Assembly (NCBI GenBank): GCA_913054135.1 | Contig: CAJXJK010000005.1 | Coordinates: 206,925-270,924 of the forward strand | DNA length: 64,000 bases | Direction of reading: 5' to 3' | Source of the DNA: an uncultured Flavobacteriales bacterium | Lineage (GTDB): Bacteria > Bacteroidota > Bacteroidia > Flavobacteriales_D > Crocinitomicaceae | Shown: positions 1-64,000 of the stretch, piece by piece | How positions within the stretch are numbered: position 1 is the first letter of the stretch | Layout of the letters: each line of letters starts with the position of its first letter | Notes under the pieces: model-generated | Seen by the model: the letters and a program-made list of their open reading frames with translations, nothing else | Told to the model about the DNA's origin: nothing | Databases searched by the model: none | Position numbers and translations under genes: made by a program

Positions 1-2
1 AA

Positions 3-131
3 AAATTAGGCATTTCAGAGTCTAGATTGCACCATCACGGATTCGGAGAGTCAAGGCCGGTTGCAACCAACTCTACCGAAGAAGGAAGAAGAAAGAATAG
101 AAGAATAGAATTTGAGATATTTTCTGAGTAA
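3..131 (+). CDS. OmpA-family protein, C-terminal end (5' truncated by window edge)
   Basis: Frame 3 reads KLGISESRLHHHGFGESRPVATNSTEEGRRKNRRIEFEIFSE*, matching the OmpA peptidoglycan-binding domain tail (G.GE..P...N....GR..NRR.EF). Not in the ORF track. Confidence 0.9.
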   Translation, partial: KLGISESRLHHHGFGESRPVATNSTEEGRRKNRRIEFEIFSE

Positions 132-244
132 TTCACAATCATTGTTGAAAAAATCAAAAATCTTGAATTAATTGAACTATTAGAAATTATTATATTCATC
201 TCGTTATTCAAAGTGGATGACATTATTAACCAAAAATTTGAACT

Positions 245-388
245 ATGAAAAAGTTATTATTTATGATGTTCCTTTTAGGAGGAGTAGCTGTAGGATTTTC
301 TAGCTGTGGTGAAGAAGGTGGAGATGATGCTGCTGAAGAAACTACTGAAGAAGCTGCTGACGAAGGTCACGACGAAGGAGGACACTAG
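245..388 (+). CDS. 47-aa acidic lipoprotein (missed by ORF track)
   Basis: MKKLLFMMFLLGGVAVGFSSC-GEEGGDDAAEETTEEAADEGHDEGGH*: basic N-terminus, hydrophobic core, lipobox FSSC, followed by a terminator. Confidence 0.75.
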   Translation: MKKLLFMMFLLGGVAVGFSSCGEEGGDDAAEETTEEAADEGHDEGGH

Positions 389-409
389 TCTACTTCAAAC
401 GAAAAAATT

Positions 410-445
410 AATCCTGACAAGCTTTGGCTTAGTCAGGATTTTTTA
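410..445 (+). terminator. Intrinsic terminator
   Basis: AATCCTGAC...GTCAGGATT inverted repeat followed by a T-run, between convergent genes. Confidence 0.75.
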
Positions 446-952
446 TTTCAATACTTTTTTACACTTTTCTTCATTCAGCCATTGTCCCCATTTTTTATCA
501 AAACCGTGAACAGCCTTTGTAGGTAGTCCTTTATCGTTTTCTAATGGATAACCTGAGTTGGCCCAATTGAAAATTCCACCATATAAGTTGTAAACTTTGG
601 TGAATCCATCCTTTTCAAGTTTTTCACCAATTTTTTCTGAACGATATCCAATTGAACAATAAACATAGACTTTACTATCTTTTGAAATGTCTTTCACGTT
701 TTCAATTTTGAATTCATCATATCCAATGAATTTGGCTCCTTTTATGTGACTTACCTCGTATTCTTTTTTCTCTCTTGCATCTAAGATTACTACATCAGCA
801 TTTTTACTCATTTCGAATTTGAGCTGGGTTGGTTTAGCCAGTGCTACCGTCCCTTTGATGTATCCTTTACACATATTGTCAAAACCATCCGGGTTTTGTC
901 CAAAACCAATTAGAACAAATGAGAAAAATAGAATAAACAAAGACAATTTCAT
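443..952 (-). CDS. Exported rhodanese-like domain protein
   Basis: Start reassigned to MKLSLFILFFSFVLIGFG (signal peptide). Motifs ILDARE..EY.VSHI.GA, active-site loop YCSIGYRS and NLYGGIFNW. Confidence 0.85.
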   Translation of the reverse strand: MKLSLFILFFSFVLIGFGQNPDGFDNMCKGYIKGTVALAKPTQLKFEMSKNADVVILDAREKKEYEVSHIKGAKFIGYDEFKIENVKDISKDSKVYVYCSIGYRSEKIGEKLEKDGFTKVYNLYGGIFNWANSGYPLENDKGLPTKAVHGFDKKWGQWLNEEKCKKVLK

Positions 953-1052
953 AGTCTTAAAATTACCAAAACAGTGCCACAAATCCAAGATTCAATGAAT
1001 TATGTGACCTTTGCTACTTTGTTTAGTCGTACAACATCCTATTTTTGTACAG

Positions 1053-2777
1053 TTGAAAAAATACATTCCCATATTAGAATGGCTTCCCAATTATAAAGCC
1101 AGTACTTTAAAAAAAGACTTGCCTGCAGGCTTAACAATCGGAATCATAATGATTCCTCAAGGGTTGGCCTATGCAATGATTGCAGGTTTGCCGCCTATAT
1201 ATGGTTTGTATGCAGCCTTATTACCTCAATTTATATATGCTCTTTTAGGAACCTCAAGACAATTGTCGGTTGGTCCTGTAGCAATGGATTCACTTTTGGT
1301 AGCATCCGGAATAGGAGCGTTGAGCTTAGCTGATCCCAGTGATTACTTATCAGTAGCCATATTTTTAGCACTCTTTATGGGTTGCGTGCAATTCCTTTTA
1401 GGAGTTTTACGAATGGGATTTTTGGTCAATTTTCTCTCTAAACCCATTATCTCAGGATTCACCTCAGCTGCGGCCCTAATTATAGGGTTTTCGCAATTAA
1501 AGTATCTAACGGGAGCTGAGATTGAGCGAAGCAATGTGTTTCATAATATAGTTCAAAACACACTTGACAAGATTAACGAAACCAATATGACTTCCCTATG
1601 GATAGGATTGGCCGGTATAGCTATCATATATGGATTAAAGAAGTGGAAAAAGTCATTCCCAGGAGCCTTACTTGTTGTTGTGGCGTCAATTGTATTTATG
1701 TACATGAGTGGGTTAGATCAAACTGGGGTTGATATCGTCGGTAAAATACCTGAAGGCTTACCATCATTTCAAGTACCATCAATTACACAAGATCAATTTT
1801 GGGAAATTGCTCCTTTCGCCTTCGCTCTAGCCTTAGTGGCCTTTACTGAAGCTATTTCAATTGGTAAGTCAATAGAACATCAGCATGATGATTATAAAAT
1901 TAATCCTAATCAAGAATTGAGAGCCTTAGGAATTTCAAATATTGTCGGGTCTTTTTTCATGTCCTATCCTACAACCGCAAGCTTCTCTCGGTCAGCAATT
2001 AATAATGAGGTAGGAGCAAAAACAGGAATGGCTTCAATTATTGGAGCTGTGATTATTGCCTTAACCTTACTTTTTTTAACCCCACTTTTCTTTTATTTAC
2101 CAAAACCAATATTAGCTTCAGTAGTAATGGTATCGGTTTTTGGATTAATTGATCTCAAGTACCCAATTCAATTGCTGAAGAGAAGGCCAGATGAATTTCT
2201 TTCTTTGGTCATTACCTTTTTAGCAACATTGTTTATTGGCATTATCGCAGGTATTATTATTGGAATTTTGTTCTCATTACTCTTGTTGGTTTACAGAACT
2301 GCCAAACCCCATATTGCAGAGCTAGGAAGAGTGGGAGAGTCTGATTACTTTAAAAATGTAGAACGATTTGAAGATGTTAATGAAAGAGAAGATCTCTTGG
2401 TTTTGAGGTTTGACAGCCAATTATATTTTGGGAATACTGACTTCTTTAAAACTGAATTGACAAGGCGTGTGGAACGTAAAAAAGGAAAGTTATCTGCCAT
2501 TATTCTTAATGCTGAGTCAATTAATTATATTGATTCAACCGGAGCCATAGTTCTTTGCAACGTGATTAAGGAATATAAAGTTAAAGAGATTCAATTTTTC
2601 ATAACCGGAGCAATAGGTCCTACAAGAGATATCCTATTGAAAAGTGGCGTGATGAAAGAGCTGGGAGAAGATTATCTCTTTGTAAAAACCCACGAAGCTG
2701 TTGATTTTATTGATCGCGGAGTTGGTAAAAATGAAATACAAGACAAGATCGCACGTCAAACTAAAAAGGAAAAGTGA
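1053..2777 (+). CDS. SulP/SLC26 family anion permease with STAS domain
   Basis: DLPAGLTIGIIMIPQGLAYAMIAGLPPIYGLY and GTSRQLSVGP signatures, multiple TM helices, C-terminal STAS (RFDSQLYFGN...INYIDSTG). Start placed at TTG 1053; the ORF track opens at 1011. Confidence 0.92.
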   Translation: MKKYIPILEWLPNYKASTLKKDLPAGLTIGIIMIPQGLAYAMIAGLPPIYGLYAALLPQFIYALLGTSRQLSVGPVAMDSLLVASGIGALSLADPSDYLSVAIFLALFMGCVQFLLGVLRMGFLVNFLSKPIISGFTSAAALIIGFSQLKYLTGAEIERSNVFHNIVQNTLDKINETNMTSLWIGLAGIAIIYGLKKWKKSFPGALLVVVASIVFMYMSGLDQTGVDIVGKIPEGLPSFQVPSITQDQFWEIAPFAFALALVAFTEAISIGKSIEHQHDDYKINPNQELRALGISNIVGSFFMSYPTTASFSRSAINNEVGAKTGMASIIGAVIIALTLLFLTPLFFYLPKPILASVVMVSVFGLIDLKYPIQLLKRRPDEFLSLVITFLATLFIGIIAGIIIGILFSLLLLVYRTAKPHIAELGRVGESDYFKNVERFEDVNEREDLLVLRFDSQLYFGNTDFFKTELTRRVERKKGKLSAIILNAESINYIDSTGAIVLCNVIKEYKVKEIQFFITGAIGPTRDILLKSGVMKELGEDYLFVKTHEAVDFIDRGVGKNEIQDKIARQTKKEK

Positions 2778-2817
2778 TTAATGTCACGAAAAGTTGAAGG
2801 TAAAGGCCTTAACTTTG
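2774..2817 (+). promoter_or_regulatory. Internal promoter for the MBL-rhodanese gene: GTGA-N6-TCAC palindrome plus -7 element
   Basis: GTGATTAATGTCAC at 2774-2787; TAACTTTG at 2810-2817 fits the Bacteroidota TAnnTTTG consensus; ATG at 2835. Confidence 0.45.
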
Positions 2818-2834
2818 AAGTAAGATTTAAAAGA

Positions 2835-4244
2835 ATGAAAGTAGAACAATTATATACAGGATGTTTGGCACAAGGTGCTTATTACATTGAAAGTAACGGA
2901 GAAGCGGCAATCATTGATCCGCTAAGAACAGTTGACGGCTACATTAAAATGGCTGCAGATAGAGGAGCGAAGATTAAGTATATTTTTGAGACTCACTTTC
3001 ATGCAGATTTTGTGAGTGGTCACGTGACCTTGGCGAAGGCCACAGGTGCTCCTATAGTTTACGGTCCGACCGCGAATCCACAATTTGATTGTGTGATAGG
3101 AGAAGACAATCAAGAATTCAAATTGGGTGATGTGACTATCAAATTGTTACACACTCCTGGTCATACCATGGAGAGTTCATCATATTTATTGATTGATGAA
3201 AACGGTAAAGAGCATTCATTGTTTTCAGGTGATACCTTGTTCTTAGGAGATGTTGGACGTCCTGATTTAGCTCAAAAGGCTGCTTCAATGACACAAGAAG
3301 AATTGGCAGGAATACTTTATGAAAGTTTAAGAAATAAGGTGATGACTTTGGCAGATGATGTGATTGTTTATCCTGGACATGGAGCAGGTTCTGCATGTGG
3401 TAAAAACATGAGTTCTGAAACAGTTGGTTCAATTGGACACGAGAAAGCAACAAACTATGCTTTGAGAGCAGATATGTCAAAAGAAGAGTTTGTCAAAGAA
3501 GTTACAGATGGCTTAATGGCTCCCCCAGCATATTTTCCTCTGAATGTTAAAATGAATAAAGAAGGATACGATCACTTTGATGAGGTATTGAATAGATCAA
3601 ATAAAGGTTTAAGTCCTCAAGCATTTGATGCTGCTGCGAATGAAACAAGTGCTGTAGTTTTAGATACAAGACATCAAACAGAATTCTCAAAAGGATTTAT
3701 ACCAAAATCTACTTTCATAGGAATTGATGGTGGATTTGCTCCTTGGGTTGGAGCATTGATTAAAGATGTTGAACAACCAATATTACTTGTGGTAGACGAA
3801 GGAAGAAGAGAAGAAGTAGTTACTAGGCTGGCAAGAGTAGGTTTTGATAATGTGTTAGGGTATTTAGAAGGAGGATTTGAAGCTTGGAAAGCGTCAGGTA
3901 AAGAAGTAGATTCTTTTGAAAGCATTTCAGCTGAAGACCTAGCAAAAATTCAAGGTAATGAAGACGTTAAGATTTGTGATGTCAGAAAACCTGGCGAGTA
4001 TGCTGCAGAACATATTGATGGAGCATGTACGGCACCATTAGATGATTTGAATAACTATTTAGAAAAGTTCGATCCAAACAAAACTAATTATGTTCACTGC
4101 TTAGGAGGGTACAGATCGGTAATAGCAATTTCAATATTAAAAGCAAGAGGAATCCATAATGTGGTTGACGTTCTTGGAGGCTTTAAAGCAATTGAAAAAG
4201 CAGATTTTAAGTTGACAGATTTTGTCTGTCCAACGACTTCATAA
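2835..4244 (+). CDS. MBL-fold persulfide dioxygenase-like hydrolase fused to two rhodanese domains (CstB/Blh-like)
   Basis: ETHFHADFVSG, HTPGHT, GDTLF.GDVGRPDL, YPGHGAGSACGK; C-terminal rhodanese with HCLGGYRS. Start set at MKVEQLY. Confidence 0.9.
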   Translation: MKVEQLYTGCLAQGAYYIESNGEAAIIDPLRTVDGYIKMAADRGAKIKYIFETHFHADFVSGHVTLAKATGAPIVYGPTANPQFDCVIGEDNQEFKLGDVTIKLLHTPGHTMESSSYLLIDENGKEHSLFSGDTLFLGDVGRPDLAQKAASMTQEELAGILYESLRNKVMTLADDVIVYPGHGAGSACGKNMSSETVGSIGHEKATNYALRADMSKEEFVKEVTDGLMAPPAYFPLNVKMNKEGYDHFDEVLNRSNKGLSPQAFDAAANETSAVVLDTRHQTEFSKGFIPKSTFIGIDGGFAPWVGALIKDVEQPILLVVDEGRREEVVTRLARVGFDNVLGYLEGGFEAWKASGKEVDSFESISAEDLAKIQGNEDVKICDVRKPGEYAAEHIDGACTAPLDDLNNYLEKFDPNKTNYVHCLGGYRSVIAISILKARGIHNVVDVLGGFKAIEKADFKLTDFVCPTTS

Positions 4245-4261
4245 AACTAAAAATTATAATA

Positions 4262-4666
4262 ATGAAAACGCTAAGATTATTAATGTTGGCAGCAACTTTT
4301 ACTGCCTTAAATGTAGGTTTCAGTATAAGCGCTAAACCTGCAATTCATCAACAAGATGATAAAAAACAAGTAGCTAAAAGAGTTACTCAAACTGAGTTTA
4401 AACAAAAACTTAAATCACTAAAAAATGTGCAGCTCATTGATGTGAGAACGAAAGGGGAGTTTAGCAGAGGAACAATTGAAGGAGCCGTAAATATAGATTA
4501 CAACTCATCTTCATTCAAAACCATGATTGGTAAACTAGATCGATCTAAGCCAACCATGATATTTTGTCATTCAGGAGGAAGAAGCTCGGCAGCTTTGAGA
4601 CAATTTAAGGCGCTCAAGTTTGAATATGTTCTTGAATTAGAAGGTGGATACAGCCATTGGAAATAA
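4262..4666 (+). CDS. Exported rhodanese-like domain protein
   Basis: Signal peptide MKTLRLLMLAATFTALNVGFSISA; LIDVRT..EF..G.I.GA; active-site FCHSGGRS; ELEGG. Confidence 0.88.
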   Translation: MKTLRLLMLAATFTALNVGFSISAKPAIHQQDDKKQVAKRVTQTEFKQKLKSLKNVQLIDVRTKGEFSRGTIEGAVNIDYNSSSFKTMIGKLDRSKPTMIFCHSGGRSSAALRQFKALKFEYVLELEGGYSHWK

Positions 4667-4674
4667 GCTGAGGT

Positions 4675-4911
4675 ATGTTAAAAGCGATAGAAAAGAATAT
4701 TAGTTTGTGGGCAATGGCCTCTTTCACTTTAGGACTTGCTCCTTTTAATCCACCGCACATTTGGGGTAAAATTCAATGGATAATGGGTGGAGCTGTAGGT
4801 ATGAAGGCTGTTGATTGGGGAGATTTCTTCATGCATGGCACTCCTTGGATCCTTTTGATAGTGGCACTTTCACTGAAACTGAAAAATAAATTACAAAAAA
4901 AAACATCTTAG
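4675..4911 (+). CDS. Small conserved two-TM membrane protein
   Basis: 78 aa with hydrophobic segments and a LGLAPF.PPHIWGKIQWI.GGA.GM...DW.D..MHG.PW motif; co-oriented with the rhodanese cluster. Confidence 0.7.
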   Translation: MLKAIEKNISLWAMASFTLGLAPFNPPHIWGKIQWIMGGAVGMKAVDWGDFFMHGTPWILLIVALSLKLKNKLQKKTS

Positions 4912-4912
4912 C

Positions 4913-4942
4913 ATAGGGGTAAGTTCATTTTGAGTTGTCATA
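4913..4942 (+). promoter_or_regulatory. Putative ECF-sigma promoter, copy 1
   Basis: ATAGGGGTAA-gttcattttg-AGTTGTCATA; both boxes and spacing are identical to 11004-11033. Confidence 0.75.
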
Positions 4943-4968
4943 TAACCAAAGACACAAAAATTAACAAA

Positions 4969-5700
4969 ATGAAAACTTTAAAAATTACCCTTATCGCATT
5001 AGCCGGATTGGCAACAATTACATCTTGTAAAAAAGGAGGCGTGTTCTGTTATGGAGCAAACGGCAATACAACAACCGAAACTAGAACGGCATCTAATTTT
5101 GATGAAGTAGAACTAGCAATGGCTGGAGATGTTTATATCACAAAAGCCGATAACTATTCAGTGCAAATTGAAGCTTCTGACAACCTTCATGAGATTATAG
5201 AAACGAAAGTGAGCGGATCTGAACTAGAAATTGACCTTCAAAACAATAAATGTTTAAAAGGGAATTCGAACGTCAAGATTTACATAACAATGCCCGAATT
5301 GACAGGCTTAACAGTTTCAGGGTCTGGCGGGATTTATGTTTCTTCATTCTTCGATTCAAACTCAATGGATATTGATATCTCGGGCTCTGGAGAAATTGAA
5401 ATGGATAGCTTAAAGGTGAATTCTTTTGACGCGAATATCTCAGGGTCAGGAGAAATGCTGATTCATGGTGTTGATACTTGCAATAATCAAAAATTGAATA
5501 TTTCGGGTTCTGGAAAATTCAGAGGTTATGATATGCTTACCAAAAGTTCAGACATTGACATATCAGGCTCAGGAAATTGTGAAATCAATGTTGTCAATGA
5601 CATTAAAGCAAGAATTTCAGGAAGCGGTAATGTAATTTATAAAGGTTCTCCTTCAATCGATTCAAATATTTCAGGATCAGGAACAGTAAGACCTTATTAA
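4969..5700 (+). CDS. Head GIN domain (DUF2807-like) lipoprotein
   Basis: Lipobox ITSC; repeated ISGSG/VSGSG beta-helix units; C-terminal ARISGSGNVIYKGSP. Start set at MKTLKIT. Confidence 0.85.
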   Translation: MKTLKITLIALAGLATITSCKKGGVFCYGANGNTTTETRTASNFDEVELAMAGDVYITKADNYSVQIEASDNLHEIIETKVSGSELEIDLQNNKCLKGNSNVKIYITMPELTGLTVSGSGGIYVSSFFDSNSMDIDISGSGEIEMDSLKVNSFDANISGSGEMLIHGVDTCNNQKLNISGSGKFRGYDMLTKSSDIDISGSGNCEINVVNDIKARISGSGNVIYKGSPSIDSNISGSGTVRPY

Positions 5701-5710
5701 TAATTTAATC

Positions 5711-5736
5711 GGTGAGAGAATTTCGGTTCTCTCACC
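5711..5736 (+). terminator. Strong hairpin after the GIN gene, abutting the sigma-factor promoter
   Basis: GGTGAGAGAA-tttcgg-TTCTCTCACC, a perfect 10-bp stem with a weak U-tract. Confidence 0.55.
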
Positions 5737-5737
5737 T

Positions 5738-5745
5738 TATCTTTG
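5738..5745 (+). promoter_or_regulatory. Housekeeping -7 element of the ECF sigma gene
   Basis: TATCTTTG, 5 nt before the GTG start at 5751. Confidence 0.55.
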
Positions 5746-5750
5746 TTTAA

Positions 5751-6308
5751 GTGCAATTAGTGGCTGATAAAATATCCCTCAATCAATTCGAAGATCTTTT
5801 TCGATCTCAGTATTCAGATTTATGTGCTGTAGCGAATAAGTATTTACAGGATTTAGATGCTGCCGAAGAGATTGTTCAATCTGTATTTGTGAAGTTTTGG
5901 GAAAGCCGAGAGAGTCTTCAGATCAAACAATCAATCAAAGGATATTTATTTACAGCAGTGAAGAATAATTGCCTAAATCAAATTAAGCACTTAAAAATTA
6001 AAGAAGAATATAAGGCACATAATCAAAGAGAGATTGCCTTAGAAGAAAGTCAATTTGAAGGAGAATTGGAAGGTTCTGAATTAGCCAAAAAAATCCAAGA
6101 ATCTATAGATAAATTGCCGGATGCTAGAAAGCAAATCTTCGTGCTTAGCCGATATGAAGGCTTGAAGTATAAAGAAATAGCCGAGAAATTAAACATCAGT
6201 ATAAAAACAGTTGAAAATCAAATGGGAAGCGCACTCAAATTCATGAAATCACAACTTTCAGAATATTTAGTAAGCCTATTAATTTTTATCATTTATATCT
6301 GGAAGTAA
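5751..6308 (+). CDS. ECF sigma-70 factor (Bacteroidota FecI-like)
   Basis: Region 2 AEEIVQSVFVKFWE...KGYLFTAVKNNCLN; region 4 IFVLSRYEGLKYKEIAEKLNISIKTVENQMGSALK; hydrophobic C-terminal tail; adjacent to fecR. Confidence 0.93.
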   Translation: MQLVADKISLNQFEDLFRSQYSDLCAVANKYLQDLDAAEEIVQSVFVKFWESRESLQIKQSIKGYLFTAVKNNCLNQIKHLKIKEEYKAHNQREIALEESQFEGELEGSELAKKIQESIDKLPDARKQIFVLSRYEGLKYKEIAEKLNISIKTVENQMGSALKFMKSQLSEYLVSLLIFIIYIWK

Positions 6309-6328
6309 ATGAAGTATTAATTGTCATA
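6299..6328 (+). promoter_or_regulatory. Putative ECF-sigma promoter, copy 2 (degenerate), upstream of FecR
   Basis: CTGGAAGTAA-atgaagtatt-AATTGTCATA; same 10-nt spacer; overlaps the sigma stop codon. Confidence 0.6.
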
Positions 6329-6338
6329 AGAGAAGAAC

Positions 6339-7346
6339 ATGTCAGAAAACAACTACATAGAATTCAATGAAGCAACCCTAATGGCTTATATCAACAAAGA
6401 GTTGAGTGATGAGCATATGGGAATGGTAGATCATTGGCTGACACTTTCTGATGATAACCAAGAAGAGATGGATAAATTGAAGAAGATATGGGACGGAAGT
6501 AAATTGGTAGCTGTGACCCCAGTTACTGTTGACACTGAAAGTGCATTGAAAAATGTACTTTCCCAAATTGATACCTCTGAAGAAAAAGTAATCCCAATTG
6601 AAAAGCCAACTAATTTCAGAAGAATATTCTTGTCTGCGGCAGCAATTATGATAGCATTAATTGGGGTCGTAGGATTACTCAATTACATTAATGGATCAGT
6701 TGAACAAATGAGTTTGACGGCGAGCTCGGGGATTTTAGAAAGTGAACTTCCTGATGGTACTTCAGTGAGCCTTAATGAAAACGCAACCTTAAAATATCAA
6801 AGTGAATTCTCTTCAAATGAAAGAAGAGTTGCGCTTGAAGGAGAGGCATTTTTTGATGTTGAACGAAACGAAGAAAAACCTTTTATCATTGATCTACATC
6901 ATGAGTCATATGTGAAAGTTTTAGGAACTTCATTCAATATTGATGCAGATGATAAGAAAGAGTTCACTACGGTATATGTTAAAAGCGGAAAGGTTGAATT
7001 CGGAACAGAGAAGGACCAAGTGACACTCAATGCTGGCGAAACTGGAGTAATGAATAATCTCACTGGTGAAGTTGAGAGGCGAGTAAATGAAAGCGAAGAG
7101 ATGAAAAGCATTTACTGGAAAACGCAAGAACTTGATTTTGATGACATCAAACTCTCTGAAACTATTGAGATATTGGAAGATGTTTTTGAAGTAAAAATTG
7201 ATCTGAATTGCATAGAAAAAGGAGACGATAGATTGGTGTCACATCACAAAGATGAGACGCTAGATGAAATTCTAAATGTTATTGCAACTGTTCTAGACCT
7301 TGATCTTATTCAAACCAGAGTATCTTATCAATTAAATTGTGATTAA
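6339..7346 (+). CDS. FecR-family anti-sigma factor
   Basis: N-terminal anti-sigma helices, single TM (ILSAAAIMIALIGVVGLL), LPDGTSVSLN, RRVALEGEAFFDV, VKVLGTSFN, VKSGKVEF, C-terminal STN-binding domain. Confidence 0.93.
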   Translation: MSENNYIEFNEATLMAYINKELSDEHMGMVDHWLTLSDDNQEEMDKLKKIWDGSKLVAVTPVTVDTESALKNVLSQIDTSEEKVIPIEKPTNFRRIFLSAAAIMIALIGVVGLLNYINGSVEQMSLTASSGILESELPDGTSVSLNENATLKYQSEFSSNERRVALEGEAFFDVERNEEKPFIIDLHHESYVKVLGTSFNIDADDKKEFTTVYVKSGKVEFGTEKDQVTLNAGETGVMNNLTGEVERRVNESEEMKSIYWKTQELDFDDIKLSETIEILEDVFEVKIDLNCIEKGDDRLVSHHKDETLDEILNVIATVLDLDLIQTRVSYQLNCD

Positions 7347-9195
7347 AAAAGCACTTTTGTTCCTATTGGTATTGCTTTGCGTTCAATCTGCAGATGCAAA
7401 AAAAATGCTTTTAGATAGAGTCATTTCAATTGAGATTAAGGCAACTCCAATCAAGAGAATCTTGAAGGCAATTGAAGAAAAAGCACAAGTTAAATTCTCC
7501 TACAATCCTGATCTCATTGATGAGAATAAAATTGTTGATTTAGTGATAAAAGAGAAGTCCATCCGTGATGGTCTTTCTATGATTTTTGACGGAACAGTTC
7601 GTTTTAAAGAGGTAGGGAATCACATTGTTCTCTTGCAAAATGAATCAAAAGAGCAAATCAAAGAACGTAGAAAAGAAAAGGGGGATTACATTTTTCAAGG
7701 CTTAATAAGTGATAAGAGAACAGGCAAAGCTATTCAAGGCGCCAGCGTATATGATGTTGATGCCAGGTTTGCAGCTGTTTCTCATGCTAACGGAAGGTAT
7801 AGGTTAGAAATTCCGAAAGAAGAAAGTGTAAGAAGTTTATACTTCAAGAAAAAGGGCTATGAGGCACAAGTCATTGTAATTAGGGCAGATGATGCCTTTT
7901 CTTGGGTAAACAATATCAGCTTAGTTCCCATTGAAATTGATGTCAATAAAATTGGGGTGTCGGCCATTGAGAAAGTAGAAGTGCCAATTGAAGAAAGAGC
8001 GCTTTCAGGGGCTTTGGTTTCTGAAGATACTTATATCCATTCTGAAAATTTAGAAGAAATAGATGAGGTGCGTTTTGCCCAAATATCTTTAGTGCCTTCG
8101 GTTGGTATTGGCTCAAACCTTTCCACAAATGGTTTGATCACCAATAATTTATCTCTTAACATCTTAGCAGGATATTCAAACGGAGTGGATGGCGTTGAAG
8201 TTGGAGGGCTCATGAACATGACAAAGGGAGATGTAAGTGGAGTTCAAGTTGCTGGAATTACCAGTTTAGTGGGTGGTGATGTTCAAGGGGTGCAAGCTGC
8301 AGGAATCGCAAATCTCATTCAAGGTAATTTTGACGGAACTCAAATTTCAGGTGTGAGTGGAATTGTGAAGGGAGATTTCATTGGATTTCAAGGATCAGGA
8401 ATCTCCTCAATAGTTAGAGGCGGTTATCGCGGCATTCAGTTAAGCGGTATTAGTAATGTCGCTTTTAAAGATTCGTATGGTTTCCAGTTTGCAGGTATTT
8501 CAAATACAGTTTTTGACACCTTAGTTGGAGGGCAAGTTTCTGGAATTGCCAACTTCGCCTTAAAAGGTTCTAACTATTTGCAAGTATCCGGCATCACAAA
8601 TCTTGCCGAGAACAATTATGGATTACAAGTAACTGGAATCTTTAATAGAGCTAAACATAACGGAGGCCTTCAACTTGGTTTGGTTAACCTGAGCAAAACA
8701 AGTACGGGAATCGCTATTGGCCTTTTCAATTATGTCCGTAAAGGATACCATAAAACAGAGGTGGCTGCAAATGAAATATTCCCGGTCAATCTAACCTTTA
8801 AAACAGGGGTTCAAAGATTATACAATACTTATCATTTCGGAGTTAAATTTGGTCCGAGCAGAGCGTATGCTGCTGGTTTAGGATTCGGAACTTTTTTCAG
8901 GCTCAACAATAAAATGACAATCAGTCTTGATCTATCTGGTGATATGGCCTATGAACCAGAATTGAATGTTAATGGTTTTTCTCAGCTTTATAAACTGTCT
9001 TCGACATTTGATTATCAAATCGCAAAATGGGTAACTGTATTTGGCGGTCCATCTTTCAATGTAAACGTCATGCAATTTCAAGATGATACTGGTCAATACA
9101 ATTCTAACCTCTCATTCAATCCTTTCTACAATGAGCAATTCACTAATGCAGGTGTACAGTGTTGGGTGGGCGGGCAAATTGGATTTAGGTTTTAA
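7339..9195 (+). CDS. STN + CarboxypepD_reg-like + Gly-rich GxQxxGxxN repeat (LA_2272-like) + C-terminal OM barrel protein
   Basis: Signal peptide; STN (LLDRVISIEIKATPIKRILKAIEEKAQVKFSYNPDLI); GLISDKRTGKAIQGASVYD; about a dozen ~15-aa repeats; ends GGQIGFRF. No TonB-receptor plug or 22-strand barrel length. GTG start overlaps the fecR stop. Confidence 0.8.
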   Translation: MIKKALLFLLVLLCVQSADAKKMLLDRVISIEIKATPIKRILKAIEEKAQVKFSYNPDLIDENKIVDLVIKEKSIRDGLSMIFDGTVRFKEVGNHIVLLQNESKEQIKERRKEKGDYIFQGLISDKRTGKAIQGASVYDVDARFAAVSHANGRYRLEIPKEESVRSLYFKKKGYEAQVIVIRADDAFSWVNNISLVPIEIDVNKIGVSAIEKVEVPIEERALSGALVSEDTYIHSENLEEIDEVRFAQISLVPSVGIGSNLSTNGLITNNLSLNILAGYSNGVDGVEVGGLMNMTKGDVSGVQVAGITSLVGGDVQGVQAAGIANLIQGNFDGTQISGVSGIVKGDFIGFQGSGISSIVRGGYRGIQLSGISNVAFKDSYGFQFAGISNTVFDTLVGGQVSGIANFALKGSNYLQVSGITNLAENNYGLQVTGIFNRAKHNGGLQLGLVNLSKTSTGIAIGLFNYVRKGYHKTEVAANEIFPVNLTFKTGVQRLYNTYHFGVKFGPSRAYAAGLGFGTFFRLNNKMTISLDLSGDMAYEPELNVNGFSQLYKLSSTFDYQIAKWVTVFGGPSFNVNVMQFQDDTGQYNSNLSFNPFYNEQFTNAGVQCWVGGQIGFRF

Positions 9196-9295
9196 TCAAA
9201 AAATCCAATTCATCTAGCAGATAATAAACTGCTTGCTTTTGTTTAATTAGATAATTGCGAGATTAATTCATTGTTTCTTTCTTTAAAGAAAAAAG

Positions 9296-10246
9296 ATGAA
9301 ACTGCTCTTCCTCATATTTGCTATTATCCCGTTTACCATCTTTGCCCAAAAGGCTAATGACTTAGGAGTTTATGATTATTATGCTCTTCATCAAAAAAAT
9401 GAACCAAAACAAGGATTCATTGTCCTTTCTGATATGTTCCCTTTTGACGAATTCAAAGGTGATAACAATATTATTGCACCAGAACATCTAGGTGAATTTG
9501 AGTTTTCGAATGATAACTATCATGAGTTAAAGGGTGAAAACCGAGACCGATTTTTAGGGGCCCTGAAAATTCAAGAAACAGACTTTCTTTTCGTCAACAA
9601 TCTAAATCTAAATAAGATTAAATCGTTCAAGGTGAGTCAGCTAAAACTAACAGCCTTCTTGAGTCCATATCGTCCTGATATTACTGTGCATAATTGGGAT
9701 TACCTCATAGGTTTTGAGTTGGGTTCTGTTCAAATGCCATTTAATCCTCCAGATATTTATGGTCAAACAATCTTTTCATGCGTCGGCGCAAAGAATCCTT
9801 TTAATCAAGGCAAAGCAGAACCAATGAAGTGGAAAAAAGTTAATCAAAGTGAGTTTATTTGGAAGCTAGAGAAAGATGAAACTCCAAAACATATGCTAGA
9901 CATTAAGTACAAGAGCGTCTATAAATTCAAGTGGAGCAAATTAAATTATTACGTTCGTGAAATCTATGCAGGTGATTTTCTCTATGGTTATTACCTTGTT
10001 GTTACAAAGTCTAAATCAGGAGAGAAGGTGAACTCAATGCTCTTTTTTGAAAGCGAAGGCACTTACCTTCAACCCTTGAATGGTCAAAAAAATAGTTCTG
10101 GAGACCTGCAGTTCACCGGCTATATCTTCAAAGATAAACCACCAATCATTTATGGTTTTCAATCAAACTCTTTTGGATGCCCTTACATTTCCTTCGCAGA
10201 TGATACCGATAATTACCTTTGGTTAAAGTGCGATAATAGACACTAA
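9296..10246 (+). CDS. Exported hypothetical protein
   Basis: 316-aa ORF with signal peptide MKLLFLIFAIIPFTIFA; ends FGCPYISF...WLKCDNRH. Confidence 0.7.
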   Translation: MKLLFLIFAIIPFTIFAQKANDLGVYDYYALHQKNEPKQGFIVLSDMFPFDEFKGDNNIIAPEHLGEFEFSNDNYHELKGENRDRFLGALKIQETDFLFVNNLNLNKIKSFKVSQLKLTAFLSPYRPDITVHNWDYLIGFELGSVQMPFNPPDIYGQTIFSCVGAKNPFNQGKAEPMKWKKVNQSEFIWKLEKDETPKHMLDIKYKSVYKFKWSKLNYYVREIYAGDFLYGYYLVVTKSKSGEKVNSMLFFESEGTYLQPLNGQKNSSGDLQFTGYIFKDKPPIIYGFQSNSFGCPYISFADDTDNYLWLKCDNRH

Positions 10247-10280
10247 GAAAATCTTAACTTAGTGAGCTCAATAAAAGCCC

Positions 10281-10973
10281 ATGGGAATCGGAAAATACTT
10301 TGGAGGCGTTTGGAAAATATTCGCTTCAATCACGCTCACCTTATTCATTTTAAGTGTAATCATTTATGGATTAGACTTGAATGTAAGCCAACCTGAAACG
10401 AATAAGCAAACGATTACGAGCCATCTTGAAAATGAACGCTCAACAAGACATTATTTTGAATTGAACGATTCTATTTGTTTTGTTGTCGATACCGAAGAAG
10501 CAAAAGAAGACCGTGTGGTCACCATGAAGTCATATACCACAAACTTTGTCCCTTTCTGTTATTTCTGTGGATATAATCGAGGAACGTATCGTTATGAATA
10601 CGGGATCTACATTGATGAACCGTACATGTATGGTGATTTTGTTTACACCAAAATCCCTTATGATTATGATGACGGAGAAATTCCATTCGGCAGCTTTCAA
10701 ACGTACAATTTCAAAACAGGCAAAGATGGTTATGTTGAGCAATTAGAAGATATCGGGCCAGACGCAGCAAATAACAAATACAGGGTCACTGAAGATTATC
10801 TCTTAGAGAATAACGGCCTAATTTCTTACTACGAAAATGAATCTTGTCAAATCGCCTTTGGGGTCATTTTTGTTTTGGTTGCAGGTTTATTATTAGGAGC
10901 AATGATTGGTGTTCCAATTAGAGTTTATCGATTTAGAAAGCAAGCTAAAAAAGAGGCTCAAGGCGAATCTTAA
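10281..10973 (+). CDS. Hypothetical membrane protein (N- and C-terminal TM helices, Tyr-rich loop)
   Basis: 230-aa ORF with two hydrophobic segments flanking a soluble domain. Confidence 0.65.
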   Translation: MGIGKYFGGVWKIFASITLTLFILSVIIYGLDLNVSQPETNKQTITSHLENERSTRHYFELNDSICFVVDTEEAKEDRVVTMKSYTTNFVPFCYFCGYNRGTYRYEYGIYIDEPYMYGDFVYTKIPYDYDDGEIPFGSFQTYNFKTGKDGYVEQLEDIGPDAANNKYRVTEDYLLENNGLISYYENESCQIAFGVIFVLVAGLLLGAMIGVPIRVYRFRKQAKKEAQGES

Positions 10974-11003
10974 TCAAAGCCATATAGAAAATTTTCTCTC
11001 CCA

Positions 11004-11033
11004 ATAGGGGTAAACGTTCTTTCAGTTGTCATA
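11004..11033 (+). promoter_or_regulatory. Putative ECF-sigma promoter, copy 3
   Basis: ATAGGGGTAA-acgttctttc-AGTTGTCATA, 24 nt upstream of the TonB receptor ATG. Confidence 0.75.
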
Positions 11034-11057
11034 AATGTGAAACAAGCATTTTAGACA

Positions 11058-13421
11058 ATGAAAACAACAAAAATTCTATTATTACTTTCTATCCTTTTTA
11101 TCGGAGGATCATCTTTTTCTCAAGGTTTAACTCAAACGCTTAGAGGAACAATTATTGACTTTGATTCTAAGGTTCCGCTCATTGGAGCTAAAGTAATCGT
11201 TTTCGGAACAGATCCTTTGCAAGGTTCAGTAACTGACCTCAATGGAGATTTTAAAATTGAAAATGTCAAAGTAGGTCGGGCAGCTATTCAAATTACTTCC
11301 ACAGGATATAAGCCCATTTCAATGCCTTCAGTTCTAATCGAGTCAGGGAAAGAGAAAATCCTGAATCTTCAAATGACAGAAGACATCAAAGTACTTGGGG
11401 CAGTTGATGTAAAAGCCAATAAAGATAAATCAGAGTCTATCAACAAAATGGCAACAACATCAGCCAAAACATTTACAGTTGAAGAAACAAACAGATATGC
11501 CGGTTCATTAAATGATCCTGCCAGAATGGTCTCTGGTTTTGCAGGTGTCACGGGGGATGCAGAAGGAGATAACGACATTGTCGTGAGAGGGAACTCCCCG
11601 CGTGGCATCCTTTGGAGATTAGAAGGAATTGATATTCCAAATCCAAATCACTTTTCTGATAACGGAGCAACCGGTGGTCCTATAAACGCATTGAACGGAT
11701 CGGTTTTAGCCAACTCTGATTTCTTTTCAGGAGCCTTTGCACCTGAATATGGTAATGCACTCTCAGGAGTGTTTGACGTCAAAATGAGAACAGGAAACAA
11801 TGAAAAAAGAGAGTATTCATTCTCTGCTGGTGTTATCGGTTTAGACGGAACATTAGAAGGACCTTTTTCTAAAAACTCAAGAGCATCATACATGGTGAAC
11901 TATAGGTATTCATCAATCGCATTGTTGGATAAAGCTGGTATTCTTGATTTTGACGGAATTCCAATTTATCAAGACGCCGCATTTAAGCTCAACTTTCCAA
12001 CTAAAAAGGCCGGAACTTTCACCCTAATTGGTTTGGGTGGAATGAGTAAAATTGATCAAACAGATCAAAATGATTCTACTGGTGAAGTGTACGGTAGGTA
12101 CGACTTCAAAGCCAACTTGGGAGTAGCAGGATTAAAGCACACATACATTGTGAATCCTAAAGTTTATGTGAAAAGTTTTATCTCAGCATCTACTCAATAT
12201 AATGGCGGAGAAGGGCAGTTTTTAAATTCAGATTCAGTCTTGTTCTTATCCGAACGAGAAGGGAATACTGATAACCAATTAAAGGCGCAATCTATCGTGA
12301 ATTATAAGATGAACAAGAAGAACATCTTTCAAGTAGGTGCCACCTACACGCATTTCAACTACAATTTCTATTACGAAGACGACTATGATGATGAAGACGG
12401 AATTATGACACGTCATAATAATTCAAAAGGAGATGCCGATATGCTGCAATCATTCTTGAGTTGGAAGTACAGAATTACCAATGATCTGACGGTCGTGTCA
12501 GGAGTCCATCATACCCATTACCTATTGAACAACAATTTTAAAGTTGAACCGAGAGTTGGGATGAAATGGCAACTAAATCCAAGACACAGTTTATCTGCTG
12601 GTTTCGGGATGCATTCAAAACTAGAATCACCTTCGGTTTATTTGTACAATGAATTGCAAGAAGATGGATCATATAAATATCCAAACAGAGATTTAGATCT
12701 AACAAAGAGTACTCATTATGTTTTAGGATATGGTTTCAGAATCTCTGAACACTTACACTTGAAGTCTGAAGTATATTATCAAGCTTTATCAAACATTCCA
12801 GTAGCTAAGGATACTGCAGCTGAATCAGGCTTCTTTAGTTTCGTGAATTGGTCTTCAGGAGTTCCAGATTTTGAATTGGTAAATGAAGGTACGGGTCATA
12901 ATTATGGAGCTGAATTGACATTGGAAAGATTCTTTGAAAACAACTTCTATTTCTTGTTAACGGGCTCGATTTATAAATCACAATACAAGGGGTCTGATGG
13001 TATTTTGAGAGATACGCGATATGACGCCAATTTCGCTTCTAATTTCTTGGCAGGTAAAGAATTCAAATTTGGTAAAAAGAAGAATTTAAATAAGACATTC
13101 GGAATCAACACTAAGGTATCGTTGATTGGTGGAAACAGATTTACTCCAATTGATTTACAAGCTTCTCAAGATGCCGGATATACGGTAAGAGATTGGGACA
13201 ATCCTTGGGGTAAAAAAGGAGAGAATGTGTTCTTCATCAATTTAGGATTGACATACAGATGCGACATGAAAAGAGCAAGTCACTCTTTCAAAATTGACAT
13301 TCAAAATCTTACAAATAATCAATCTGTTGTTTCAGAATATTATAACGGCAGAACAGGAACTATAGACACTGATACGCAACTGTCTTTCATTCCAAACATC
13401 ATTTATACAATTAAATTTTAA
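11058..13421 (+). CDS. TonB-dependent receptor with CarboxypepD_reg-like N-terminus (no STN)
   Basis: Signal peptide; QTLRGTIIDFDSKVPLIGA; plug NDPARMV...VVRGNSPRGILWRLEGIDIPNPNHF; FFSGAFAPEYGNALSGVFD; C-terminal PNIIYTIKF. Confidence 0.9.
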   Translation: MKTTKILLLLSILFIGGSSFSQGLTQTLRGTIIDFDSKVPLIGAKVIVFGTDPLQGSVTDLNGDFKIENVKVGRAAIQITSTGYKPISMPSVLIESGKEKILNLQMTEDIKVLGAVDVKANKDKSESINKMATTSAKTFTVEETNRYAGSLNDPARMVSGFAGVTGDAEGDNDIVVRGNSPRGILWRLEGIDIPNPNHFSDNGATGGPINALNGSVLANSDFFSGAFAPEYGNALSGVFDVKMRTGNNEKREYSFSAGVIGLDGTLEGPFSKNSRASYMVNYRYSSIALLDKAGILDFDGIPIYQDAAFKLNFPTKKAGTFTLIGLGGMSKIDQTDQNDSTGEVYGRYDFKANLGVAGLKHTYIVNPKVYVKSFISASTQYNGGEGQFLNSDSVLFLSEREGNTDNQLKAQSIVNYKMNKKNIFQVGATYTHFNYNFYYEDDYDDEDGIMTRHNNSKGDADMLQSFLSWKYRITNDLTVVSGVHHTHYLLNNNFKVEPRVGMKWQLNPRHSLSAGFGMHSKLESPSVYLYNELQEDGSYKYPNRDLDLTKSTHYVLGYGFRISEHLHLKSEVYYQALSNIPVAKDTAAESGFFSFVNWSSGVPDFELVNEGTGHNYGAELTLERFFENNFYFLLTGSIYKSQYKGSDGILRDTRYDANFASNFLAGKEFKFGKKKNLNKTFGINTKVSLIGGNRFTPIDLQASQDAGYTVRDWDNPWGKKGENVFFINLGLTYRCDMKRASHSFKIDIQNLTNNQSVVSEYYNGRTGTIDTDTQLSFIPNIIYTIKF

Positions 13422-13423
13422 TC

Positions 13424-14584
13424 ATGAAAAAGATATTCATAATAGGCGCTATCGCGCTCACATCACTTAGTAGTTTTTCTCAGGAAGATTCAACGCTAAC
13501 AAGAGCAACACAAGTTTCATTTATTTATCCTATCGGAACCAATGGAGTTGATGCAACCAAATACACAAACAACTTTTCATTCAATGTCCTTTATGGCTTA
13601 AACGGAGGCTTGAACGGTGTAGAAATTGGTGGACTAGTAAACTCAAATATAGGTGCTGTGAATGGCGCGCAGTTTGCAGGAATCGCTAACATCAACGGGG
13701 CAACAGCACATGGGTTTATGGGCGCCGGAATAGCAAACGTAATTAAGGATTCTTCAAATTCAATTTCAGGTGCTGGTATCGCAAATGTCTGTGGCGGAAA
13801 CTTTGTCGGATTGCAAATGGCAGGAATTGCAAACGCAGTAAAAGGTGATTTCTTAGGTGGTCAAATGTCAGGTATAGCAAATTTCAATCATGGCGATTTT
13901 AAAGGGGCACAACTTAGCGGAATTGCAAATACAAGTACGGGTAATTTTTATGGATTGCAGGGTTCTGGAATTGCAAATTTTGTTGGAGGAGATTTACAAG
14001 GTGCTCAGGTTGGATTGGTTAACCGTGCAAGAAAAATCAAAGGATTTCAATTGGGATTAATCAATGTTGCAAATGATTTTGAAAGTGGTGTTCCGCTTGG
14101 CTTGATCTCTTATGTTAAAAATGGATATCATGCCGTTGAGTTGGCTGGTGGTGATGCCGTTTACGGAAATCTAAATTTCAAATTAGGTGTAGAAAAGTTG
14201 TATAATATCTATAAGATTGGATTCGCACCCAATGGGTCTGAACAATACTTTACTTACGGTTTAGGGTTAGGAAGCAAACTGAATTTTACCGAAAAATTCG
14301 GTTTATCCATTGAAGGTTCTGCTTCGCACATTGTTCATCAAAACTTCAATCCAAGATTAGATATGTTGAACAAATTAGACGTCAACTTCAGATATGCATT
14401 GGGTGACCATTTTGACCTTTTTGCAGGGCCGTCTTTCAACGTATACTTATCACAACATGACCCTGAAACAGAATCTTCAGCACTCAATGTTCCTTATTCA
14501 TTGTTCACTCACAATTGGGGTAACGGAGAAGGTCAAACTTATATGTGGCTTGGAGCAAATGCTGGCATCTGCGTTAACTTCTAA
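13424..14584 (+). CDS. Gly-rich repeat (LA_2272-like) OM protein; paralog of the C-terminal half of 7339-9195
   Basis: QVSFIYPIGTN...TNNFSFNVLYGLNGGLNGVEIGGLVN, GxQxxGIAN repeats, GLISYVKNGYHAVE...FKLGVEKLYNIY, terminal GICVNF. Confidence 0.8.
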   Translation: MKKIFIIGAIALTSLSSFSQEDSTLTRATQVSFIYPIGTNGVDATKYTNNFSFNVLYGLNGGLNGVEIGGLVNSNIGAVNGAQFAGIANINGATAHGFMGAGIANVIKDSSNSISGAGIANVCGGNFVGLQMAGIANAVKGDFLGGQMSGIANFNHGDFKGAQLSGIANTSTGNFYGLQGSGIANFVGGDLQGAQVGLVNRARKIKGFQLGLINVANDFESGVPLGLISYVKNGYHAVELAGGDAVYGNLNFKLGVEKLYNIYKIGFAPNGSEQYFTYGLGLGSKLNFTEKFGLSIEGSASHIVHQNFNPRLDMLNKLDVNFRYALGDHFDLFAGPSFNVYLSQHDPETESSALNVPYSLFTHNWGNGEGQTYMWLGANAGICVNF

Positions 14585-14612
14585 TAAAGACTGTAAATAT
14601 CAAATCAATTTT

Positions 14613-14640
14613 AGGCCGACTTTTGTAGTCGGCCTTTTTT
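14613..14640 (+). terminator. Intrinsic terminator
   Basis: AGGCCGACT-tttgt-AGTCGGCCT followed by TTTTT. Confidence 0.85.
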
Positions 14641-14791
14641 GTCATTCAGAACAAAAAATGTCGTCTTGAACATTATTCAGAAATCCCAGAATAACATCAA
14701 AGTTGATTTAAGTTTTTATCAAAACGGAGTTTATTTATTGAACCTAGCAACAAAAGAAGGAAGCTTCTTTAAGAGAGTTGTCAAACAATAA
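14639..14791 (+). pseudogene. Orphan T9SS C-terminal sorting domain fragment
   Basis: Frame reads ...NNIKVDLSFYQNGVYLLNLATKEGSFFKRVVKQ*, typical of a type-A CTD tail. An in-frame stop at 14612-14614 lies just upstream; no signal peptide or cargo. Confidence 0.6.
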
Positions 14792-14810
14792 CTAACTGAA
14801 AACAATAAGC

Positions 14811-14849
14811 AAAGAGGCCAATCAAAATTTTGATTGGCCTCTTTTTTTT
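14811..14849 (+). terminator. Intrinsic terminator
   Basis: AAAGAGGCCAATCAAA / TTTGATTGGCCTCTTT long inverted repeat plus T-run. Confidence 0.85.
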
Positions 14850-14851
14850 GA

Positions 14852-14881
14852 GTAGGGGTATTGTATTGGGAATTCGTCTTA
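14852..14881 (+). promoter_or_regulatory. Putative ECF-sigma promoter, copy 4 (degenerate)
   Basis: GTAGGGGTAT-tgtattggga-ATTCGTCTTA; GGGGTA and GTC.TA cores with the same spacing as copies 1-3. Confidence 0.5.
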
Positions 14882-15006
14882 TTGACGAATAAGAAACCAA
14901 TTTTAACCAAATTAAGGTTGAAAAGTAAATGAATGACTTGGGTCGCCATTGAACCTTTTAGCTGTTATTTGTGTTATAGAGATACAAAACTTAAAAGACT
15001 ACTATT

Positions 15007-15237
15007 ATGTCGTATCATATAAATCTGAAGGAGAGAATCCAAAACAATGAATTGATTGGCTTTGAGATTTTTCAAGATTATCAAGGCAAAGCAGAAAAAA
15101 TGCTGCTTTACTTTCAGTCAGAACCTAAGATTAGACCTATCCTCAAGAACAAAATTGAAGAGTATAAGGTAATGCTCAAAGACATTAATACTCGTTTTGA
15201 GCAAATCACAACAGGCTTTTCACCAATATCACATTAG
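15007..15237 (+). CDS. Small hypothetical protein, paralog of 20945-21142
   Basis: 76 aa; 22/51 ungapped identities to the 20945 product; followed by hairpin AAAGCT-atct-AGCTTT plus T-run. Confidence 0.7.
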   Translation: MSYHINLKERIQNNELIGFEIFQDYQGKAEKMLLYFQSEPKIRPILKNKIEEYKVMLKDINTRFEQITTGFSPISH

Positions 15238-15333
15238 AAAGCTATCTAGCTTTTTTTCTTTCATTGCTTCATAAAGCTCATTAAATGTTGACGCATTAGA
15301 CACTCTTAGATAAAATCCCATTAAATTTGTGTC

Positions 15334-15945
15334 ATGTCTTTCAAAAAAATTAATCAAGAATTACTTGAGGTCTTAGCTGCAGAAGGTGTTGAATCGCCTA
15401 ATGATTTTCAAAAGGCTATGATTCCAAAAATTAAGTCTGGGGCTAGTTGTTACGGTTTTGCCGAAAAGGGAGCTGGTAAAACTACTACCGCCTTAATAAT
15501 GGCTTTGAATAAGATTGATTTTAAAGAGCAAGGTGACAATCCGCAAGTGGTAATATTTGCAGAGAACAAGAAGAAGGTTGTAGCGATTGAGGAGATGTTG
15601 AAAGAGCTAACTTTCAGAACTGAAATCAGAACATTCTCAATTTATGAAGAAGGCGATTTGACTTTTCAAAAGAATACCATTTATCCAGGGGTTGACATTT
15701 TGGTAGCCACAACTAAGCGATTTGCACAATTATATTTTCAGAACGGAATCAATTTGAACGAATTGAAAATGATTATGGTAGATGATGCTGAGTTTTTGAA
15801 TCGCGGCACTTCTCATACTGATCTTGATCGTATTAACGAGAGTTTGAAAAGTTGTCAATTCGTCCTGTTTGCTGCTGAAGATGATCCAAAATTTAAGAGG
15901 CTCAATGATTTATTCATGCAAAGAGCTGTTAAAGTGAAGGCTTAA
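15334..15945 (+). CDS. Single-domain degenerate DEAD-box helicase (RecA1 only)
   Basis: Q-motif GVESPNDFQKAMIP, Walker A AEKGAGKTTT, DILVATT, motif II MVDDAE; ends at 203 aa with no helicase C domain. TAAATTTG at 15322-15329. Confidence 0.8.
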   Translation: MSFKKINQELLEVLAAEGVESPNDFQKAMIPKIKSGASCYGFAEKGAGKTTTALIMALNKIDFKEQGDNPQVVIFAENKKKVVAIEEMLKELTFRTEIRTFSIYEEGDLTFQKNTIYPGVDILVATTKRFAQLYFQNGINLNELKMIMVDDAEFLNRGTSHTDLDRINESLKSCQFVLFAAEDDPKFKRLNDLFMQRAVKVKA

Positions 15946-16488
15946 CTATTTCTTTTTCTTCTTTTTTTTCTTTCGGTTGAAATTCAATCCATCCACATCC
16001 CATTTTCGGTCGGTGACCAAAGTAAAACGAAGTCTTATAAAAAGTCCGTTTGTGTTTGTGAAAGTATCGCTTGGGGTTAAGATGTGGTATCCAGCCTGTA
16101 AATGAAAGCCAAAAAGGCGATATCCAATCATAGGTGATATGCCATATCTCGTTTCGTCAAAGTTCGTTCTCAAAACCAAACTAGCGCCAAAACTCATGTT
16201 CAGTCGGCCTTGTTTATACCAATAGCCGGTTTCAAAACCTAGGGCTGGTTCTTCCCATCCAAAATTCATCCCCAAATGAATGCCGTGAACACTAGCCTTT
16301 GTCAAAGAAATCTTCTTGAACATCATTTCAGATCCTAATTCAATTACTGAAGCTCGTCCTAACTCATATCCAATATAAGGTCCTACTTTTCTTACCGAGA
16401 TGTCAAGCGGTTTAATCTTGAGGCGATCATCTGCGAAAGCAGTTTGAACCCCTAGTGAGAAAATAAATATGAATAATAGATACTTCAT
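15946..16488 (-). CDS. Exported, probably small beta-barrel protein with poly-Lys tail
   Basis: Signal peptide; alternating aromatic/Gly beta-strand pattern; C-terminal NRKKKKKKK. Confidence 0.65.
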   Translation of the reverse strand: MKYLLFIFIFSLGVQTAFADDRLKIKPLDISVRKVGPYIGYELGRASVIELGSEMMFKKISLTKASVHGIHLGMNFGWEEPALGFETGYWYKQGRLNMSFGASLVLRTNFDETRYGISPMIGYRLFGFHLQAGYHILTPSDTFTNTNGLFIRLRFTLVTDRKWDVDGLNFNRKKKKKKKK

Positions 16489-16527
16489 TGCAAGAATAAC
16501 CCAAAGGTACTGAATGGTTTCATTTCA

Positions 16528-16761
16528 CTATGAATGAAGCTTCCATTTTGATTTGAGTTTATCTAGCTTTTTTTGATTCTCTAAATCTTCTTTTACTATG
16601 TATTCTTCTATGAATCCGCAGGTCACACAGACGTATGAGGCGATTAAAAATCGTCTTATTCCTCCGATATGCAAGCCCGAACGCTCGCCCTGTTTCATCT
16701 GATCTTCGTTGGTATATATTTCATGCCCATTGCATTTTGGACATTTCTTTGAGTTCTTCAT
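16528..16761 (-). CDS. Small zinc-ribbon protein
   Basis: CPKC...CVTCG knuckle pair in 77 aa. Confidence 0.7.
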   Translation of the reverse strand: MKNSKKCPKCNGHEIYTNEDQMKQGERSGLHIGGIRRFLIASYVCVTCGFIEEYIVKEDLENQKKLDKLKSKWKLHS

Positions 16762-16770
16762 TTTCTGATT

Positions 16771-19026
16771 TTAAGGTTGATTGAACTTTAGACCAATCAT
16801 ACATACATCATCAACTTGCTCTAAACTTCCTCGCCATTCTTCAAAGGTTTCATCCAGAATGATTTTCTGCTGGTTTAAAGGTTCTTTTTGGATTCTCAAA
16901 AGTAATTCGCGTAATGCTTTGGCTCTAAATTTTTTACCTTTTTCACCACCAAATTGATCTACATATCCATCTGAAAAAATGTAAATACAGTCACCATTTT
17001 CTAAAGTGACCTCATGATTGCTATAAGGGCTTGCATTATCGTATTTTCCAATTGGCTGTTTATCTGCTTTGATTTCAATTATTTCATTTTTTCTAATTAT
17101 CCAAAGAGGATTATTAGCTCCGGCATATTCAAGCTTATTGTTTTCAATAGCGCATAAGGCAATGTCCATTCCGTCTTGAACTTCTTCATCACTCTTTTCA
17201 AATTCTTGAATTACAATTTCTCTGGCTTTATCCAATATCATGCTGGGTTTAACCAAGTTGTGTTCACGCACTGCTCTGTTAAGCGCGTTATTGCACACCA
17301 CACTCACCATGGCTCCTGGTACTCCATGACCTGTGCAATCGGCAGCCGCAAATACTACTTTACCATTTTTCTCTTCTAGCCAATAAAAATCTCCAGCTAC
17401 TATGTCTTTTGGTTTGTAAAGAACGAATGAATTTGGCAAATGCTTTTCAATAATGTGATTTGGAGGAAGAATGGCAGATTGAATTCGTTTTGCATATTTT
17501 ATTGAATCCAATATTTCGTTATTCTTTTCTTCTAATTCACCATGTGCATGTTCTACTCTTTCTTTTTGAAGTTCTACTTCTGATTTTTGAGCTTCAATTA
17601 CTGATTTCTGTTTTCGAGTAATTTTTAATCGATTAAACACAAAAAATAGAAATCCTGCGATTAGAATCATACCAATAAATGCTGCGTATTTTAAGACTTC
17701 AGCTTTCTTTTTTGCTTCTTGTTCTATGCTCAATTCTTTGTCATGTTGAATATCATCAATCGCTTTTTTCTTCTCGTATGCATATTTAGCTTCTAGGTTC
17801 GCGCTCGCTTTTTGAGTGGCCTCATTGTTCAAGCTGTCTCGCATTTCAATTTGCAATTTGTACATCTCAAGGGCTCTCATGCCATTTGACTCGTGTTCGT
17901 ATAGCTTGCTCAATAATTCAGCTGAAGATTGTATTTTTTCTGGAAATCCAATGATTTGACTGAGTTCAAAACTTCTTTCTGCATGTCGTTTGGCGAGTTT
18001 CATTTTATTGAGTTGAAATTCAACTGTACCTAGATTAGTGAGCACCATAGATTGCCCTTCAATGTCTCCAATTTCTTCATAAAGTGTTAGGGCTTGTTCA
18101 TAGTATCTGACAGCTTCATCTATATCTCCTGATTCTTTAGAAGCAAAGGCCAAATTATTTAAAGAGTAGGCTTGCCCTCCTTTGTCTCCAATTTCTATTT
18201 GGATCTCTTGAGAAAGATTGAGATAGTGAAGAGCTTCAAAATAATTGTCTTGTTGAATTCGAACGTATCCAATGTTATTTAGAGACATTGCTTCACCAAA
18301 CTTATCTTCTATTTCAGTTCGCAATGACAAAGCCATTTCATGATATTCAATTGACTTTTCGTATTCGCCTTGACTTTCGTAAACTGTACCAATATTGTTG
18401 TAAGTATAAGCCAAGCCTTCTTTGTCGTTAATATGCTTACGAAGGTTTACCGTCTTGTCAAAAATCTCTAATGCTTTCGGAATATCTCCCTTATTCAAAT
18501 AGATTCCACCAATGTTATTGAGCAAAATGGCTGTTCCTTCAATGTCTTGATGTGCAATATGAATATCCATTGCCTGTTTGTAATAGTCGAGGGCTAATTC
18601 AATTTCCCCTGTTAATTCATAGACGCCTGCAATATTGTTGAGCACAACTGCCATTTCGTTTGAATTGTCATTCTCTTTGAGAAGGTCTAAAGATTTAAAA
18701 TGATAACTAAGTGAAAGATCGCTTTCGCCAATTACGAAGTTTAAATAACCTAACCAGCCATAGCCTTCAGCTTGTCCTGATTCGTAATTGTTTTGCTCGG
18801 CTAGTTTTACAGCATGGGTGCAAATTTCAATCGCGGTATCAATTTTGGTTTGATAATAATAAAGAGCTAAGTAATAACAAGAGTTAACTTGAATAGTGTC
18901 GTGATACTGCTCGCCTAAAATGATTGACTTTAAACTGTCTACGCTCTTTTTTTCTTGCTTGTCGAATGATTGAGCGTAACTCAAATTCGTGAGGCAAATA
19001 AGAATGAAAAGGGCAATGCGTCTCAT
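16771..19026 (-). CDS. TPR-sensor / TM / PP2C (SpoIIE/RsbU-like) phosphatase
   Basis: Signal peptide; tandem TPRs (LNNIGxVY); one TM; coiled coil; PKDIVAGDFYW, AAADCTGHGVPGAMVS, DGMD, FSDGYVDQFGG, DDVCMIG. Confidence 0.9.
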   Translation of the reverse strand: MRRIALFILICLTNLSYAQSFDKQEKKSVDSLKSIILGEQYHDTIQVNSCYYLALYYYQTKIDTAIEICTHAVKLAEQNNYESGQAEGYGWLGYLNFVIGESDLSLSYHFKSLDLLKENDNSNEMAVVLNNIAGVYELTGEIELALDYYKQAMDIHIAHQDIEGTAILLNNIGGIYLNKGDIPKALEIFDKTVNLRKHINDKEGLAYTYNNIGTVYESQGEYEKSIEYHEMALSLRTEIEDKFGEAMSLNNIGYVRIQQDNYFEALHYLNLSQEIQIEIGDKGGQAYSLNNLAFASKESGDIDEAVRYYEQALTLYEEIGDIEGQSMVLTNLGTVEFQLNKMKLAKRHAERSFELSQIIGFPEKIQSSAELLSKLYEHESNGMRALEMYKLQIEMRDSLNNEATQKASANLEAKYAYEKKKAIDDIQHDKELSIEQEAKKKAEVLKYAAFIGMILIAGFLFFVFNRLKITRKQKSVIEAQKSEVELQKERVEHAHGELEEKNNEILDSIKYAKRIQSAILPPNHIIEKHLPNSFVLYKPKDIVAGDFYWLEEKNGKVVFAAADCTGHGVPGAMVSVVCNNALNRAVREHNLVKPSMILDKAREIVIQEFEKSDEEVQDGMDIALCAIENNKLEYAGANNPLWIIRKNEIIEIKADKQPIGKYDNASPYSNHEVTLENGDCIYIFSDGYVDQFGGEKGKKFRAKALRELLLRIQKEPLNQQKIILDETFEEWRGSLEQVDDVCMIGLKFNQP

Positions 19027-19105
19027 ATGTTAAAAGTACTTATAATGTAGGGAATATTTTTTTCATATAAATAATGCATTCTCTACCTTTGCACAAAATT
19101 TTAAT

Positions 19106-19651
19106 ATGAGTAGTTCACATCCTTGGCATTCAGTATCGGTAGGAGACAACCCACCACATAGCGTGAATGGGATAATCGAGATTCCAAAAAACACCAGAGC
19201 AAAATATGAGATTGATAAAGAATCGGGTCTTTTAAAGCTAGACAGAGTATTGTTCTCGGCTATGCATTACCCAGTTAATTATGGGTTTATCCCACAGACT
19301 TATTGTGATGACAATGACCCTCTTGATATTTTGATCTTATCACAAATTACTGTGGTACCATTATGTATTGTTTCGGCAAAACCAATTGGCGTAATGAGAA
19401 TGTCTGATGGAGGAGAAGGAGATGATAAAATCATTGCGGTGGCTGAGCATGATGTAAGTGTCAATCACATTAATGATATGTCAGAATTGCCAGAGCACTT
19501 TTTTAAAGAGATCAGAAATTTCTTTGAAGATTACAAAAAGCTAGAAAACAAATCAGTTGATGTTGAGCATTTTTATGGAGCAGATGTAGCAAGAAATGTG
19601 ATTGAACAAAGCATGATTGACTACAAGAAATTGATGGAATCAGAGTCTTAA
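19106..19651 (+). CDS. ppa: Inorganic pyrophosphatase, family I
   Basis: [47 protein letters not shown]; TACCTTTG -7 element upstream. Confidence 0.93.
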
Positions 19652-19950
19652 CCAAATGGCCATTTAGGCGGGTTCATGATGAGTTTTGAATCCTGAATAA
19701 TCATGAAGATTCCAAAGCCGGCACTCAAAATAAATAGAATCCACCCAGCAATTTGTCGACCTTTTGAGATCGGAGGATTCAACATTTTGATTCCGCTTAA
19801 TCCTAAAGTCAATCCTAGAAGAATAAATCCAATTTGGATGGCAAAAGATACATTTTCCATAAATCCCCACACGCCTTTAACGTAGCACCAAACACTGAGT
19901 GATGTTTGTGCAAGAATTAGAATTAGGAAAAGAGGTTTCAAAAATTTCAT
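19648..19950 (-). CDS. Hypothetical three-TM membrane protein
   Basis: 100 aa with three hydrophobic segments; convergent overlap with the ppa stop. Confidence 0.6.
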
Positions 19951-19989
19951 CTCTTAAAGATAATCTATATTTGTTGAATCAATTTCGGC

Positions 19990-20943
19990 ATGAGTATTAC
20001 ATTACTATCTTCTCCATTACAGGGTTTTACTGATTTCAGATTCAGAAATGCTCAACACAAATATTTTGGCGGAATTGACACTTATTTCGCTCCGTATATA
20101 AGGCTCAATGGTAAGCTTGATATAAAACCTGGATACCAAAGAGACCTAGACCCAAAGAACAACAAAGTACCTGTTCTTCATCCTCAAGTGATGACGAATG
20201 ACCCTGATGAATTTATGTTCGTGGTCAAATATGTACGGTCATTGGGGTATACTGAGTTGAATTGGAATTTGGGTTGTCCTTATCCAATGGTGACGAAAAG
20301 AGGAATGGGTTCTGGTTTAATTTGCGAGCCAGCTAAAATTGATGCCGTTCTCAAAAAAGTTCATAATGAATCAGACATTGTTGTGTCAATGAAAATGAGA
20401 ATGGGATATGAACATGCTGAAGAGATTCTAGATGTCTTTCCAATTCTGGATAAATATCCTATTAAAAATGTAGCCATTCATGCTCGGATTGGAAAGCAAT
20501 TGTATAAAGGTGGAGTTGATTTAGATTCATTTCAAAAATGTATTGATGCGAGCAATCACAAATTATATTACAATGGCGATATCACTTCTGTAGATGCCTT
20601 CAATGAAATGCAAGAACGATTTCCATCTATTGATCATTGGATGATTGGGAGAGCTTTGATTGCTGATCCTTTTTTGCCAACAATGATTAAAGAAAACTCT
20701 ATTCATTATCCTGAAAACAGAGTAGAGCTCTTTAGCTATTTTATTCAAGAGTTATTTGAAGGATATGCATCTGCCTTATCTGGTAAAAGTCATGTCTTAA
20801 CAAAGATGACATCCTATTGGGAATACTTTGCTCAAACATTTCCAGATCCACACAAAACCTATAAACGAATTAAAAAATCGAAATCAATAGATGCTTATCA
20901 TGAAGCGGTTCAGATTAATTTAGATACATTAGAAGTAAATTAA
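19990..20943 (+). CDS. tRNA-dihydrouridine synthase family protein
   Basis: SPLQGFTD, ELNWNLGCPYPMVTKRGMGSGL, VSMKMRMG, IHARIGKQLYKG, YNGDI, MIGRALIADPFL. Confidence 0.88.
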   Translation: MSITLLSSPLQGFTDFRFRNAQHKYFGGIDTYFAPYIRLNGKLDIKPGYQRDLDPKNNKVPVLHPQVMTNDPDEFMFVVKYVRSLGYTELNWNLGCPYPMVTKRGMGSGLICEPAKIDAVLKKVHNESDIVVSMKMRMGYEHAEEILDVFPILDKYPIKNVAIHARIGKQLYKGGVDLDSFQKCIDASNHKLYYNGDITSVDAFNEMQERFPSIDHWMIGRALIADPFLPTMIKENSIHYPENRVELFSYFIQELFEGYASALSGKSHVLTKMTSYWEYFAQTFPDPHKTYKRIKKSKSIDAYHEAVQINLDTLEVN

Positions 20944-20944
20944 G

Positions 20945-21142
20945 ATGTATCCCTATCACAACAAAATCAAGCAAAGAATCAATAACAAGGAGTTACTTTC
21001 TTACGAGTATGTAGAGAAGTATAAAAATATCTCACCTTGCCTATTGTTGCATTTTGAAACTGAGCCAAAAGTTAGACCCATTAGGGAACACAGGTTTGAG
21101 GAATATGAGAAGTTTTTTGCTGAAAATAGAGATTACAATTAG
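20945..21142 (+). CDS. Small hypothetical protein, paralog of 15007-15237
   Basis: 65 aa starting 1 nt after the dus stop; YHNKIKQRINNKEL...LLLHFETEPKVRPIREHRFEEY. Confidence 0.75.
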   Translation: MYPYHNKIKQRINNKELLSYEYVEKYKNISPCLLLHFETEPKVRPIREHRFEEYEKFFAENRDYN

Positions 21143-21289
21143 TTGATATTGTATTGGATAAAAAATTATCTTAAAAATTGCCAATATTACTTACCCACAT
21201 ACGTCTCTAACTCTAAACGTGGAAGGGTAACAATTTTCACCAAAATAGACATAGTTGTTAACTACCTTGTAAGAATTAAAAAAGCATTT

Positions 21290-21766
21290 ATGAGCAATTT
21301 AAATAAGATAGGATTAGACCAAGAAAAGAGTGCTGAACTAGTCAATCAGCTGAATGAATTACTTGCCAACTATTCCATTTTTTATCAAAATGTGAGAGGA
21401 TATCATTGGAATGTTTCAGGTAACAACTTCTTTGAATTACATGTTAAATTTGAAGAGCTTTATAATGATCTTTTTATAAAGATTGATGAAGTGGCAGAGC
21501 GAATTCTTACTCTTGGATCTCGTCCTTTACATAAATATTCAGATTACGCAGGAATATCCTTTATCAAAGAAAGTAATGAAGGAGCCAACGGATTAAACGC
21601 GGTTTCTGAAATTTTAGATGCTTTTCAAAATCTGATTTTAAAGCAAAGAGAGATATTAGATTTTGCCGGAGATTTGGGTGATGAGGGAACCAATGCATTG
21701 ATGAGTGATTACATCAGAGAACAAGAAAAATTAGTTTGGATGTATTCAGCTTATTTGGGAGAGTGA
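21290..21766 (+). CDS. dps: Dps family DNA-protecting ferritin-like protein
   Basis: GYHWNVSG.NFFELHVKFEELY, IDEVAERILTLG, EQEKLVWMYSAYL. Start reassigned to MSNLNKIG. Confidence 0.93.
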   Translation: MSNLNKIGLDQEKSAELVNQLNELLANYSIFYQNVRGYHWNVSGNNFFELHVKFEELYNDLFIKIDEVAERILTLGSRPLHKYSDYAGISFIKESNEGANGLNAVSEILDAFQNLILKQREILDFAGDLGDEGTNALMSDYIREQEKLVWMYSAYLGE

Positions 21767-22974
21767 TGAAATAGTATTTCATATGAGGTGCCGCTATCAT
21801 TTGAGGAGTTAACCATTAGGTTGGCATCAATTTGATCAGCTAAATCATTGATAAGCATGATGCCAATGGAATCACTTGATAATGAGGTGTCAAATCCATT
21901 TCCGTTATCTGAACAGCATAATTTAATTTTCTCATTAGATTCTGACAGCTGAATAGTAATGGTGCCTGATTTCTTATTGAGAAAGGCATGTTTGAGTGAA
22001 TTAACAATTATCTCATTCGCAACGAGTCCCAGGGGAACTGCAGTAGTGATGTCAACTGTGACATCCTCAGTGTTCATTATAAGTTTAAGATCAAAGTCAT
22101 CTTGCTTGTATGATTTGATGACATCTTCACATAGATTTATTAAGTAGTGATTAAAATTAATCTCATTCAAATTTCCAGAATTATAAAGGCTATCATGAAT
22201 CAGACTCATGCTTTTAAGTCGGTCTGAATTCTGTACTAAAATTTCAGAAGCCTCTTTATTCTTTGTCTGGTGAATTTGCAAGTTGGTGAGGCTTGTCATA
22301 ACAGCCAAGTTGTTTTTAACCCTGTGATGCACTTCGGCCAACAAAACATTTTTTTCAGAGATGTTTTTTTCAAGTTCGGCATTTGATTTTTTTAATTGAC
22401 GATTCGTAATGAAATAGCGATTGATGATTTGGAAATTCATAACCACTAAAAGAATTAATCCAATCACAAAATTAGACCTGAACAGAGCAGAAAGGGTAGG
22501 GAGCTCGAACGGGACAATTGGCTTTATCTGAAACTGCCCAATTGCAAGAGTTGCCGATATTGAAATGAGGACGGCGCCAAAGGTAAGTGCTAGCTGCTTT
22601 TTCTCACTTAGATCAAAAATACTCAGCATCAATATTGGTGCTAAAAAGTAATATAAATAGAAACCGCTTTGAAAGCCTATGTAGTAAGTTAGAAGAGGTA
22701 GAGCAAGAGCATAAATAAAGACGATAAAATACCTTGAAGCAGCAAGTTTACCAATGTAATTCAAGTAAAGAGAGCTACAAAGAACTATTTGAATAGCAAA
22801 GAAAACCCCTGTTATGGCATATTGGTTAATTGAAATAAAATATACCTCAAAAGGAATAGCAAAGAGGGTTGAAACAATCGCAAAACTATTCTGAATAATC
22901 AGAATATGGCTCTTAGAAGGGTCTTCATGACGAGCACCAATATTGAAGAGTTTTTTCAGTAATGACACGCCCAA
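21751..22974 (-). CDS. Membrane sensor histidine kinase (HisKA_2/HWE type)
   Basis: Several TM helices; LLAEVHHRVKNNL H-box; ANEIIVNSLKHAF; DNGNG; no cognate regulator adjacent. Confidence 0.88.
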   Translation of the reverse strand: MGVSLLKKLFNIGARHEDPSKSHILIIQNSFAIVSTLFAIPFEVYFISINQYAITGVFFAIQIVLCSSLYLNYIGKLAASRYFIVFIYALALPLLTYYIGFQSGFYLYYFLAPILMLSIFDLSEKKQLALTFGAVLISISATLAIGQFQIKPIVPFELPTLSALFRSNFVIGLILLVVMNFQIINRYFITNRQLKKSNAELEKNISEKNVLLAEVHHRVKNNLAVMTSLTNLQIHQTKNKEASEILVQNSDRLKSMSLIHDSLYNSGNLNEINFNHYLINLCEDVIKSYKQDDFDLKLIMNTEDVTVDITTAVPLGLVANEIIVNSLKHAFLNKKSGTITIQLSESNEKIKLCCSDNGNGFDTSLSSDSIGIMLINDLADQIDANLMVNSSNDSGTSYEILFHHSPK

Positions 22975-23149
22975 ATTTAGAGAAAATAAGGCATATCTGT
23001 GAAGTCGTTGGTTGCTAAGGGGTTGGGTTCTGTTGCCAAGCTCAACGCTAAGGTGCTCTTCATATTCGTATCAAGATTATTGATTAAAAACATCATGTAA
23101 TCAAACTTCCATCAGTTGCCTAATCGTTATTCTGACATAATTTGGCTTT

Positions 23150-23548
23150 ATGTTAGAATATAATATCTCAGGAACATCTGTGGCGCATACGAAGGCCGAA
23201 TTTGAAGTTAGAAATCATCTATATAAATTTGGAATCACTCCTGAAGACGATTCCGCTTCTCCTGCCGACCTATTAGTTGGGGCTTTTGCTGCTTGTGCAA
23301 TAAAGAATGTAGAGCGCTTTTCAAAAATGATGAAGTTCGAATATGAAGAAGCAAAAGTAGAGGTGAATGCAAAGCGACAAGATAAGCCACCCATGATTAA
23401 AGAGATCAACTTTGTTCTTAGTATAAAAAGTGATGATCCTAAATTAAACTTGCCATTACTTCAAAAGAATATTGAAAAGTTCGGAACTATATACAACACC
23501 TTAAATCAGGTTTGTGAAATTCGAGGAGAGTATAAGCTGATAGACTAA
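23150..23548 (+). CDS. OsmC family protein
   Basis: SPADLLVGAFAAC motif and OsmC-like length; the second Cys position reads KFGTIYNTL. Confidence 0.75.
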   Translation: MLEYNISGTSVAHTKAEFEVRNHLYKFGITPEDDSASPADLLVGAFAACAIKNVERFSKMMKFEYEEAKVEVNAKRQDKPPMIKEINFVLSIKSDDPKLNLPLLQKNIEKFGTIYNTLNQVCEIRGEYKLID

Positions 23549-23575
23549 TCTTTACTTTTGGTATATTCATCTCGT

Positions 23576-24157
23576 ATGTCCAAAAAAGAGATAAAGAGTT
23601 TTTGCCCAAAAGACAAAGAAGAATGGCGGCAATGGTTAAAGGAGAATCATAAAGTTGAAGATGCTGTTTGGTTAATCTCTTATAAAAAAAGTAGCCCAAA
23701 TCATAACTTAAGTTGGGGTGAAGCAGTTGATGCAGCTCTTTGTTATGGTTGGATAGATAGCGTCAAGAAGACAATCGATAAAGAACGCTACCAACAATAT
23801 TATTCAAAGCGAAAAGCAACAAGCACATGGTCAAAAGTCAACAAATTGAAAGTTGCCCAGTTCGAAAAAGAGGGCTTATTGACGCCCGCAGCATTAAAAA
23901 CCATTGAAGTTGCAAAAGAAAACGGAATGTGGACTATGTTAGATGCCGTTGAGGATCTGATAATTCCAGAAGACTTAGAAGATGCCTTTAAGAATCATTC
24001 CAACTCTAAAGATTATTTCTCGAGTTTAAGTAAATCAATGAAGAAGCAGTTGTTGTATTGGGTGGTATCTGCAAAACGATCTGAAACTAGAGCGAAACGA
24101 ATCAATGAGATTGCATCCAAGGCTTCTGAGGGTCAAAAACCAAAACAGTTCGTTTGA
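23576..24157 (+). CDS. YdeI/OmpD-associated family protein
   Basis: EWRQWL.ENH....VWL..YKK, ALCYGWIDS, RKATSTWSKVNK, IPEDLE.AF, SAKRSETRAKRI. Confidence 0.88.
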   Translation: MSKKEIKSFCPKDKEEWRQWLKENHKVEDAVWLISYKKSSPNHNLSWGEAVDAALCYGWIDSVKKTIDKERYQQYYSKRKATSTWSKVNKLKVAQFEKEGLLTPAALKTIEVAKENGMWTMLDAVEDLIIPEDLEDAFKNHSNSKDYFSSLSKSMKKQLLYWVVSAKRSETRAKRINEIASKASEGQKPKQFV

Positions 24158-24193
24158 CCACAACAAATTCATGTCTTTAAACGTTAAACAATT

Positions 24194-25192
24194 ATGGCGT
24201 TTTTCAAGAATGTAAGAAGATTACTGGGTGCGACTGTGTTGACGCTATTCTTCAGTTTGTTCTTGGGGTCATGCAACAAAGAGTATAACATCCCTATTCC
24301 ACAAACCGTTCAATTCGAACAAAACTTATCTGCCTACAACATTTTTCAAGGGGAGATGAAAAACCTAGTGCCTTCATCTGATTTTTATGAAATCGAATTA
24401 AGTTCAATCCTTTATTCGAATTATGCGAAAAAACAAAGGTTGATAATGGTTCCTTCTGGAACGATTGTCACTGAAAATGGTAATGGAATTCCTGTGTTTC
24501 CAGAAGGCTCAATTTTAGTGAAAACATTCTATTACTTTATAGATGAAACCAATGAAACCTTGGGTAAACAAATAATTGAGACAAGACTCTTAATAAAAGG
24601 TCAAGGTGAGTGGAACGTAGCTACTTACATTTGGAATGAAAATCAAACCGAAGCTACTCTAGAAAATAATGGACTAGACACACAGGTTGATTGGATAGAT
24701 GCAGCAAGTGATTCCAGATCAATTGATTATCATGTGCCTTCTCAAAATGAATGTGTTAAATGTCATCAAAGTGTTTCTGAAGTGATGCCGATTGGACCAT
24801 CATTGAGAAATTTGAATAGGGAGGTAGTTAGGAATTCAGTTACACTTAACCAGCTGCAACACCTGCAATCAGAAGGCGTATTAAACAGTTTTGATATTAG
24901 TGGAATTAGTTCAATTCCGGATTATAATGATTTGAGTGTTTCGCTTTCAGATAGAGGTAGAGCTTATATGGATATGAACTGTGCGAGCTGTCACAACCCT
25001 GATGGTTTGAGTGAGGCAGAGAAGAAAGGGTTTGATTTTAGATTTGAAACGGAACTAGGAGACACAAAAATTTTAAAGAAGAAAGACTTGATTATTGAGA
25101 TGATGGAAGAAGGCAGAATGCCAGATGTTGGTACTACCGTCATTGACCAAGAAGGATTAGATCTCATGAGAGAGTATATCAATAGTCTTTAA
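24194..25192 (+). CDS. Diheme c-type cytochrome lipoprotein (SO2930-like)
   Basis: Lipobox FLGSC; LYSNYAKKQRLI, FP.GSILVKTFYY, IETRLLI; CVKCH and CASCH heme motifs; RMP near the C-terminus. Confidence 0.75.
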   Translation: MAFFKNVRRLLGATVLTLFFSLFLGSCNKEYNIPIPQTVQFEQNLSAYNIFQGEMKNLVPSSDFYEIELSSILYSNYAKKQRLIMVPSGTIVTENGNGIPVFPEGSILVKTFYYFIDETNETLGKQIIETRLLIKGQGEWNVATYIWNENQTEATLENNGLDTQVDWIDAASDSRSIDYHVPSQNECVKCHQSVSEVMPIGPSLRNLNREVVRNSVTLNQLQHLQSEGVLNSFDISGISSIPDYNDLSVSLSDRGRAYMDMNCASCHNPDGLSEAEKKGFDFRFETELGDTKILKKKDLIIEMMEEGRMPDVGTTVIDQEGLDLMREYINSL

Positions 25193-25349
25193 TTTGCATA
25201 CTAGCAAAAATCTCATGCTTCTGCAGCTGAAGCCATCACCTCATTATCATTTACCAAAATGTATACGTCATATGAAAATGCGTATAAGAGAATAGAGCTT
25301 CTTCTTTCTGATCTTTGTACTGTTCTTATTAATCACAAAAAAATTAGAT

Positions 25350-26294
25350 ATGAGTACGAATCAATTTGGAAAGAAAGGGTGGACCCCAGAAAGAATAAAA
25401 GATTTAAGTGGTGAAACATTTGTAATTACTGGTACAACAAGCGGAACAGGTTTTGAGGCTGCGAAAATATTGTTGTCAAAAAAAGCAAAAGTGGTAATGC
25501 TTAATAGAAATCCAAAAAAATCAGAAGACACTATTGCAGCATTGAAACAAGAACTTGGTAATGGAATAGACGTGTCAAATATTCAAATGGATTTGGGAGA
25601 TCAGAGTTCTGTAAAAAAGGCCGCAGAAGAAATTCTTAATTCGGTTCCTAAGATAGATGCCCTCATTTGCAATGCTGCCATTGCCCAAACACCTGAAAGA
25701 AAACTGACCAAAGAAGGTTGGGAACTTCAAATGGGTGTGAATTATTTTGGAAATTTCACACTTCAAGGTTTGCTTTATCCTTTAATTGAAAAATCAAATG
25801 GTCGAATTGTAACTGTTGGTAGTATGGGCTATGATATGGGGATTAAGGCAATTAAATTTGACGATTTAAATTGGGAAAAAGACTATACTGCTAATAACGC
25901 CTATAGCCAAAGTAAGCTTGCACAAATTATGTCAATGTATGAGATTCAAGACCGACAAGAACAAGCCGGAAAATCTGCTGTGAAAACATATGCATGTCAC
26001 CCGGGAGCTTCACGAACTTCTTTAATCAAGACAAATGCGAGTAGATTGATGCGTTTTATATTTTTTCTAATGACGCCATTAACGCAGTCAGCCGAAAAAG
26101 GTGCATATCCACAATTGATGTGTGCAACAGAACCAGAATTAGATCAAAAAGGATTTTATGGTCCTACAGGTAGAAGTAATTGGGTTGGCCCAGTTGGCGC
26201 ACACGAAATCAAACCTCATGCAAAAGATAAGGTCGCTTCAAGTAAATTGTGGGATCTGTCAGAAAAAGAAACAGGAGTAAAATGGAATTTTTGA
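25350..26294 (+). CDS. Short-chain dehydrogenase/reductase (retinol-DH-like)
   Basis: ITGTTSGTGFEAA, LICNAAI, YSQSK (YxxxK), CHPG. Confidence 0.9.
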   Translation: MSTNQFGKKGWTPERIKDLSGETFVITGTTSGTGFEAAKILLSKKAKVVMLNRNPKKSEDTIAALKQELGNGIDVSNIQMDLGDQSSVKKAAEEILNSVPKIDALICNAAIAQTPERKLTKEGWELQMGVNYFGNFTLQGLLYPLIEKSNGRIVTVGSMGYDMGIKAIKFDDLNWEKDYTANNAYSQSKLAQIMSMYEIQDRQEQAGKSAVKTYACHPGASRTSLIKTNASRLMRFIFFLMTPLTQSAEKGAYPQLMCATEPELDQKGFYGPTGRSNWVGPVGAHEIKPHAKDKVASSKLWDLSEKETGVKWNF

Positions 26295-26329
26295 ATCTCT
26301 TCATAATCACTTAAATTTGAATTATAGAA

Positions 26330-27241
26330 ATGAAACACTTTAGCACCTTATCGTCCTATTTTGAATATTTGGAACTTCCGAGTCCTGAGCATCCAATGTT
26401 TAGTGTAATGTCTGCAATGGGAGAAAGTTTTTTGCCTTGCCCAAAGGAGAGTTCGCCTCCAATCACGACTGATTGCTACAACATAAGTTTGAAGAAAATA
26501 CTCAAAGGTGATTTGAATTATGGACGAACCAAGTATGACTTTACAAATGGAGCTTTGATCTTTATCTCTCCAAGACAAGTGTTGCAGTGGGATAGCAGTG
26601 TTTCATTTGAGCAAAAAGGGTTTTCGATTAACCTTCATGAAGATTTCATAAAAGGAACAGAACTCGAGCAACAAATTAAGAATTATGGTTTCTTTTCATA
26701 CTCTGTGAATGAAGCTTTGCATTTGTCACCAAGCGAAGAGAAACAAATTGAGTCAATCGTTGAAAGCATTGAGGCTGAATATCATAATAATCAAGATGCT
26801 TTTAGTAAAGAGATTATTATTGCCCACTTAAGCACTTTACTTAAATACGCAAACCGTTATTATGAGCGTCAATTTTTGAATAGAAAAGAACTGTCAAATG
26901 ATCTTCTTGAGCAGTTTAATATTCAACTTGAAAAGTATTTAGCTGCTGGTTTACTTGAAGAAAATGGTGTTCCGACTATTGAACTTTTGGCTAATAAAAT
27001 GGAGGTGACTCAACGATATTTGAGCGATACCCTTAAAAAAGAAACAGGTAAAACAACAACTGAACATTTGCAGTTGTTTTTGATTGATGAAGCGAAGAAT
27101 TTGCTACTAAGACCTAATTCGTCAATCTCCGAAACGGCTTATCAATTAGGATTTGAATATCCGCAATATTTCTCAAGATTGTTTAAGAAGAAAGTGGGAG
27201 TAAGCCCAAAGCAATTTATTGAAAGTCATTCAATGAATTAA
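26330..27241 (+). CDS. AraC family transcriptional regulator
   Basis: GRTKYDFTNGAL N-domain; C-terminal HTH SISETAYQLGFEYPQYFSRLFKKKVGVSP. Confidence 0.92.
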   Translation: MKHFSTLSSYFEYLELPSPEHPMFSVMSAMGESFLPCPKESSPPITTDCYNISLKKILKGDLNYGRTKYDFTNGALIFISPRQVLQWDSSVSFEQKGFSINLHEDFIKGTELEQQIKNYGFFSYSVNEALHLSPSEEKQIESIVESIEAEYHNNQDAFSKEIIIAHLSTLLKYANRYYERQFLNRKELSNDLLEQFNIQLEKYLAAGLLEENGVPTIELLANKMEVTQRYLSDTLKKETGKTTTEHLQLFLIDEAKNLLLRPNSSISETAYQLGFEYPQYFSRLFKKKVGVSPKQFIESHSMN

Positions 27242-27290
27242 ATTTAAGCGCAGCGAATCGATTGCTAATAAATGTTTCGTGAGTTTGATT

Positions 27291-27992
27291 CTAAGAATTA
27301 TACAGTTTACTAACAGTACTCTTATATGTTTGCCCGATAGGAATTTTATCGGTTCCAATCTGAATTTGATTTCCTTCTATGAGCTTAATCTTTTCAAGCG
27401 CAACGATAAATGATTTATGAACTCTTAAAAAGGTCTCTTTGGGTAAAAGTTCTTCAAAAGCTGAGATTTTTTCATGACTTACAAGCATTTCCTCTTTCAA
27501 GAATAATTTGGTGTAATTTCCATAAGCCTCTATGTAAAGCAAGTCATTTAAGTCAATTTGATGATGCTTTTTATCTCCTTTAACAAAAAATCGAGCCGAA
27601 GTTGAACTATTAGAAACTTCTTTAACTGTTGATTTTGGAGTTTCAGATTCTGATACTTTATTTACTGCCTTTACCAAACGATCGAAACTGAAAGGTTTGA
27701 GAAGATAGTCCACTACGTTTAGCTCAAATCCTTCTAATGCGTACTCTTTATAAGCTGTTGTTATGATTGTTTTCGGAGGGTTTTGCAAGGTTTTTAAAAA
27801 GTCAAGTCCTTTTAATTTGGGCATATTGATGTCTAAAAACATAAAGTCTACCTTGTTTTCATTTAAATACTGCATGGCTTCCATAGCACTATAGCAATCT
27901 TTTTCTAATTGAAGATGTGGCAGCATGCTACAGAATTCTTTAATAATATCATGAGCTAATGGCTCGTCATCAATAATTATGTACTTAAGCAT
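27291..27992 (-). CDS. LytTR family response regulator
   Basis: IIDDEPLA, FLDINMP, IITTAY..YALEGFELNVVDYLLKPF, FLRVHKSFIV. Confidence 0.93.
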   Translation of the reverse strand: MLKYIIIDDEPLAHDIIKEFCSMLPHLQLEKDCYSAMEAMQYLNENKVDFMFLDINMPKLKGLDFLKTLQNPPKTIITTAYKEYALEGFELNVVDYLLKPFSFDRLVKAVNKVSESETPKSTVKEVSNSSTSARFFVKGDKKHHQIDLNDLLYIEAYGNYTKLFLKEEMLVSHEKISAFEELLPKETFLRVHKSFIVALEKIKLIEGNQIQIGTDKIPIGQTYKSTVSKLYNS

Positions 27993-28950
27993 CTTTAAAG
28001 ATTTTTAATTTTGTTTTATAAATGTTGGCTGCTACATCCGCAGTGTACTCGTGTTTACCTTTATACAATAAAGACAGCCTTTTAATAAGATTATTTAACC
28101 CAATACCACTTGATTCATTTTGATTTTCACGATCAAAATTATTCTCAATTTCAAAACAGATGAAATTACCTTCTTCATACAGATGGATAGTTATAAAGGC
28201 GTTTTCGGCAAGTGTTTCTATTCCATGTTTGAAAGCATTTTCTAACAGTATAATATACATTAAAGGAGCAACTTCTAGATTCGTGTCAACTTCATGATTA
28301 AAGGTTATTTCGACCTGTTTTTTATAACGTATCTTATGCAGCTCAATATAGTTTTCTAAGTATGTGATTTCATCCAATAGTTTTACTTTTTCCTTTTCTC
28401 CTTCATAAATGGTGTATCGCATCATGTCAGATAATTTCAAGATCACCTCTGGTGCTTGATCTGATTTTGTGATGGTTAGGGCATACAAATTATTTAAGGT
28501 GTTAAAGAAAAAATGAGGGTTGATTTGAGAACGTAATAAACTTAACTCTGCCTCTCGTTTTCCTGCTTTCAAATTTTGAACCAACTTCCATTGTTCAAAT
28601 ATCCATAAACCTAGTCCAAGAAACATAGGGATGGGAATCAAAAAGGCTATAAGATAAAGATCATCTCTTATTTTTAGATAGGTCTCAAAATCTTCAGAAG
28701 ATAAACGGATGTAAGTGAAGATTAGAATTAGCGGAACGAAGTACAAAACAATCACTTTCCAGTACTTTCTAACGAAAGAAGGCATTAGCAAATGAACGAA
28801 CCCTATCCAAAAGGCCAGTAACAGCAGTATAGTTAGGGGATTGTCTAAGTAATTCATTGAACCTTCCACCACTATTATCACAGCTAGCAGTAGGAGCAAG
28901 GATCCAACTCTCATTGCAATTTTCTTTATCTTCTTTTTAAGGTCACTCAT
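27985..28950 (-). CDS. LytS/YehU-type sensor histidine kinase
   Basis: TM helices; LRSQINPHFFFNTLNNLY; LLENAFKHG; SGIGLNNL. Confidence 0.92.
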   Translation of the reverse strand: MSDLKKKIKKIAMRVGSLLLLLAVIIVVEGSMNYLDNPLTILLLLAFWIGFVHLLMPSFVRKYWKVIVLYFVPLILIFTYIRLSSEDFETYLKIRDDLYLIAFLIPIPMFLGLGLWIFEQWKLVQNLKAGKREAELSLLRSQINPHFFFNTLNNLYALTITKSDQAPEVILKLSDMMRYTIYEGEKEKVKLLDEITYLENYIELHKIRYKKQVEITFNHEVDTNLEVAPLMYIILLENAFKHGIETLAENAFITIHLYEEGNFICFEIENNFDRENQNESSGIGLNNLIKRLSLLYKGKHEYTADVAANIYKTKLKIFKDA

Positions 28951-29046
28951 AGTTCAAAACTACTGTACTAAAGGGATATCAACAACTATTTTGACAGACA
29001 CCAGTCAAATTGATACAAACACCCTTTTTTTTGGGTCGAACCATGG

Positions 29047-29143
29047 TTTGATTCGCTTAAACATAGGTGTAAGGTAATTATTCTTTAGTTCATCATCTAT
29101 TCTTTTTAAGGCCAAATTTCGACAGCATATTTGTCCTGTAATC
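29047..29143 (+). promoter_or_regulatory. Duplicated promoter region, copy A (upstream of OM receptor)
   Basis: Ungapped similarity to 31844-31940, including identical GTTCATCATCTATT, GACA.CATATTTGT and TGTAATC. Confidence 0.7.
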
Positions 29144-29194
29144 AAAGGATGATTAGTCAGTCCTACTAATGACTAAAAAGAAAAATAAAGCATT

Positions 29195-31696
29195 ATGGAA
29201 TATTCAATTTTAATCTTCAAAACTACTGGGCTATTAGCATTTATAGTATGCTGGTATTTGTTCAATAGTAAAAGAAAAAAATCTAAATCTACAGGGAAAA
29301 GAATGCTCTCAACGTTTTTCTCGCTTATTGTAATGTTTGCATCCTTTTCTGCAAGTGCTCAGAGCCAAATTGAAATTTCTGGACAAGTAAAGGATATCGA
29401 AACAAAAGAAAACCTTCTTTATTCAAAAGTTACCGTATTAAATAATCAGGATAGCATCATAAGTGGAGGTATTACAAACGAAAAGGGATTCTTTAAGATT
29501 CCTGTTAATCCAGGGTCATATCAAATAGTTATTAGTTCTCTTGGTTACATTAATGACAGTGTATCCATTGGATTGATTAGACAAGAAAGTTTTTTAGGAG
29601 TCTTTAAATTGCAAGAAGATACACTTACGTTAGCCGAGATTGAGGTTGTTGCAAATTCTAGAACAGAGAGCTTGGATAAAGATGTTCAACTGGTAACAAA
29701 AACGCTTAGGAACGGAACAACTGCAGCTAAGGATGTCCTTAACAAAATAACAGGAGTCTCCTATGATGATTATGCAGGTGTCATAAAAGTTGATGGTGAT
29801 GCGAATATCATGGTTCTCGTAAATGGGGTAGAAAAAAGTCAGGAATACATTCAAAATTTGAATCCTGAAAGACTACTGAAAGTAGAAACTATAAGAGACC
29901 CAGGAGGACGTTACGGACTTGAAGGATACTCTGCTATCCTCAATATCGTTTTAAAATCTAATTACTCCGGAACTGAAGTATATGTAGAGGAAATGCAATT
30001 GGTTGATATCGACACAGATGGAAAAGATCTTGATTTATTAATAGGAGCTGTTGCAGGGACCTATAACTACACAAGAGACAATTTGAATATTTATGGCGGC
30101 CTTCGTTTTGGACGAAAACAATTCGAAATCACAACAGAATCGGAAACAGAGTATGAAGATGGGGTAGTGGTTTTTGAGAATGCAGAATCGAATGATCCAA
30201 ATGCCCTTATCCTTGAATACAATTCACGTTACAACTTAGGAATTGACTACCAGATTAATCCAAAACATATCATAAGTTTTGAAAGCAATATGGAAACTTT
30301 TCCTTTGAACGGAAAACAAAATAGTTTTGATCACATAACTCAGATATACTCAAATGACTCATTGACTGATCAATTTAGGTTTAGTTCTGAAGGGAACAGT
30401 AAGAAATGGGAATCTTATAATTCACTTTTCTACGTTGGAGAGTTTAACAAATCCAACAAGTTGAACATGAACTTCACCTATTCAAATTATAGAGAAAGTT
30501 TTACGAGCAATACTTGGCAAGAAGAAGATTATAATCGTGAGGAAGAAGGGGTAAATAAAAAACAATATACCCGATTCTATGCTGAATTTGATCACGTTTT
30601 ATCACCAAATAAGAACATCCAATTCGGCTATGGAAATTCGTGGAGGGAATTGAACAACACTTATGATATCAGTCAATTGGACATCAGTTCAAAGCAAATG
30701 AATATGATCTCAAATGACTTTCAGTTGACTGATATACGTCACAAGCTTTATTCGAACTTTAGCTGGAAAATGAATAAAAAACTGGGAATGCGAGCAGGAA
30801 TTGCCGTTGAAACTTCTTCTCCAAGCGTTCTTGATCAACAATTTAGTTATCAGGTAATTCAACCACTACTTGACTTGAAATACAACATTTCAAAGAAAGT
30901 CAATATTAAATTCAAATACCGTGTATCAACAGATTATCCAACAATAGCACAAACGAATCCATTTGTAAGCCAGATAAACTCTAGAATTACAGAAACAGGA
31001 AATCCATTTCTGAGACCATCATCAACACATAGGTTCTCTCTTCGTCTTAATGCACTGCGTGGCTTGTTTGCTTTTGAGCCATACTTGCATTATTCAAACA
31101 ATTTGATCGCATCAATTGGTGATTTAGGAGATAACAATGTTTTCAACTATAGATTTGAAAATGTAGACAGGTATCAAAGAACCGGAGGGAAACTAAACTT
31201 TAGAAAGTATGTGAAAAAGTATAATTTTCTAATCAAAAGCAAGTTAGAAGTGTTTCATGCTTCAGTAGAATCGGCGAGTGGAACCAATAGCTTTTTTGAT
31301 TGGAGAGCAGGTGTTGATCTTATGTACATCTCTCCGAAGCATGGCAGTGTTCTTGGATTGAAGTATCAGCATGATATGACCAAACAAATTGATGGATTAG
31401 GTTATAAAAAAGGTGATATTGATTTTTGGATGTTGTTATACAAACAACCTCTCTTCAAGAAAAAAGCAAGTGTAATGGTTGGATGTTTTTTACCTATTGG
31501 ATTAGGAGCAAATTTCAATCAGGGGTCGTACGCCGAGTCAACAGGATTCAGGACGACTACTAACAATGACGTATCATTGGTGAAGAACATGTTTATTCTT
31601 GAGTTCACTTATCGATTTAGTAATGGAGAGAAAGTAAAGAAAAAGCAAAAAGAGGTTGAGCGTGAATCAGAAAATGGAGGAGGAGGTCCATTTTAA
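29195..31696 (+). CDS. Outer-membrane beta-barrel / TonB-dependent-type receptor with CarboxypepD_reg-like domain
   Basis: EISGQVKDIETKENLLYSKV; plug region VLVNG...LNPERLLKVETI.DPGGRYG.EG..AILNIVLK; GNP.LRP; barrel end ILEFTYRF. May instead start at MLSTFF. Confidence 0.82.
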   Translation: MEYSILIFKTTGLLAFIVCWYLFNSKRKKSKSTGKRMLSTFFSLIVMFASFSASAQSQIEISGQVKDIETKENLLYSKVTVLNNQDSIISGGITNEKGFFKIPVNPGSYQIVISSLGYINDSVSIGLIRQESFLGVFKLQEDTLTLAEIEVVANSRTESLDKDVQLVTKTLRNGTTAAKDVLNKITGVSYDDYAGVIKVDGDANIMVLVNGVEKSQEYIQNLNPERLLKVETIRDPGGRYGLEGYSAILNIVLKSNYSGTEVYVEEMQLVDIDTDGKDLDLLIGAVAGTYNYTRDNLNIYGGLRFGRKQFEITTESETEYEDGVVVFENAESNDPNALILEYNSRYNLGIDYQINPKHIISFESNMETFPLNGKQNSFDHITQIYSNDSLTDQFRFSSEGNSKKWESYNSLFYVGEFNKSNKLNMNFTYSNYRESFTSNTWQEEDYNREEEGVNKKQYTRFYAEFDHVLSPNKNIQFGYGNSWRELNNTYDISQLDISSKQMNMISNDFQLTDIRHKLYSNFSWKMNKKLGMRAGIAVETSSPSVLDQQFSYQVIQPLLDLKYNISKKVNIKFKYRVSTDYPTIAQTNPFVSQINSRITETGNPFLRPSSTHRFSLRLNALRGLFAFEPYLHYSNNLIASIGDLGDNNVFNYRFENVDRYQRTGGKLNFRKYVKKYNFLIKSKLEVFHASVESASGTNSFFDWRAGVDLMYISPKHGSVLGLKYQHDMTKQIDGLGYKKGDIDFWMLLYKQPLFKKKASVMVGCFLPIGLGANFNQGSYAESTGFRTTTNNDVSLVKNMFILEFTYRFSNGEKVKKKQKEVERESENGGGGPF

Positions 31697-31745
31697 GAAA
31701 GACCTTCTAGACCTTTCGTTTGCTTTGACAGCTTCTTAAGTTAAT

Positions 31746-31776
31746 AAGGCCTTTCATGTCTGAAAGGCCTTTTTTT
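31746..31776 (+). terminator. Intrinsic terminator
   Basis: AAGGCCTTTCA-tgtc-TGAAAGGCCTT plus T-run. Confidence 0.85.
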
Positions 31777-31843
31777 CTGCAACAATCAGGACGTACATTG
31801 CTCGAAATGTCAAGAACACCTCATTTTTTATGTTCAACTGCGT

Positions 31844-31940
31844 TTTGGTTGCCTTAAGTCTATGTGTGGACCGTTAAGTCTGTTGTTCATCATCTATTTT
31901 TTATAGGCCCAAACATAGACACCATATTTGTATTGTAATC
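31844..31940 (+). promoter_or_regulatory. Duplicated promoter region, copy B (upstream of 32001)
   Basis: See copy A. Also carries TTAAGTCT direct repeats at 31854 and 31874. Confidence 0.7.
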
Positions 31941-32000
31941 GAGCTGTAAATGAATTAACCAATTAACATTCAAGCAGCCTAACCTTTAAAAAAATAAATT

Positions 32001-32315
32001 ATGAAAAAGTTTATTCTAGTAGCAGCATTATTGGTAACGAGTATCAGTTTTGCCGCGGTGAAACCTTCATTAAGAAAAGAGATCGTTGAAAAAGTTAACA
32101 TTGACTTAAGTGATATCGAGTTGGATGAGTTCCATGAAGACTTTGTTGTTGTGAGTTTTCAAATCAAAGATTCTCAAATCTTAATCACAGAAATTCAAGG
32201 ATCTCAGGAGCAATTAATAGAATCAGTTCAAAAAGAACTAACTCAAATGTGCATCCAAAAGGAATACTCTAACACAGACATTTATAATTACAAATTCACA
32301 TTTAAAAAAGTATAA
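32001..32315 (+). CDS. Small exported hypothetical protein
   Basis: Signal peptide MKKFILVAALLVTSISFAA; 104 aa, acidic. Confidence 0.7.
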   Translation: MKKFILVAALLVTSISFAAVKPSLRKEIVEKVNIDLSDIELDEFHEDFVVVSFQIKDSQILITEIQGSQEQLIESVQKELTQMCIQKEYSNTDIYNYKFTFKKV

Positions 32316-32341
32316 TTTTTTTCTAATAAAAAGCTAAAACT

Positions 32342-33307
32342 ATGAAGGCAGCAATAGTAACAAATTACGGAAAACCAGAAGTATTAGAATTAAGAGAGGT
32401 TCAAAAACCATCTCCGAAAGAAAATCAAATCTTATTAAAGATTCACACCTCTTCAGTGACTTCAGGAGATGCTAGAATTAGAAGAGCAGATCCATATGTT
32501 ATCAGATTGATTTTCGGATTTAAGAGACCTAGAAAATCAATTCTGGGTGTAGTGGTTGCAGGAGAGGTGGAGTCAGTTGGAGATAAGGTAAGTAAGTTTA
32601 AAGTTGGAGACAAGGTATTTGGGACAACTGGAATGTCATTCGGAGCGCACGCTCAATACCAATGCATTTCTGAAGAAGGAACCTTGGCTTTGATTCCAGA
32701 GAATATGTCTTACGAAGATGCGGCGGCGATTCCATTTGGAGGTACTGCTGCGCTTCACTTTCTTAGAAAAGGTAATGTTTCAAAAGGGCAAAAAGTATTG
32801 GTTTTTGGAGCATCAGGTGCATTGGGTACGGCAGCTATTCAATTAGCTAAAGAACGTGGGGCCGAAGTAACAGCAGTTTGTAGTGGTAAAAATGCTGAAA
32901 TGGTAGCTGAATTAGGAGCAGATATTGTCATTGATTACACAAAAGAGAATTTTACCGAGAACGGAGAAATGTATGATGTCATTTTTGACACCATTGGAAA
33001 AAGTTCATTCACTAAAGGGATGAAATCTTTAACCAAGAAAGGAACTATGCTTTTGGCAAGTGCAAACATGGGATTAATGATTAGAGGCGGGCTGACTTCT
33101 ATGTTCGGTAAGAAGAAAGTGATTTCAGGAGTGATTAAGGAAACGGCAAACGATATGAAATTCTTCAAAAAACTGATCGAAGCCGGAAAATTAAAAGCAG
33201 TAATTGACAAAGTTTATCCTTTAGAAGAAATAGCTAGAGCACATACACATGTTGATGCAGGTCACAAGAAAGGAAATGTCATTATTAGTATGAATCACGC
33301 TTCATAA
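32342..33307 (+). CDS. NAD(P)-dependent MDR oxidoreductase (zinc-independent, quinone-reductase-like)
   Basis: AGEVE.VG..V..FKVGD.VFG, AAAIPFGG.AA, VLVFGASGALG.AAIQLAK, VIDKVYPLEEI..AH. Confidence 0.88.
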   Translation: MKAAIVTNYGKPEVLELREVQKPSPKENQILLKIHTSSVTSGDARIRRADPYVIRLIFGFKRPRKSILGVVVAGEVESVGDKVSKFKVGDKVFGTTGMSFGAHAQYQCISEEGTLALIPENMSYEDAAAIPFGGTAALHFLRKGNVSKGQKVLVFGASGALGTAAIQLAKERGAEVTAVCSGKNAEMVAELGADIVIDYTKENFTENGEMYDVIFDTIGKSSFTKGMKSLTKKGTMLLASANMGLMIRGGLTSMFGKKKVISGVIKETANDMKFFKKLIEAGKLKAVIDKVYPLEEIARAHTHVDAGHKKGNVIISMNHAS

Positions 33308-33344
33308 GGATCAAATAATAATTATTCATTAATGTATCAAAGCA

Positions 33345-33374
33345 AAAAGCCCCAGTTCTAAGGCTGAGGCTTTT
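33345..33374 (+). terminator. Imperfect hairpin terminator after the MDR gene
   Basis: AAAAGCCCCAG...CTGAGGCTTTT. Confidence 0.5.
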
Positions 33375-33444
33375 CTATTCACGAAAATTGGAAGCTTCCG
33401 TGAGGTATTTTTAATGTTTTTTGCCCTTCTAAAATTAAGAGCTA

Positions 33445-33477
33445 AAAAAACCCTTCAGATTTTCTGAAGGGTTTTTT
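33445..33477 (-). terminator. Bidirectional terminator immediately after tRNA-Leu
   Basis: AAAAAACCCTTCAGA-ttt-TCTGAAGGGTTTTTT. Confidence 0.85.
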
Positions 33478-33478
33478 G

Positions 33479-33562
33479 TACTCGAGGCGGGACTTGAACC
33501 CGCACGACCCAGAGGTCACAAGATTTTAAGTCTTGCGTGTCTACCAATTCCACCACTCGAGC
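33479..33562 (-). tRNA. tRNA-Leu (UAA)
   Basis: GCTCGAG acceptor stem; D-loop TGGTA; anticodon arm CAAGA-CTTAAAA-TCTTG; long variable arm; T-loop TTCAAGT; discriminator A; CCA not encoded. Confidence 0.95.
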
Positions 33563-33659
33563 ATCTCACTTAGCCCGTGAAGACTAAGTGAAAAATCATT
33601 GCTACCGAAGCCCGGTAGCAGTGGTTTGGCATTTTTAGCAGAGATGTTCTCTTGCTTAG

Positions 33660-33732
33660 AGCGGGAGACGGGGCTCAAACCCGCGACCTCCACCTTGGCA
33701 AGGTGGCGCTCTATCAGCTGAGCTACTCTCGC
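33660..33732 (-). tRNA. tRNA-Gly (GCC) with non-canonical elbow
   Basis: GCGAGAG TA GCTC AGCTGATA GAGC G CCACC TTGCCAA GGTGG AGGTC GCGGG TTTGAGC CCCGT CTCCCGC T; U73 discriminator. Confidence 0.92.
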
Positions 33733-33805
33733 TTATATCTTTTCGCTAATGCGCTAATTTCAATCTTTTTCCTAGAATCAACTCTTTGACTCATTTTCGG
33801 GAGGG

Positions 33806-33835
33806 CAAATATAATACTTCTAAATGAATTGCAAA
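33806..33835 (-). promoter_or_regulatory. Promoter of the tRNA-Gly/tRNA-Leu operon
   Basis: Minus-strand TATATTTG (33813-33806) with TTTG (33835-33832) 18 nt upstream. Confidence 0.6.
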
Positions 33836-33902
33836 ATTCTTTTACGCAACTTTATTCATAAAAGTTTAGAATTCTTAAATCTTGAAAGTATTCGGTTAGT
33901 AA

Positions 33903-34784
33903 TCAGTCCTTTTGATATTTCTGATATAAATTGTAAATCATTCCGTCAGAAAGACCAATTTTAGGAACATACACCTCTTTGGTTCCTATTTCATTGAAAA
34001 TGAATTCATAAATCTCACAGGCAGGTACAATTACATCTGCTCTATCTGGCTTTAAATTATATTCAGAAATTCTATCTTCCAAATCAAGTTTTCTCAACTT
34101 TTTGGCCAAGTCTTTCATTTCATCAATCTCAATTGGCTCAGTAGATTTCATTCCAAGTATTTTGTGAATTTTATTGATGTTCCCACCGGTTGCAAACGTC
34201 TTGAATTTGTGTCCCTTTTTCAAATAAGTATTTATCCACTCAGCTAAATCTTCCCAACTTTGGCGTTTTACTTTTCCTTTTATTATTCTAATGGTCCCAA
34301 GTTTGAATGATTTCGAAGCAACTTTTTCACCTTTTTTGAAAATGGATATTTCAGTTGATCCCCCACCCACGTCAATTACCAAAAAAGGATCTTTTTGATC
34401 AAACTCCATTAAAAAGAAGGTAGATAAAATCAGTTTGGCTTCTTCTGAACCTTCAATGATTTCAATGTTTACACCACTTTCTTTTTTAATCTTCTTTTGA
34501 ATTTCTTTTCCGTTTGACGCTTCACGCATTGCTGAGGTAGCACAAGCTCTCAATTCTGTCACTTCAAACACTTCAGATATCAAACGAAATGCTTGCATTG
34601 ATTTGATGAACTCAACACTTTTATGCTCAGAAATTTTACCATTCTCAAAAACTTCCAAACCTAATCTTAACGGAATTCTGGTATAAGAAATCTTCTTGAT
34701 GAAGTGGCGTTTTCCTTCTAATTGAATTTCTCCAATTAGTAATCTTGCTGCATTGGTTCCTATGTCAATCGCTCCAAATCTCAC
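33903..34784 (-). CDS. ppx: Exopolyphosphatase, Ppx/GppA family (short form)
   Basis: AIDIGTNAARLL, ACATSAMREASNG, IDVGGGSTE, PDRADVIVPA, GLSDG; downstream of ppk1. Confidence 0.9.
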   Translation of the reverse strand: MRFGAIDIGTNAARLLIGEIQLEGKRHFIKKISYTRIPLRLGLEVFENGKISEHKSVEFIKSMQAFRLISEVFEVTELRACATSAMREASNGKEIQKKIKKESGVNIEIIEGSEEAKLILSTFFLMEFDQKDPFLVIDVGGGSTEISIFKKGEKVASKSFKLGTIRIIKGKVKRQSWEDLAEWINTYLKKGHKFKTFATGGNINKIHKILGMKSTEPIEIDEMKDLAKKLRKLDLEDRISEYNLKPDRADVIVPACEIYEFIFNEIGTKEVYVPKIGLSDGMIYNLYQKYQKD

Positions 34785-36832
34785 TGATGTATTTTTTGTA
34801 AGAAATAATTGTAGGTTTCGGTTTGTGCATTGTATGGCACAATCTCTCCACCTTCATATCTATGATTGGCTTGCTCTTTATCAATAATTCTTGACTTTGT
34901 GTTGTCATTCAAACAAGCTTCAATCATGAATTTTAAATCTTTTTGAATCTTTGAATCATATATTGGAGTCGCAACTTCTATTCTTCTGTCAATGTTTCTC
35001 CCCATCCAGTCAGCTGATGAAATGAAATAGCGTTCTTTTCCTGCATTGGCAAAAATCATTATTCTAGAATGTTCTAAAAAACGCCCAACGACACTTCTTA
35101 CTACAATGTTTTCAGATAATCCTTTGACCCCAGGAACAAGAGCACAAATCCCTCTTACAACCGCGTAAACTTTAACACCCGCCTTAGAAGCTTCATATAA
35201 TTTTTTGATCATTTTAGAATCTACCAAGTTGTTTATCTTCAGATAGATATAAGCCTCATCACCATTGTGAGCATTTTTGATCTCTTTATCAATTAAGCTA
35301 GAGAGTTTTCTTCTCGTATTAAAGGGAGAGACAATCAGTTCTCTGAATACCGAGCGGTCAAAATTGTTTTTGAATATTTTGAAAACCTTATCTACTTCTT
35401 TGGTAATTCCCGGATCAGCCGTTAAAAGCGAACAATCAGTATACACATTTGCAGTTCCTTCATGAAAGTTCCCCGTTCCTATGTGAGCGATTGTCTGAAT
35501 GTTATTCCCAGATTTTCTTTTGATCACAAACAGTTTTGAATGCACCTTAAGGTTTTGTACACCAAAAAGAACGGTTACTCCATTTTCTTCAAGATGGTTT
35601 GACCATTTAATGTTATTCTTCTCATCAAATCGAGCCAATAACTCAATTACTACCAATACTTTTTTACCGTTTTTGGCAGCCGATATTAATGCATTTATAA
35701 TTTGAGAATTCTTTGCTACTCTGTAAAGGTTAATCTTAATAGAGGTCACCTTAGGGTCAATTGCAGATTCTCTTAAAATATCAATAATAGGTCTAAACGA
35801 TTGGTATGGATAAGTCAAAAGTATATCCTTGTCAAGAACCGTTTTAATGATTGATTTATTTGAGTCTTGAAGTAATGGATGATTTAAAGGAGTCATCTCA
35901 TTATAGACAAAAGTTGAGTTTCCAAAGTCAGGGAACCCCATAAAATCTTTGAAGTTGTGATAACGACCTCCAGGAATAATATTTTCACCAGCTTTTAATC
36001 CTTGAACATTCATTAAATAGTTCAACATATCTAGAGGCATGGCACTGTCATAGACAAAACGAACCGTGTCACCTTCTTTACGCATATCAACACTATCCTT
36101 CATTTTCTCAAGGAAACTTTTCGAGATATCGTCATCTAAATCAAGTTCAGCATCCCTTGTAATCTTGAAAGTGAAAGCTTCGATTTTATCAAAAGAGAAA
36201 ATGCTAAATATTTCAGAGAGGTGAAAACGAATGATGTCATCTAAAAGAATTATCTTTTTTACATCAGTTTTCTTATCACCTGGGATTATAAAGAATCGTG
36301 AAATATCACTTGGAATCTGAATTAGTGCAAATTTGGTTTTCGTTTTCTCATAGTCAGTCATCTTAATTGCCAAGTAAATTCCTTTATCCCGCAATCGAGG
36401 GAAAGGTCTCTTTGATGACAACATTATCGGAACTATTTGAGGTCGAACCGTGTCATGGAAAAAAGCAGAAATTGAATCTGACTCTTCTTCTTTTAAATGA
36501 CTTTCGTCTGTTTGAAGAATGTGTTTTTCTCTTAGACGTTGAAGTATTTTCTCATAAGAAAGTTGAAAAAGTGTTTGTTGCTCCAAAACCAATTTCTTGA
36601 TTTCTTTCAAGAGCTTGGCAGGAGATCCTTTAAAGCCCTCAACTTTCTTAGATCCTAATGCATCCATCCTTCTAATGGTGGCTACGCGAACTTTAAAAAA
36701 TTCATCAAGGTTGTTAGAGTAGATTCCTAAAAAACGGATTCTTTCTATCAATGGATTAGCGGGATCTAGAGATTCTTGAAGAACTCTTTCATTAAATGAT
36801 AACCAGCTTAATTCTCTATTGAATAACTCCAT
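34781..36832 (-). CDS. ppk1: Polyphosphate kinase 1
   Basis: FNRELSWLSFNERVL, LTYPYQSF, LYRVAKNS, ARFDE.NNI, VHSKL, GTGNF, GRFLEHSR, SADWM.RN.DRRIE. Confidence 0.96.
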   Translation of the reverse strand: MELFNRELSWLSFNERVLQESLDPANPLIERIRFLGIYSNNLDEFFKVRVATIRRMDALGSKKVEGFKGSPAKLLKEIKKLVLEQQTLFQLSYEKILQRLREKHILQTDESHLKEEESDSISAFFHDTVRPQIVPIMLSSKRPFPRLRDKGIYLAIKMTDYEKTKTKFALIQIPSDISRFFIIPGDKKTDVKKIILLDDIIRFHLSEIFSIFSFDKIEAFTFKITRDAELDLDDDISKSFLEKMKDSVDMRKEGDTVRFVYDSAMPLDMLNYLMNVQGLKAGENIIPGGRYHNFKDFMGFPDFGNSTFVYNEMTPLNHPLLQDSNKSIIKTVLDKDILLTYPYQSFRPIIDILRESAIDPKVTSIKINLYRVAKNSQIINALISAAKNGKKVLVVIELLARFDEKNNIKWSNHLEENGVTVLFGVQNLKVHSKLFVIKRKSGNNIQTIAHIGTGNFHEGTANVYTDCSLLTADPGITKEVDKVFKIFKNNFDRSVFRELIVSPFNTRRKLSSLIDKEIKNAHNGDEAYIYLKINNLVDSKMIKKLYEASKAGVKVYAVVRGICALVPGVKGLSENIVVRSVVGRFLEHSRIMIFANAGKERYFISSADWMGRNIDRRIEVATPIYDSKIQKDLKFMIEACLNDNTKSRIIDKEQANHRYEGGEIVPYNAQTETYNYFLQKIHQ

Positions 36833-36981
36833 ATTGTTCTGATACGAAACGTCTGAAAATAAAAATACCAGCTAAAATTAGAATCTTAGCTGGTATTTTC
36901 ACCTCAAAAAACTATGTTTCCATGAAAAAACAGTTCAAAGATAATACAGCTTTTTTAATCTCCAAAGTATTTTAACTTTTT

Positions 36982-37977
36982 TTATTGAATTAATAAATTA
37001 CATCCTCTGATGTCTGAGGTGTCAAATCGACCTAAAATCTCAAAGGTGTCTCCATTTTGCCTACCAAGATCTTGCGTCTCTATAAATGAACAACTGAAAA
37101 CATTTGCCAAGTCAATTACATTTACGCCGCCAGATTTTCCTTCAGAAAAAGAAAAAGGGTCGGTTTGTTCACGGATTAAAACTTTCATCCAAGCAGGTGT
37201 TTTGAAAATTCCATGACCACTTGAGTATGCTTGCGAAAGCAACTCTGTCATTCCGTACTCTGAGTGAATCGTGCTCGTGTTGAGTGCTGAACAAAGTTTT
37301 TCATGCATCTCAGCTTTCGTGATTTCTTTTCTTCGTCCTTTCATTCCGCCGGTCTCCATCACTATGCAATGTGAAAGGTCAACTTTATATTTTTCAGCCA
37401 AGTCTAATAGCGCATAAGATACTCCAAAGAGGATGATTTTTTTCTCATGTTTTCGTGCTTCGATAATTTGACATAGTTTATCAAAGTCATTCATAAATAA
37501 GCCACTGTCCTGATCTTTAGAATGCGTGATTAAATAATCAACCATATAGATTAGTGAAGAGTGCTGATTCTCCATATATGACGGAAGTAAACCAAGAATA
37601 ATAAAATCTTCTATATGCCCATAAAAATGTTCGAACGCCTTAATGAAACTGAGTTCATAAATGGTAAGGTCAAGAATGAAGTGCTTACTTTTCTCAGTTC
37701 CAGTTGTTCCTGAACTATGAAATTCAACTTTCGGTTCACCTTTGCCTGTAATTACTTTCTGATTCTTAAAAAACGAGATGGGTAAAAATGGAATGTCCTG
37801 AAGCTTTTTGACTTCAATATCCCTCTTTGAAAGTTGGCAATATGATCTGTATACAGAATTGTTTTCATATTGAAAATGGAACAATTGTATTGCATATTTC
37901 TCAAACTCTGAGGGAGATGAAATATTGAAAATGTTTTTGATATCAAAAGGTAAATCAGTCAGCAATTGTAGGTTCAA
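36982..37977 (-). CDS. LuxE/acyl-protein synthetase-like acyltransferase
   Basis: IPFLPISFFK, FHSSGTTG, METGGMKGRRKE, SEYGMTELLSQAY, TQDLG, GRFD.SDIRGCN. Confidence 0.85.
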   Translation of the reverse strand: MNLQLLTDLPFDIKNIFNISSPSEFEKYAIQLFHFQYENNSVYRSYCQLSKRDIEVKKLQDIPFLPISFFKNQKVITGKGEPKVEFHSSGTTGTEKSKHFILDLTIYELSFIKAFEHFYGHIEDFIILGLLPSYMENQHSSLIYMVDYLITHSKDQDSGLFMNDFDKLCQIIEARKHEKKIILFGVSYALLDLAEKYKVDLSHCIVMETGGMKGRRKEITKAEMHEKLCSALNTSTIHSEYGMTELLSQAYSSGHGIFKTPAWMKVLIREQTDPFSFSEGKSGGVNVIDLANVFSCSFIETQDLGRQNGDTFEILGRFDTSDIRGCNLLIQ

Positions 37978-38026
37978 TGATTAATGGTTATCTTAGTCCT
38001 AAATCTGGCAAAGCCATATTCAGCAC

Positions 38027-38542
38027 ATGAAGTTAAAAACAAAAATAAGTCTATTTCTACTCTTAGGGCTAATTTTATTTGGATTACAAGGATGTTTTAA
38101 AAGTGAGAATTATCCACTTGAACCAATCATCTCTAATCCTCAAGTAACTTTGTTGGGCGATTCAGCAAGAGTCTCTTTTGATTTCACAGATGGTGATGCC
38201 GACTTAGGATTGCCTGAGGGTGACACCATTGGTATTTTTGCTCCTGATTCTTTTTACTATAACAATATCTATCTTAGTTATTATGAAAAAGATGATGTGT
38301 TAGGCTGGGTGCCTGGGGAAGATTTAGAGGGAGACCCCGTAAAGTTTAAATACAGAATAAAACCTATTGAAGTTTCAGATAACACAGAAGGTATTAAAGG
38401 CAGAATTGATGTAATGGTTGAGCCAACATATAAAAACAATTTGTCTCCAAATTCAGACACTATTAAGTTTGAAATATTACTGATTGATAAAGCTCTTAAC
38501 CACAGTAATCTTCTGGAAACAGAAGAGGTTATCAGTCTATAA
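38027..38542 (+). CDS. Hypothetical lipoprotein
   Basis: Lipobox LQGC; FDFTDGDADLG motif common in Bacteroidota lipoproteins. Confidence 0.75.
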   Translation: MKLKTKISLFLLLGLILFGLQGCFKSENYPLEPIISNPQVTLLGDSARVSFDFTDGDADLGLPEGDTIGIFAPDSFYYNNIYLSYYEKDDVLGWVPGEDLEGDPVKFKYRIKPIEVSDNTEGIKGRIDVMVEPTYKNNLSPNSDTIKFEILLIDKALNHSNLLETEEVISL

Positions 38543-38552
38543 AGAAACTCGC

Positions 38553-39428
38553 ATGCTCATCTATATTTTATCAAGATCTTCTGAGCTATACTCTACAAAA
38601 AGAATTTATAAGTCAGGAACAAAATCGCGGCATAACGTCAGAGTGATCAATTATCTTGAGTGCGATATAATAGTTGAAAACGGAGATTATAAAATCATCT
38701 ATGAGCACGAAGAACTCCTTAAACCTGATTTCGTTATACCAAGAATTGGCGCTTCGGTAACATCTTATGGCTGCGCAGTGGTTCGACATTTTGAAGTGAT
38801 GGGCGTGCCAGTATTAAATTCATCAGCCGGTATTTATGAGTCAAGAGATAAATTTAGATGTTTACAACAATTGAGTTATGAGGGCATACAGGTTCCTATA
38901 ACTTACCATTCTTATGACTTGTATTATGCCGAACGCATAGTAAGAACAAAGCTCGGGTATCCGTTTATTTTCAAGGTATTAGAGGGTACTCATGGTGAAG
39001 GAGTTCATTTGGTAAATAATGAAGAAGAATTGCACAATAAGTTTTATGAGTCTCAAGCAAAGCATGAAAAAATATTGCTACAAGAATTTATTTCAGAATT
39101 TAAAGGGAAAGATCTTCGCATCATTGTAATTGGAAATGAAGTAGTGGCCTCAATGATGAGAATAGCTCAAGAAGGAGATTTTAGATCAAACATACATAAA
39201 GGAGGGAGAGGAGAAAACGTTCCTATTTCGGCCAAAGAAAAAGAAGTTGCTTTAAAGGCAGCCAAAGTATTGGGTCTTGGAATGGCAGGAGTTGATATAT
39301 TGCGATCTAGCAGAGGTCCTTTGATAATTGAGGTGAATTCATCACCTGGAATTGAAGGCGTAGAGGGAGTGACAAAGATTAAGATTGCAGAGAAGTTAAT
39401 TGAACACATTGAAAATTCAGAAAAATGA
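38553..39428 (+). CDS. RimK-family ATP-grasp alpha-L-glutamate ligase
   Basis: ILSR..ELYSTKR, VIPRIGASVTSYG, RDKFR, GTHGEGV, DLRIIV, FRSNIHKGG, AGVDILRS, IEVNSSPGIEG. Start reassigned to MLIYILS. Confidence 0.92.
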   Translation: MLIYILSRSSELYSTKRIYKSGTKSRHNVRVINYLECDIIVENGDYKIIYEHEELLKPDFVIPRIGASVTSYGCAVVRHFEVMGVPVLNSSAGIYESRDKFRCLQQLSYEGIQVPITYHSYDLYYAERIVRTKLGYPFIFKVLEGTHGEGVHLVNNEEELHNKFYESQAKHEKILLQEFISEFKGKDLRIIVIGNEVVASMMRIAQEGDFRSNIHKGGRGENVPISAKEKEVALKAAKVLGLGMAGVDILRSSRGPLIIEVNSSPGIEGVEGVTKIKIAEKLIEHIENSEK

Positions 39429-40360
39429 AAATTGCGGGAAAAACGATACGTAGAAATGGGTTAACGAGAATTGAAATTCCGATTGCGCGATTGCCGTCTA
39501 ACACTCCAATTGACATGGTAGCCCATTGTTACCGTTCTAAAAATGATGGTCCAACTTTTCTAGTTTTAGGTGGAGTTCATGGTGATGAGGTGAACGGAAT
39601 TGAGATTGTGAAGAGAGCAGAACAACAAAAAATGTTTAGTGATCTAGAGAAAGGAACTGTGATTTCAATTCCACTTTTAAATGTATACGGTTTTATTAAT
39701 TTTTCAAGAGGTTTGCCTGACGGTAAAGACGTTAATCGGTCTTTTCCGGGAAGCAAAAATGGATCACTGGCTTCAAGAGTTGCCCGTACTTTAACTGAAC
39801 ACATTTTGCCTCATGTTGATTTTGCCATTGACTTTCACACAGGAGGATCGGCCATTTATAATTATCCTCAATCAAGAGTGTTCAGAGATGATCCTAAAAG
39901 TATAGAGCTAGCCAAAATGTTTGGTATGCCTCACTTGATAAAAGGAGGGTTGATTTCTAAATCACTTCGAAAGATTGCCCACGGAATGGATATTCCCATG
40001 GTAGTTTTTGAGGGAGGAGAATCATTGAGAATGGATGAGTTTTCTATTTCAGAAGGAATCAGAGGGATTGAAAGAGTCTTGATTTCAAAAGGAATGAAAA
40101 AGGGTAAAGTTCCTGATGTACATGAAGTGGTTTTAGAAAGCAATAGTTGGCTGAGAGCCTCACGATCGGGAATGCTGAAGTGTTTGAAGGTGTCGGGTGA
40201 TTATGTGATGAAGAACGAAATATTAGGAACAGTTTCAGGTCCTTACGGCAGGTTTGAAATGAAGATTAAAGCAAAGAAAACGGGAATGATTTACGGACAC
40301 AATAATAATCCGGTAGTTAGTCAAGGAGACGCCATTTTTCACATAGGATACGAATCATGA
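39425..40360 (+). CDS. Succinylglutamate desuccinylase/aspartoacylase (AstE/M14-like) family
   Basis: GGVHGDEVNG, DVNRSFPG...GSLASR, IDFHTGG, FEGGE; ATGA overlap with rimK. Confidence 0.9.
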   Translation: MKIAGKTIRRNGLTRIEIPIARLPSNTPIDMVAHCYRSKNDGPTFLVLGGVHGDEVNGIEIVKRAEQQKMFSDLEKGTVISIPLLNVYGFINFSRGLPDGKDVNRSFPGSKNGSLASRVARTLTEHILPHVDFAIDFHTGGSAIYNYPQSRVFRDDPKSIELAKMFGMPHLIKGGLISKSLRKIAHGMDIPMVVFEGGESLRMDEFSISEGIRGIERVLISKGMKKGKVPDVHEVVLESNSWLRASRSGMLKCLKVSGDYVMKNEILGTVSGPYGRFEMKIKAKKTGMIYGHNNNPVVSQGDAIFHIGYES

Positions 40361-41337
40361 AAGTAGCAGTTACTGGAGCAACAGGGCATTTAGGAAATGT
40401 TGTTTGCAGAATATTAGTAGATAAGGGGCATGAAGTTCAGGCCTTGTATCGTTCGGAGTCGTCAGCTCTTGATGGTCTAGATCTTACATTGCACAAGGGA
40501 GATTTATCTGACAAAAAATCATTGGAAGATCTGATGGCCGGATGTGATTATGTAGTTCACTCGGCTGGCTTGATTTCAATATCAGGAGGTCAAGATGGAT
40601 TAGTGGATAAGGTAAATGTTGAAGGAACTCGAAATGTGCTGGAGACCGCTATCAAATGTGGGTTAAAGAAAATCATTCATATTTCATCTGTTCACGCATT
40701 AGTGCCTCCGAATTACAATACACCAATGAATGAAAATCATATTTATAAATCAGAGAGAGATTATGCCTATGATTATTCAAAGGTGAGAGGTGAGAAAATC
40801 ATGTTAAAAGCTTTTAAAGAAGGAAAGATTGAAGGCTGTGTCATTCGTCCATCACTTATCACTGGTCCTTTTGATTTCAGACCATCTGAAATTGGTAAAG
40901 GTCTTATTGATTATCGCAATGAAAAAATACCAGTAGTCCCTCCTGGTGGTTTTGATTTTGTGGATGTAAGGGATGTAGCAAAATCAATTGTTTCAGCTAT
41001 AACTAAAGGACAAAATGGCGAAGCTTACATGATTAGTGGACAATATATTTCAATGAAAGAACTCACTTTATTTATAAAAAAGGCGGCAGGTGTTAAGGTA
41101 CCTAAAAGAGTGTTGCCATTTTGGGTGATGCGAACCTCACTTCCGTTTGTGAAAGTTTATGGTAAGGTTAGAGGTGCTGCGCCTATCTTTACAAAAGAAT
41201 CAATTGCGGCCCTAAAAAATGGACATCCAAATATAGATTCATCAAAGGCTAAAGATCATTTAGGTTATTCTTCTCTTCCGGTATTAGAAACCTTAAAAGA
41301 TTTTTACGAATGGTATGATATCAGCCAAAACAAATGA
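40357..41337 (+). CDS. Extended SDR (NAD-dependent epimerase / 3beta-HSD / DFR-like)
   Basis: TGATGHLG, VVHSAG, VNVEGTRNV, HISSVHA, YDYSK, FVDVRDVA; ATGA overlap. Confidence 0.88.
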   Translation: MKVAVTGATGHLGNVVCRILVDKGHEVQALYRSESSALDGLDLTLHKGDLSDKKSLEDLMAGCDYVVHSAGLISISGGQDGLVDKVNVEGTRNVLETAIKCGLKKIIHISSVHALVPPNYNTPMNENHIYKSERDYAYDYSKVRGEKIMLKAFKEGKIEGCVIRPSLITGPFDFRPSEIGKGLIDYRNEKIPVVPPGGFDFVDVRDVAKSIVSAITKGQNGEAYMISGQYISMKELTLFIKKAAGVKVPKRVLPFWVMRTSLPFVKVYGKVRGAAPIFTKESIAALKNGHPNIDSSKAKDHLGYSSLPVLETLKDFYEWYDISQNK

Positions 41338-42098
41338 GTATGAGTGTTTTTGAAATTATCTGTCTGGTTTGGCTAGGAGTTGCTGTTGTAGTGCATTTTG
41401 TGATGTTTTATGTCACGGCGCCTTTTGGGCGTCATACTTCTGAGAATTGGGGTCCAATGGTGAATAATAAATTGGCTTGGGTATTGATGGAGTTTCCATC
41501 ACTAGCAATCATGACCTACTTTCTTTTTTGGGGAACGAATTCAATGAATAGTTTCGCTTGGGTGGTCTTTGCATTGTGGATATTTCATTACTTCAATCGC
41601 ACATTTGTATATCCTTTAAGGATTAAAGCAACTTCTAAGAAAATGCCTTTCGCAATCATGGGAAATGCAATACTTTTTAATTTGATGAACGCAGGTCTAA
41701 ATGGCTATTTTTTGTCTGAGATTGCTACTTCAAACCAATATGATATCACTTGGTTGCAGTCGCCTACAACCATTATTGGTTTAGTTATCTTTTTTGTTGG
41801 ATTAAGTATTAATTGGAGATCAGATCACATATTAATCAACCTGAGAAAACCTGGAGAAACCGGCTACAAGATTCCGCATAAATTCTTGTTTAAATATGTT
41901 TCTTCACCTAATTTAATGGGAGAAGTGATAGAGTGGGCTGGCTTCGCCATTGTCGCGTGGAACTTACCAGCATTAACTTTTGCGGTTTGGACATATGCTA
42001 ATCTCGTACCACGTGCAAAAAACCACCACGATTGGTATCATAAGAAATTCGAAAATTATCCGAAAGAAAGAAAGGTGATTTTCCCTTTCATATATTGA
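41334..42098 (+). CDS. 3-oxo-5-alpha-steroid 4-dehydrogenase (SRD5A-like)
   Basis: APFGRH, AWVLMEFPS, HYFNRTFVYP, LRKPGETGYKIP, VSSPNLMGEVIEW, RA..HH.WY. Confidence 0.9.
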   Translation: MSMSVFEIICLVWLGVAVVVHFVMFYVTAPFGRHTSENWGPMVNNKLAWVLMEFPSLAIMTYFLFWGTNSMNSFAWVVFALWIFHYFNRTFVYPLRIKATSKKMPFAIMGNAILFNLMNAGLNGYFLSEIATSNQYDITWLQSPTTIIGLVIFFVGLSINWRSDHILINLRKPGETGYKIPHKFLFKYVSSPNLMGEVIEWAGFAIVAWNLPALTFAVWTYANLVPRAKNHHDWYHKKFENYPKERKVIFPFIY

Positions 42099-42099
42099 T

Positions 42100-42684
42100 T
42101 TATTCAGAGGCTGTGTTGTGTGGTTGAGCCAAAATGCTCACGAAATCTTTATCAAAATTCATCTGACCGTATTCTCTTTCGTAGGCCGTTTTGGTGCGCA
42201 CCCAATACTTAGTCACATCTGTGTCTGATCGAATACTAGATGGAGGTCTATCTGTAAAGTAATAACTAATATGTGCTGAAGGCATTTTTGTTATAGATAG
42301 TGGTAAACAAAGTATGTCATATGAATTGTTGTAATAAGAATCTGTGTAGATATATTTTTCAATAACTAATGGTGCTTCAGTGTCATTAATAAGAAAGCCT
42401 TGACTAGCTGACATGCTTAACTTTAAGGTATACCCATTCGAGAATTCGTAATTGGGAGCACCATAAACTAAATACTCGCCAAAGTCATCTGTATTTTTAA
42501 TGATAACAACTCTTCCCGCTCCTAATACTATCATGAAGCCCACAATTAAGCCCGCTATTGTTCCTGTCACTCCGCTAGCCTTTTGTGGAACTTTAATTGC
42601 ACGAAGAAGTTTGTAAAATATTAAGATGACCAGTGAACCACAAATTACGGCAGCTACAATTCCAATCCACAACGATAAAAGCAT
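42100..42684 (-). CDS. Hypothetical membrane protein (two N-terminal TMs)
   Basis: 194-aa ORF with two hydrophobic helices followed by a soluble domain. Confidence 0.65.
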   Translation of the reverse strand: MLLSLWIGIVAAVICGSLVILIFYKLLRAIKVPQKASGVTGTIAGLIVGFMIVLGAGRVVIIKNTDDFGEYLVYGAPNYEFSNGYTLKLSMSASQGFLINDTEAPLVIEKYIYTDSYYNNSYDILCLPLSITKMPSAHISYYFTDRPPSSIRSDTDVTKYWVRTKTAYEREYGQMNFDKDFVSILAQPHNTASE

Positions 42685-42720
42685 AGAAATATCTTTAAAG
42701 ACAATCTAAAAATACAAATT

Positions 42721-42819
42721 CTAAAGGATTACGAATATGGTGGCTGAAATTAATAAAACAGCAACTGAAACGACTAATACCTTTTCGGTAAAAGAAATAC
42801 GTCTTTTACTTTGAAACAT
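42721..42819 (-). CDS. Possible 32-aa single-TM small protein
   Basis: MFQSKRRISFTEKVLVVSVAVLLISATIFVIL*; below the ORF-track cutoff. Confidence 0.4.
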   Translation of the reverse strand: MFQSKRRISFTEKVLVVSVAVLLISATIFVIL

Positions 42820-43024
42820 ATTGTCAAATAAGTAGGATACGACTTTAGTCATTCTTTTAGTAGTGATTGCGCCAATTCATCACTGAATTGACTAGAGTTC
42901 TTATACAATATTACGACTTATTTTAGCTTGAAGTTTGGTCTAGAAGTGAGATTTTTTCACCAACCAATTTGTTGAAAACCTTAAAGATTTGATATCCAAA
43001 GCTTAAGGGAGGGGCGCCTAACAA

Positions 43025-43837
43025 TTATTTAATTTTAAATTCATAAAATTTGTTGGCATAGTGTACACTGTAGGTACCAGATTTTTGATTTTTCGTATCA
43101 ATTTCCTTTGCAAATCCTCGGCTTATAACGTCCTTTTTGTCATTATAAAAAATGAAATGGTGTTCATCATTAAAAATTACTTGCTGTTTTTTCTTTTTAT
43201 ACTTCGCTTTTGCCTTCTTTTTTTTGACTTCAATGCTCACGGCTTCTGATGGATAAAACTCGTAATCAATGTTTGCGACTGTCACTCTGAATTCATTTAA
43301 CCCTTTGTTTAAAAAAGGAGTCAAATCAAATTCAAATTGATCTTCTTCAAGAACATTAAAATTGGGACCTATTTTCACCCATTCTCCCCATTTGTTTTGT
43401 TCAACTTGTGTCCAAAGCCTGATGTCAGGGAAGTTTTGTGGAGACCGCCAATGAATTTTGTTGCTGGTATCAATTTTCACATCCTCGGCCGGAAGAATCT
43501 TTTTAGGAAAAAACTGATTAGGATTTATTATTCTGAGTTGACATTTGTTGTTGTAATGAATTTGGATATCTACCTTTTGATAGATTTCAAGTTTCTTATT
43601 CTCATTAATATTGAGGTCAAACTGATCAATTTCAATCTTTTCTAACTTCTTTGAATTTACAATTACCGAATCAAGACAATTACATTTTTGCCAAGGTGAA
43701 ATTTGGTTTTGACGACATTGAATCTTCAGCTTATCCCCTCTATAAAACCCCTCAAATGTCTTTAATTGATTCGTGTTTTGGGCAAACGTGATTGACGTCA
43801 ATAGCAACAAAAATAAAGATGATAGTTGACGTCTCAT
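43025..43837 (-). CDS. Exported hypothetical protein
   Basis: Signal peptide MRRQLSSLFLLLLTSITFA; Ig/FN3-like beta-rich segments. Confidence 0.7.
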   Translation of the reverse strand: MRRQLSSLFLLLLTSITFAQNTNQLKTFEGFYRGDKLKIQCRQNQISPWQKCNCLDSVIVNSKKLEKIEIDQFDLNINENKKLEIYQKVDIQIHYNNKCQLRIINPNQFFPKKILPAEDVKIDTSNKIHWRSPQNFPDIRLWTQVEQNKWGEWVKIGPNFNVLEEDQFEFDLTPFLNKGLNEFRVTVANIDYEFYPSEAVSIEVKKKKAKAKYKKKKQQVIFNDEHHFIFYNDKKDVISRGFAKEIDTKNQKSGTYSVHYANKFYEFKIK

Positions 43838-43841
43838 TCTG

Positions 43842-44600
43842 TTAAGATAAGAAATTGACTACTTCTAAATAGAATTCTTTGGGTGCTTCGGCATGAATCC
43901 AATGACCCGATTCTTCAATCGTATGAATTTCTGAATTTGGAAATTTAGCCTCAATTTCGGGGTAGTCAGATTCAACTATGTAATTGCTTTTTCCACCTCT
44001 CATAAAAAGAGTTTCGGTTTCAATTGTGTCAAATTTGATTTCCTCAATGATGTCATGGATCTTATCACTTAAAACCGGAATATTAATTCGCCAACCGAGC
44101 TCTCCTTTTTCAACCCAATAAAGGTTTTTAAGTAAGAATTGACGTACTCCAATTTCTTCAATATAATTCGCCAATTGACGGTCGGCTTGACCTCGACTTT
44201 TGAATTGACTTAAATCTAATGCATTTAATCCTTCAAGAATTTTCTCATGATGCATTGGGTATTGTTTGTGTCCTATATCGGCCACAATCATTTTGTCAAT
44301 AAACTCAGGGTATTTAACCGCGAATCCAATTGCAGTTTTACCTCCCATTGAATGTCCAATGATATTGATTTTAGATAATCCAAGATCAGTTACAAGTTCA
44401 TGAAAGTCTGATACCATCAAGTCATAACTGAAGTCGTCAGAATGTGGAGATCGACCGTGGTTTCTTTGGTCAACAAAGTACACTTTATATTTTTCAGCAA
44501 ACTTTTTACCCAAAGTTTGCCAATTATCAGACGAACCAAATAATCCGTGCAATATAAATAAAGGTTCTCCTTCTCCTAAAACTCTGTAATGCAATTTCAT
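43842..44600 (-). CDS. Alpha/beta hydrolase (YbfF-like esterase)
   Basis: ILHGLFGSSDNW, DQRNHGRSPH, GHSMGGK, SGHWIHAE. Confidence 0.9.
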   Translation of the reverse strand: MKLHYRVLGEGEPLFILHGLFGSSDNWQTLGKKFAEKYKVYFVDQRNHGRSPHSDDFSYDLMVSDFHELVTDLGLSKINIIGHSMGGKTAIGFAVKYPEFIDKMIVADIGHKQYPMHHEKILEGLNALDLSQFKSRGQADRQLANYIEEIGVRQFLLKNLYWVEKGELGWRINIPVLSDKIHDIIEEIKFDTIETETLFMRGGKSNYIVESDYPEIEAKFPNSEIHTIEESGHWIHAEAPKEFYLEVVNFLS

Positions 44601-45337
44601 CAGACAACTAATAGTTTTTTATACATGTTTACTGTGTTCTCTAGGCCTAAATAAATGGCATCCGAGATTAAGGCATGCCCTATTGATACCTCTAATAATT
44701 CAGGAATCTCTGTTGCGAAATAGTTGAGGTTGTCAAGACTCAAATCGTGACCGGCATTAATTCCTAATCCATTTGTCAGGGCAACCTTTGAAGATTCAAT
44801 ATATGGTAATATGGCAGACGCTTTGTTTTCAGAGTACTGCTCTGCATAAGGTCCTGTATAAAACTCAATTCTATCGGCACCAACCAAGGCTGCGTTCTCA
44901 ATCATCTTTGCATCTGTTTCAATGAACAAAGAGGTGCGAACACCTAATGATTTCAATTCAGAAATAATATCAGTTAAATAATCTTTGTGTTTTACAGTAT
45001 CCCACCCTGCATCAGATGTTAATACATCTTCTGCGTCAGGTACCAAAGTAGCCTGATGAGGTTTAAAATCACGAATCATTTGCATGAAACGCTCATTCGG
45101 TTTTCCCTCAATGTTGAACTCTGTTGTTATGATTGGTGAAATTTCTTTCACATCATTCAAAGTGATATGACGCTCGTCTGGTCTTGGATGTACTGTGATG
45201 CCATCTGCTCCAAACTTTTGGCAATCAATTGCTGCCTGAACTACACTCGGATACTTTCCTCCTCTTGCATTTCGAAGGGTAGCAATTTTATTAATATTTA
45301 CACTTAGCTTTGCTGGCATAGGATAATAAATTGTCAA
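44600..45337 (-). CDS. pdxJ: Pyridoxine 5'-phosphate synthase
   Basis: LSVNINKIATLRNARG, GITVHPRPDERHI, EFNIEG, NAGHDL, EVSIGHALI. Confidence 0.96.
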   Translation of the reverse strand: MTIYYPMPAKLSVNINKIATLRNARGGKYPSVVQAAIDCQKFGADGITVHPRPDERHITLNDVKEISPIITTEFNIEGKPNERFMQMIRDFKPHQATLVPDAEDVLTSDAGWDTVKHKDYLTDIISELKSLGVRTSLFIETDAKMIENAALVGADRIEFYTGPYAEQYSENKASAILPYIESSKVALTNGLGINAGHDLSLDNLNYFATEIPELLEVSIGHALISDAIYLGLENTVNMYKKLLVV

Positions 45338-45421
45338 TTTTGATTCAAATTTATGATACTTAGAACAATTATTGGTTACATTAGTTGTTATAATTAAAGA
45401 ATTAAATCAAGAGTAATAAAA

Positions 45422-46084
45422 ATGCGAGCAGAAGAACTTATATCTGACATTATTCCACCACTGAAATTTACCGAAACTGGTGAACGTGCAATGGATTGGA
45501 TGAACGAGCTCAGAGTAAGCCACTTACCAGTAGTTGAAAACGGTGAGTTCATTGGTTTGATTTCAGAAAATGAGGTGTATGATATGCCAGATCCTTCTGA
45601 AAGAATTTGTGACTGCTTCTCTAATTTACCTAAACCATTCATTTATTCTGACCGACATGTTTATGAGGTTATGAAGATGATTGCAGATTTAAAAATCACG
45701 GTAATTCCAATTTTAGATGAGGATAACCAGTATTTAGGATGTACTGATTTATTGTATCTGATGTCTCAAATTACGGCCGTTAATTCAATAAAAGAATCAG
45801 GTTCAATCGTGGTGTTATTGATGAACACACATGATTATTCTTTGACACAAATCGCAAGAATTGTAGAAGAGAATAATGCTAAGGTTTTAAGTTCATTTAT
45901 TACTTCAAAAGAAGACACAACTGAAATTGAGGTGACTTTAAAAATCAATGCCGATAATATTGACCGAATTCTACAAACCTTTACGAGATACGACTATACA
46001 GTGAAGGCAACTTTTCAAAAAGGAAATTTTCAAGATGATTTGAAAAAGAGATATGATGAGTTGATGAACTTTTTGAACATGTAA
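45422..46084 (+). CDS. CBS-domain protein
   Basis: Tandem CBS domains (HLPVVENGEFIGLISE; IPILDEDNQYLG) plus an ACT-like C-terminus. Confidence 0.88.
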   Translation: MRAEELISDIIPPLKFTETGERAMDWMNELRVSHLPVVENGEFIGLISENEVYDMPDPSERICDCFSNLPKPFIYSDRHVYEVMKMIADLKITVIPILDEDNQYLGCTDLLYLMSQITAVNSIKESGSIVVLLMNTHDYSLTQIARIVEENNAKVLSSFITSKEDTTEIEVTLKINADNIDRILQTFTRYDYTVKATFQKGNFQDDLKKRYDELMNFLNM

Positions 46085-46086
46085 TT

Positions 46087-46965
46087 ATGCGCATTGGTAT
46101 CTACGGTCGTTCATTTGATGATTCCTTCATTCCTAACATTCAAGTATTGTTCAATACCATCAGATTGTTCGGATGGGAGTTGAGTATATATGAGCCGTTC
46201 ATGGCTTATTTGCAGCCGCGAATTAGCATGGAAGATGATCCGCAGCTATTCTCCAAGTACAAAGATGTTAAAGGGAATGTAGATATCATGCTAAGTGTTG
46301 GTGGTGACGGAACTTTTCTTGAAACGGTAAACGTGATTAGAGATTCTGAAATTCCAGTTTTAGGAATCAATACCGGGAGGTTAGGTTTCTTGGCCTCAAC
46401 TTCAAAAGACAATATCAAGGCAGCTCTTCAAGATATTTATGACGGTAGGTATAGATTGCAAACCAGATCATTATTAACCTTAGTAACTGATCAAGGTTTA
46501 TTTGGTGAAGAGAACTTTGCTTTAAACGAACTTACGGTTCACAAGAAGGAAACGTCTTCAATGATCACGATTCATACTTATATAGGAGATCTGTATTTAA
46601 ACTCTTATTGGGCAGATGGATTAATTGTTTCTACACCCACTGGTTCAACCGCATATTCTTTGAGTTGTGGAGGTCCGATAATGGTGCCTGGCGCAAAAGA
46701 TTATGTCATCACTCCAATTGCTCCTCACAACCTTAATGTAAGGCCAATTATTGTTCCAGATTCACGAACAATTAAATTGAAAATTGAGGGTAGAGGAAGA
46801 GACTTTTTATGTTCATTAGATTCACGTTCAGTGACCATTGATTCGTCAATTGAGCTTATTGTTAAAAAGGCATCTTTTCAAGTGAATGTCATTCAAACTG
46901 AGGGTCAAAATTTCTTAAACACCATTAGAAATAAGATGATGTGGGGATTAGACCGAAGAAACTAA
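46087..46965 (+). CDS. nadK: NAD kinase
   Basis: SVGGDGTFL, GINTGRLGFL, ALNE, ADGLIVSTPTGSTAYSLSCGGP. Confidence 0.95.
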   Translation: MRIGIYGRSFDDSFIPNIQVLFNTIRLFGWELSIYEPFMAYLQPRISMEDDPQLFSKYKDVKGNVDIMLSVGGDGTFLETVNVIRDSEIPVLGINTGRLGFLASTSKDNIKAALQDIYDGRYRLQTRSLLTLVTDQGLFGEENFALNELTVHKKETSSMITIHTYIGDLYLNSYWADGLIVSTPTGSTAYSLSCGGPIMVPGAKDYVITPIAPHNLNVRPIIVPDSRTIKLKIEGRGRDFLCSLDSRSVTIDSSIELIVKKASFQVNVIQTEGQNFLNTIRNKMMWGLDRRN

Positions 46966-47106
46966 AAAGTCAGTTCCTTTTCTACTAACACATTTCTCAA
47001 TTTTGGTTGTTAATAACTCCAAAAACTAAATTTCAACTTTGAGAAAATCCTTCCTAAATTTAGTATAGTTGATTATTCAACATTACAATAAAATGCTCTT
47101 ACATAT

Positions 47107-48441
47107 ATGGCTAAAAAAGCTGCAAAGAAAAAAATATTCGTGCTTGACACTTCAGTATTATTGTTTGATCACGATTCTATTAATAATTTTAAAGAAAATG
47201 ATGTCGCGATTCCAATTACAGTGTTGGAAGAGTTAGATAATTTCAAAGTAGGTAACGACACCAAAAATTTCCAGGCAAGAGAAGTAATTAGATTACTTGA
47301 TAAACTTTCAGGTGATGGTAAAATGGATGATTGGATTAGCCTCGGTAAAAATAGAGGTGAGATTAAAATCGTCATGTCAAACCTAGTGAACGGACGTGAT
47401 GCCGAAGCCGTTTACGGTAGAGGTAAAAACGATCACAAAATCATCAACGCCGCTATCACGCTAGCAGATACCATGACTGATCATCAGGTCATCATGGTGA
47501 CAAAGGATATCAACTTAAGACTTAAAGCTAAAGCCATAGGATTAATTTCTGAAGACTACCTAACTGGTAAAGTGAAGGATGTTGATAAAATGGATGACGG
47601 ATTCCCTGTTGTTGATATTACTGATCCTATGACTATCACAGACCTTTATAAGAAGGGGAGAATTGATGAGGCTGGCTTGCTGGGTGATAAGAAAGTAGCA
47701 AATGGTTATTACATATTGAATAATGGTAAAGACTCAGTTCTTGCAAGGTATGATGAGAAGGATAATTACATAGAAAGAGTTGAGAAAGAATACATCTACA
47801 GTGTTAAACCAAAAAATGCCGAGCAGGCTTTTGCTGTGAATGCTTTACTTAATGACGACATAAAATTAGTGGCTCTTCAAGGAGTAGCGGGAACAGGGAA
47901 AACTTTGTTGGCACTGGCTTCGGCACTAGAGCAGAGATCAAAATACAATCAAATCATTTTGGCAAGACCGGTGATTCCATTAAGTAACAGAGATATTGGG
48001 TTTTTACCAGGGGATGCTAATGAGAAGATTAATCCATACATGCAACCGCTTTGGGATAATTTGAAGTTCATCAAAAGTCAATTCAAACCAACTGAGAAGA
48101 AAGTGAAAGTGTTGGATGAGATGGAAGAATCAGGTGAGCTTTCAATAACTGCCTTAGCATTTATTAGAGGTCGTTCCCTTTCAAATGTTATGTTCATTGT
48201 TGATGAGGCACAAAACCTCTCTCCTCATGAGGTGAAAACGATTATCACTAGAGCTGGCGAAGGAACCAAAGTTGTGTTTACAGGTGACATTAATCAAATT
48301 GACACACCATACATGGATGAAGAGTCTAATGGACTCACATATTTAATTGACAGACTTAAAGGTCATCCTTTATTTGCTTCAGTAAGACTTGAAAAAGGTG
48401 AAAGGTCTGAGCTAGCCAATTTGGCGAATGACTTGCTGTAA
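47107..48441 (+). CDS. PIN-domain + PhoH ATPase (PhoH2/YlaK-like)
   Basis: FVLDTSVLL PIN domain; GVAGTGKT Walker A; IGFLPGD; RGRSL; IVDEAQN; TGDINQID. Confidence 0.92.
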   Translation: MAKKAAKKKIFVLDTSVLLFDHDSINNFKENDVAIPITVLEELDNFKVGNDTKNFQAREVIRLLDKLSGDGKMDDWISLGKNRGEIKIVMSNLVNGRDAEAVYGRGKNDHKIINAAITLADTMTDHQVIMVTKDINLRLKAKAIGLISEDYLTGKVKDVDKMDDGFPVVDITDPMTITDLYKKGRIDEAGLLGDKKVANGYYILNNGKDSVLARYDEKDNYIERVEKEYIYSVKPKNAEQAFAVNALLNDDIKLVALQGVAGTGKTLLALASALEQRSKYNQIILARPVIPLSNRDIGFLPGDANEKINPYMQPLWDNLKFIKSQFKPTEKKVKVLDEMEESGELSITALAFIRGRSLSNVMFIVDEAQNLSPHEVKTIITRAGEGTKVVFTGDINQIDTPYMDEESNGLTYLIDRLKGHPLFASVRLEKGERSELANLANDLL

Positions 48442-48468
48442 ATAAGCAGTCACATATTAAATACTATT

Positions 48469-48500
48469 AAAGAGCAAAGACTTATGTCTTTGCTCTTTTG
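48469..48500 (+). terminator. Intrinsic terminator
   Basis: AAAGAGCAAAGAC-ttat-GTCTTTGCTCTTT(T). Confidence 0.85.
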
Positions 48501-48543
48501 TCTTTCATCTAATTATTATCTTTACCGCCTAAATTAAATCATC

Positions 48544-49827
48544 ATGCCAAAGAATTTCGTAGAAGAACTAAGATGGAGAGGAATGTTGCAAGACATCATG
48601 CCAGGAACTGAAGAATTACTTGAAAAAGAATTAGTGACTGGATATGTTGGGTTTGATCCCACTGCAGATTCTTTACATGCAGGAAATTTGATTCCAATCA
48701 TGATGTTGAAACATCTTCAAAGAGCAGGTCACAGACCAATTGCTTTAGTTGGGGGTGCAACAGGAATGGTAGGTGATCCTTCGGGAAAATCAGACGAAAG
48801 AAATTTGCTTGATGAAGAGACTTTAGCGAAGAATATTGCCGGGGTAAAAAGTGTGTTGGAAAGATTTCTTGATTTCAATGACTCTGAAACAGGAGCTGTA
48901 ATGGTGAATAATTACGATTGGATGAAGAACTTTTCTTTCATTGAATTCATCAGAGATGTAGGAAAGCATTTGACAATAAACTACATGTCGGCTAAAGATT
49001 CTGTGAAGAAGAGAATTGAAACAGGGATTTCGTTTACTGAATTTTCTTACCAATTACTTCAAGGTTATGATTTCTTGCACTTATACAGAGAGTTTGGATG
49101 TAAGCTTCAAATGGGAGGATCTGATCAGTGGGGAAATATCACTACAGGAACGGAGCTGGTGAGAAGAATTGATGCGGGAGAAGGTTTTGCTTTTACTTGC
49201 CCATTAATGACCAAAGCAGATGGTTCTAAGTTCGGAAAAACTGCTGGTGGTGCAGTTTGGTTAGATGCAGATAAAACGTCTCCTTATGCTTTTTACCAAT
49301 TCTGGTTCAATGCAACTGATGATGATGCACCAAAATACATTCGTACGTTTACCCTTTTAGAAAAAGAAGAGATTGAGGCAATTGAAGCTGAGCATGCTGA
49401 AGCTCCGCACCTAAGAGTGCTTCAAAAGAGATTGGCTGCTGAGGTGACGCTTATGGTTCACAATCAAGAAGCCTTAGATTCTGCTCTAAGAACAACAGAA
49501 ATCTTATTCAATAAAAAATCTACTATTGATGATTTGAAGAAGTTATCAAACCAAGAGATTTTAGAAGGTTTTGCTGGCGTACCTCAAGCAAAAATTGCGA
49601 AGGCAGATGTTGATGCTGGTTTAGGTATCATTGATGCCTTAGCCGGGAAGTCAGGCTTTTTAGCTTCAAACGGAGAAGCAAAAAGAGAGCTTAAGGGAAA
49701 TGCTATTTCAGTGAATAAGGCGAAAGTTAATGCTGAATATGTTATAACTGCAGATGATTTAATTAATGATTCTGTAGTCATTTTAGGAAAAGGTAAGAAG
49801 AACAATTATATCTTGATTGTTGAGTAA
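48544..49827 (+). CDS. tyrS: Tyrosine--tRNA ligase
   Basis: YVGFDPTADSLHAGN, QMGGSDQWGNI, KFGKT, C-terminal S4 domain. Confidence 0.97.
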   Translation: MPKNFVEELRWRGMLQDIMPGTEELLEKELVTGYVGFDPTADSLHAGNLIPIMMLKHLQRAGHRPIALVGGATGMVGDPSGKSDERNLLDEETLAKNIAGVKSVLERFLDFNDSETGAVMVNNYDWMKNFSFIEFIRDVGKHLTINYMSAKDSVKKRIETGISFTEFSYQLLQGYDFLHLYREFGCKLQMGGSDQWGNITTGTELVRRIDAGEGFAFTCPLMTKADGSKFGKTAGGAVWLDADKTSPYAFYQFWFNATDDDAPKYIRTFTLLEKEEIEAIEAEHAEAPHLRVLQKRLAAEVTLMVHNQEALDSALRTTEILFNKKSTIDDLKKLSNQEILEGFAGVPQAKIAKADVDAGLGIIDALAGKSGFLASNGEAKRELKGNAISVNKAKVNAEYVITADDLINDSVVILGKGKKNNYILIVE

Positions 49828-50040
49828 TATCACTTCATTTTTTTAATGATCTCCCAATCTTCTTTTGAGAAGTATTGTTTTTGATCAATTGCCCACTCGG
49901 CCATGATCTTTCTACTTTCAGTTTAGGGAAAATATTAGCCATGTTTTGAACCATTCCTTCAGGGTAATCAATTCCATTTATGGTATGAATCATTTCTAGC
50001 ACGCATTTTGTATTTATCTTAGTAGAATAAAATTATTATC

Positions 50041-50463
50041 ATGAAATATTTACTTGTTTGCCTAATGGCTTTGACCTTGATTTCTTGCAAAGAATTAGAA
50101 GTTGAGAAACTGCAATATGAAACTGTTACCATGATGGGGAAAACTACTCTCGCCGTGACAAAAGATAAGGTGGTGGTAGATTTTAATGGTCGTGGAGAGC
50201 CAACTCATTTTGAAAGAGATACTAAAGATTCAGAGTGGGCAGCTTTGATTATGGGTATGAAAGATGTCAAATTAGATGAGGTCAATTCTCTTGTAGCGCC
50301 TTCTGAAAAGAGAGCTACAGATGCCGCACCTTTCGCGAAAATGTTATTCGTTACACCTGATTCTACATACGTTTCGGCCAGTTTTGATCATAAAAATCCC
50401 AATGCCATGTTGATGCCATTGATGGATGAGATCTTAAAGATTCAAGCCGAGAATAAAAAGTAA
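50041..50463 (+). CDS. Hypothetical lipoprotein
   Basis: MKYLLVCLMALTLISC lipobox. Confidence 0.75.
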   Translation: MKYLLVCLMALTLISCKELEVEKLQYETVTMMGKTTLAVTKDKVVVDFNGRGEPTHFERDTKDSEWAALIMGMKDVKLDEVNSLVAPSEKRATDAAPFAKMLFVTPDSTYVSASFDHKNPNAMLMPLMDEILKIQAENKK

Positions 50464-50654
50464 ATCTCCTTTTTTAGACCTGTATAATATTGAATGATCT
50501 TTTAGGAAGGTTATGAAATAATACTGATTTCTTGAGGTTAATCTAATAACCAAAACAATGAAATCGTAAGATAAGTAATGCTTTCACTTTTTTTCATTTC
50601 AGCTTAAATCACTGATTTCGTTTGGCTTTTTTTTAACCAAGAAAAACTAAACAA

Positions 50655-52205
50655 ATGCTGAGATTTATCAATCAATTTCGCTCTACTTATGAGGGGAAGC
50701 TTTTCAAGTACACGCTTTTTTTAATCTTCTTTTGGCTCGTCTTGGGCTATTTTCAATTGAATGGAGATTTAGATCAAATGTTCTATGGTCCACATTATTG
50801 GAGGCAAGCTGACGGCTTGGCTCAAACAATGAATTATGTAAAGAACGGATACGATTTTTTTGATCATTCTCTTTACTACAATCAGTTCAATGGATCGGCC
50901 AAAGGAGTGGGAGAATTCCCAATAATGTATTACCTAATTGCTCTTCAAAAAGGAGCTTTCGGAGGTGACCTCTTCTTCTTGTTCAGACTAAACAATTTCA
51001 TTATTGGCTTTTTTGCCTTGCTTTCGATTTTTAAAATGTCTCATCATTTTTTAAGAAGTGCGGTACTCTCTATTGCAACTACATTTTTACTTTTTTGTTC
51101 GGCCGTATTTGGCATGTATTACCTGTCTCCAATGCCTGACCCGCTTGCCTTTAATTTGTCAATGATTGGTTATTGGTGGATGATGCAGTATTACTACAAG
51201 AGAAGGTCAAGGTTTTTGCTAGGCTCTGTTTTCATTCTGTCAATAGCGTTTATGGTGAAGTTCTATTTTATCATTCCGTTTTTAGCTTTTCTTGTATTGT
51301 TGGTAGTGAGAAGACTCTTAAAAATTGAACCGTTTTTGCATTTAAAGTTTCATCCTTTTCAACTGATTCCGGTTCTTGCAGGTATTGGTTGGTTGGTATA
51401 TATGAGTTGGTATAATGCATCCGGAACTTGCAATTGCTTTCTTTCTGAAATCATGCCAATTTGGTCTCTTGATTCCGTTCAAATGGAGAAGGTATGGTAT
51501 TCTATATTTTATTATAGGTATGATTATATGAGTAAGTATATCCTTATCCTGTTTGCGATTTCATTACTTATCAATTTTAGTTGGTGGGATAGAAAATTTG
51601 TTTTGATGAACTGGTATCTACTCATAAGTGTTGTGGGAAGTTTACTATTCGTTTTGTTCTTTTTTCAAATGTTCGAATCGCATGATTATTACGTTTATCC
51701 AATTGTGTTTTTGATTCCATTGAGTATCGGAATGATGTGTTACAAATTGAAAACGATTATTGAAGGAAAAGCAAGGGTTCAAAGGTTTGCTCTAATTTCC
51801 TTATCAATAGTCTTGTTAGGAATTCAAAATGCGGTTCCCAACTTTGAAAAGAGAAAATGGGATAAATCAGTGAATCATCAAGAGTATTACGCCAATTATA
51901 AGAACACGGATATCGTGTTAGAAGAAGTTGGAGTCAAGCAGACTGCAAGTATTTTGTCATTGTCAGATGTGACACCAAATTACTCTCTGTTCTTGATGGA
52001 TAGAGTTGGTTGGTCGGCCTATCAGGCGTATTATTTAAAATGGACCATGAATGATTTTATTGACAAAGATGTTGAGTTTTTAGTGTTCAACAATAATTTG
52101 AATCTCTGGGATGCGAAAAAGCATGCTGAAGGTTATTTGGATTTTCCTTTGGGAGAGATGAACGAAATTGCAGTCTATGATTTAAGGCCGTATGGGAGTG
52201 AGTAG
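50655..52205 (+). CDS. GT-C superfamily (ArnT/PMT, GT39-like) glycosyltransferase
   Basis: About 11-13 TM helices; periplasmic HYWRQADG motif; GEFPIMYYL; MPDPLA. Confidence 0.75.
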   Translation: MLRFINQFRSTYEGKLFKYTLFLIFFWLVLGYFQLNGDLDQMFYGPHYWRQADGLAQTMNYVKNGYDFFDHSLYYNQFNGSAKGVGEFPIMYYLIALQKGAFGGDLFFLFRLNNFIIGFFALLSIFKMSHHFLRSAVLSIATTFLLFCSAVFGMYYLSPMPDPLAFNLSMIGYWWMMQYYYKRRSRFLLGSVFILSIAFMVKFYFIIPFLAFLVLLVVRRLLKIEPFLHLKFHPFQLIPVLAGIGWLVYMSWYNASGTCNCFLSEIMPIWSLDSVQMEKVWYSIFYYRYDYMSKYILILFAISLLINFSWWDRKFVLMNWYLLISVVGSLLFVLFFFQMFESHDYYVYPIVFLIPLSIGMMCYKLKTIIEGKARVQRFALISLSIVLLGIQNAVPNFEKRKWDKSVNHQEYYANYKNTDIVLEEVGVKQTASILSLSDVTPNYSLFLMDRVGWSAYQAYYLKWTMNDFIDKDVEFLVFNNNLNLWDAKKHAEGYLDFPLGEMNEIAVYDLRPYGSE

Positions 52206-52245
52206 ATTCTATTGGCTTCATTTCATGAGAAATTGAAAGGGCTGA

Positions 52246-54861
52246 TCATTTAACACCCATGTATTTCTTGATGTCATTCAATTTCATCAAGGCTTCAACT
52301 GGGGTTAGAGTGTCGATATCAATATTTTCAATTTCTTCTTTGATTTGCATCAAAACAGGATCGTCTAATTGAAAGAAAGACAATTGCATATCTGCTTCAG
52401 CTGCTAAGGCCTTTGCTTCTGATTTTAAATCACCTGAGTGATTTTGCTCAAGTTTTAATAATATTTGGTCGGCTCTTTGAAGCACCTGTTTAGGCATGCC
52501 TGCCATTTTTGCTACATGAATACCAAAGCTATGATTTGATCCGCCCGGAACCAGTTTACGCATGAAAATAACCTTGTTACCAACCTCTTTTACCGAAACA
52601 TTATAATTCTTAATTCGATCATAAGTTTGACACATTTCGTTCAACTCATGGTAATGTGTTGCAAACAAAGTTTTTGGTCGTGCAATATTGTTTTCATGAA
52701 GAAATTCAGTGATAGACCAAGCAATTGAAATTCCATCATAAGTTGAGGTTCCTCTTCCTATTTCATCCAAGATAATTAATGATCTCTCTGAAAGATTATT
52801 TAGAATGCTGGCCGTCTCATTCATTTCAACCATGAAGGTAGACTCACCTGAAGAGATATTATCAGAAGCACCTACTCTCGTAAATACCTTGTCAATTAAT
52901 CCAAGCTTAGCGCTTTCTGCTGGCACAAAAGATCCCATTTGAGCCATTAATGAAATGATTGCGGTTTGTCTTAGCAAGGCTGATTTACCTGACATGTTTG
53001 GTCCGGTAATCATGATTACTTGTTGACGGTCGTTATCTAAAAATACATCATTAGCAATGTACTCTTCTCCAATTGGTAATTGTTGTTCTATAACTGGATG
53101 ACGTCCCTGTTTCACATCTAATCCTAATGTTTCGTTCATTTCAGGTTTGCAATACATATTCGCCATTGCGCTTTGTGCAAATGAATGCAAGCAATCAAGT
53201 TTCGCTAATTGAACAGCATTATGCTGGATAGGAGTGATATATTCAGCCATTGCAGAAATGATTTCTGCTAAAATCTGACTTTCCAAGGCGTGAATTTTCT
53301 CTTCAGCACCCAATATTTTGGTTTCGTATTCTTTTAGTTCTTCAGTGATGTATCGCTCAGCATTTACCAATGTTTGCTTTCTGATCCACTCTTCAGGCAC
53401 TTTGTCTCTATGAGTGTTTCTGACTTCAATGTAATAGCCGAAAACGTTATTAAAAGCAATCTTGATAGGAATGCCCGTTTTCTCCATCTCTCTCTCTTTG
53501 ATACCTTCTAGGTATTCTTTTCCTGAGTTTAAAATGGCACGTAACTCATCTAATTCTTTATTAACTCCAGTAGCAACAACTTCTCCTTTTGAAATTGCGA
53601 TTGCTGGCTCGTCTTTTATCTCTTTTTCAATTCTAGATCTCAGCTCAGCACAAGGATTGAGGTTGTCAGCTATTACTTTAAGCGATTTACTCTTTGTTTT
53701 TTTGCAAGCTGACTTGATTGGGTCAATAGCGGTTAAAGCTCTTTTAAGAGCTATAATCTCTTTAGGGTTAATTCTTCCTGTCGCAACTTTTGAAATGATT
53801 CTTTCTAAGTCACCAACTTCTTTTAATTGAGATTCAATATCCTCTTTAAAATCAGGATTTTGGATGAAGTAATCTACAATCTCATGTCTCTCCTGAATGG
53901 GAGCCAAATCTTTTAAAGGCAGTACCATCCATCTTCTCATCATTCTGCTACCAGGTGGCGTTACCGTTTGGTCAAGTATGTCAATTAGCGTAGTGGCATC
54001 TTCATTATATGAATACAATAACTCTAGGTTTCTAATCGTAAATCTATCCAACCAAACATATTTGTCCTCTTCTAATCGAGAGATATTCTTGATATGAGCC
54101 GTTTTATCATGAGCCGTTTCTGATAAGTAATGCAGAACTGCTGATCCAGCAATTATGGCCAATGGCATACGGTCAACACCAAATCCTTTAAGTGATTTAA
54201 CTTCAAAATGCTTTCCTAAATTCTCATTTGCAAAGTCTGAAGAAAAGACCCAATCATCCAATCTATAGGTATAGATTTTAGCATTGAAATGTTCTTCATA
54301 AAGCTTTTGTCGGCCTTTTTGATAGAGGATTTCTTTCGGTTGAAAGCCTTGAATCAACTTATCTACATACTCAAAGCTGCCTTCGGCAACCAAGAATTCT
54401 CCAGTCGAAACATCAATAAAAGCCACGCCTGCCTGCTCGCCTTCAAAGTGAACAGCACATAAAAAATTGTTGCTCTTACCCTCTAAAACCTTGTCATTAT
54501 AAGATACTCCAGGTGTTACCAATTCAGTCACCCCTCTTTTGACAATGGTCTTTGTCATTTTCGGATCTTCCAATTGGTCACAGATGGCAACTCTCATTCC
54601 TGCCCTAACCAGTTTTGGTAAATAAGTGTCTAGTGAATGGTGAGGAAAGCCAGCAAGAGCTACCTCAGTTGGACCATTTCTTCGTGCAGTCAAAACAATG
54701 TTCAAAATGTTCGCAGCTTTTACAGCATCATCTCCAAAGGTTTCATAAAAATCTCCAACTCTAAACAACAACAACGCATCAGGGTACTTAGCCTTGATTT
54801 GGTTGTACTGCTTCATTAAAGGAGTCTCGGTAGGTTTTTTCTTTGCTGCTTTTTTTGCCAC
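52246..54861 (-). CDS. mutS: DNA mismatch repair protein MutS
   Basis: [62 protein letters not shown]. Confidence 0.97.
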
Positions 54862-55044
54862 GACTTATTCTGATTTAGGGCTAACGAAGATAGGGTTTTA
54901 GCCTTAGTTTTCAATGAAACTCGAATTCCCAGTTTTCATAAGTTGTTAACATATTGATAGTTTGGTTTCCGTTTTTCGTAAATCGTTTTTCGATTCCATG
55001 GTTTTGTATCTTCGCAATCGAATAACGAAACACGAAAATCGATT

Positions 55045-55581
55045 GTGGGTAGAAAACTAAAATTGCAAGAGCTAAACAGGATCTCCGTTGATGAATACAA
55101 GTCAGCCGAGAAAACACCTATAATTATTGTTCTAGATAACATCAGAAGTTTCAATAATGTGGGTTCCGTTTTTAGAAGCTCAGATTGTTTTAGAATTGAA
55201 AAAATATACCTCTGTGGAATCACTGCTCAGCCTCCTCATAGAGAGATTCATAAAACCGCAATTGGAGCAACTGAGTCAGTAGAATGGGAGCATGCTGAAA
55301 ACACTTTGGACGTTTTAGAGAAACTGAAGTCAGCCGATTGGAAAACTTATGCTATTGAGCAAACTGAAAACTCTGTAATGCTCAATGATTTTAATCCAGG
55401 AGAAGATAAGATTGCCATTGTAATGGGAAACGAAGTTGAAGGGGTTCAGCAAGACGTCATTAATGCTTGTTATGGCGTCATTGAGATTCCGCAAATCGGA
55501 ACTAAACATTCATTGAATATTTCAGTTTGTACAGGGGTAGTGCTCTGGGATCTTTATTCGAAAATGTCTGCTCAGAAATAA
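55045..55581 (+). CDS. SpoU/TrmH family RNA methyltransferase
   Basis: VLDNIRSFNNVGSVFR, GNEVEGV, IEIPQIGTKHSLNISV. Confidence 0.92.
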   Translation: MGRKLKLQELNRISVDEYKSAEKTPIIIVLDNIRSFNNVGSVFRSSDCFRIEKIYLCGITAQPPHREIHKTAIGATESVEWEHAENTLDVLEKLKSADWKTYAIEQTENSVMLNDFNPGEDKIAIVMGNEVEGVQQDVINACYGVIEIPQIGTKHSLNISVCTGVVLWDLYSKMSAQK

Positions 55582-55588
55582 GCTAGTC

Positions 55589-57382
55589 TTAGTTCTTAAC
55601 GAAAGTGGTATACTGCTTAATCTGCTTGTAGATCAATGAAACCCTGTATTTTCCTTTCGGAAGTCTGGTGATATCAACAACATCTGTATTTTCAGAATGA
55701 CCTGTTATTACAGTTTCATTTTTATCGTTTTCTATTTTATATTCAAAAGCTCCTGGGTAAGAAACAGTAACGAAGGCTTCATCTTCACTCGTCTCGGCCG
55801 TAAGTCTTGGTCCAGGTGGAAGTTCGTCAATCACTGCTGGCGCAGGTTCAATAGTATAAGATGCTTTTTCAGTGCATCCAATGTTGTCAGTGACCATTAC
55901 TTCATAAGTGCCTTCTTCAAGATTGTTTAAGTCTTTTTCAATACTAATCTCAATGTTTCCATCTTTCCATTGGTACTTGTACGGTGATGAGCCTCCGTCA
56001 ATTAAGAGGTCAACTTCACCTTTCTGGTTTCCGTTAATTTGAGTTACACTTGCATCAATAATTATTTTATTCACTTTGATGATGATCTCATCTTCTGAAG
56101 CACACTCTCCTTTTCTAGTTACTTTATATTTATTCTCTCCTACTGGTGGAGCGAATGCTTGTCCTTGAGTTATACCATTGTCCCAAACGACTCCAGTCAT
56201 ATCTTGTACTTCTAATGTTACCATTTCACCTTCACATACTGCTGTTTTAGAAGCAATAATAGTTGGTTTTCCTGGCTTCACCTTAATGTCAATGGTGTAG
56301 TCACATTCCTTTTTATTATCACTTTTCATGGTGTAAGTATTATCGCCCAAAAACGGCATGAATGCCACTCCATTTTTAATATTGTTGTCCCAGCTTAAAG
56401 TAGCGCCATATCTTGATTTTCCAGTCAAAGTGATTTCGTCTCCATGACAAATTTCAACTTCTCCAATTAAGGCAACATCAGGTGTTACACATGCAGGTTC
56501 AATGACCACTTGGCCGTTTCCTTCTCTTACTCCTTGTTCGTGAACAGGGTCAATTGCTTGTGCTTCTGAGAATGAGCTTCCGCCACCACCTCCAGACCAA
56601 GATCCGCCGCCGCCTCCGTAATAGCCGCCACCGCCACCGCCACCAGATGTGCTATCTGCTGCAGTTCCGCCTTTACCTAATTTCCCTCTTTCTCCTCTTA
56701 AGTAGCTCATCCATTGACCGCCACTTCCGCCGTCAAGTTGATTTCCGCCCAAACCTGCTGAAGGGTCATTTGACACACCAATTGGTTTTCCATCTTTATC
56801 AACTAAAAGTCCTTTGCCTTGTGAGTCTTCAACAATTTGCCCTGACCAACCATTGTGACCAGTAAGACCGCCGCCTTCTCCTCCAAAATCTGCTCCGTCT
56901 TCAAAGTTAGCACCTGCTCCTCCTCCTCCGCCAGCGATTAATACTCTATTTTGAAGTCCTGAACCACCAATTCTAATGTCAGATGCGCCACCGCCTCCTC
57001 CGCCACAAAATGGACCGTAAGTTCCTGTATTTCTTCCATCAGCTCCACCATTGAAGCCTCCAGTTCCTTGTATTGAATCCTTTGCATTCTCACCTTTTCC
57101 TCCAACAAAAATGTAAACAACTTCTCCAGGATTAACGGGGTAACTTGCTTCTAAAGAACCACCTTTCCCGCCTTCAAACTTACCAGGATGAGGGGCGTTA
57201 TCCCATCTTCCTAATCCGCCTTCGGCACCAAATAGTGTGACTTTGATTTCAGTAACTCCGTCAGGAATAGTATACTTCTGAACCTTGCCTGTGTAATCGA
57301 AGGTTACCTTCTCTTGGGCGAAAGTCAAATTAGCCAGCAGAAAGCTAGAAGTAAAAATGATATGTTTTAGTATTCTATTCAA
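55589..57382 (-). CDS. T9SS cargo: Gly-rich (ALK/LTK-like) domain + Ig-like repeats + SprB repeat + CTD
   Basis: Signal peptide; FDYTGKVQ.Y..P.GV; GGGGGGASDIR; GGGGGGGYYGGGGG; GGSSPYKYQW...GTYEVMVTD.IGC; tail DITRLPKGKYRV...FVKN. Confidence 0.8.
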   Translation of the reverse strand: MNRILKHIIFTSSFLLANLTFAQEKVTFDYTGKVQKYTIPDGVTEIKVTLFGAEGGLGRWDNAPHPGKFEGGKGGSLEASYPVNPGEVVYIFVGGKGENAKDSIQGTGGFNGGADGRNTGTYGPFCGGGGGGASDIRIGGSGLQNRVLIAGGGGGAGANFEDGADFGGEGGGLTGHNGWSGQIVEDSQGKGLLVDKDGKPIGVSNDPSAGLGGNQLDGGSGGQWMSYLRGERGKLGKGGTAADSTSGGGGGGGYYGGGGGSWSGGGGGSSFSEAQAIDPVHEQGVREGNGQVVIEPACVTPDVALIGEVEICHGDEITLTGKSRYGATLSWDNNIKNGVAFMPFLGDNTYTMKSDNKKECDYTIDIKVKPGKPTIIASKTAVCEGEMVTLEVQDMTGVVWDNGITQGQAFAPPVGENKYKVTRKGECASEDEIIIKVNKIIIDASVTQINGNQKGEVDLLIDGGSSPYKYQWKDGNIEISIEKDLNNLEEGTYEVMVTDNIGCTEKASYTIEPAPAVIDELPPGPRLTAETSEDEAFVTVSYPGAFEYKIENDKNETVITGHSENTDVVDITRLPKGKYRVSLIYKQIKQYTTFVKN

Positions 57383-57495
57383 TGTCTGATAGTCTTAACG
57401 AATGTAACGATTATCTTCTTTTAGACTCTTATTGTTTACACAAAAACAATGCCTTACTATGTGAGGCGACTCAATTTTAGGATAAATGGTTGGTA

Positions 57496-59496
57496 CTAAA
57501 ATTCGTTTAAGAGTTGGTCATCAACAAGGTTAGGAATTGTAACTGTCAAGTTTGGCGTTCGCTCCATTTCTCTTTTGATAGCGAAAATAGCGCCTTCATT
57601 TCTTGCCCAAGACCTCCTTGCTATTCCATTGTTTACGTCCCAATGAAGCATCATTTTTAGTCTTCTGTCAGATTCTGCTGTTCCGTCTAACAACATTCCG
57701 AAACCACCGTTTATAACTTCTCCCCAGCCTACGCCACCACCGTTATGAATTGAAATCCATGTTGCTCCTCTAAATCCATCACCAATGACATTTTGAATAG
57801 CCATATCAGCCGTGAATTTTGATCCATCATAAATATTGGATGTCTCTCTAAAAGGAGAATCGGTTCCTGAAACGTCATGATGATCTCTTCCTAAAACGAC
57901 TGGTCCGATCTCACCATTTTTGATGGCTTCATTAAATGCAGCTGCAATTTTAATTCTTCCTTCTGCATCTGCATAAAGAATTCTCGCTTGCGAACCAACG
58001 ACAAGTTTGTTTTCTTGGGCACCCTTAATCCATGTGATGTTATCGGTCATCTGTTGTTGGATTTCAGCAGGAGAATTTTGTCTTATTTCTTCTAATACTT
58101 TACAAGCCAAGTCATCCGTTTTTTGCAAGTCATCTGGATTCCCGGATGCACAAACCCATCTAAACGGACCAAAACCATAATCGAAACACATAGGTCCCAT
58201 GATATCTTGTACGTAAGAAGGATATTTAAAATCGATTCCGTTTTCGGCCATTATATCGGCACCTGCTCTTGAGGCCTCTAGTAAAAATGCGTTTCCGTAA
58301 TCAAAGAAATACGTTCCTTTCGCAGTGTGCTTGTTCACAGATGCTGCATGTCTTCTTAAAGTTTCTTGAACTTTCTCTTTGAACAATTCAGGCTGGTTAG
58401 CCATCATTTCATTTGATTCTTCAACAGTTAAGCCAACCGGATAATATCCTCCGGCCCATGGGTTGTGTAAAGATGTTTGGTCTGACCCTAAGTCAACATA
58501 AATATTTTCTTCATCAAATTTCTCCCAAACGTCAACCACATTTCCTTGAAAAGCGATAGAAACTGTTTCTTCATTTGCTTTTGCGGTTTGTACTCTTGTA
58601 CAAAGTTCATCCAAATCTGCAATTACTTCATCCACCCATCCTTGAGAATGTCTCGTGCGAGTCGCTTTTTCATTTATTTCGGCTGTCACAGAAATCACTC
58701 CTGCAATGTTACCCGCCTTTGGTTGAGCACCAGACATTCCGCCTAATCCCGCAGTTAAGAAAAGTTTTCCTTTGGTGGTTCCGCTTCCCGGAAGTTTTCT
58801 GCAGGCATTAAGAACCGTGATGGTTGTTCCATGAACAATACCTTGAGGTCCTATATACATATAAGATCCCGCAGTCATTTGCCCGTATTGAGAAACTCCT
58901 AAAGCATTCATTTTCTCCCAGTCATCTGGTTGCGAGTAATTCGGAATAACCATTCCGTTTGTAACTACAACTCTTGGAGCATCTTTATGTGAAGGGAACA
59001 ATCCCATTGGGTGTCCCGAATAAATTGTGAGTGTTTGATTTTCTGTCATTTCAGATAGATACTTCATGCATAATCTGTACTGAGCCCAATTCTGAAAAAC
59101 AGCTCCGTTTCCTCCGTACGTTATTAACTCATGAGGATGCTGCGCCACAGCATAGTCCAAGTTATTTTGAATCATCATCATGATTGATTTCGCTTGCTCA
59201 CATTTTCCTGGATACTCTTCGATAGGACGAGCATACATTTTATAATCAGGACGATATCTATACATATAGATTCTCCCAAAGTCTTTTAACTCTTGGGCAA
59301 ACTCCTTTGCTAATTGAGCGTGTTGATCTTTAGGGAAATACCTCAACGCATTTCTCAAAGCCAGCTTCTTCTCTTCAGTTGAAAGAATTTCTTTTCGCTT
59401 AGGTGCGTGGTTGATAGCTGAATCGTAAGGTTTAGCCGAAGGTATTTCAGATGGAATTCCCTGGCAAATGTCTTGTTTGATATCTTCTATTGTCAT
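57496..59496 (-). CDS. hutU: Urocanate hydratase (long form)
   Basis: YGQMTAGSYMYIGPQGIVHGT, GLGGMSGAQPKA, SDQTSLHNP, GRDHHDVSG, HNGGGVGWG. Confidence 0.96.
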   Translation of the reverse strand: MTIEDIKQDICQGIPSEIPSAKPYDSAINHAPKRKEILSTEEKKLALRNALRYFPKDQHAQLAKEFAQELKDFGRIYMYRYRPDYKMYARPIEEYPGKCEQAKSIMMMIQNNLDYAVAQHPHELITYGGNGAVFQNWAQYRLCMKYLSEMTENQTLTIYSGHPMGLFPSHKDAPRVVVTNGMVIPNYSQPDDWEKMNALGVSQYGQMTAGSYMYIGPQGIVHGTTITVLNACRKLPGSGTTKGKLFLTAGLGGMSGAQPKAGNIAGVISVTAEINEKATRTRHSQGWVDEVIADLDELCTRVQTAKANEETVSIAFQGNVVDVWEKFDEENIYVDLGSDQTSLHNPWAGGYYPVGLTVEESNEMMANQPELFKEKVQETLRRHAASVNKHTAKGTYFFDYGNAFLLEASRAGADIMAENGIDFKYPSYVQDIMGPMCFDYGFGPFRWVCASGNPDDLQKTDDLACKVLEEIRQNSPAEIQQQMTDNITWIKGAQENKLVVGSQARILYADAEGRIKIAAAFNEAIKNGEIGPVVLGRDHHDVSGTDSPFRETSNIYDGSKFTADMAIQNVIGDGFRGATWISIHNGGGVGWGEVINGGFGMLLDGTAESDRRLKMMLHWDVNNGIARRSWARNEGAIFAIKREMERTPNLTVTIPNLVDDQLLNEF

Positions 59497-59551
59497 GGTT
59501 CAGATTTGTCAGGCAAATATAACTGAAACAGACAAAAAAGTGTTTTAAATA

Positions 59552-59878
59552 TTAGAATTTATAACTGAACGAAAAACCTGCAGCTGGCTGAGTTTTATTG
59601 ACCTTTAATCCTGTCATAATTGGAAGTGCACCCGTTTGAACTTGGAAATTGAATCCATTAGGACGGCTCAAGTTAAACTCAAGAGTAGGGGAGTATGAAA
59701 TACCGTTAATCAACTCAGCTTTTGTTTCTAGTAACCAGTCACCTTCAATGAAGAAATTCTTTTGTTTTTTGAGTTGAACGTGAGACTGTAATGGTTGTGA
59801 AACCTTTGTAGAATCACTGTTGTATCCAAAAGAAACTCCTGAGAGGAAGAATAAGCAGATGATTGATAGCGTTTTCAT
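59552..59878 (-). CDS. Small exported hypothetical protein
   Basis: Signal peptide; ends GFSFSYKF. Confidence 0.6.
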   Translation of the reverse strand: MKTLSIICLFFLSGVSFGYNSDSTKVSQPLQSHVQLKKQKNFFIEGDWLLETKAELINGISYSPTLEFNLSRPNGFNFQVQTGALPIMTGLKVNKTQPAAGFSFSYKF

Positions 59879-59993
59879 AATGTTTGTTTTACACTACAAA
59901 TTTGGCGAATCATTAGTCTATTTTAGAATTGAATAACGCTTTGGTAAATATGGTTTTGCGTTTAACGCAAATTTAAAACGGAGAAGGTGAAGT

Positions 59994-62177
59994 TTAGAAT
60001 TGGACTCCGATTACGCAAACATCATCTAGCTGTTCAAAATCTGACTTCCATTTGATAAATTCTTGCTTTAATATTTCGCCTTGCTTTCCTATTGGTTTTT
60101 TGGCGTTTTCTAAAAGCAATTTCTTGAAGTTCTTGTTCTTCAATTTTTTTCCTTTCAATCCACCAAATTGGTCAGCATAGCCATCAGAGAATAGATAGAG
60201 CAAGTCTTTGGCTTTCAGTTGAACTTTATGAGTCACAAAAGGTTTTTTATCAAAGTGAAGTCCAACCGGTTGTTTGTCTCCTTTGATTTCAATGAGTTTA
60301 CGGTCTCCAATTTCATTGGTTAGTTCATCCGAATCACCTTCTGATTCTCTGATAATCCAGAGTGGGTTATTCGCGCCAGAAAAAAGTAAAGTGTCATCTT
60401 TTTTATTGTAAGAGCAAATGGCGATATCCATACCATCTTTCACTTCTTGCCCACTTTTCATGAAAGTTTCAATGACAGATTCTCTGGTTGCTTCTAAAAT
60501 TCGCCCCGGATCTCTTAATCCTAATTCATGAATACTTTTATTCAGAGCGTTGTGACAAACTACACTTACCATTGCCCCTGGGATTCCATGGCCAGTGCAA
60601 TCGGCCGCAGCCCAAATTATGGTGTCTTCAACCACATCCATCCAATAAAAATCTCCAGCTAAAACATCTTTTGGTTGATAAAAAATAAAGCTTTCACTTA
60701 GGTTCTCTTTGAAAAAAGAGGTGCTCGGTAAAATCGCGTCCTGAATCCGTTTTGCATAGTTTTGAGAATCAAGCATTTCTTGATTCTTTTCCTGGATTTG
60801 ATGTTTTTGGAGTTCTATTTTTTTGTTTTTTTCGTTCACTTCATCATTTTTTTCAACTAATAAAGCGTTCGCTTTCTTTCTTTTAAGATTAGTTCGAATG
60901 ACAAATCCAATCAATCCCAATAGGATGAGACCTAATATTGTACCGAATAAAATGTAGTTTTCTTGACTCTTGAGTTTGGCAGATCGATTCACCTCACGTA
61001 GGTCAGCAGCATCTAATTCTGCACGGAGTTTTTCCTGTAGAATTTTATTGTTCTTATTTTGATAGATAGCTTCAAGTTTTTTAGCTTCTTGAAAATTTTC
61101 TAAACTAATTAAACTATCATTGAGCGTATAAAAGTCTGATTGATATTGATAAGCAAGCATATAATTTTTTGTTAAGGCATAATATTCAGAAAATGCTTGA
61201 TTGACTTGAACTTTTCGCCTTAGTAGGTTTAGTTCATTTGATATTTGCTCAGCTTCTTCTAAGCACACAAATGCTTTTTTAAAGTTGCGAGATTTAATAT
61301 GTATAGCGGCTATGTTAGATAGTGTGGTTACCACTCCGTCCTTATAGTTTAAAGCTCTTTTAAGCTCGAGAGATTTTTGGTAAGTTGTTAGAGCTAATGT
61401 TGTGTCTCCTAAATTCCCATACAAGATGGCCAGGCTGTTATAATTTCTTGCAATCCAAATAGAGTCATTGATTTCTTTTGAATACTCTAATGACCTATTC
61501 AGGTAAAAAGCGGCAGTGTCATATGATTCGTTATTTCTGTATATAACACCTCTGTTTTTATCATTTGATAGAACTATATAATCGAATTCTGATGAGGTAT
61601 CAATGTCGTGGGAAATAAATTCTTCAGACTTATCATAATACTGTATTCCTTCATAACCGCTACTGCTAGACTTGAAAATTGTACCCAAAGAATTGTACAC
61701 AGTAGCCTGATAGAGGTGGTGATTTGGATTAAAACTTAAGGCTTCGTTTAAAACGTTGATTGCTTTAGGGGCTTCATTAGTGAACTGATAAAGGCCCGAA
61801 AGTCTTTGAATCACCATCAACTGATTTTGAATGTCGTTTTCTTTTCGAAAGATGGTTAAAGACTTTAGATAGAGTCGTTCTGATTCAACAAAATCTTGAG
61901 ACCATTTAGATTGCCATCTTGCAAGACCAAATGAAGCTAGGCCTCTTCCATGCTGATAACGTAACAAATCTGAGTTTGATTGACAGAAGGTGAAATATTC
62001 AAAAGATTTTGTAGAATCTTGACTCAAATAAGTTGCTCCTAGTTCATACAGATCTAGAACCAATGATGTATCGATTTTTCTTTCAGAAAGATTAGCCTCT
62101 AATTTTTCAAGCTCACTTTGTGCGAGCAATCCATTTCCCCAGACAATAAAAAAGAAAATGAATAGAACTTTGGGCAC
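59994..62177 (-). CDS. TPR-sensor / TM / PP2C (SpoIIE/RsbU-like) phosphatase, paralog of 16771-19026
   Basis: TPRs; one TM; PKDVLAGDFYW, AAADCTGHGIPGAMVSVVCHNAL, DGMD, FSDGYADQFGG, DDVCVIG. Confidence 0.9.
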   Translation of the reverse strand: MPKVLFIFFFIVWGNGLLAQSELEKLEANLSERKIDTSLVLDLYELGATYLSQDSTKSFEYFTFCQSNSDLLRYQHGRGLASFGLARWQSKWSQDFVESERLYLKSLTIFRKENDIQNQLMVIQRLSGLYQFTNEAPKAINVLNEALSFNPNHHLYQATVYNSLGTIFKSSSSGYEGIQYYDKSEEFISHDIDTSSEFDYIVLSNDKNRGVIYRNNESYDTAAFYLNRSLEYSKEINDSIWIARNYNSLAILYGNLGDTTLALTTYQKSLELKRALNYKDGVVTTLSNIAAIHIKSRNFKKAFVCLEEAEQISNELNLLRRKVQVNQAFSEYYALTKNYMLAYQYQSDFYTLNDSLISLENFQEAKKLEAIYQNKNNKILQEKLRAELDAADLREVNRSAKLKSQENYILFGTILGLILLGLIGFVIRTNLKRKKANALLVEKNDEVNEKNKKIELQKHQIQEKNQEMLDSQNYAKRIQDAILPSTSFFKENLSESFIFYQPKDVLAGDFYWMDVVEDTIIWAAADCTGHGIPGAMVSVVCHNALNKSIHELGLRDPGRILEATRESVIETFMKSGQEVKDGMDIAICSYNKKDDTLLFSGANNPLWIIRESEGDSDELTNEIGDRKLIEIKGDKQPVGLHFDKKPFVTHKVQLKAKDLLYLFSDGYADQFGGLKGKKLKNKNFKKLLLENAKKPIGKQGEILKQEFIKWKSDFEQLDDVCVIGVQF

Positions 62178-62240
62178 GTTTTAAAATTTTAAGATGGCAT
62201 CACATATTTATAAATGTAATGTGTTGATTGAGAGATGAAA

Positions 62241-62954
62241 TCATCTATCTACGAAACGTAAGATTGTCAAGAATAGGTTAATGAATAGAATGTATAACAT
62301 TAATCCACCCATTAATTCTTGCTTTTGCTTTATCTCGGCTGTGATGTTTGGATCTTGTGCCACCTTCTTAAGTCTTTGCATTTCCCAAGCCGTAAGACCC
62401 GTGAATACGAAGAGTCCTAGGAAAGAAATGACCCAGCCCATAGTTCCACTTCCAATCCAAATATTGGCGATAGATGCTATGAACATTCCAATGAACAACA
62501 TATACAAGAGACTTCCCATTTTAGAAAGGTCAACTTTTGTAGTATAGCCGATTAAAGCCATGGCACCAAAGGTTCCAGCTGTGATGAAAAAGGTGAGTGC
62601 AATACTCCCCATGCTGTAGATTAGAAATATAAAGCTCAAGCTAATTCCGATAAGCACAGAGTATAAAATGTAGATACCCATTGCGCTTCCAAAAGAGATT
62701 TTATTAATTCTTGATTGAAGAAAAATAACCACTGCTAATGGGGCAAACATGATTACCCAACCCATTGGAGCCATTGTTCCTTGAGAAGTGAAGGCAACAT
62801 CTATGTACCAACCGGTATCGGCAGAAACAAATGCTGTTACACCCGAAACGGCAAGCGCTAAAAACATGTAACGGTAAACATTTGCAAAAAACGATCTAGT
62901 TTGCTCTGCAATTGAATGTTCGCTATCTAAAACTTCATAATTATTGTAACTCAT
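62241..62954 (-). CDS. Bax inhibitor-1/YccA family membrane protein
   Basis: FFANVY.YM..AL.VSG; FFITAGTFG.MAL.GYTTK.DLS; LTAWEMQRLK; LYILFINLFL..LR. Confidence 0.92.
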   Translation of the reverse strand: MSYNNYEVLDSEHSIAEQTRSFFANVYRYMFLALAVSGVTAFVSADTGWYIDVAFTSQGTMAPMGWVIMFAPLAVVIFLQSRINKISFGSAMGIYILYSVLIGISLSFIFLIYSMGSIALTFFITAGTFGAMALIGYTTKVDLSKMGSLLYMLFIGMFIASIANIWIGSGTMGWVISFLGLFVFTGLTAWEMQRLKKVAQDPNITAEIKQKQELMGGLMLYILFINLFLTILRFVDR

Positions 62955-63042
62955 CTCTTCAAAAATTTAATGCAAAAATAGTAAAATATAGTCTTATTTT
63001 TGTCGTAATAGTAGACGAATCACAAACAATTATATTTTCAGA

Positions 63043-64000
63043 ATGATAGTAGTAACAGGAGCAGCAGGTTTTATCTCATCTTGCTTAGTGAGTGAGTTAA
63101 ATGCTTTAGGCCACAATGATATTGTGGTGGTAGATGACTTTTCAAGAGCAGAGAAGAATCTGAATCTTGAAGGCAAAACCATTAGCGCGAAAGTTCCGAG
63201 GACGGATTTCTTTGCTTGGGCAAAGGATTTTAAAGGTGAGATTGATTTCGTTTTTCATTTAGGCGCGAGAACTGATACGACTGAATTTGATAAATCTATT
63301 TTTGATGAACTGAACTTTGGTTATTCGCAAAAAATGTGGCAATTGTGTTCTGAAAATAAGATTCCATTAGTATATGCTTCGTCAGCAGCAACTTATGGTT
63401 TGGGTGAGTTTGGTTATGAAGATAACCATGAAGTTATTGATAAATTGAAGCCATTGAATCCTTACGGAGATTCTAAAAATGATTTTGATAAATGGGCCTT
63501 AAAACAAGAGGGTCAACCTCCATTTTGGGCAGGACTGAAATTTTTTAATGTATACGGCCCAAACGAGTATCATAAAGGAAGAATGGCATCTGTGATAATG
63601 CATGCCTTCAATCAAATAAATGAAACGGGTGCAATGAAGTTATTTGCCTCACATAACCCCAACTTCAAAGACGGCGAACAGCTTAGAGACTTTGTTTATG
63701 TGAAAGATGTGGTTAGCGTTTGTACTTATCTAATGCAAAACAAACCTGAAAACGGATTGTATAATCTCGGTACAGGACAAGCTAGAACATTTAATGATTT
63801 AGTAAAATCAACCTTCTCAGCTTTAGGCAAAAATGCTGATATCAGCTACATTCCGACACCCGAAGACATAAGAGATAAGTATCAATATTTCACTGAGGCG
63901 AAAATGGAAAAGTTGATTTCGTCTGGCTACACAAAAAAATTCTATACTTTAGAGGAAGGAGTTTCAGACTATGTAACAAACTATTTGTCTGAAAATAAAT
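63043..64000 (+). CDS. hldD: ADP-L-glycero-D-manno-heptose 6-epimerase (3' truncated by window edge)
   Basis: MIVVTGAAGFISSCLV, FHLGARTDTT, YASSAATYG, PLNPYGDSK, KFFNVYGPNEYHKGRMASV, RDFVYV, YQYFTEA; no stop before 64000. Not in the ORF track. Confidence 0.93.
   Translation, partial: MIVVTGAAGFISSCLVSELNALGHNDIVVVDDFSRAEKNLNLEGKTISAKVPRTDFFAWAKDFKGEIDFVFHLGARTDTTEFDKSIFDELNFGYSQKMWQLCSENKIPLVYASSAATYGLGEFGYEDNHEVIDKLKPLNPYGDSKNDFDKWALKQEGQPPFWAGLKFFNVYGPNEYHKGRMASVIMHAFNQINETGAMKLFASHNPNFKDGEQLRDFVYVKDVVSVCTYLMQNKPENGLYNLGTGQARTFNDLVKSTFSALGKNADISYIPTPEDIRDKYQYFTEAKMEKLISSGYTKKFYTLEEGVSDYVTNYLSENK

Follow-up and report, generated by a model that had tools for sequence, protein, structure and literature searches.

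The locus lies in the window, the whole 64-kb stretch of DNA analysed. All of its open reading frames run on the + strand, at the positions given by the first-pass annotation. From 5' to 3', its features are:

4911..4942, +, promoter motif P1 (GCATAGGGGTAAGTTCATTTTGAGTTGTCATA), 30 nt 5' of the DUF2807 start codon
4969..5700, +, DUF2807 (GIN/Toastrack) beta-helix lipoprotein (Pfam PF10988)
5711..5736, +, terminator-like hairpin between the DUF2807 and sigma genes (11 bp stem, T-rich tail)
5738..5745, +, TATCTTTG, match to the -7 box TAnnTTTG before the sigma gene (sequence reading)
5751..6308, +, ECF sigma factor, FecI-like subfamily of Bacteroidota (TIGR02985, Sigma70_r2, r4_2)
6339..7346, +, FecR-type anti-sigma/sigma regulator (Pfam FecR, PF04773, 3.9e-15; FecR_C)
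7339..9195, +, STN-repeat outer-membrane protein, 618 aa (Pfam, AF2, Foldseek, profile matching)
9296..10973, +, two lineage-specific genes between the STN gene and the TBDT gene (316 aa, secreted; 230 aa, two-TM)
11002..11033, +, promoter motif P2 (CAATAGGGGTAAACGTTCTTTCAGTTGTCATA), 28 nt 5' of the TBDT start codon
11058..13421, +, STN-less TonB-dependent transporter, TBDT (Pfam, AF2, Foldseek)
13424..14584, +, STN-less paralogue, LA_2272-family repeat and 8-strand barrel (NF047436, alignment)
14613..14635, +, intrinsic-terminator-like hairpin closing the TBDT-paralogue operon
14850..14881, +, promoter motif P3, weaker, with TTCGTC for GTTGTC, past a bidirectional terminator

Regulatory genes and promoters

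The sigma factor scores 181 bits with NCBIfam TIGR02985 (cutoff 126). Its neighbour has a cytoplasmic N-domain, a single transmembrane segment (aa 93-112), a FecR domain with LGT at 195-197 and FecR_C (PF16344, 24.7 bits for a cutoff of 24.4). An ECF sigma gene adjoining a FecR-family gene is one mark of FecI/FecR/FecA-type signalling that the locus shares; the sigma gene stands there, on the 5' side, in 24/24 loci.

The lipoprotein matches DUF2807 over the full length of the profile (PF10988, positions 1-181 of 181; E 1.4e-44, 152.4 bits), as expected of the GIN beta-helix lipoprotein first described here. Its additional label, 'adhesin', is not supported. The surface-export signal of Bacteroidota lipoproteins is acidic and follows the lipobox cysteine. 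In this protein the lipobox ITS-C20 is followed by KKGG, acidic residues being absent. Toastrack, a signalling-scaffold domain, and DUF2807 are now treated as one domain (PMC11237479).

A bipartite ECF-type motif, ATAGGGGTAA-N11-RNTTGTC, has three sites in the 64 kb: one precedes the DUF2807 gene, another the TBDT gene, and the third is the orphan at 14850. The string AGGGGTA-N15-GTC has three exact matches in the window, each of them intergenic and on the + strand. The PWM scores of P1, P2 and P3 (38.0, 38.7 and 23.6 bits) are somewhat inflated, since the training sites include these three; the best site outside the module scores 5.9 bits. P3 is not found in the closest relative (L022), and only a 76-aa ORF without family and a DEAD-domain gene lie 3' of it. 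Neither fecR (6339) nor the paralogue gene (13424) is directly preceded by a copy in the 64-kb window: they lie inside operons, behind 4969/5751 and 11058, respectively. The proposal that one motif links these units is confirmed for 4969 and 11058; the other two genes have no copy of their own in the window.

The position equivalent to P1 is filled in 18 other loci, and a site matching P2 precedes the TBDT or paralogue gene in most related loci. In other loci, the motif is always on the coding strand, and the gene immediately 3' of it is a DUF2807, TBDT, paralogue or fecR gene. In Flammeovirga it is found even at a paralogue gene that stands alone (28.7 bits), and in L012 it precedes an S33 alpha/beta-hydrolase lipoprotein gene in place of the TBDT gene. 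Variants co-vary within one genome (GTGTCC in L016 and L008, GGGGGTAAATTG in L011, GGGGGAT in L018). From these sequences, we infer that the sigma factor recognizes the motif.

The sigma gene itself seems to be transcribed differently. In Bacteroidota, the -7 box of primary-sigma promoters has the consensus TAnnTTTG. Similar strings stand directly 5' of the sigma start in L001, L004, L006-L009, L011, L013 and L016, and a strong hairpin of other sequence occupies the equivalent DUF2807-sigma site in about ten related loci. We regard TATCTTTG as a candidate housekeeping promoter for the sigma-fecR-STN gene operon, which probably has such a promoter of its own behind the terminator.

The STN-repeat protein and the STN-less transporter

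The gene coupled to fecR has a GTG start and shares 8 nt with the end of fecR. Its product consists of a signal peptide, STN (aa 28-100), a SusC-type, CarboxypepD_reg-like N-terminal extension (NTE, aa 116-195), a linker, a beta-solenoid (aa 243-466) and an 8-strand barrel (aa 470-618) ending in ...GFRF. The solenoid is made of about ten 16-aa Gly/Gln/Asn repeats, with GxQ every 16 residues from 301 to 397.

Pfam scores STN at 24.9 bits (E 1.8e-5), under its gathering score of 28.4, and the NTE (CarbopepD_reg_2) at 26.5 bits, under 32.2. The sub-threshold STN call is backed by the AF2 model (pLDDT 88.7), with its beta-alpha-beta-beta-alpha-beta-beta fold at aa 28-100; by Foldseek, which retrieves PilQ N0 and the signalling domain of PupB (TMt 0.64, rmsd 3.3 for the latter); and by PF07660 hits, precomputed for about half of the listed homologues. 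The NTE is matched by profile to 9hfj and 6ytc. In Foldseek, the C-terminal ~150 residues resemble the 8-strand barrels of OmpA, OprF, Opa and OmpX, and DSSP of the AF2 model places eight strands at aa 470-617. No plug and no TonB_C-like match were found by Pfam, AF2 or Foldseek. We could not see a conserved TonB box in the protein, a point against the explanation preferred below. With the LA_2272 profile (NF047436) it scores 22 bits, below the 25-bit cutoff. At E<1e-164, full-length homologues fall into 150 or more clusters of 50% identity. The three methods agree with the initial description of STN followed by Gly-rich repeats and a short barrel-like tail; STN, CarboxypepD_reg-like domain, beta-solenoid and small barrel without plug are all as it had predicted.

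Turns of 2, 4 and 2 aa alternate in the barrel with loops of 4, 5, 9 and 26 aa, and the chain ends in Phe. The short turns, longer loops and C-terminal Phe suggest that the barrel's N-terminus is on the periplasmic side, and with it the repeats, NTE and STN. Topology rules applied to the AF2 secondary structure thus point to periplasmic repeats, against the 'repeat-type surface sensor' originally proposed.

The product of 11058-13421 has the plug and 22-strand barrel fold of a TBDT with a putative TonB box, in the order NTE (aa 25-107), TonB-box-like LGAVDVKA (aa 112-119), plug and barrel. Pfam reports CarboxypepD_reg, the TonB barrel PF00593 (40.8 bits) and a weak Plug (20.5 bits, below cutoff), and Foldseek retrieves PqqU, BauA, FpvA and BtuB at E 1e-19 over about 680 columns. 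Although AF2 gives the plug low confidence, no other part of the sequence is as well conserved. As had been noted, this receptor is free of STN: Pfam finds none in it, and PF07660 occurs in 0 of 120 listed homologues.

Two nucleotides past the TBDT stop codon starts the paralogue gene. Its product matches aa 231-615 of the STN-repeat protein (34% identity, E 9e-57), in agreement with its description as a second, STN-less repeat protein, and scores 37.8 bits with NF047436 (cutoff 25), which makes it a member of the LA_2272 family; a Crocinitomix catalasitica orthologue bears that name as well. The 316-aa and 230-aa genes have no Pfam or NCBIfam match and no homologue in L001-L019. L022 is the sole locus with a 315-aa unannotated gene in that spot, the likeness being one of position. 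The two genes are outside the conserved core.

Conservation and relation to known systems

We assembled a synteny set of 25 loci from several Bacteroidota lineages. Among them are L002, from a MAG of Bacteroidales, L021, from Aureibacter, and loci on unclassified metagenome contigs, with an STN-protein identity of only 31-38%. The fecR gene overlaps or abuts the STN-repeat gene in 25/25 loci; the gene joined to it is never the STN-less paralogue. A TBDT orthologue is present in 18 of 22 loci and missing in four, the paralogue in 20/25 and the DUF2807 gene in 19/25. Identity of the TBDT is 51-87% (alignment A3), versus 31-55% for most STN-protein homologues (A1). Catabolic, SusD or siderophore genes are not linked at the loci surveyed, and no module gene has a SusD/RagB family match. 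The neighbourhood survey proposed in the first-pass annotation thus finds the gene set and the motif conserved in distant Bacteroidota.

Binding of STN to an anti-sigma factor is established for TBDT transducers and SusC (PMC7782687). Here, gene overlap and domain presence suggest contact between STN and the C-terminal domain of FecR. As in the FecI/FecR/FecA type (FecA, FpvA, PupB), an ECF sigma gene stands beside that of a single-pass FecR with FecR and FecR_C domains, an outer-membrane partner bears STN, and a sigma-type promoter motif precedes the TBDT gene. The module differs in having STN on an 8-strand-barrel protein with a solenoid predicted to be periplasmic, a TBDT without STN, no iron or Fur context, and a putative regulon that adds the solenoid paralogue and the Toastrack lipoprotein. 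FecA-type STN is an N-terminal extension of the TBDT; the 618-aa protein has eight strands and no plug.

ECF-controlled SusC/SusD loci share the TIGR02985 sigma subfamily, a FecR-type anti-sigma factor and the SusC-type NTE. A SusD gene is absent from the module: the gene 3' of the TBDT is the LA_2272 paralogue, and the locus is not of this kind. In SusC transducers the NTE precedes STN and both belong to the transporter (PMC7782687), whereas the module has STN, then NTE, on a separate protein, and its transporter keeps the NTE only. The reversed order relative to SusC transducers (PMC7782687) counts against the explanation preferred below.

The premise of the first-pass annotation, an STN domain fused to the transporter in every case, has an exception in P. 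aeruginosa VreA of the PUMA3 system (VreA/VreI/VreR), a receptor-like protein other than a TBDT with STN and no barrel (PMC2729926). A role as relay for an unidentified outer-membrane partner has been put forward for it (PMC2729926). Unlike the STN-repeat protein, VreA is soluble in the periplasm with a TolA/TonB-like C-domain, and lacks barrel, solenoid and NTE; PUMA3 also differs in gene order, phylum and regulon, which comprises virulence and secretion genes. With NTE, solenoid and barrel beyond its STN and no TonB_C-like match, the STN-repeat protein falls outside that system.

The LA_2272 family (NF047436), whose model the paralogue passes and whose repeat the STN-repeat protein shares, is described by a sequence definition only, without STN and NTE fusion or a link to sigma/FecR. 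Toastrack/DUF2807 proteins of the Psp and Lia envelope-stress systems likewise place a beta-helix domain beside a signalling system with a sigma factor (PMC11237479); they are predicted to be intracellular, whereas the DUF2807 protein here is a secreted lipoprotein, and apparently an output of the sigma factor rather than a fused part of the sensor. We found no description of the module in the literature. Altogether, the module is a real and apparently undescribed form of trans-envelope signalling of the FecR type, in which STN and the transporter belong to different proteins.

Proposed mechanism and its alternatives

The explanation we prefer, at a probability of about 0.6, is a trans-envelope module on the FecI/FecR principle whose sigma factor drives the DUF2807 and TBDT-paralogue outputs and whose STN protein likely reads the TBDT. 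The 8-strand barrel would anchor the latter protein in the outer membrane, with its ~10-turn solenoid, SusC-type NTE and STN projecting into the periplasm; owing to the gene overlap, it would be made in step with FecR. Upon a signal, FecR would release or activate the sigma factor, which would read ATAGGGGTAA-N11-RNTTGTC and turn on three outputs: the DUF2807/Toastrack lipoprotein gene, the operon of TBDT and STN-less solenoid paralogue and, in this genome only, the orphan site at 14850. The most likely input would be the state of the co-regulated TBDT, read by the periplasmic solenoid/NTE; the usual transducer would then be divided between two proteins. The induced paralogue would pair or compete with the STN protein. 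A part for the TBDT in sensing and for the paralogue as a decoy is speculative. The TBDT is missing in 4/22 loci and the motif of L012 drives the S33 hydrolase lipoprotein instead, so the TBDT may be an output only.

Such cases lend some weight to another explanation, unlikely in our estimate, of envelope-stress sensing in place of nutrient signalling, in which solenoid and STN tell FecR of outer-membrane/periplasm integrity, or of their own assembly, the TBDT takes no part in sensing and the regulon remodels the envelope. Every conserved output is an envelope protein; where the TBDT is missing, the motif still stands at the solenoid paralogue or another envelope protein; DUF2807 falls within a domain linked to membrane-stress signalling (PMC11237479); the STN protein has neither a plug nor an obvious TonB box; and catabolic, SusD or siderophore genes are not linked. 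Against it, no protein of the module is better conserved than the TBDT orthologue, which is motif-driven in most loci, like the receptors of classical receptor-inducing systems, and transporter ligands trigger those FecR-type regulators whose input is known.

Placing the Gly-rich repeats on the surface as ligand sensor, with the paralogue as surface binder and the lipoprotein as surface adhesin, would suit the NCBIfam name 'LA_2272 family surface repeat', the Pfam text on DUF2807 (putative autotransporter adhesin head) and a superficial autotransporter likeness, a beta-helix followed by a C-terminal barrel. We consider it highly improbable: STN and NTE, N-terminal to the repeats, must be periplasmic to reach FecR, and the linker between them and the repeats (aa 196-242, a low-confidence model) has no membrane-crossing segment. 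Loop and turn lengths suit a periplasmic N-terminus, and KKGG is not the acidic export signal. We also rejected a type V autotransporter, whose barrel has 12 strands; the eight strands here come without a pore-filling helix between repeats and barrel.

That the STN-repeat protein is merely co-expressed, its N-terminal domain silent to FecR and sigma/FecR triggered otherwise, could draw on the sub-threshold STN score in the window and on homologues without precomputed STN match, but deserves hardly any credence given a fecR-STN gene junction invariant in 25/25 loci across deep divergence and never formed by the STN-less paralogue, and a confidently predicted STN fold matching PupB and PilQ N0.

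Extending the preferred explanation, one can tentatively imagine, with more doubt than belief, that FecR is activated here in a new way. The signalling arm would be a periplasmic beta-solenoid protein anchored in the outer membrane, not a transporter N-terminus, and would read the STN-less TBDT or the envelope, possibly without a TonB box of its own; the sigma-induced STN-less paralogue would compete with it as a decoy and so end the signal, in a widespread, Bacteroidota-specific circuit.

The average Bacteroidota genome encodes more than 20 ECF sigma factors, many paired with FecR-type regulators, and to our knowledge the sole FecR logic worked out has STN on the transporter. The module would add another wiring, also conserved, whose family has thousands of members in metagenomes. 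It places the LA_2272 repeat family and extracytoplasmic DUF2807/Toastrack lipoproteins in a functional context for the first time, and offers a defined promoter motif usable for regulon prediction in any genome. As signalling arm and transporter are separate proteins, genetics can address which of them senses and which transports, and culturable hosts exist: Crocinitomix catalasitica ATCC 23190, Paracrocinitomix mangrovi and Aureibacter tunicatorum.

Genes and protein architectures of the module

The segment 4930-14584 carries nine genes, all on the + strand; family assignments come from Pfam and NCBIfam.

Features of the module and its flank
4969-5700, +: DUF2807 protein with a lipoprotein signal (…ITS-C), E 1.4e-44
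5711-5736: terminator-like hairpin between the DUF2807 gene and the sigma gene
5751-6308, +: ECF sigma factor of the Bacteroidota subfamily TIGR02985, 181 bits against a cutoff of 126
6339-7346, +: FecR regulator with FecR and FecR_C domains
7339-9195, +: STN-repeat protein, 618 aa; STN 24.9 bits and CarbopepD_reg_2 26.5 bits, both sub-threshold
9296-10246 and 10281-10973, +: two genes matching no family
11058-13421, +: TonB-dependent transporter (TBDT) with CarboxypepD_reg, a weak Plug and a barrel, without STN
13424-14584, +: paralogue matching the LA_2272 repeat model, 37.8 bits, above the model cutoff
14850-14881, +: P3, a weaker copy of the promoter motif, 23.6 bits, located after two terminators and missing in the closest relative (locus L022)

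The FecR regulator has a single membrane segment (aa 93-112) and, within its FecR domain, an LGT motif (aa 195-197) equivalent to the Gly-Thr self-cleavage site known from FoxR-type regulators.

We modelled the STN-repeat protein with AlphaFold2 from 86 homologues, at high confidence (pLDDT 88.7). A signal peptide is followed by a β-α-β-β-α-β-β domain (aa 28-100), an all-β domain (aa 116-195) and a poorly defined linker; behind the linker, short strands repeat every 16 residues over a long stretch, marked by GxQ at positions 301, 317, … 397, and from aa 470 onward eight long strands complete the chain, whose last residue is Phe. Foldseek searches of the PDB gave matches at domain level only: the aa 28-100 domain resembles the signalling domain of PupB (TMt 0.64) and PilQ N0, the C-terminal tail resembles the 8-strand barrels OmpA, OprF, Opa60 and OmpX, and the repeat region has no counterpart. 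The sequence itself found no match in the PDB; with the family profile only the SusC-type N-terminal, CarboxypepD_reg-like domain (NTE) was matched, by the SusC NTE structures 9hfj (E 8.5e-6) and 6ytc. Together, these results bear out the architecture predicted in the first-pass annotation, namely STN, CarboxypepD_reg, solenoid and small barrel with no plug. The second, STN-less repeat protein proposed at 13424 is paralogous to the solenoid and barrel of the STN-repeat protein (34% identity, E 9e-57). An autotransporter reading was dropped, as the barrel size is wrong and the linker helix is absent.

The model of the TBDT comprises a confident 22-strand barrel and an all-β NTE at the N-terminus, with PqqU, BauA, FpvA, BtuB and many further TBDTs as structural matches (E about 1e-19). 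Its plug, although poorly modelled, shows the highest sequence conservation; a TonB-box-like string, LGAVDVKA, stands after the NTE. The transporter had been described as devoid of STN, and neither it nor any of the 120 homologues among the matches listed has an STN match. BLASTP finds no similarity between its NTE and that of the STN-repeat protein, hence no sign of a recent fission of one gene giving both proteins.

The two family-less genes at 9296-10973 have no counterpart among related loci L001-L019; only the closest relative has a similar-sized unannotated gene (315 aa) at their position. An Rfam scan of 4200-15500 returned a sole match, a sub-threshold bglG on the terminator hairpin, which we take to be chance.

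Directly upstream of the module, 2781-4666 encodes a rhodanese fused to an MBL fold, together with a small rhodanese; in the closest relative and in Paracrocinitomix mangrovi (L001) a SulP/STAS sulfate-transporter gene lies upstream as well. A link with these sulfur genes was considered and dropped: the synteny is common only to L001, L004 and L022, and from this distribution the neighbourhood is probably unrelated.

Promoter motif and probable transcriptional layout

The bipartite motif AGGGGTA-N15-GTC has exactly three exact matches in the 64 kb, all intergenic and on the + strand: P1 before the DUF2807 gene, P2 before the TBDT gene, and P3. The boundaries originally set for the module, 4913 and 14881, each fall on a copy of it. 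With a weight matrix built from the window sites and those of related loci, P2, P1 and P3 score 38.7, 38.0 and 23.6 bits, against 5.9 for the runner-up anywhere in the window. P1 ends 30 nt from the start of the DUF2807 gene and P2 28 nt from that of the TBDT gene. In the window neither fecR nor the 13424 gene is preceded by a copy; the gap to the gene before is 30 nt for fecR and 2 nt for the 13424 gene. A generic sigma-70 scan, which does not model Bacteroidota promoters, found 34 sites for 36 expected, i.e. no enrichment.

After the hairpin at 5711-5736 and before the sigma gene comes TATCTTTG, which we take to fit the -7 box of primary promoters in Bacteroidota. Many related loci have, between the DUF2807 and sigma genes, a hairpin of other sequence and similar TAnnTTTG strings. 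Given these elements in both the window and its relatives, the sigma-fecR-STN genes probably have their own basal promoter, with the DUF2807 gene being an output.

P3 stands after a bidirectional terminator (14811-14844) and points at a 76-aa ORF without a family (15007-15237); transcription from it could yield a small protein or an RNA. Next comes a gene (15334-15945) for a 203-aa protein limited to an N-terminal DEAD/RecA-like domain (PF00270, 6.5e-19), without the helicase C-terminal domain. On the - strand follow a 180-aa secreted, β-rich protein with no family match, ending in a nine-lysine run (…NRKKKKKKKK; 15946-16488), and a 751-aa protein (16771-19026) which, by eye from its sequence, combines TPR-like repeats at the N-terminus with a membrane segment and, at the C-terminus, a PP2C/SpoIIE-phosphatase-like region.

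Conservation across Bacteroidota

The STN-repeat architecture is common: a word-indexed search gave at least 551 matches, and an exhaustive profile search of the family gave 3,584 clusters at E<=1e-30, with at least 150 full-length clusters below 1e-164. Their source names are only 'hypothetical', 'STN domain-containing protein' or 'carboxypeptidase-like regulatory domain-containing protein'. Sequencing runs sharing words with the window are metagenome DNA only.

We gathered 24 further loci and mapped the window proteins and the motif onto them. A scan of the genome collection with the narrower STN-protein alignment gave Crocinitomicaceae only, and the distant loci were picked individually. 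The gene set is conserved beyond the window: fecR lies directly upstream of the STN-repeat gene, usually overlapping it, in 25/25 loci, and the sigma gene upstream of fecR in 24/24; a TBDT orthologue occurs in 18 of the 22 loci having enough flank, the STN-less paralogue in 20/25 and the DUF2807 gene in 19/25. In Crocinitomicaceae the motif precedes the DUF2807 gene, followed by a terminator, the sigma-fecR-STN genes, and a second motif before the TBDT and paralogue genes. In more remote loci, from a Bacteroidales MAG, from Aureibacter and on unclassified metagenome contigs, one copy sits in the sigma-fecR interval and another ahead of the paralogue or the TBDT. Motif variants co-vary between sites of one genome, as expected if a single sigma factor reads all of them.

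In Flammeovirga pectinis (L020 9897-11068) an LA_2272 paralogue gene stands alone, with a good motif copy of 28.7 bits but neither sigma nor fecR nearby, suggesting that the regulon can be dispersed. P. mangrovi carries, ahead of the DUF2807 gene, an additional short gene resembling fecR (259 aa, L001 6783-7562) and, separating the STN gene from the TBDT, a second sigma-like gene (178 aa, L001 11975-12511). In one MAG (L005 11902-14312) the TBDT orthologue is broken into two ORFs of 300 and 516 aa, whether by a frameshift, as a pseudogene or through misassembly. In the Aureibacter orthologue of the STN-repeat protein (L021 6207-8165), the N-terminal domain weakly matches FecR_C (17.8 bits) and not STN, which fits the STN-like fold reported for FecR C-terminal domains.

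Predicted location of the STN-repeat protein and proposed signalling

Bacterial outer-membrane barrels have an even number of strands and both ends in the periplasm. In the STN-repeat barrel the inter-strand connections alternate between 4, 2, 5, 4, 9, 2 and 26 residues, which matches short periplasmic turns and longer outer loops only with its N-terminus in the periplasm. Since nothing between the STN/NTE part and the repeats crosses the membrane, the modelled solenoid should hang into the periplasm, contrary to the surface location first assigned to it; the exposed part would be loops of only ~45 residues. In Bacteroidota, lipoproteins are directed to the surface by an acidic signal. The DUF2807 lipoprotein is devoid of this signal. 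Published work merges DUF2807 with Toastrack, a scaffold of envelope-stress systems (PMC11237479). The proposed role of the lipoprotein as an adhesin is therefore unsupported.

The module has three features in common with FecI/FecR/FecA signalling, namely the sigma/FecR pair, an STN domain and a predicted sigma-type promoter ahead of a TBDT gene, but it lacks the defining feature of that system, an STN within the transporter. A SusC/SusD locus is ruled out by the missing SusD and by the domain order, STN then NTE, reversed with respect to SusC transducers. The nearest precedent for an STN off the transporter is VreA of the P. aeruginosa PUMA3 system, a soluble protein of STN and a TolA-like part (PMC2729926), whose remaining architecture is unrelated.

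The invariant overlap of the fecR and STN-repeat genes argues for a stoichiometric pair of their products. The sigma factor would read the motif and induce the genes of the TBDT, the paralogue and the DUF2807 lipoprotein. For the input we favour a relay from the co-regulated, STN-less TBDT, i.e. a transducer divided in two. A serious rival is that the STN-repeat protein is purely a sensor of envelope state: the TBDT is absent from four loci, and in a Crocinitomicaceae MAG (L012 11923-13628) the second motif copy precedes an S33-type alpha/beta-hydrolase lipoprotein and a 192-aa β-rich protein in place of the TBDT and paralogue.

Altogether, the observations of the first-pass annotation are confirmed and its interpretation is supported in part. 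Our literature search found no description of this module, which is apparently unstudied so far. Judged from its sequence and conservation, it is a real, conserved variant of FecR-type trans-envelope signalling.

Follow-up and report, generated by a model that had tools for sequence, protein, structure and literature searches.

A conserved two-box motif beside a FecR-linked ECF sigma gene has the features of an ECF promoter in Crocinitomicaceae and other Bacteroidota

Introduction

ECF sigma factors contain only regions 2 and 4 of the sigma-70 proteins and are ~180-200 amino acids long. In their promoters ~16-17 nt separate the core of the -35 box from the CGT or GTC of the -10 box, as in the E. 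coli sigma-E promoter (GGAACTT-N15/16-GTCAAA) and the B. subtilis SigW promoter (TGAAAC-N16-CGTA). Classical autoregulation is the usual argument tying a motif to its sigma factor. Housekeeping (sigma-A) promoters of the Bacteroidota carry TTTG at -33 and TAnnTTTG at -7.

An AAC-N16/17-CGT rule for ECF promoters is quoted from Staron 2009 in PMC9723704. FecI-like sigma factors have given poor promoter predictions and possibly recognize their promoters in an atypical way (Todor et al., bioRxiv 10.1101/2020.06.23.168245). [quoted passage not shown] 2021, PMC7826278), by an approach and with a kind of prediction similar to ours; no member of ECF240 has been studied experimentally (PMC7826278). 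Here we describe a two-box motif in a window of 64,000 nucleotides from an uncultured Flavobacteriales bacterium of the Crocinitomicaceae, and its counterparts in other genomes.

Results

Genes of the locus

The genes and associated elements of the locus are as follows.

4969..5700, + strand: DUF2807 (Toastrack) protein with signal peptide, first gene after promoter 1 (Pfam PF10988, E 1.4e-44)
5711..5736, + strand: terminator-like hairpin after the DUF2807 gene (11 pairs, then a T-rich tail; -18.6 kcal/mol)
5738..5745, + strand: TATCTTTG, housekeeping-type -7 box (match to TAnnTTTG) directly before the sigma gene
5751..6308, + strand: ECF sigma factor, presumed reader of the motif (Pfam Sigma70_r2 and r4_2; start at GTG 5751 or GTG 5760)
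6339..7346, + strand: FecR-type anti-sigma factor (Pfam FecR, E 3.9e-15; FecR_C, E 2.5e-5)
7339..9195, + strand: STN-domain outer-membrane protein (Pfam and AlphaFold model; in order, STN, CarbopepD_reg, beta-solenoid repeats and a small 8-strand barrel)
11058..13421, + strand: TonB-dependent receptor that opens the promoter 2 operon (Pfam CarboxypepD_reg, Plug and TonB barrel; no STN)
13424..14584, + strand: repeat-plus-barrel protein, second gene of the promoter 2 operon (NCBIfam LA_2272 repeat)
14613..14635, + strand: terminator-like hairpin closing the promoter 2 operon

The sigma protein (185 aa) has regions 2 and 4 only, as is typical of ECF sigma factors. It matches NCBIfam TIGR02985 at 181 bits (cutoff 126), and its relatives in the PDB are ECF sigma factors, including SigW, SigK and SigE. 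Because of its FecR partner and its taxon, it is most plausibly a Bacteroidota FecR-linked ECF sigma factor of group ECF239 or ECF240. The region-4 recognition helix is nearly invariant among 79 orthologues, which is weak evidence only, since the same residues are conserved in ECF sigma factors generally. The TATCTTTG box is found in the same place in five of eight close relatives. DUF2807 has been merged into the Toastrack domain (PMC11237479).

The gene order resembles the FecA/FecR/FecI system and the Bacteroides polysaccharide utilisation loci with an ECF sigma factor, an anti-sigma factor and a SusC-like protein. In all of them the ECF sigma factor is followed by an anti-sigma factor of the FecR type characteristic of cell-surface signalling, with a periplasmic FecR domain and a C-terminal domain that binds STN (here Pfam FecR and FecR_C). 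An STN domain stands at the N-terminus of an outer-membrane protein encoded beside them, and a TonB-dependent receptor is under (here predicted) sigma control. The locus differs from FecA/FecR/FecI in the protein that carries the STN domain. It is not on the TonB-dependent transducer itself but on the 7339-9195 product, which has neither Plug nor TonB barrel; there it is joined to a beta-solenoid and a small OmpA/OmpX-like barrel. In the AlphaFold model (pLDDT 87.6) the domains of this protein gave Foldseek matches to the N0 domains of PupB and PilQ, to a transthyretin-like domain and to the OmpA, OmpX and NspA barrels. Compared with both kinds of system, the regulated receptor of the window lacks an STN domain and a SusD partner, and the remaining outputs are the Toastrack protein and a paralogue of the sensor without STN: the repeat-plus-barrel protein is related to residues 231-615 of the STN protein (BLASTP, 34% identity, E 9e-57). 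The dCas12f-sigma-E mechanism (PMC13472631), which is different and promoter-independent, was considered and set aside, as the locus has a FecR gene and none of its examined ORFs was noted as Cas12f-like.

Two exact copies of the motif

The preliminary description had reported two copies of a two-box motif with identical 10-mers and different spacers. Both were found: ATAGGGGTAA-N10-AGTTGTCATA occurs on the + strand at 4913-4942 and 11004-11033, and these are the only two exact matches in the 64-kb window, where 0.01 would be expected by chance. The sites have the following elements.

4894..4904, + strand: A-rich UP-like tract upstream of promoter 1, fitting the A/T-rich tract of the 93 sites described below
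4913..4942, + strand: ECF-type promoter 1, exact match (35.8 bits)
4914-4922, + strand: -35 box of promoter 1, TAGGGGTAA
4935-4942, + strand: -10 box of promoter 1, TTGTCATA
A4948, + strand: predicted start of promoter 1, conserved purine 6 nt past the box; 21-nt leader to ATG 4969
10985..10996, + strand: A/T-rich UP-like tract GAAAATTTTC upstream of promoter 2 (sequence and 93-site profile)
11004..11033, + strand: ECF-type promoter 2, exact match (36.6 bits)
G11039, + strand: predicted start of promoter 2, conserved purine; 19-nt leader to ATG 11058

The promoter 1 motif is identical in the relatives L137, L138 and L139, and a site is present at this position in all eight Crocinitomicaceae relatives. 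These closest relatives have exactly the two sites of promoters 1 and 2 (8/8). In L137 the homology to the window starts 2 nt before the promoter 2 motif, and the sequence further upstream is unrelated.

It is hardly credible that the two copies arose as a chance repeat or belong to a short mobile or repeated element without regulatory role. The window holds just these two copies and nothing further, as such an origin would allow, but the chance expectation of 0.01 and the conservation of the motif across the phylum at orthologous positions speak against it. The copies are only 30% identical in their spacers and 40% in their flanks, so they are not a duplicated segment; the similarity is confined to the boxes, which is not what a repeated or mobile element would give. 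An Rfam scan of 4000-16000 detected no structured-RNA family at the motif sites. The sole match of that scan was bglG-cis-reg at 14767-14864, which was disregarded (30.6 bits, gathering score 80).

In agreement with the preliminary description, none of the copies is a housekeeping promoter: the four intergenic regions (4600-4970, 6290-6345, 10970-11060 and 14580-15010) contain no TAnnTTTG box of the Bacteroidota sigma-A type. A scan for E. coli-type sigma-70 promoters gave hits at shuffle level; its model is that of E. coli and is uninformative for Bacteroidota.

Anatomy of the motif

A position weight matrix was built from 93 sites in relatives and used for scoring. The consensus consists of a -35 box TAGGGGTAAA, an unconserved spacer (at most 0.5 bit per column) and a -10 box TTGTCnTA, with GGGGT-N16-GTC as its core. 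The two 10-mers were 10 nt apart in 85 of 88 sense-strand matches from 80 comparison loci, which were chosen by homology of the sigma protein alone. GGGGTA occupies motif positions 4-9 and GTCATA positions 25-30, leaving a gap of N15; the scan pattern proposed earlier, GGGGTA-N13-GTCNTA, therefore had the wrong gap. All 93 sites have a purine at position 36, 6 nt past the -10 box, and this position played no part in site selection. Judged from this sequence profile, the conserved purine (A4948, G11039) is the predicted transcription start. An A/T-rich tract covers motif positions -18 to -9 across the 93 sites. The motif is neither a palindrome nor a direct repeat.

Two blocks at fixed distance, separated by an unconserved spacer, are the geometry of an ECF promoter; GGGGT-N16-GTC corresponds to the AAC-N16/17-CGT rule and to GGAACTT-N15-GTCAAA of E. 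coli sigma-E. The motif shares with the sigma-E and SigW promoters the two short conserved blocks, the variable spacer of fixed length, the G-rich -35 box and the GTC-type -10 box. It differs in that its -35 box TAGGGGTAAA has no AAC and the box distance is ~1 nt shorter; a -35/-10 gap ~1 nt below the E. coli sigma-E optimum counts against the assignment, as do the poor predictions and possibly atypical recognition reported for FecI-like sigma factors (Todor et al.). The blocks TAGGGG and TTGTC are unrelated to the TAnnTTTG consensus of Bacteroidota sigma-A promoters, which have a similar position before genes and are represented in the locus by one box, TATCTTTG.

Conservation across the Bacteroidota

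The 20 specified bases were found without mismatch in 56 stretches of a 596-Gb collection of all prokaryotes, compared with ~1-3 expected by our own calculation. Evident binning errors aside, all 56 belong to the Bacteroidota. In 46 of them the motif has the sense orientation and immediately precedes homologues of the window's sigma, FecR, STN, DUF2807, receptor or repeat/barrel genes; most of the remaining stretches precede genes for outer-membrane beta-barrel or DUF2807-like proteins.

In the 80 loci chosen by sigma homology, searches allowing four mismatches or fewer and a spacer of 10 gave 85 matches in sense and one in antisense orientation; at 12 bits or more the numbers were 107 and 4. 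The matches lie 6-60 nt ahead of the start codons of regulon genes. Among the 80 loci, 23 have the motif directly before the sigma gene, 22 have it before fecR, and 8-9 have it before a DUF2807 gene that precedes sigma. It is thus conserved at orthologous positions beside the sigma gene, as an ECF promoter should be. In the Cyclobacteriaceae, apparent distances of ~110 nt between motif and sigma gene were rejected as an artefact of ATG-only ORF calling; the gene apparently starts at a conserved GTG ~52 nt after the motif.

Box variants were common to both sites of one genome with a score of 0.798, compared with 0.738 in permutations that ignore the relatedness of genomes (a value as high arose in 1 of 5000 permutations). 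Such sharing would follow from co-evolution of both sites with a single factor.

These results bear on two other explanations. The motif could be the operator of a conventional DNA-binding activator or repressor instead of a sigma site: its link to the sigma factor is an inferred one, and in the window the sigma gene does not lie directly behind a site. We consider an operator very improbable in view of the strict directionality (85 sense, 1 antisense), the lack of a palindrome or direct repeat, the fixed distance to the invariant purine and to start codons, and the GTC signature of the -10 box at ECF spacing. Moreover, the loci share a conserved sigma gene and no conserved transcription factor gene. 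Alternatively, the motif could be an ECF promoter whose reader is another ECF sigma factor of the same genomes, an unlinked paralogue. Bacteroidota have ~22 ECF sigma factors per genome, several per group (PMC7826278), and ~10 of the loci with the exact motif had no sigma gene within the 8-kb stretch examined. A paralogous reader is improbable to nearly the same degree as an operator, being only slightly easier to accept, because at least 53 of the 80 sigma-chosen loci have the motif at sigma, at fecR or at the preceding DUF2807 gene, most of the others carry it at an upstream operon, and the box variants follow the lineage of the linked sigma factor. The comparative evidence thus strongly supports the earlier proposal of a two-box ECF -35/-10 promoter read by the adjacent sigma factor.

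Degenerate copies

The preliminary description had also listed two degenerate copies, and both strings exist as written, with 5 mismatches in 20 positions each.

6299..6328, + strand: degenerate copy at the sigma/fecR junction, 3.1 bits, which is background; chance or decayed relic
14852..14881, + strand: degenerate copy after the operon, 14.4 bits; good -35 box, -10 box TCGTCTTA

At five mismatches or fewer, 0.63 matches per window are expected by chance, and a third one, overlooked earlier, lies at 24966-24995. The latter was rejected as a site: its G4 and G7 are missing, and its score is as low as 7.0 bits. Chance matches per window are expected to number ~5-7 at 3.1 bits or more, and between <0.03 and 0.2 at 14.3 bits or more.

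All four copies had been taken to mark the ECF regulon, which would make 6299 an internal fecR promoter and 14852 a further target. This very probably holds for the two exact copies; that all four are functional is unlikely. The 6299 copy has a perfect -10 box, and other lineages do have true sites, even exact ones, in the sigma-fecR interval and equally far from the ATG (22 of the 80 loci, and L008, L012, L044 and L048). However, the copy lacks the near-invariant G5 and G6, scores at background level and overlaps, as had been noted, the sigma stop codon (6306-6308), with its first box inside the sigma coding sequence. In the 91%-identical relative L137 the copy is broken by a 1-nt deletion in the spacer and reads GTCACA, and the closest relatives have no site at the junction. 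A promoter at 6299 is therefore not supported by the sequences compared, and the copy probably arose by chance or is a decayed relic.

The 14852 copy is an ambiguous, borderline candidate. Its score is rare by chance, its -35 box is fully acceptable, and its CGTC variant also occurs in real sites of L061 and L063. Against it, no relative has a counterpart, the L058 homologue of the downstream ORF has no site, and the -10-like box sits inside a small hairpin (14872-14890). The copies had been described as lying just upstream of genes, which is not true of this one: the nearest + strand ORF begins at 15007, at a distance of 125 nt, and would have a leader of 120 nt.

Discussion

We infer that 4913-4942 and 11004-11033 are very probably promoters for RNA polymerase bound to the ECF sigma factor that the gene at 5751-6308 encodes. 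The -35 box TAGGGGTAAA would be recognized by region 4 of the sigma factor, and the -10 box TTGTCnTA by region 2. Promoter 1 would drive the DUF2807/Toastrack gene, and read-through of the hairpin at 5711-5736 may add to expression of the sigma, fecR and STN genes, besides their own housekeeping-type promoter. Promoter 2 would drive the genes for the TonB-dependent receptor without STN and for the repeat/barrel protein. By analogy with FecA/FecR/FecI, the FecR-type protein (6339-7346) would hold the sigma factor, which would be freed once the outer-membrane STN protein (7339-9195) signals to FecR. The gene content, all of it envelope-related, suggests an outer-membrane or envelope response.

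As with sigma-E and SigW, the site precedes the sigma factor's own operon in many genomes, and the regulon is small, mostly envelope-related and encoded beside the sigma gene. The differences are that no site stands immediately before the sigma gene of the window and that the boxes vary unusually little among several classes of one phylum. The autoregulation implied in the preliminary description needs a qualifier: the terminator-like hairpin at 5711-5736 shields the sigma gene from promoter 1, and the gene has its own TATCTTTG box, so that autoregulation would be indirect in this window, through read-through of the hairpin only.

String searches of the literature for the motif found nothing relevant; the comparison did not extend to the motif tables of the ECF Hub and the supplement of PMC7826278. 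Station-ALOHA-type metatranscriptomes gave zero reads for L064, and no RNA runs matching the window were found. The runs found for Fluviicola L028 were assembled contigs of unknown kind, from which no 5′ ends were obtained.

An ECF promoter beside its sigma gene is an ordinary, textbook element; this regulon is unusually well conserved and uncharacterised. Tentatively, with a little less than even confidence, we read the motif as the signature of an uncharacterised, phylum-wide envelope module that combines an STN domain on a non-transporter sensor, an information-rich sigma promoter and STN-less outputs. The FecR-signalling STN domain may be carried by a CarbopepD_reg/beta-solenoid/small OmpA-like barrel protein instead of a TonB-dependent transducer, and the FecI-like sigma factor may have a nearly invariant promoter (TAGGGGTAAA, TTGTC and a purine start). 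Outputs may include the STN-less sensor paralogue, the STN-less TonB-dependent receptor, the Toastrack protein and small outer-membrane barrels. If so, the module would depart from the canonical form of cell-surface signalling and provide a counter-example to the view of FecI-like sigma factors as weak or unpredictable in promoter specificity.

What the finding offers is annotation and a way into an unknown envelope response; it introduces no new principle. It points to an unusual sensor, an STN domain on a small-barrel protein. If the prediction holds, it would provide the recognition sequence and core regulon of one conserved ECF sigma family, which occurs in Cytophagia, Sphingobacteriia, Chitinophagia, marine Bacteroidales and non-Flavobacteriaceae Flavobacteriales and of which no member appears to have been studied so far. 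Reporter fusions, start-site mapping and inducer searches would then become designable.

Two exact copies of a two-box motif

The motif ATAGGGGTAA-N10-AGTTGTCATA occurs exactly at 4913-4942 (promoter 1) and 11004-11033 (promoter 2), both on the + strand, where 0.01 matches were expected by chance. The preliminary description had reported two exact copies with different spacers, and this is borne out. No other match was found in the window at up to three mismatches. The spacers of the two copies are 30% identical and their 40-nt flanks 40% identical, the level of AT-rich background, thus the pair is not a duplicated segment. The genes of the locus are the following:

4969-5700, +, DUF2807 protein
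5751-6308, +, ECF sigma factor (TIGR02985; PDB relatives SigW, SigK and SigE)
6339-7346, +, FecR/FecR_C anti-sigma factor
7339-9195, +, protein with signal peptide, STN and CarbopepD_reg domains (STN protein)
9296-10246 and 10281-10973, +, two lineage-specific ORFs without family matches, between the two operons
11058-13421, +, TonB-dependent receptor with CarboxypepD_reg, Plug and barrel, without STN
13424-14584, +, LA_2272-repeat protein

The STN domain thus resides on the 7339-9195 protein and not on the TonB-dependent receptor. An AlphaFold model of the STN protein, built from a 66-sequence alignment (pLDDT 87.6), predicted an STN domain, a transthyretin-like domain, beta-solenoid-like repeats and a small C-terminal 8-strand barrel. 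Foldseek searches with the single domains returned the PupB and PilQ N0 domains, carboxypeptidase transthyretin-like domains, and the OmpA, OmpX and NspA barrels, respectively. The LA_2272-repeat protein is an STN-less paralogue of STN protein residues 231-615 (34% identity, E 9e-57); this counterpart of the C-terminal two-thirds of the STN protein would be placed under the ECF promoter.

The genes upstream of the locus (1011-4911) form a sulfur-related cluster (sulfate transporter/STAS, metallo-beta-lactamase-fold-rhodanese fusion, rhodanese protein, small membrane protein), which is syntenic in the close relatives L137 and L139 and unconnected with the ECF regulon. Downstream, the ORF at 15946-16488 (- strand) ends in about ten consecutive lysine codons formed by a run of A.

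Distribution of the motif in Bacteroidota

The exact pattern of 20 specified bases was scanned against one genome per prokaryotic species (596 Gb). It was found in 56 stretches, compared with about 1-3 calculated by chance, and apart from evident binning errors all were from Bacteroidota: Fluviicola, Crocinitomicaceae, Cyclobacteriaceae, Chryseolinea, Flammeovirgaceae, Pedobacter, Chitinophagaceae and Bacteroidales. Among all loci collected, binning errors are likely for three non-Bacteroidota MAGs that carry the locus on short contigs, L040 (JANOJH010000253.1, 'Bdellovibrio sp.'), L066 (Chlorobiota) and L077 (Lentisphaeria); over the stretch compared, L040 is the same as L021 from Bacteroidia. 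In 46 of the 56 stretches the motif is sense-oriented directly 5′ of a gene homologous to one in the window: before sigma in about 30, between sigma and fecR in five, and otherwise before DUF2807-receptor, repeat protein-receptor or receptor-repeat protein pairs. In most of the remaining stretches it precedes genes for small beta-barrel proteins of the outer membrane or for a DUF2807-like protein.

To avoid circularity, 80 loci were fetched by sigma-protein homology alone. With up to four mismatches and a 10-nt spacer, they contained 85 matches on the sense strand versus one on the antisense strand, located 6-60 nt upstream of the start codon of a gene for sigma, FecR, a DUF2807 protein, a receptor or a repeat protein. 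With a matrix refined on 93 of these sites, 1.29 Mb yielded 107 sense versus 4 antisense positions that scored at least 12 bits.

All eight closest relatives (Crocinitomicaceae) have exactly two sites, placed as in the window. In L137, with its 91%-identical STN protein, the sequence of promoter 1 is unchanged, and the boxes of promoter 2 are kept with tolerated changes. ORF 9296-10246 was found only in the closest relatives L137-L139. ORF 10281-10973 is missing even from L137, hence the region 5′ of promoter 2 is specific to the lineage, and homology between L137 and the window begins only 2 nt 5′ of the promoter 2 motif.

Anatomy of the probable promoters

Counting from the start of the first box, the near-invariant bases are T2, A3, G4-G7 and T8, followed in the second box by T24, G25, T26, C27 and T29; the spacer columns of the 93-site matrix carry almost no information. 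Extending the logo past the columns used for selection revealed an A/T-rich tract at positions -18 to -9 and, 6 nt past the second box, a purine at position 36 in 93/93 sites (67 A, 26 G). If this purine is taken as +1, GTC occupies positions -11 to -9, and GGGG positions -32 to -29. Judged from the sequence, GGGGT-N16-GTC is canonical ECF geometry; comparators are the AAC-N16/17-CGT rule and the sigma-E promoter GGAACTT-N15-GTCAAA. The predicted starts are A4948 (21-nt leader) and G11039 (19-nt leader). The gap in the scan pattern proposed earlier, GGGGTA-N13-GTCNTA, was wrong: 15 nt separate the two elements.

Sites of one genome tend to have box variants in common. GGGGG is shared by the two sites of L059, and GGGGTC...GTGTCC by the two sites in each of L060, L061 and L063. 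Within-genome site identity was 0.798 versus 0.738 after permutation, a value reached in 1 of 5000 permutations, which ignore phylogenetic relatedness. Such sharing fits co-evolution with one lineage-specific reader.

At its core, the ECF promoter reading of the preliminary description is supported, and two of the four proposed copies are very probably ECF promoters. The four-site regulon and the direct autoregulation of sigma were not supported in the window.

The degenerate copies

Both degenerate copies (6299-6328 and 14852-14881) are present as described, with 5/20 mismatches each. A third match with five mismatches, at 24966, had been overlooked; 0.63 such matches are expected per window by chance.

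The copy at 6299, proposed as a functional site before fecR, scored 3.1 bits, and 5-7 matches that good are expected per window by chance. Of its near-invariant bases, G5 and G6 are missing, and the first box lies inside the sigma coding sequence. In the L137 counterpart the 'spacer' is 1 nt shorter and GTCATA is changed to GTCACA; none of the eight close relatives (0/8) has a site at this position. A working promoter here is unsupported. A true site between sigma and fecR was found in 22 of the 80 sigma-selected loci and in five exact-motif loci, in several of them about 10-13 nt from the ATG, as for the 6299 copy, which may therefore be a decayed relic of such a site.

The 14852 copy fared better in part. 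It scored 14.4 bits, a value that 10 Mb of Markov-simulated sequence never reached and 1.29 Mb of antisense sequence reached twice, and its -35 box is fully acceptable, the CGTC variant also occurring in real sites of L061 and L063. On the other side, it has a counterpart in none of the relatives, the region is not syntenic in L137, and in L058 the ORF homologous to that at 15007 has no upstream site. The copy stands 125 nt from the nearest ORF. The -10-like box is overlapped by a small perfect hairpin, ATTCGTC-ttatt-GACGAAT (14872-14890), and an ORF-free stretch in the region 14640-14890 lies between terminator-like hairpins (14613-14635 and 14811-14844, the latter bidirectional). We consider the 14852 copy a possible but unproven promoter, and a rather doubtful one. 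An Rfam bglG-cis-reg match at 14767-14864 was below threshold (30.6 vs 80 bits) and is probably noise.

Probable promoters around the sigma gene

A terminator-like hairpin (5711-5736) directly follows the DUF2807 gene, and TATCTTTG (5738-5745), a perfect TAnnTTTG housekeeping-type box, lies just 5′ of the sigma gene. A TAnnTTTG box is found at the same spot in 5/8 close relatives. The start codon of sigma is uncertain (GTG 5751 or GTG 5760), and almost no leader would be left after TATCTTTG. The hairpin and the box suggest that the sigma-fecR-STN genes probably have their own basal promoter, in the close relatives as well, and that ECF-dependent transcription would reach them by read-through only. 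The arrangement differs among the sigma-selected loci:

Position of the motif in the 80 sigma-selected loci
Directly before sigma: 23
Between sigma and fecR: 22
Before the DUF2807 gene preceding sigma: 8 (9 with L060, which the scripted count omits)
No site, or only sites farther up- or downstream: 24
Contig too short to judge: 3

In the Pedobacter loci of the 24-locus group the site precedes an upstream operon (repeat protein-DUF2807, then sigma). The sigma-fecR promoters (exact-motif loci L008, L012, L035, L044 and L048, and the 22 among L057-L136) are often 6-13 nt from the fecR ATG, so fecR mRNA would be leaderless or nearly so. A promoter in this position would make sigma induce its anti-sigma and not itself.

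In Cyclobacteriaceae (L001, L006, L017, L019, L033 and others) a conserved CGTAAATT[G/A]CAC box lies about 20-35 nt past the motif, between the ECF -10 box and the conserved GTG start of sigma (about 52 nt past the motif). By its sequence it resembles a second promoter, of the TAnnTTGY type, placed in tandem with the ECF one; the SM5 motif (PMC9723704) served for comparison.

Relation to known systems and proposed mechanism

In kind, the element would be an ordinary ECF promoter adjoining its sigma gene. The sigma is a Bacteroidota FecR-linked ECF and, by FecR partner and taxon, plausibly belongs to group ECF239 or ECF240 (PMC7826278). No mention of the motif was found in the literature searched, and it may already be listed in ECF Hub. 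Two features are less usual. For a member of the FecI-like clade, whose promoters are reportedly poorly predicted (bioRxiv 10.1101/2020.06.23.168245), exact conservation of twenty bases over several classes is one. The other is the location of the STN domain on a non-TonB protein with a predicted small barrel, so that a defining trait of classical cell-surface signalling is lacking.

The comparisons show an element of two blocks, directional and conserved across the phylum, that stands at fixed distance before the genes of one conserved set; among these are the genes for an ECF sigma, an anti-sigma of the FecR type and a protein with an STN domain. We propose that the element is read by the linked sigma, which would be sequestered by FecR. 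The outer-membrane STN protein would signal to the C-terminal domain of FecR, by analogy with FecA/FecR/FecI and the Bacteroides SusC-like systems, and the freed sigma would transcribe the Toastrack gene and the receptor/repeat-protein operon. DUF2807 falls within the Toastrack domain, for which a link to envelope-stress systems is reported (PMC11237479). Since all products have signal peptides or are outer-membrane proteins, their sequences suggest that the regulon serves an envelope or outer-membrane response.

What the first reader, a model, noticed from the sequence alone, without database searches (positions are those of the whole stretch)
7339..9195. STN signalling domain on a non-TonB Gly-repeat/barrel protein
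After STN and CarboxypepD_reg-like domains the protein has roughly a dozen ~15-aa GxQxxGxxNxxxGxxx units (predicted beta-solenoid, LA_2272-like), then a ~150-aa amphipathic beta region ending in Phe. How a TonB-independent outer-membrane protein would transmit a signal to FecR is not covered by the standard FecA model. It might act through a partner TBDT or report envelope stress or surface contact.
Basis: partly seen in the sequence, partly recalled or inferred. Interest (0 to 1): 0.72.

Follow-up and report, generated by a model that had tools for sequence, protein, structure and literature searches.

The report
Split TonB-receptor signalling subunit
This gene encodes an outer-membrane-anchored protein that carries the signalling domain normally found on nutrient-uptake receptors but has no uptake channel; comparison with related genomes suggests it is a detached signalling subunit for a neighbouring receptor, a widespread variant of bacterial cell-surface signalling that I could not find described.

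Summary
ORF 7339-9195 (618 aa) has, in order:
- a signal peptide
- an STN domain
- a SusC-type CarboxypepD_reg (NTE) domain
- a disordered linker
- about 12.5 coils of a 16-aa beta-solenoid
- an 8-stranded OmpA-like barrel ending in Phe

There is no plug and no 22-strand barrel. The solenoid must face the periplasm, not the cell surface.

The protein belongs to a large uncharacterised Bacteroidota family. Every locus examined has an ECF sigma and a FecR anti-sigma directly upstream.

A conserved ECF-type promoter motif, TAGGGGTA-N16-TTGTC, defines the regulon:
- a DUF2807 lipoprotein
- an STN-less TonB-dependent transporter (11058-13421)
- an STN-less paralogue of the solenoid-barrel (13424-14584)

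In that transporter family, sigma/FecR-linked loci fall into two groups. Eleven have an STN-less transporter plus this protein. Two have a transporter that carries STN itself and lack this protein.

Best reading: a split transducer, in which this protein supplies the STN signal in trans. The stimulus and TonB dependence are untested. VreA and Dma1 are partial precedents. I rate it a new variant of a known kind, of moderate to high interest.

The parts
4914..4939 (+). ECF-type promoter motif P1 (TAGGGGTAAGTTCATTTTGAGTTGTC) upstream of the DUF2807 gene
   Evidence: The window holds 3 matches against 0.32 expected; 0 of 100 shuffles reached 3. The same motif lies at the same place in the related loci.
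4969..5700 (+). DUF2807 (Toastrack-type) lipoprotein. The likely start is the ATG at 4969 (MKTLKITLIALAGLATITSC), not the TTG at 4930, which overlaps the -10 element
   Evidence: Pfam DUF2807, E 1.7e-44. It is conserved upstream of sigma in 15 loci and lies next to the TBDT in other loci.
5711..5745 (+). Terminator-like hairpin (5711-5736) followed by TATCTTTG (5738-5745), a Bacteroidetes housekeeping-type -7 box, just before the sigma gene
   Evidence: One search finds the hairpin. TAnnTTT(G/A) lies 5-22 nt before the sigma start in 15 of 15 loci, and a hairpin is present in 11 of 15. Reading it as a promoter rests on my own knowledge of the consensus.
5751..6308 (+). ECF sigma factor (Bacteroidetes FecI-like type)
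   Evidence: TIGR02985 at 181 bits (cut-off 126), plus Sigma70_r2 and r4_2.
6339..7346 (+). FecR-type anti-sigma factor with a FecR_C (STN-binding) domain. Its stop codon overlaps the start of the next gene
   Evidence: Pfam FecR E 3.9e-15 and FecR_C E 2.5e-5. It lies directly upstream of the STN protein in all 22 loci centred on that protein.
7339..7398 (+). Signal peptide of the STN protein (aa 1-20, ...VQSADA|KK)
   Evidence: Read from the sequence. AlphaFold2 models a helix at aa 2-19.
7420..7638 (+). STN signalling domain (aa 28-100)
   Evidence: Pfam STN E 1.8e-5, found in 73 of 78 relatives. AlphaFold2 gives a beta-alpha-beta / beta-alpha-beta-beta fold. It aligns colinearly with the STN of classical transducers L065 and L085.
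7684..7923 (+). NTE, a CarboxypepD_reg (transthyretin-like) domain (aa 116-195)
   Evidence: Pfam E 6.7e-6, found in 78 of 78 relatives. PDB profile hits 9hfj_A and 6ytc_A. Foldseek hit 5aq0. hhalign to the NTE of the neighbouring TBDT gives E 9.5e-5.
7924..8064 (+). Low-confidence linker (aa 196-242), at the position where transducers carry the TonB box. No canonical TonB box and no plug are present
   Evidence: pLDDT 52-65. This is the highest-entropy segment. Pfam finds nothing at E<=10.
8065..8736 (+). Beta-solenoid of about 12.5 sixteen-residue coils (aa 243-466), inferred to face the periplasm
   Evidence: The PDB holds no fold match better than E 1.7, and all weak hits are beta-helices. 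The N-terminal cap is the most conserved part of the protein.
8737..9195 (+). 8-stranded OmpA-like outer-membrane beta-barrel (aa 467-618, ends ...GFRF)
   Evidence: AlphaFold2 strands at 470-478, 483-490, 495-503, 509-521, 526-538, 548-562, 565-578 and 605-617. Foldseek hits are to 8-strand barrels.
11005..11030 (+). ECF-type promoter motif P2 (TAGGGGTAAACGTTCTTTCAGTTGTC) upstream of the TBDT
11058..13421 (+). STN-less TonB-dependent transporter (NTE, plug, barrel), the proposed partner
   Evidence: Pfam CarbopepD_reg_2, Plug and TonB_dep_Rec_b-barrel, with no STN. Orthologues follow the STN protein in 13 of 22 loci. The distribution of STN is complementary.
13424..14584 (+). STN-less paralogue (signal peptide, solenoid, 8-strand barrel; 386 aa), co-transcribed with the TBDT
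   Evidence: 34% identical to aa 231-618 of the STN protein, E 9e-57. LA_2272_repeat at 37.8 bits. Present in 17 of 22 loci.

Best explanation
The protein is the signalling subunit of a split TonB-dependent transducer.

Shown or modelled:
- After export it is anchored in the outer membrane by a C-terminal 8-stranded barrel.
- A rigid beta-solenoid, about 60 Å long if each coil adds about 4.8 Å, projects into the periplasm.
- A flexible linker then carries an NTE domain and an STN domain.

Inferred from the gene overlap, the FecR_C domain and the FoxA/FoxR paradigm:
- In the resting state this contact protects FecR from proteolysis.

Inferred from the complementary distribution of STN:
- The stimulus arises at the STN-less TonB-dependent transporter encoded downstream, and possibly also at its solenoid-barrel paralogue.
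- The STN protein associates with these and changes or loses its contact with FecR when the transporter is loaded or energised.

Inferred from the promoter motif:
- FecR is then degraded and the ECF sigma is released.
- The sigma transcribes from TAGGGGTA-N16-TTGTC promoters the DUF2807 lipoprotein and the transporter/paralogue operon.
- In some relatives it also transcribes FecR and the STN protein.

The system would therefore work like FecA/FecR/FecI, but with the signalling domain on a separate outer-membrane scaffold.
For: Architecture.

Linkage to the regulators:
- Sigma and FecR lie directly upstream in 22 of 22 loci, across Crocinitomicaceae, Putridiphycobacter, Prolixibacteraceae, Aureibacter and unnamed metagenomic lineages.
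- This holds down to 25-33% identity of the STN protein.
- The FecR and STN genes overlap.

Promoter motif:
- 3 hits in the window against 0.32 expected.
- 35 hits in 404 kb of related loci. All but two (one weak, one inside a gene) lie upstream of DUF2807, of the TBDT or paralogue, or of FecR.
- The motif also precedes the TBDT or paralogue in metagenomic loci.

Link to the transporter:
- TBDT orthologues follow the STN protein in 13 of 22 loci.
- In a separate sample of 80 loci chosen by the TBDT, 13 show FecR. Eleven of these have the STN protein beside the TBDT, and all 10 of those TBDTs that I scanned lack STN. Two have no STN protein, and there the TBDT itself reads STN, NTE, plug.
- The N-terminus of the STN protein aligns colinearly with those two transducers (E 2e-8 and 3e-6).
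- The STN-less paralogue sits next to the TBDT even without sigma/FecR (L025, L026, L084). The C-terminal module is therefore a TBDT-associated protein in its own right.

Resting-state protection of the anti-sigma by STN is published for FoxA/FoxR (PMC11637429).
Against: - No direct evidence exists for any protein-protein contact, for localisation, or for expression. No RNA runs were found.
- Five loci have the STN protein and the paralogue but no TBDT nearby (L002, L011, L013, L016, L017). One (L010) has a hydrolase lipoprotein and a small OMP as output instead. The TBDT is therefore not an obligatory neighbour.
- Eight TBDT loci have the STN protein but no paralogue within 7 kb.
- How a separate barrel protein would sense the state of the transporter is unknown.
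- No canonical TonB box was found.
- The complementary pattern rests on only two classical cases (Fisher p about 0.01).
Confidence: 0.5

Rival explanations
1. Autonomous envelope-state sensor, a non-covalent analogue of Dma1. The outer-membrane-anchored stalk holds the FecR C-terminus. Outer-membrane damage, vesiculation, failed BAM assembly or a change in periplasmic width breaks the contact and triggers FecR proteolysis. The transporter and the paralogue are only outputs.
For: - The system persists without an adjacent TBDT in 5-6 loci.
- The conserved partner DUF2807 belongs to the Toastrack superfamily, which recurs in envelope-stress modules (PMC11237479).
- Dma1 shows that Bacteroidota couple anti-sigma factors to 8-strand outer-membrane barrels.
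- Surface loops are variable and periplasmic parts are conserved.
- The solenoid-barrel also carries other N-terminal domains, for example a caspase domain in P0348. It therefore looks like a generic anchor.
Against: It does not explain why an STN on the TBDT and the separate STN protein are mutually exclusive. It also does not explain why a nutrient-type transporter is the most conserved output, at 75-84% identity between close loci.
Confidence: 0.25
2. Periplasmic ligand sensor. The solenoid binds the transporter's substrate, or a product of it, after import. The paralogue has the same binding module without a signalling domain.
For: - The solenoid N-cap is the most conserved region and is shared by both paralogues.
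- The solenoid faces the periplasm by topology.
- Sensing of imported products in the periplasm is common in Bacteroidota PULs (established knowledge).
Against: No binding pocket or known ligand-binding fold was found. The Gly/Gln/Asn ladder residues that are conserved are structural. No enzyme genes that would indicate a substrate are conserved nearby.
Confidence: 0.12
3. Surface-exposed repeat adhesin or contact sensor, built like an autotransporter with the solenoid outside the cell.
For: NCBI names the repeat 'LA_2272 family surface repeat-containing protein'. Pfam describes DUF2807 as an autotransporter-adhesin head.
Against: - An 8-strand barrel has no translocation pore.
- The STN and NTE domains must be periplasmic to reach FecR. 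The chain would then have to cross the membrane twice without any membrane-spanning segment in the linker.
- Periplasmic turns are short and the putative outer loops are long, which fits the standard topology.
Confidence: 0.05

Closest known systems
TonB-dependent transducers of cell-surface signalling (FecA, FoxA, PupB with FecR/FecI-type partners)
   Same: It has an N-terminal STN domain. The sigma, FecR and receptor genes come in the same order. FecR carries the FecR_C domain that binds STN. The ECF sigma is predicted to drive a TonB-dependent transporter.
   Different: It has no TonB box, plug or 22-strand barrel. The STN is tethered to the outer membrane by a solenoid and an 8-strand barrel, and the transporter is a separate STN-less protein.
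STN-bearing relatives of the neighbouring TBDT (loci L065 and L085, uncharacterised)
   Same: They have the same STN-then-NTE N-terminal module and the same sigma-FecR context.
   Different: In them the module is fused to the plug and barrel, giving a classical one-piece transducer.
VreA of the P. aeruginosa PUMA3 system (PMC2729926)
   Same: It is an STN signalling domain on a protein that lacks the transporter barrel, within a sigma/anti-sigma module.
   Different: VreA is a small, mostly soluble periplasmic protein with a TolA/TonB-like C-terminal domain. It has no NTE, solenoid or membrane barrel, and it is proteobacterial.
[quoted passage not shown]
   Same: An anti-sigma factor is physically coupled to an 8-stranded outer-membrane barrel in Bacteroidota.
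   Different: In Dma1 the coupling is covalent, within one polypeptide joined by a disordered linker. Here it would be non-covalent, through STN and FecR_C. Dma1 has no STN, NTE or solenoid.
SusC-like transporters (NTE domain, Bt1763; PMC7782687)
   Same: It has a CarboxypepD_reg-type NTE domain, confirmed by PDB profile hits to SusC and TBDT NTE structures.
   Different: It has no plug or barrel and no SusD partner. The order here is STN then NTE, whereas that paper reports NTE before STN in B. theta SusCs.
NCBIfam NF047436 LA_2272 family surface repeat proteins
   Same: It has the same 16-aa Gly/Gln/Asn repeat. The paralogue passes the model's cut-off.
   Different: That family is defined only by the repeat and has no experimental characterisation. 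The STN and NTE fusion and the regulatory context are not part of the definition.

Membership tests
TonB-dependent transducer (FecA-type CSS receptor) | N-terminal STN signalling domain | tested here: met
   Pfam STN E 1.8e-5, below the gathering score in this sequence; 73 of 78 relatives hit it. AlphaFold2 gives the expected fold.
TonB-dependent transducer (FecA-type CSS receptor) | TonB box between the N-terminal domains and the plug | tested here: inconclusive
   The linker at aa 196-242 is disordered and poorly conserved and has no DEVVV-like motif. hhalign merely extends the NTE alignment over the TBDT's TonB-box region.
TonB-dependent transducer (FecA-type CSS receptor) | Plug domain | tested here: not met
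   0 of 78 relatives hit Pfam Plug. The isolated linker-solenoid-barrel gives no hit at E<=10. hhalign against the TBDT family finds nothing.
TonB-dependent transducer (FecA-type CSS receptor) | 22-stranded beta-barrel | tested here: not met
   AlphaFold2 shows 8 C-terminal strands, and Foldseek hits are to 8-strand barrels. 0 of 78 relatives hit TonB_dep_Rec_b-barrel.
TonB-dependent transducer (FecA-type CSS receptor) | Encoded next to an ECF sigma and a FecR-type anti-sigma | tested here: met
   for the window; 22 of 22 related loci.
SusC-like transporter | CarboxypepD_reg-type NTE domain | tested here: met
SusC-like transporter | Plug and barrel with an adjacent SusD-like gene | tested here: not met
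   There is no plug or barrel. No SusD-like ORF lies in the cluster, since the Pfam scan of the neighbouring genes finds none.
LA_2272 repeat family (NF047436) | Score at or above the 25-bit cut-off on the repeat model | tested here: not met
   The target scores 22 bits. The paralogue scores 37.8 bits, and the two proteins are 34% identical over 392 aa. The repeat is therefore homologous although the target formally falls below the cut-off.
[quoted passage not shown] | Anti-sigma domain, TM helix and 8-strand barrel in one polypeptide | tested here: not met
   The anti-sigma factor (FecR, 6339-7346) is a separate gene. Only the 8-strand barrel is shared.
VreA-like receptor (PUMA3) | STN plus a TolA/TonB-like C-terminal domain, soluble in the periplasm | tested here: not met
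   STN is present, but the C-terminal part is a solenoid and a barrel.
OmpA-like 8-stranded outer-membrane barrels | 8 antiparallel amphipathic strands with a C-terminal aromatic beta-signal | tested here: met
   The model and Foldseek agree (prob 1.0; TMt 0.58-0.64 to Opa60, OprF-N and a designed 8-strand barrel). The protein ends in GFRF. No sequence-family membership was found, as Pfam gives nothing. Membrane location itself is not testable here.
Autotransporter (type V secretion) | Barrel of 12 or more strands with a pore-traversing linker and a surface passenger | tested here: not met
   The barrel has 8 strands and the solenoid abuts strand 1 directly.

The most novel reading that the evidence does not exclude
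The solenoid plus 8-strand barrel would be a previously unrecognised, very large class of outer-membrane-anchored periplasmic stalk (about 9,800 clusters at 50% identity). It would display different N-terminal domains, such as STN-NTE or a caspase, at a fixed distance below the outer membrane. In this locus it would act as a TonB-independent mechanical sensor of envelope geometry or outer-membrane integrity. [quoted passage not shown]
Probability: 0.2. Interest if true: 0.8.

Novelty: new variant of a known kind. Interest (0 to 1): 0.62.

Why it matters
Cell-surface signalling is the textbook case of signal transfer across both membranes. Its unresolved question is how events in the transporter's plug and TonB box change the contact between STN and the anti-sigma factor.

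Here nature appears to have separated the signalling domain from the transporter and mounted it on another outer-membrane scaffold. In sister loci the same two parts are still fused. That pairing offers a ready-made comparison for testing what the STN contact does on its own.

The work also yields three other things:
- It assigns a context and a testable role to a very large unannotated Bacteroidota outer-membrane family.
- It gives a promoter motif and a regulon for one group of Bacteroidota ECF sigma factors.
- It points to cultured hosts (Paracrocinitomix mangrovi, Putridiphycobacter roseus, Aureibacter tunicatorum) in which to test the model.

Tried and rejected
1. Linker as a vestigial plug or TonB box. 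The segment LSGALVSEDTYIHSENLEE...AQISLVPSV looked to me like the start of a SusC plug. Pfam gives no Plug hit even at E<=10 on the isolated region. hhalign against the neighbouring TBDT family aligns only the NTE. I dropped the idea.

2. A close solved analogue of the solenoid. A solenoid-only AlphaFold2 model (pLDDT 86.8) has no PDB match better than E 1.7. The weak hits are generic beta-helices: GlmU, LpxA, ice-binding proteins and TPS domains.

3. Searching the big protein index with the N-terminal STN-NTE fragment alone returned nothing, so that search was wasted. The comparison with one-piece transducers was made later through loci L065 and L085.

4. Expression evidence. Only DNA metagenomes hold the sequence, at low word share, and no RNA runs were found.

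5. Literature searches. Those for LA_2272, 'STN domain-containing protein', VC2662 and FecR/carboxypeptidase-regulatory contexts found no description of this architecture. VC2662 is only an uncharacterised V. cholerae protein, and the match to its family is far below the cut-off.

6. Source names for distant relatives. All were 'hypothetical protein' or absent.

7. The 316-aa and 230-aa ORFs between the STN gene and the TBDT promoter as parts of the system. They are absent from every syntenic locus.

8. The first alignment (A1) was too diverse for the locus scan. A subset of closer sequences (A2) was used instead.
Full report
**1. The observation**

The window carries a + strand cluster. Its genes, in order:
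- DUF2807 protein, 4930/4969-5700
- ECF sigma, 5751-6308
- FecR-type anti-sigma, 6339-7346
- the ORF in question, 7339-9195 (618 aa, GTG start overlapping the FecR stop by 8 nt)
- two unconserved ORFs, 9296-10246 and 10281-10973
- a 787-aa TonB-dependent transporter (TBDT), 11058-13421
- a 386-aa ORF, 13424-14584

Pfam finds STN (aa 52-98, E 1.8e-5) and CarbopepD_reg_2 (aa 120-186, E 6.7e-6) in the target. Both are below the gathering scores. The assignment is secure at family level. Of 78 full-length relatives, 73 hit STN and 78 hit CarbopepD_reg_2, and none hits Plug or TonB_dep_Rec_b-barrel. A profile of the family also finds the solved NTE domains of a SusC homologue (9hfj_A, 2.4e-6) and of a TBDT (6ytc_A).

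The repeats are real. The period is 16 aa and the unit is xxGdxxGxQxxGIxNx. About 12.5 units cover aa 267-466. Self-identity at lag 16 is 0.30, against a maximum of 0.19 over all lags in 5000 shuffles. The NCBIfam LA_2272_repeat model scores 22 bits on the target (cut-off 25) and 37.8 bits on the 386-aa ORF.

**2. Structure**

AlphaFold2 with the 78-sequence alignment gives pLDDT 88.4 and pTM 0.69. The model shows:
- a signal-peptide helix
- an STN fold, aa 28-100
- a transthyretin-like NTE, aa 116-195
- a low-confidence linker, aa 196-242
- a regular coil with two strands (7 + 4 residues) per 16 aa, up to aa 466
- eight longer strands at 470-478, 483-490, 495-503, 509-521, 526-538, 548-562, 565-578 and 605-617

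Foldseek against the PDB returns only two kinds of match. One is transthyretin-like domains (5aq0, the same top match reported for the Bt1763 NTE in PMC7782687). The other is 8-stranded outer-membrane barrels: OprF-N 4rlc (TMt 0.64), the designed 8-strand barrel 6x9z (TMt 0.61), Opa60, NspA, OmpA and OmpX. It returns no plug or 22-strand barrel as a whole.

A solenoid-only model (pLDDT 86.8, pTM 0.79) has no significant PDB neighbour. The best E-value is 1.7, and all weak hits are beta-helix proteins. The repeat region is therefore a beta-solenoid without a close solved analogue.

The strands show alternating hydrophobic residues, and the protein ends in ...GQIGFRF, a typical beta-signal. This I read directly from the sequence.

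Topology is inferred. Bacterial barrels have an even number of strands with both termini in the periplasm (established knowledge). The turns at 491-494, 522-525 and 563-564 are short, and the loops on the other side are longer (539-547 and 579-604). The solenoid runs straight into strand 1. Solenoid, NTE and STN should therefore all be periplasmic. At about 4.8 Å per coil, the solenoid would be a rod about 60 Å long.

Column entropy supports this. The solenoid N-cap (aa 241-320), the solenoid-barrel junction (aa 441-500) and the STN are the most conserved parts. The linker and the putative surface loops are the least conserved.

**3. A large family with a fixed regulatory context**

The protein index holds 551 relatives of the full-length protein, among only the 8000 candidates scored. 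They are 600-700 aa long and come from Crocinitomicaceae, other Flavobacteriales and Bacteroidales. When named at all they are called 'hypothetical' or 'STN domain-containing protein'.

The 386-aa ORF is a paralogue without STN and NTE. It is 34% identical over 392 aa, E 9e-57, and it has 689 relatives of its own.

A profile of the short form finds 9,817 clusters (at 50% identity) at E<=1e-3, and 3,289 at E<=1e-30. Lengths among the best 150 are bimodal: about 330-470 aa and about 600-800 aa. Of ten longer or intermediate hits scanned, four have STN (three of them with CarbopepD_reg_2), five of 460-553 aa have no Pfam hit, and one (P0348) has a caspase domain instead. The solenoid-barrel thus behaves as a general C-terminal anchor for N-terminal periplasmic domains.

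I examined 22 loci centred on the STN protein:
- the window
- 17 GTDB genomes
- Aureibacter tunicatorum
- three distant metagenomic loci

In all 22 a FecR gene lies directly upstream, usually overlapping. An ECF sigma lies upstream of FecR wherever the contig reaches that far.

**4. The regulon**

A motif, (A/G)TAGGGGTA-N~16-(A/G)TTGTC(A/T)T, occurs in the window at three places (0.32 expected, 0 of 100 shuffles reach 3):
- 4914-4939, before DUF2807
- 11005-11030, before the TBDT
- 14853-14878, in a weaker form

Across 404 kb of related loci a regular expression finds 35 copies. All but two (the weak copy at 14853 and one inside a gene at 32546) lie on the coding strand in front of DUF2807, the TBDT or the paralogue, or between sigma and FecR. 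It also precedes a stand-alone short form in Flammeovirga pectinis (L018). In metagenomic loci it precedes the TBDT or the paralogue.

Its form, a G-rich -35 element and a GTC-containing -10 element, is that of ECF promoters (my own knowledge). I take it to be the target of the adjacent sigma, which is an inference.

The sigma gene itself is preceded in 15 of 15 loci by TAnnTTT(G/A). In 11 of 15 there is also a hairpin after DUF2807. This fits a basal housekeeping promoter for sigma, FecR and the STN protein. The consensus is recalled from memory, not tested.

Outputs vary between loci:
- TBDT plus paralogue: window and 10 loci (L001, L003-L007, L009, L014, L015, L022)
- TBDT only: L021, L023
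- paralogue only: L002, L011, L013, L016, L017
- an alpha/beta-hydrolase lipoprotein plus a small OMP: L010

**5. The link to the transporter**

The window's TBDT has an NTE, a plug and a barrel but no STN. Its orthologues are much better conserved than the STN protein: 75-84% identical where the STN protein is 50-64%.

I scanned metagenomes with an alignment of this TBDT and obtained 80 loci at 37-70% identity. Findings:
- Eighteen have a solenoid-barrel gene adjacent.
- Thirteen show a FecR gene.
- In 11 of these 13 the STN-solenoid protein lies beside the TBDT, directly upstream in all but L060 and L068. All 10 of those TBDTs that I scanned lack STN.
- In the other two (L065, L085) there is no such protein. 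There the TBDT itself is 889-897 aa and reads STN (aa 72-126), then CarbopepD_reg (aa 137-235), then plug.

The N-terminus of the window protein aligns colinearly with those two (E 2e-8 and 3e-6).

So in one transporter family, sigma/FecR-linked loci carry the STN either on the transporter or on the separate solenoid-barrel protein, and never on both or on neither. That is 11:0 against 0:2, about p = 0.01 by Fisher's exact test.

The STN-less short form also sits beside the TBDT without any regulator in L025, L026 and L084. The C-terminal module is therefore a TBDT neighbour in its own right. The STN protein looks like that module with a transducer's N-terminus attached.

**6. Mechanism**

Shown here: the domain architecture, the conservation of the context, the promoter motif, and the complementary distribution of STN.

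Inferred:
- The STN binds FecR_C, as in classical systems. In FoxA/FoxR this contact exists without signal and protects the anti-sigma factor from proteolysis (PMC11637429).
- The STN protein associates with the STN-less TBDT and/or the paralogue and reports their state.
- FecR is then degraded and the sigma activates the motif-bearing promoters.

I put this split-transducer model at about 0.5. The main rival, at about 0.25, is an autonomous envelope sensor analogous to Dma1 (PMC10927553). It is favoured by the loci without a TBDT and by the Toastrack-type DUF2807 partner (PMC11237479). It does not explain the complementary distribution. Periplasmic ligand sensing by the solenoid (0.12) and a surface adhesin or contact sensor (0.05) are less likely.

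TonB independence is not established. There is no canonical TonB box, but dependence could be indirect, through the transporter.

**7. Comparison with what is known**

The protein fails membership of the TonB-dependent transducers and of SusC-like proteins, because plug and barrel were tested and are absent. Even so, it probably works like the signalling half of a transducer.

Partial precedents:
- VreA (PUMA3) has an STN without a barrel but is soluble and has a TolA-like C-terminal domain (PMC2729926).
- Dma1 couples an anti-sigma factor covalently to an 8-strand barrel.

The ECF classification paper describes the Bacteroidetes FecI-like group ECF240 but does not mention this context in its main text (PMC7826278). 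Full-text searches found no description of the architecture.

I therefore rate it a new variant of a known kind. The gene family sits in databases as hypothetical, but the split arrangement, the periplasmic solenoid stalk and the regulon appear not to have been described.

**8. Limits**

Everything beyond sequence and predicted structure is comparative inference. Specifically:
- I have no expression data and could not inspect model coordinates.
- I have no multimer predictions.
- The strand count of the barrel and the topology rest on one AlphaFold2 model plus Foldseek matches.
- The complementary-distribution argument has only two one-piece cases.
- The identity of the sigma that reads the motif is assumed from adjacency.

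Noticed in passing
window 9296-10973: Two ORFs lie between the STN gene and the TBDT promoter: a 316-aa protein with a signal peptide and a 230-aa protein with two hydrophobic segments. Neither has a Pfam or NCBIfam hit. Both are absent from every syntenic locus, where the TBDT or paralogue follows within 30-1000 bp. They look like a lineage-specific insertion.
   Followed up: partly
window 14853-14878: A third, weaker copy of the ECF-type motif (TAGGGGTATTGTATTGGGAATTCGTC) lies after two tandem terminator hairpins (14613-14635 and 14811-14844) that follow the paralogue. Only a 76-aa ORF (15007-15237) follows it. The copy is not seen at this position in related loci, so it may be chance.
   Followed up: partly
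window 4930-4969: The mechanical ORF start of the DUF2807 gene (TTG at 4930) overlaps the -10 element of the promoter motif. The ATG at 4969 gives a lipoprotein-type signal peptide (MKTLKITLIALAGLATITSC) and is the more plausible start.
   Followed up: partly
window 5711-5745 and the same position in L001-L015: A hairpin follows DUF2807, and a TAnnTTT(G/A) box lies 5-22 nt before the sigma start codon in 15 of 15 loci. This suggests a separate basal promoter and a nearly leaderless sigma mRNA.
   Followed up: partly
P0348 (802 aa): This relative of the solenoid-barrel module carries an N-terminal caspase (Peptidase_C14) domain instead of STN-NTE. It would be a protease tethered under the outer membrane by the same stalk.
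   Followed up: no
L010 10922-12628: In this Crocinitomicaceae MAG the ECF-type motif after the STN gene drives a 360-aa lipoprotein with a GHSFGG serine-hydrolase motif and a 192-aa small beta-barrel-like protein. There is no TBDT or paralogue.
   Followed up: partly
L065 4742-7432 and L085 774-3440: These are one-piece transducers of the same TBDT family with the domain order STN, NTE, plug. The order differs from the statement in PMC7782687 that the NTE precedes the STN in all B. theta SusCs.
   Followed up: partly
L035, L042, L046, L060, L061, L068, L071, L078, L093: The DUF2807 (Toastrack) lipoprotein gene lies directly next to the TBDT, before or after it, in many metagenomic loci. In some of these no sigma/FecR is visible. 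It may be a structural partner of the transporter rather than a stress protein.
   Followed up: no
L068 6912-6972: Two copies of the ECF-type motif sit back to back on opposite strands. They lie between a divergent DUF2807-sigma-FecR-STN operon and the TBDT gene, forming a compact bidirectional control region.
   Followed up: no
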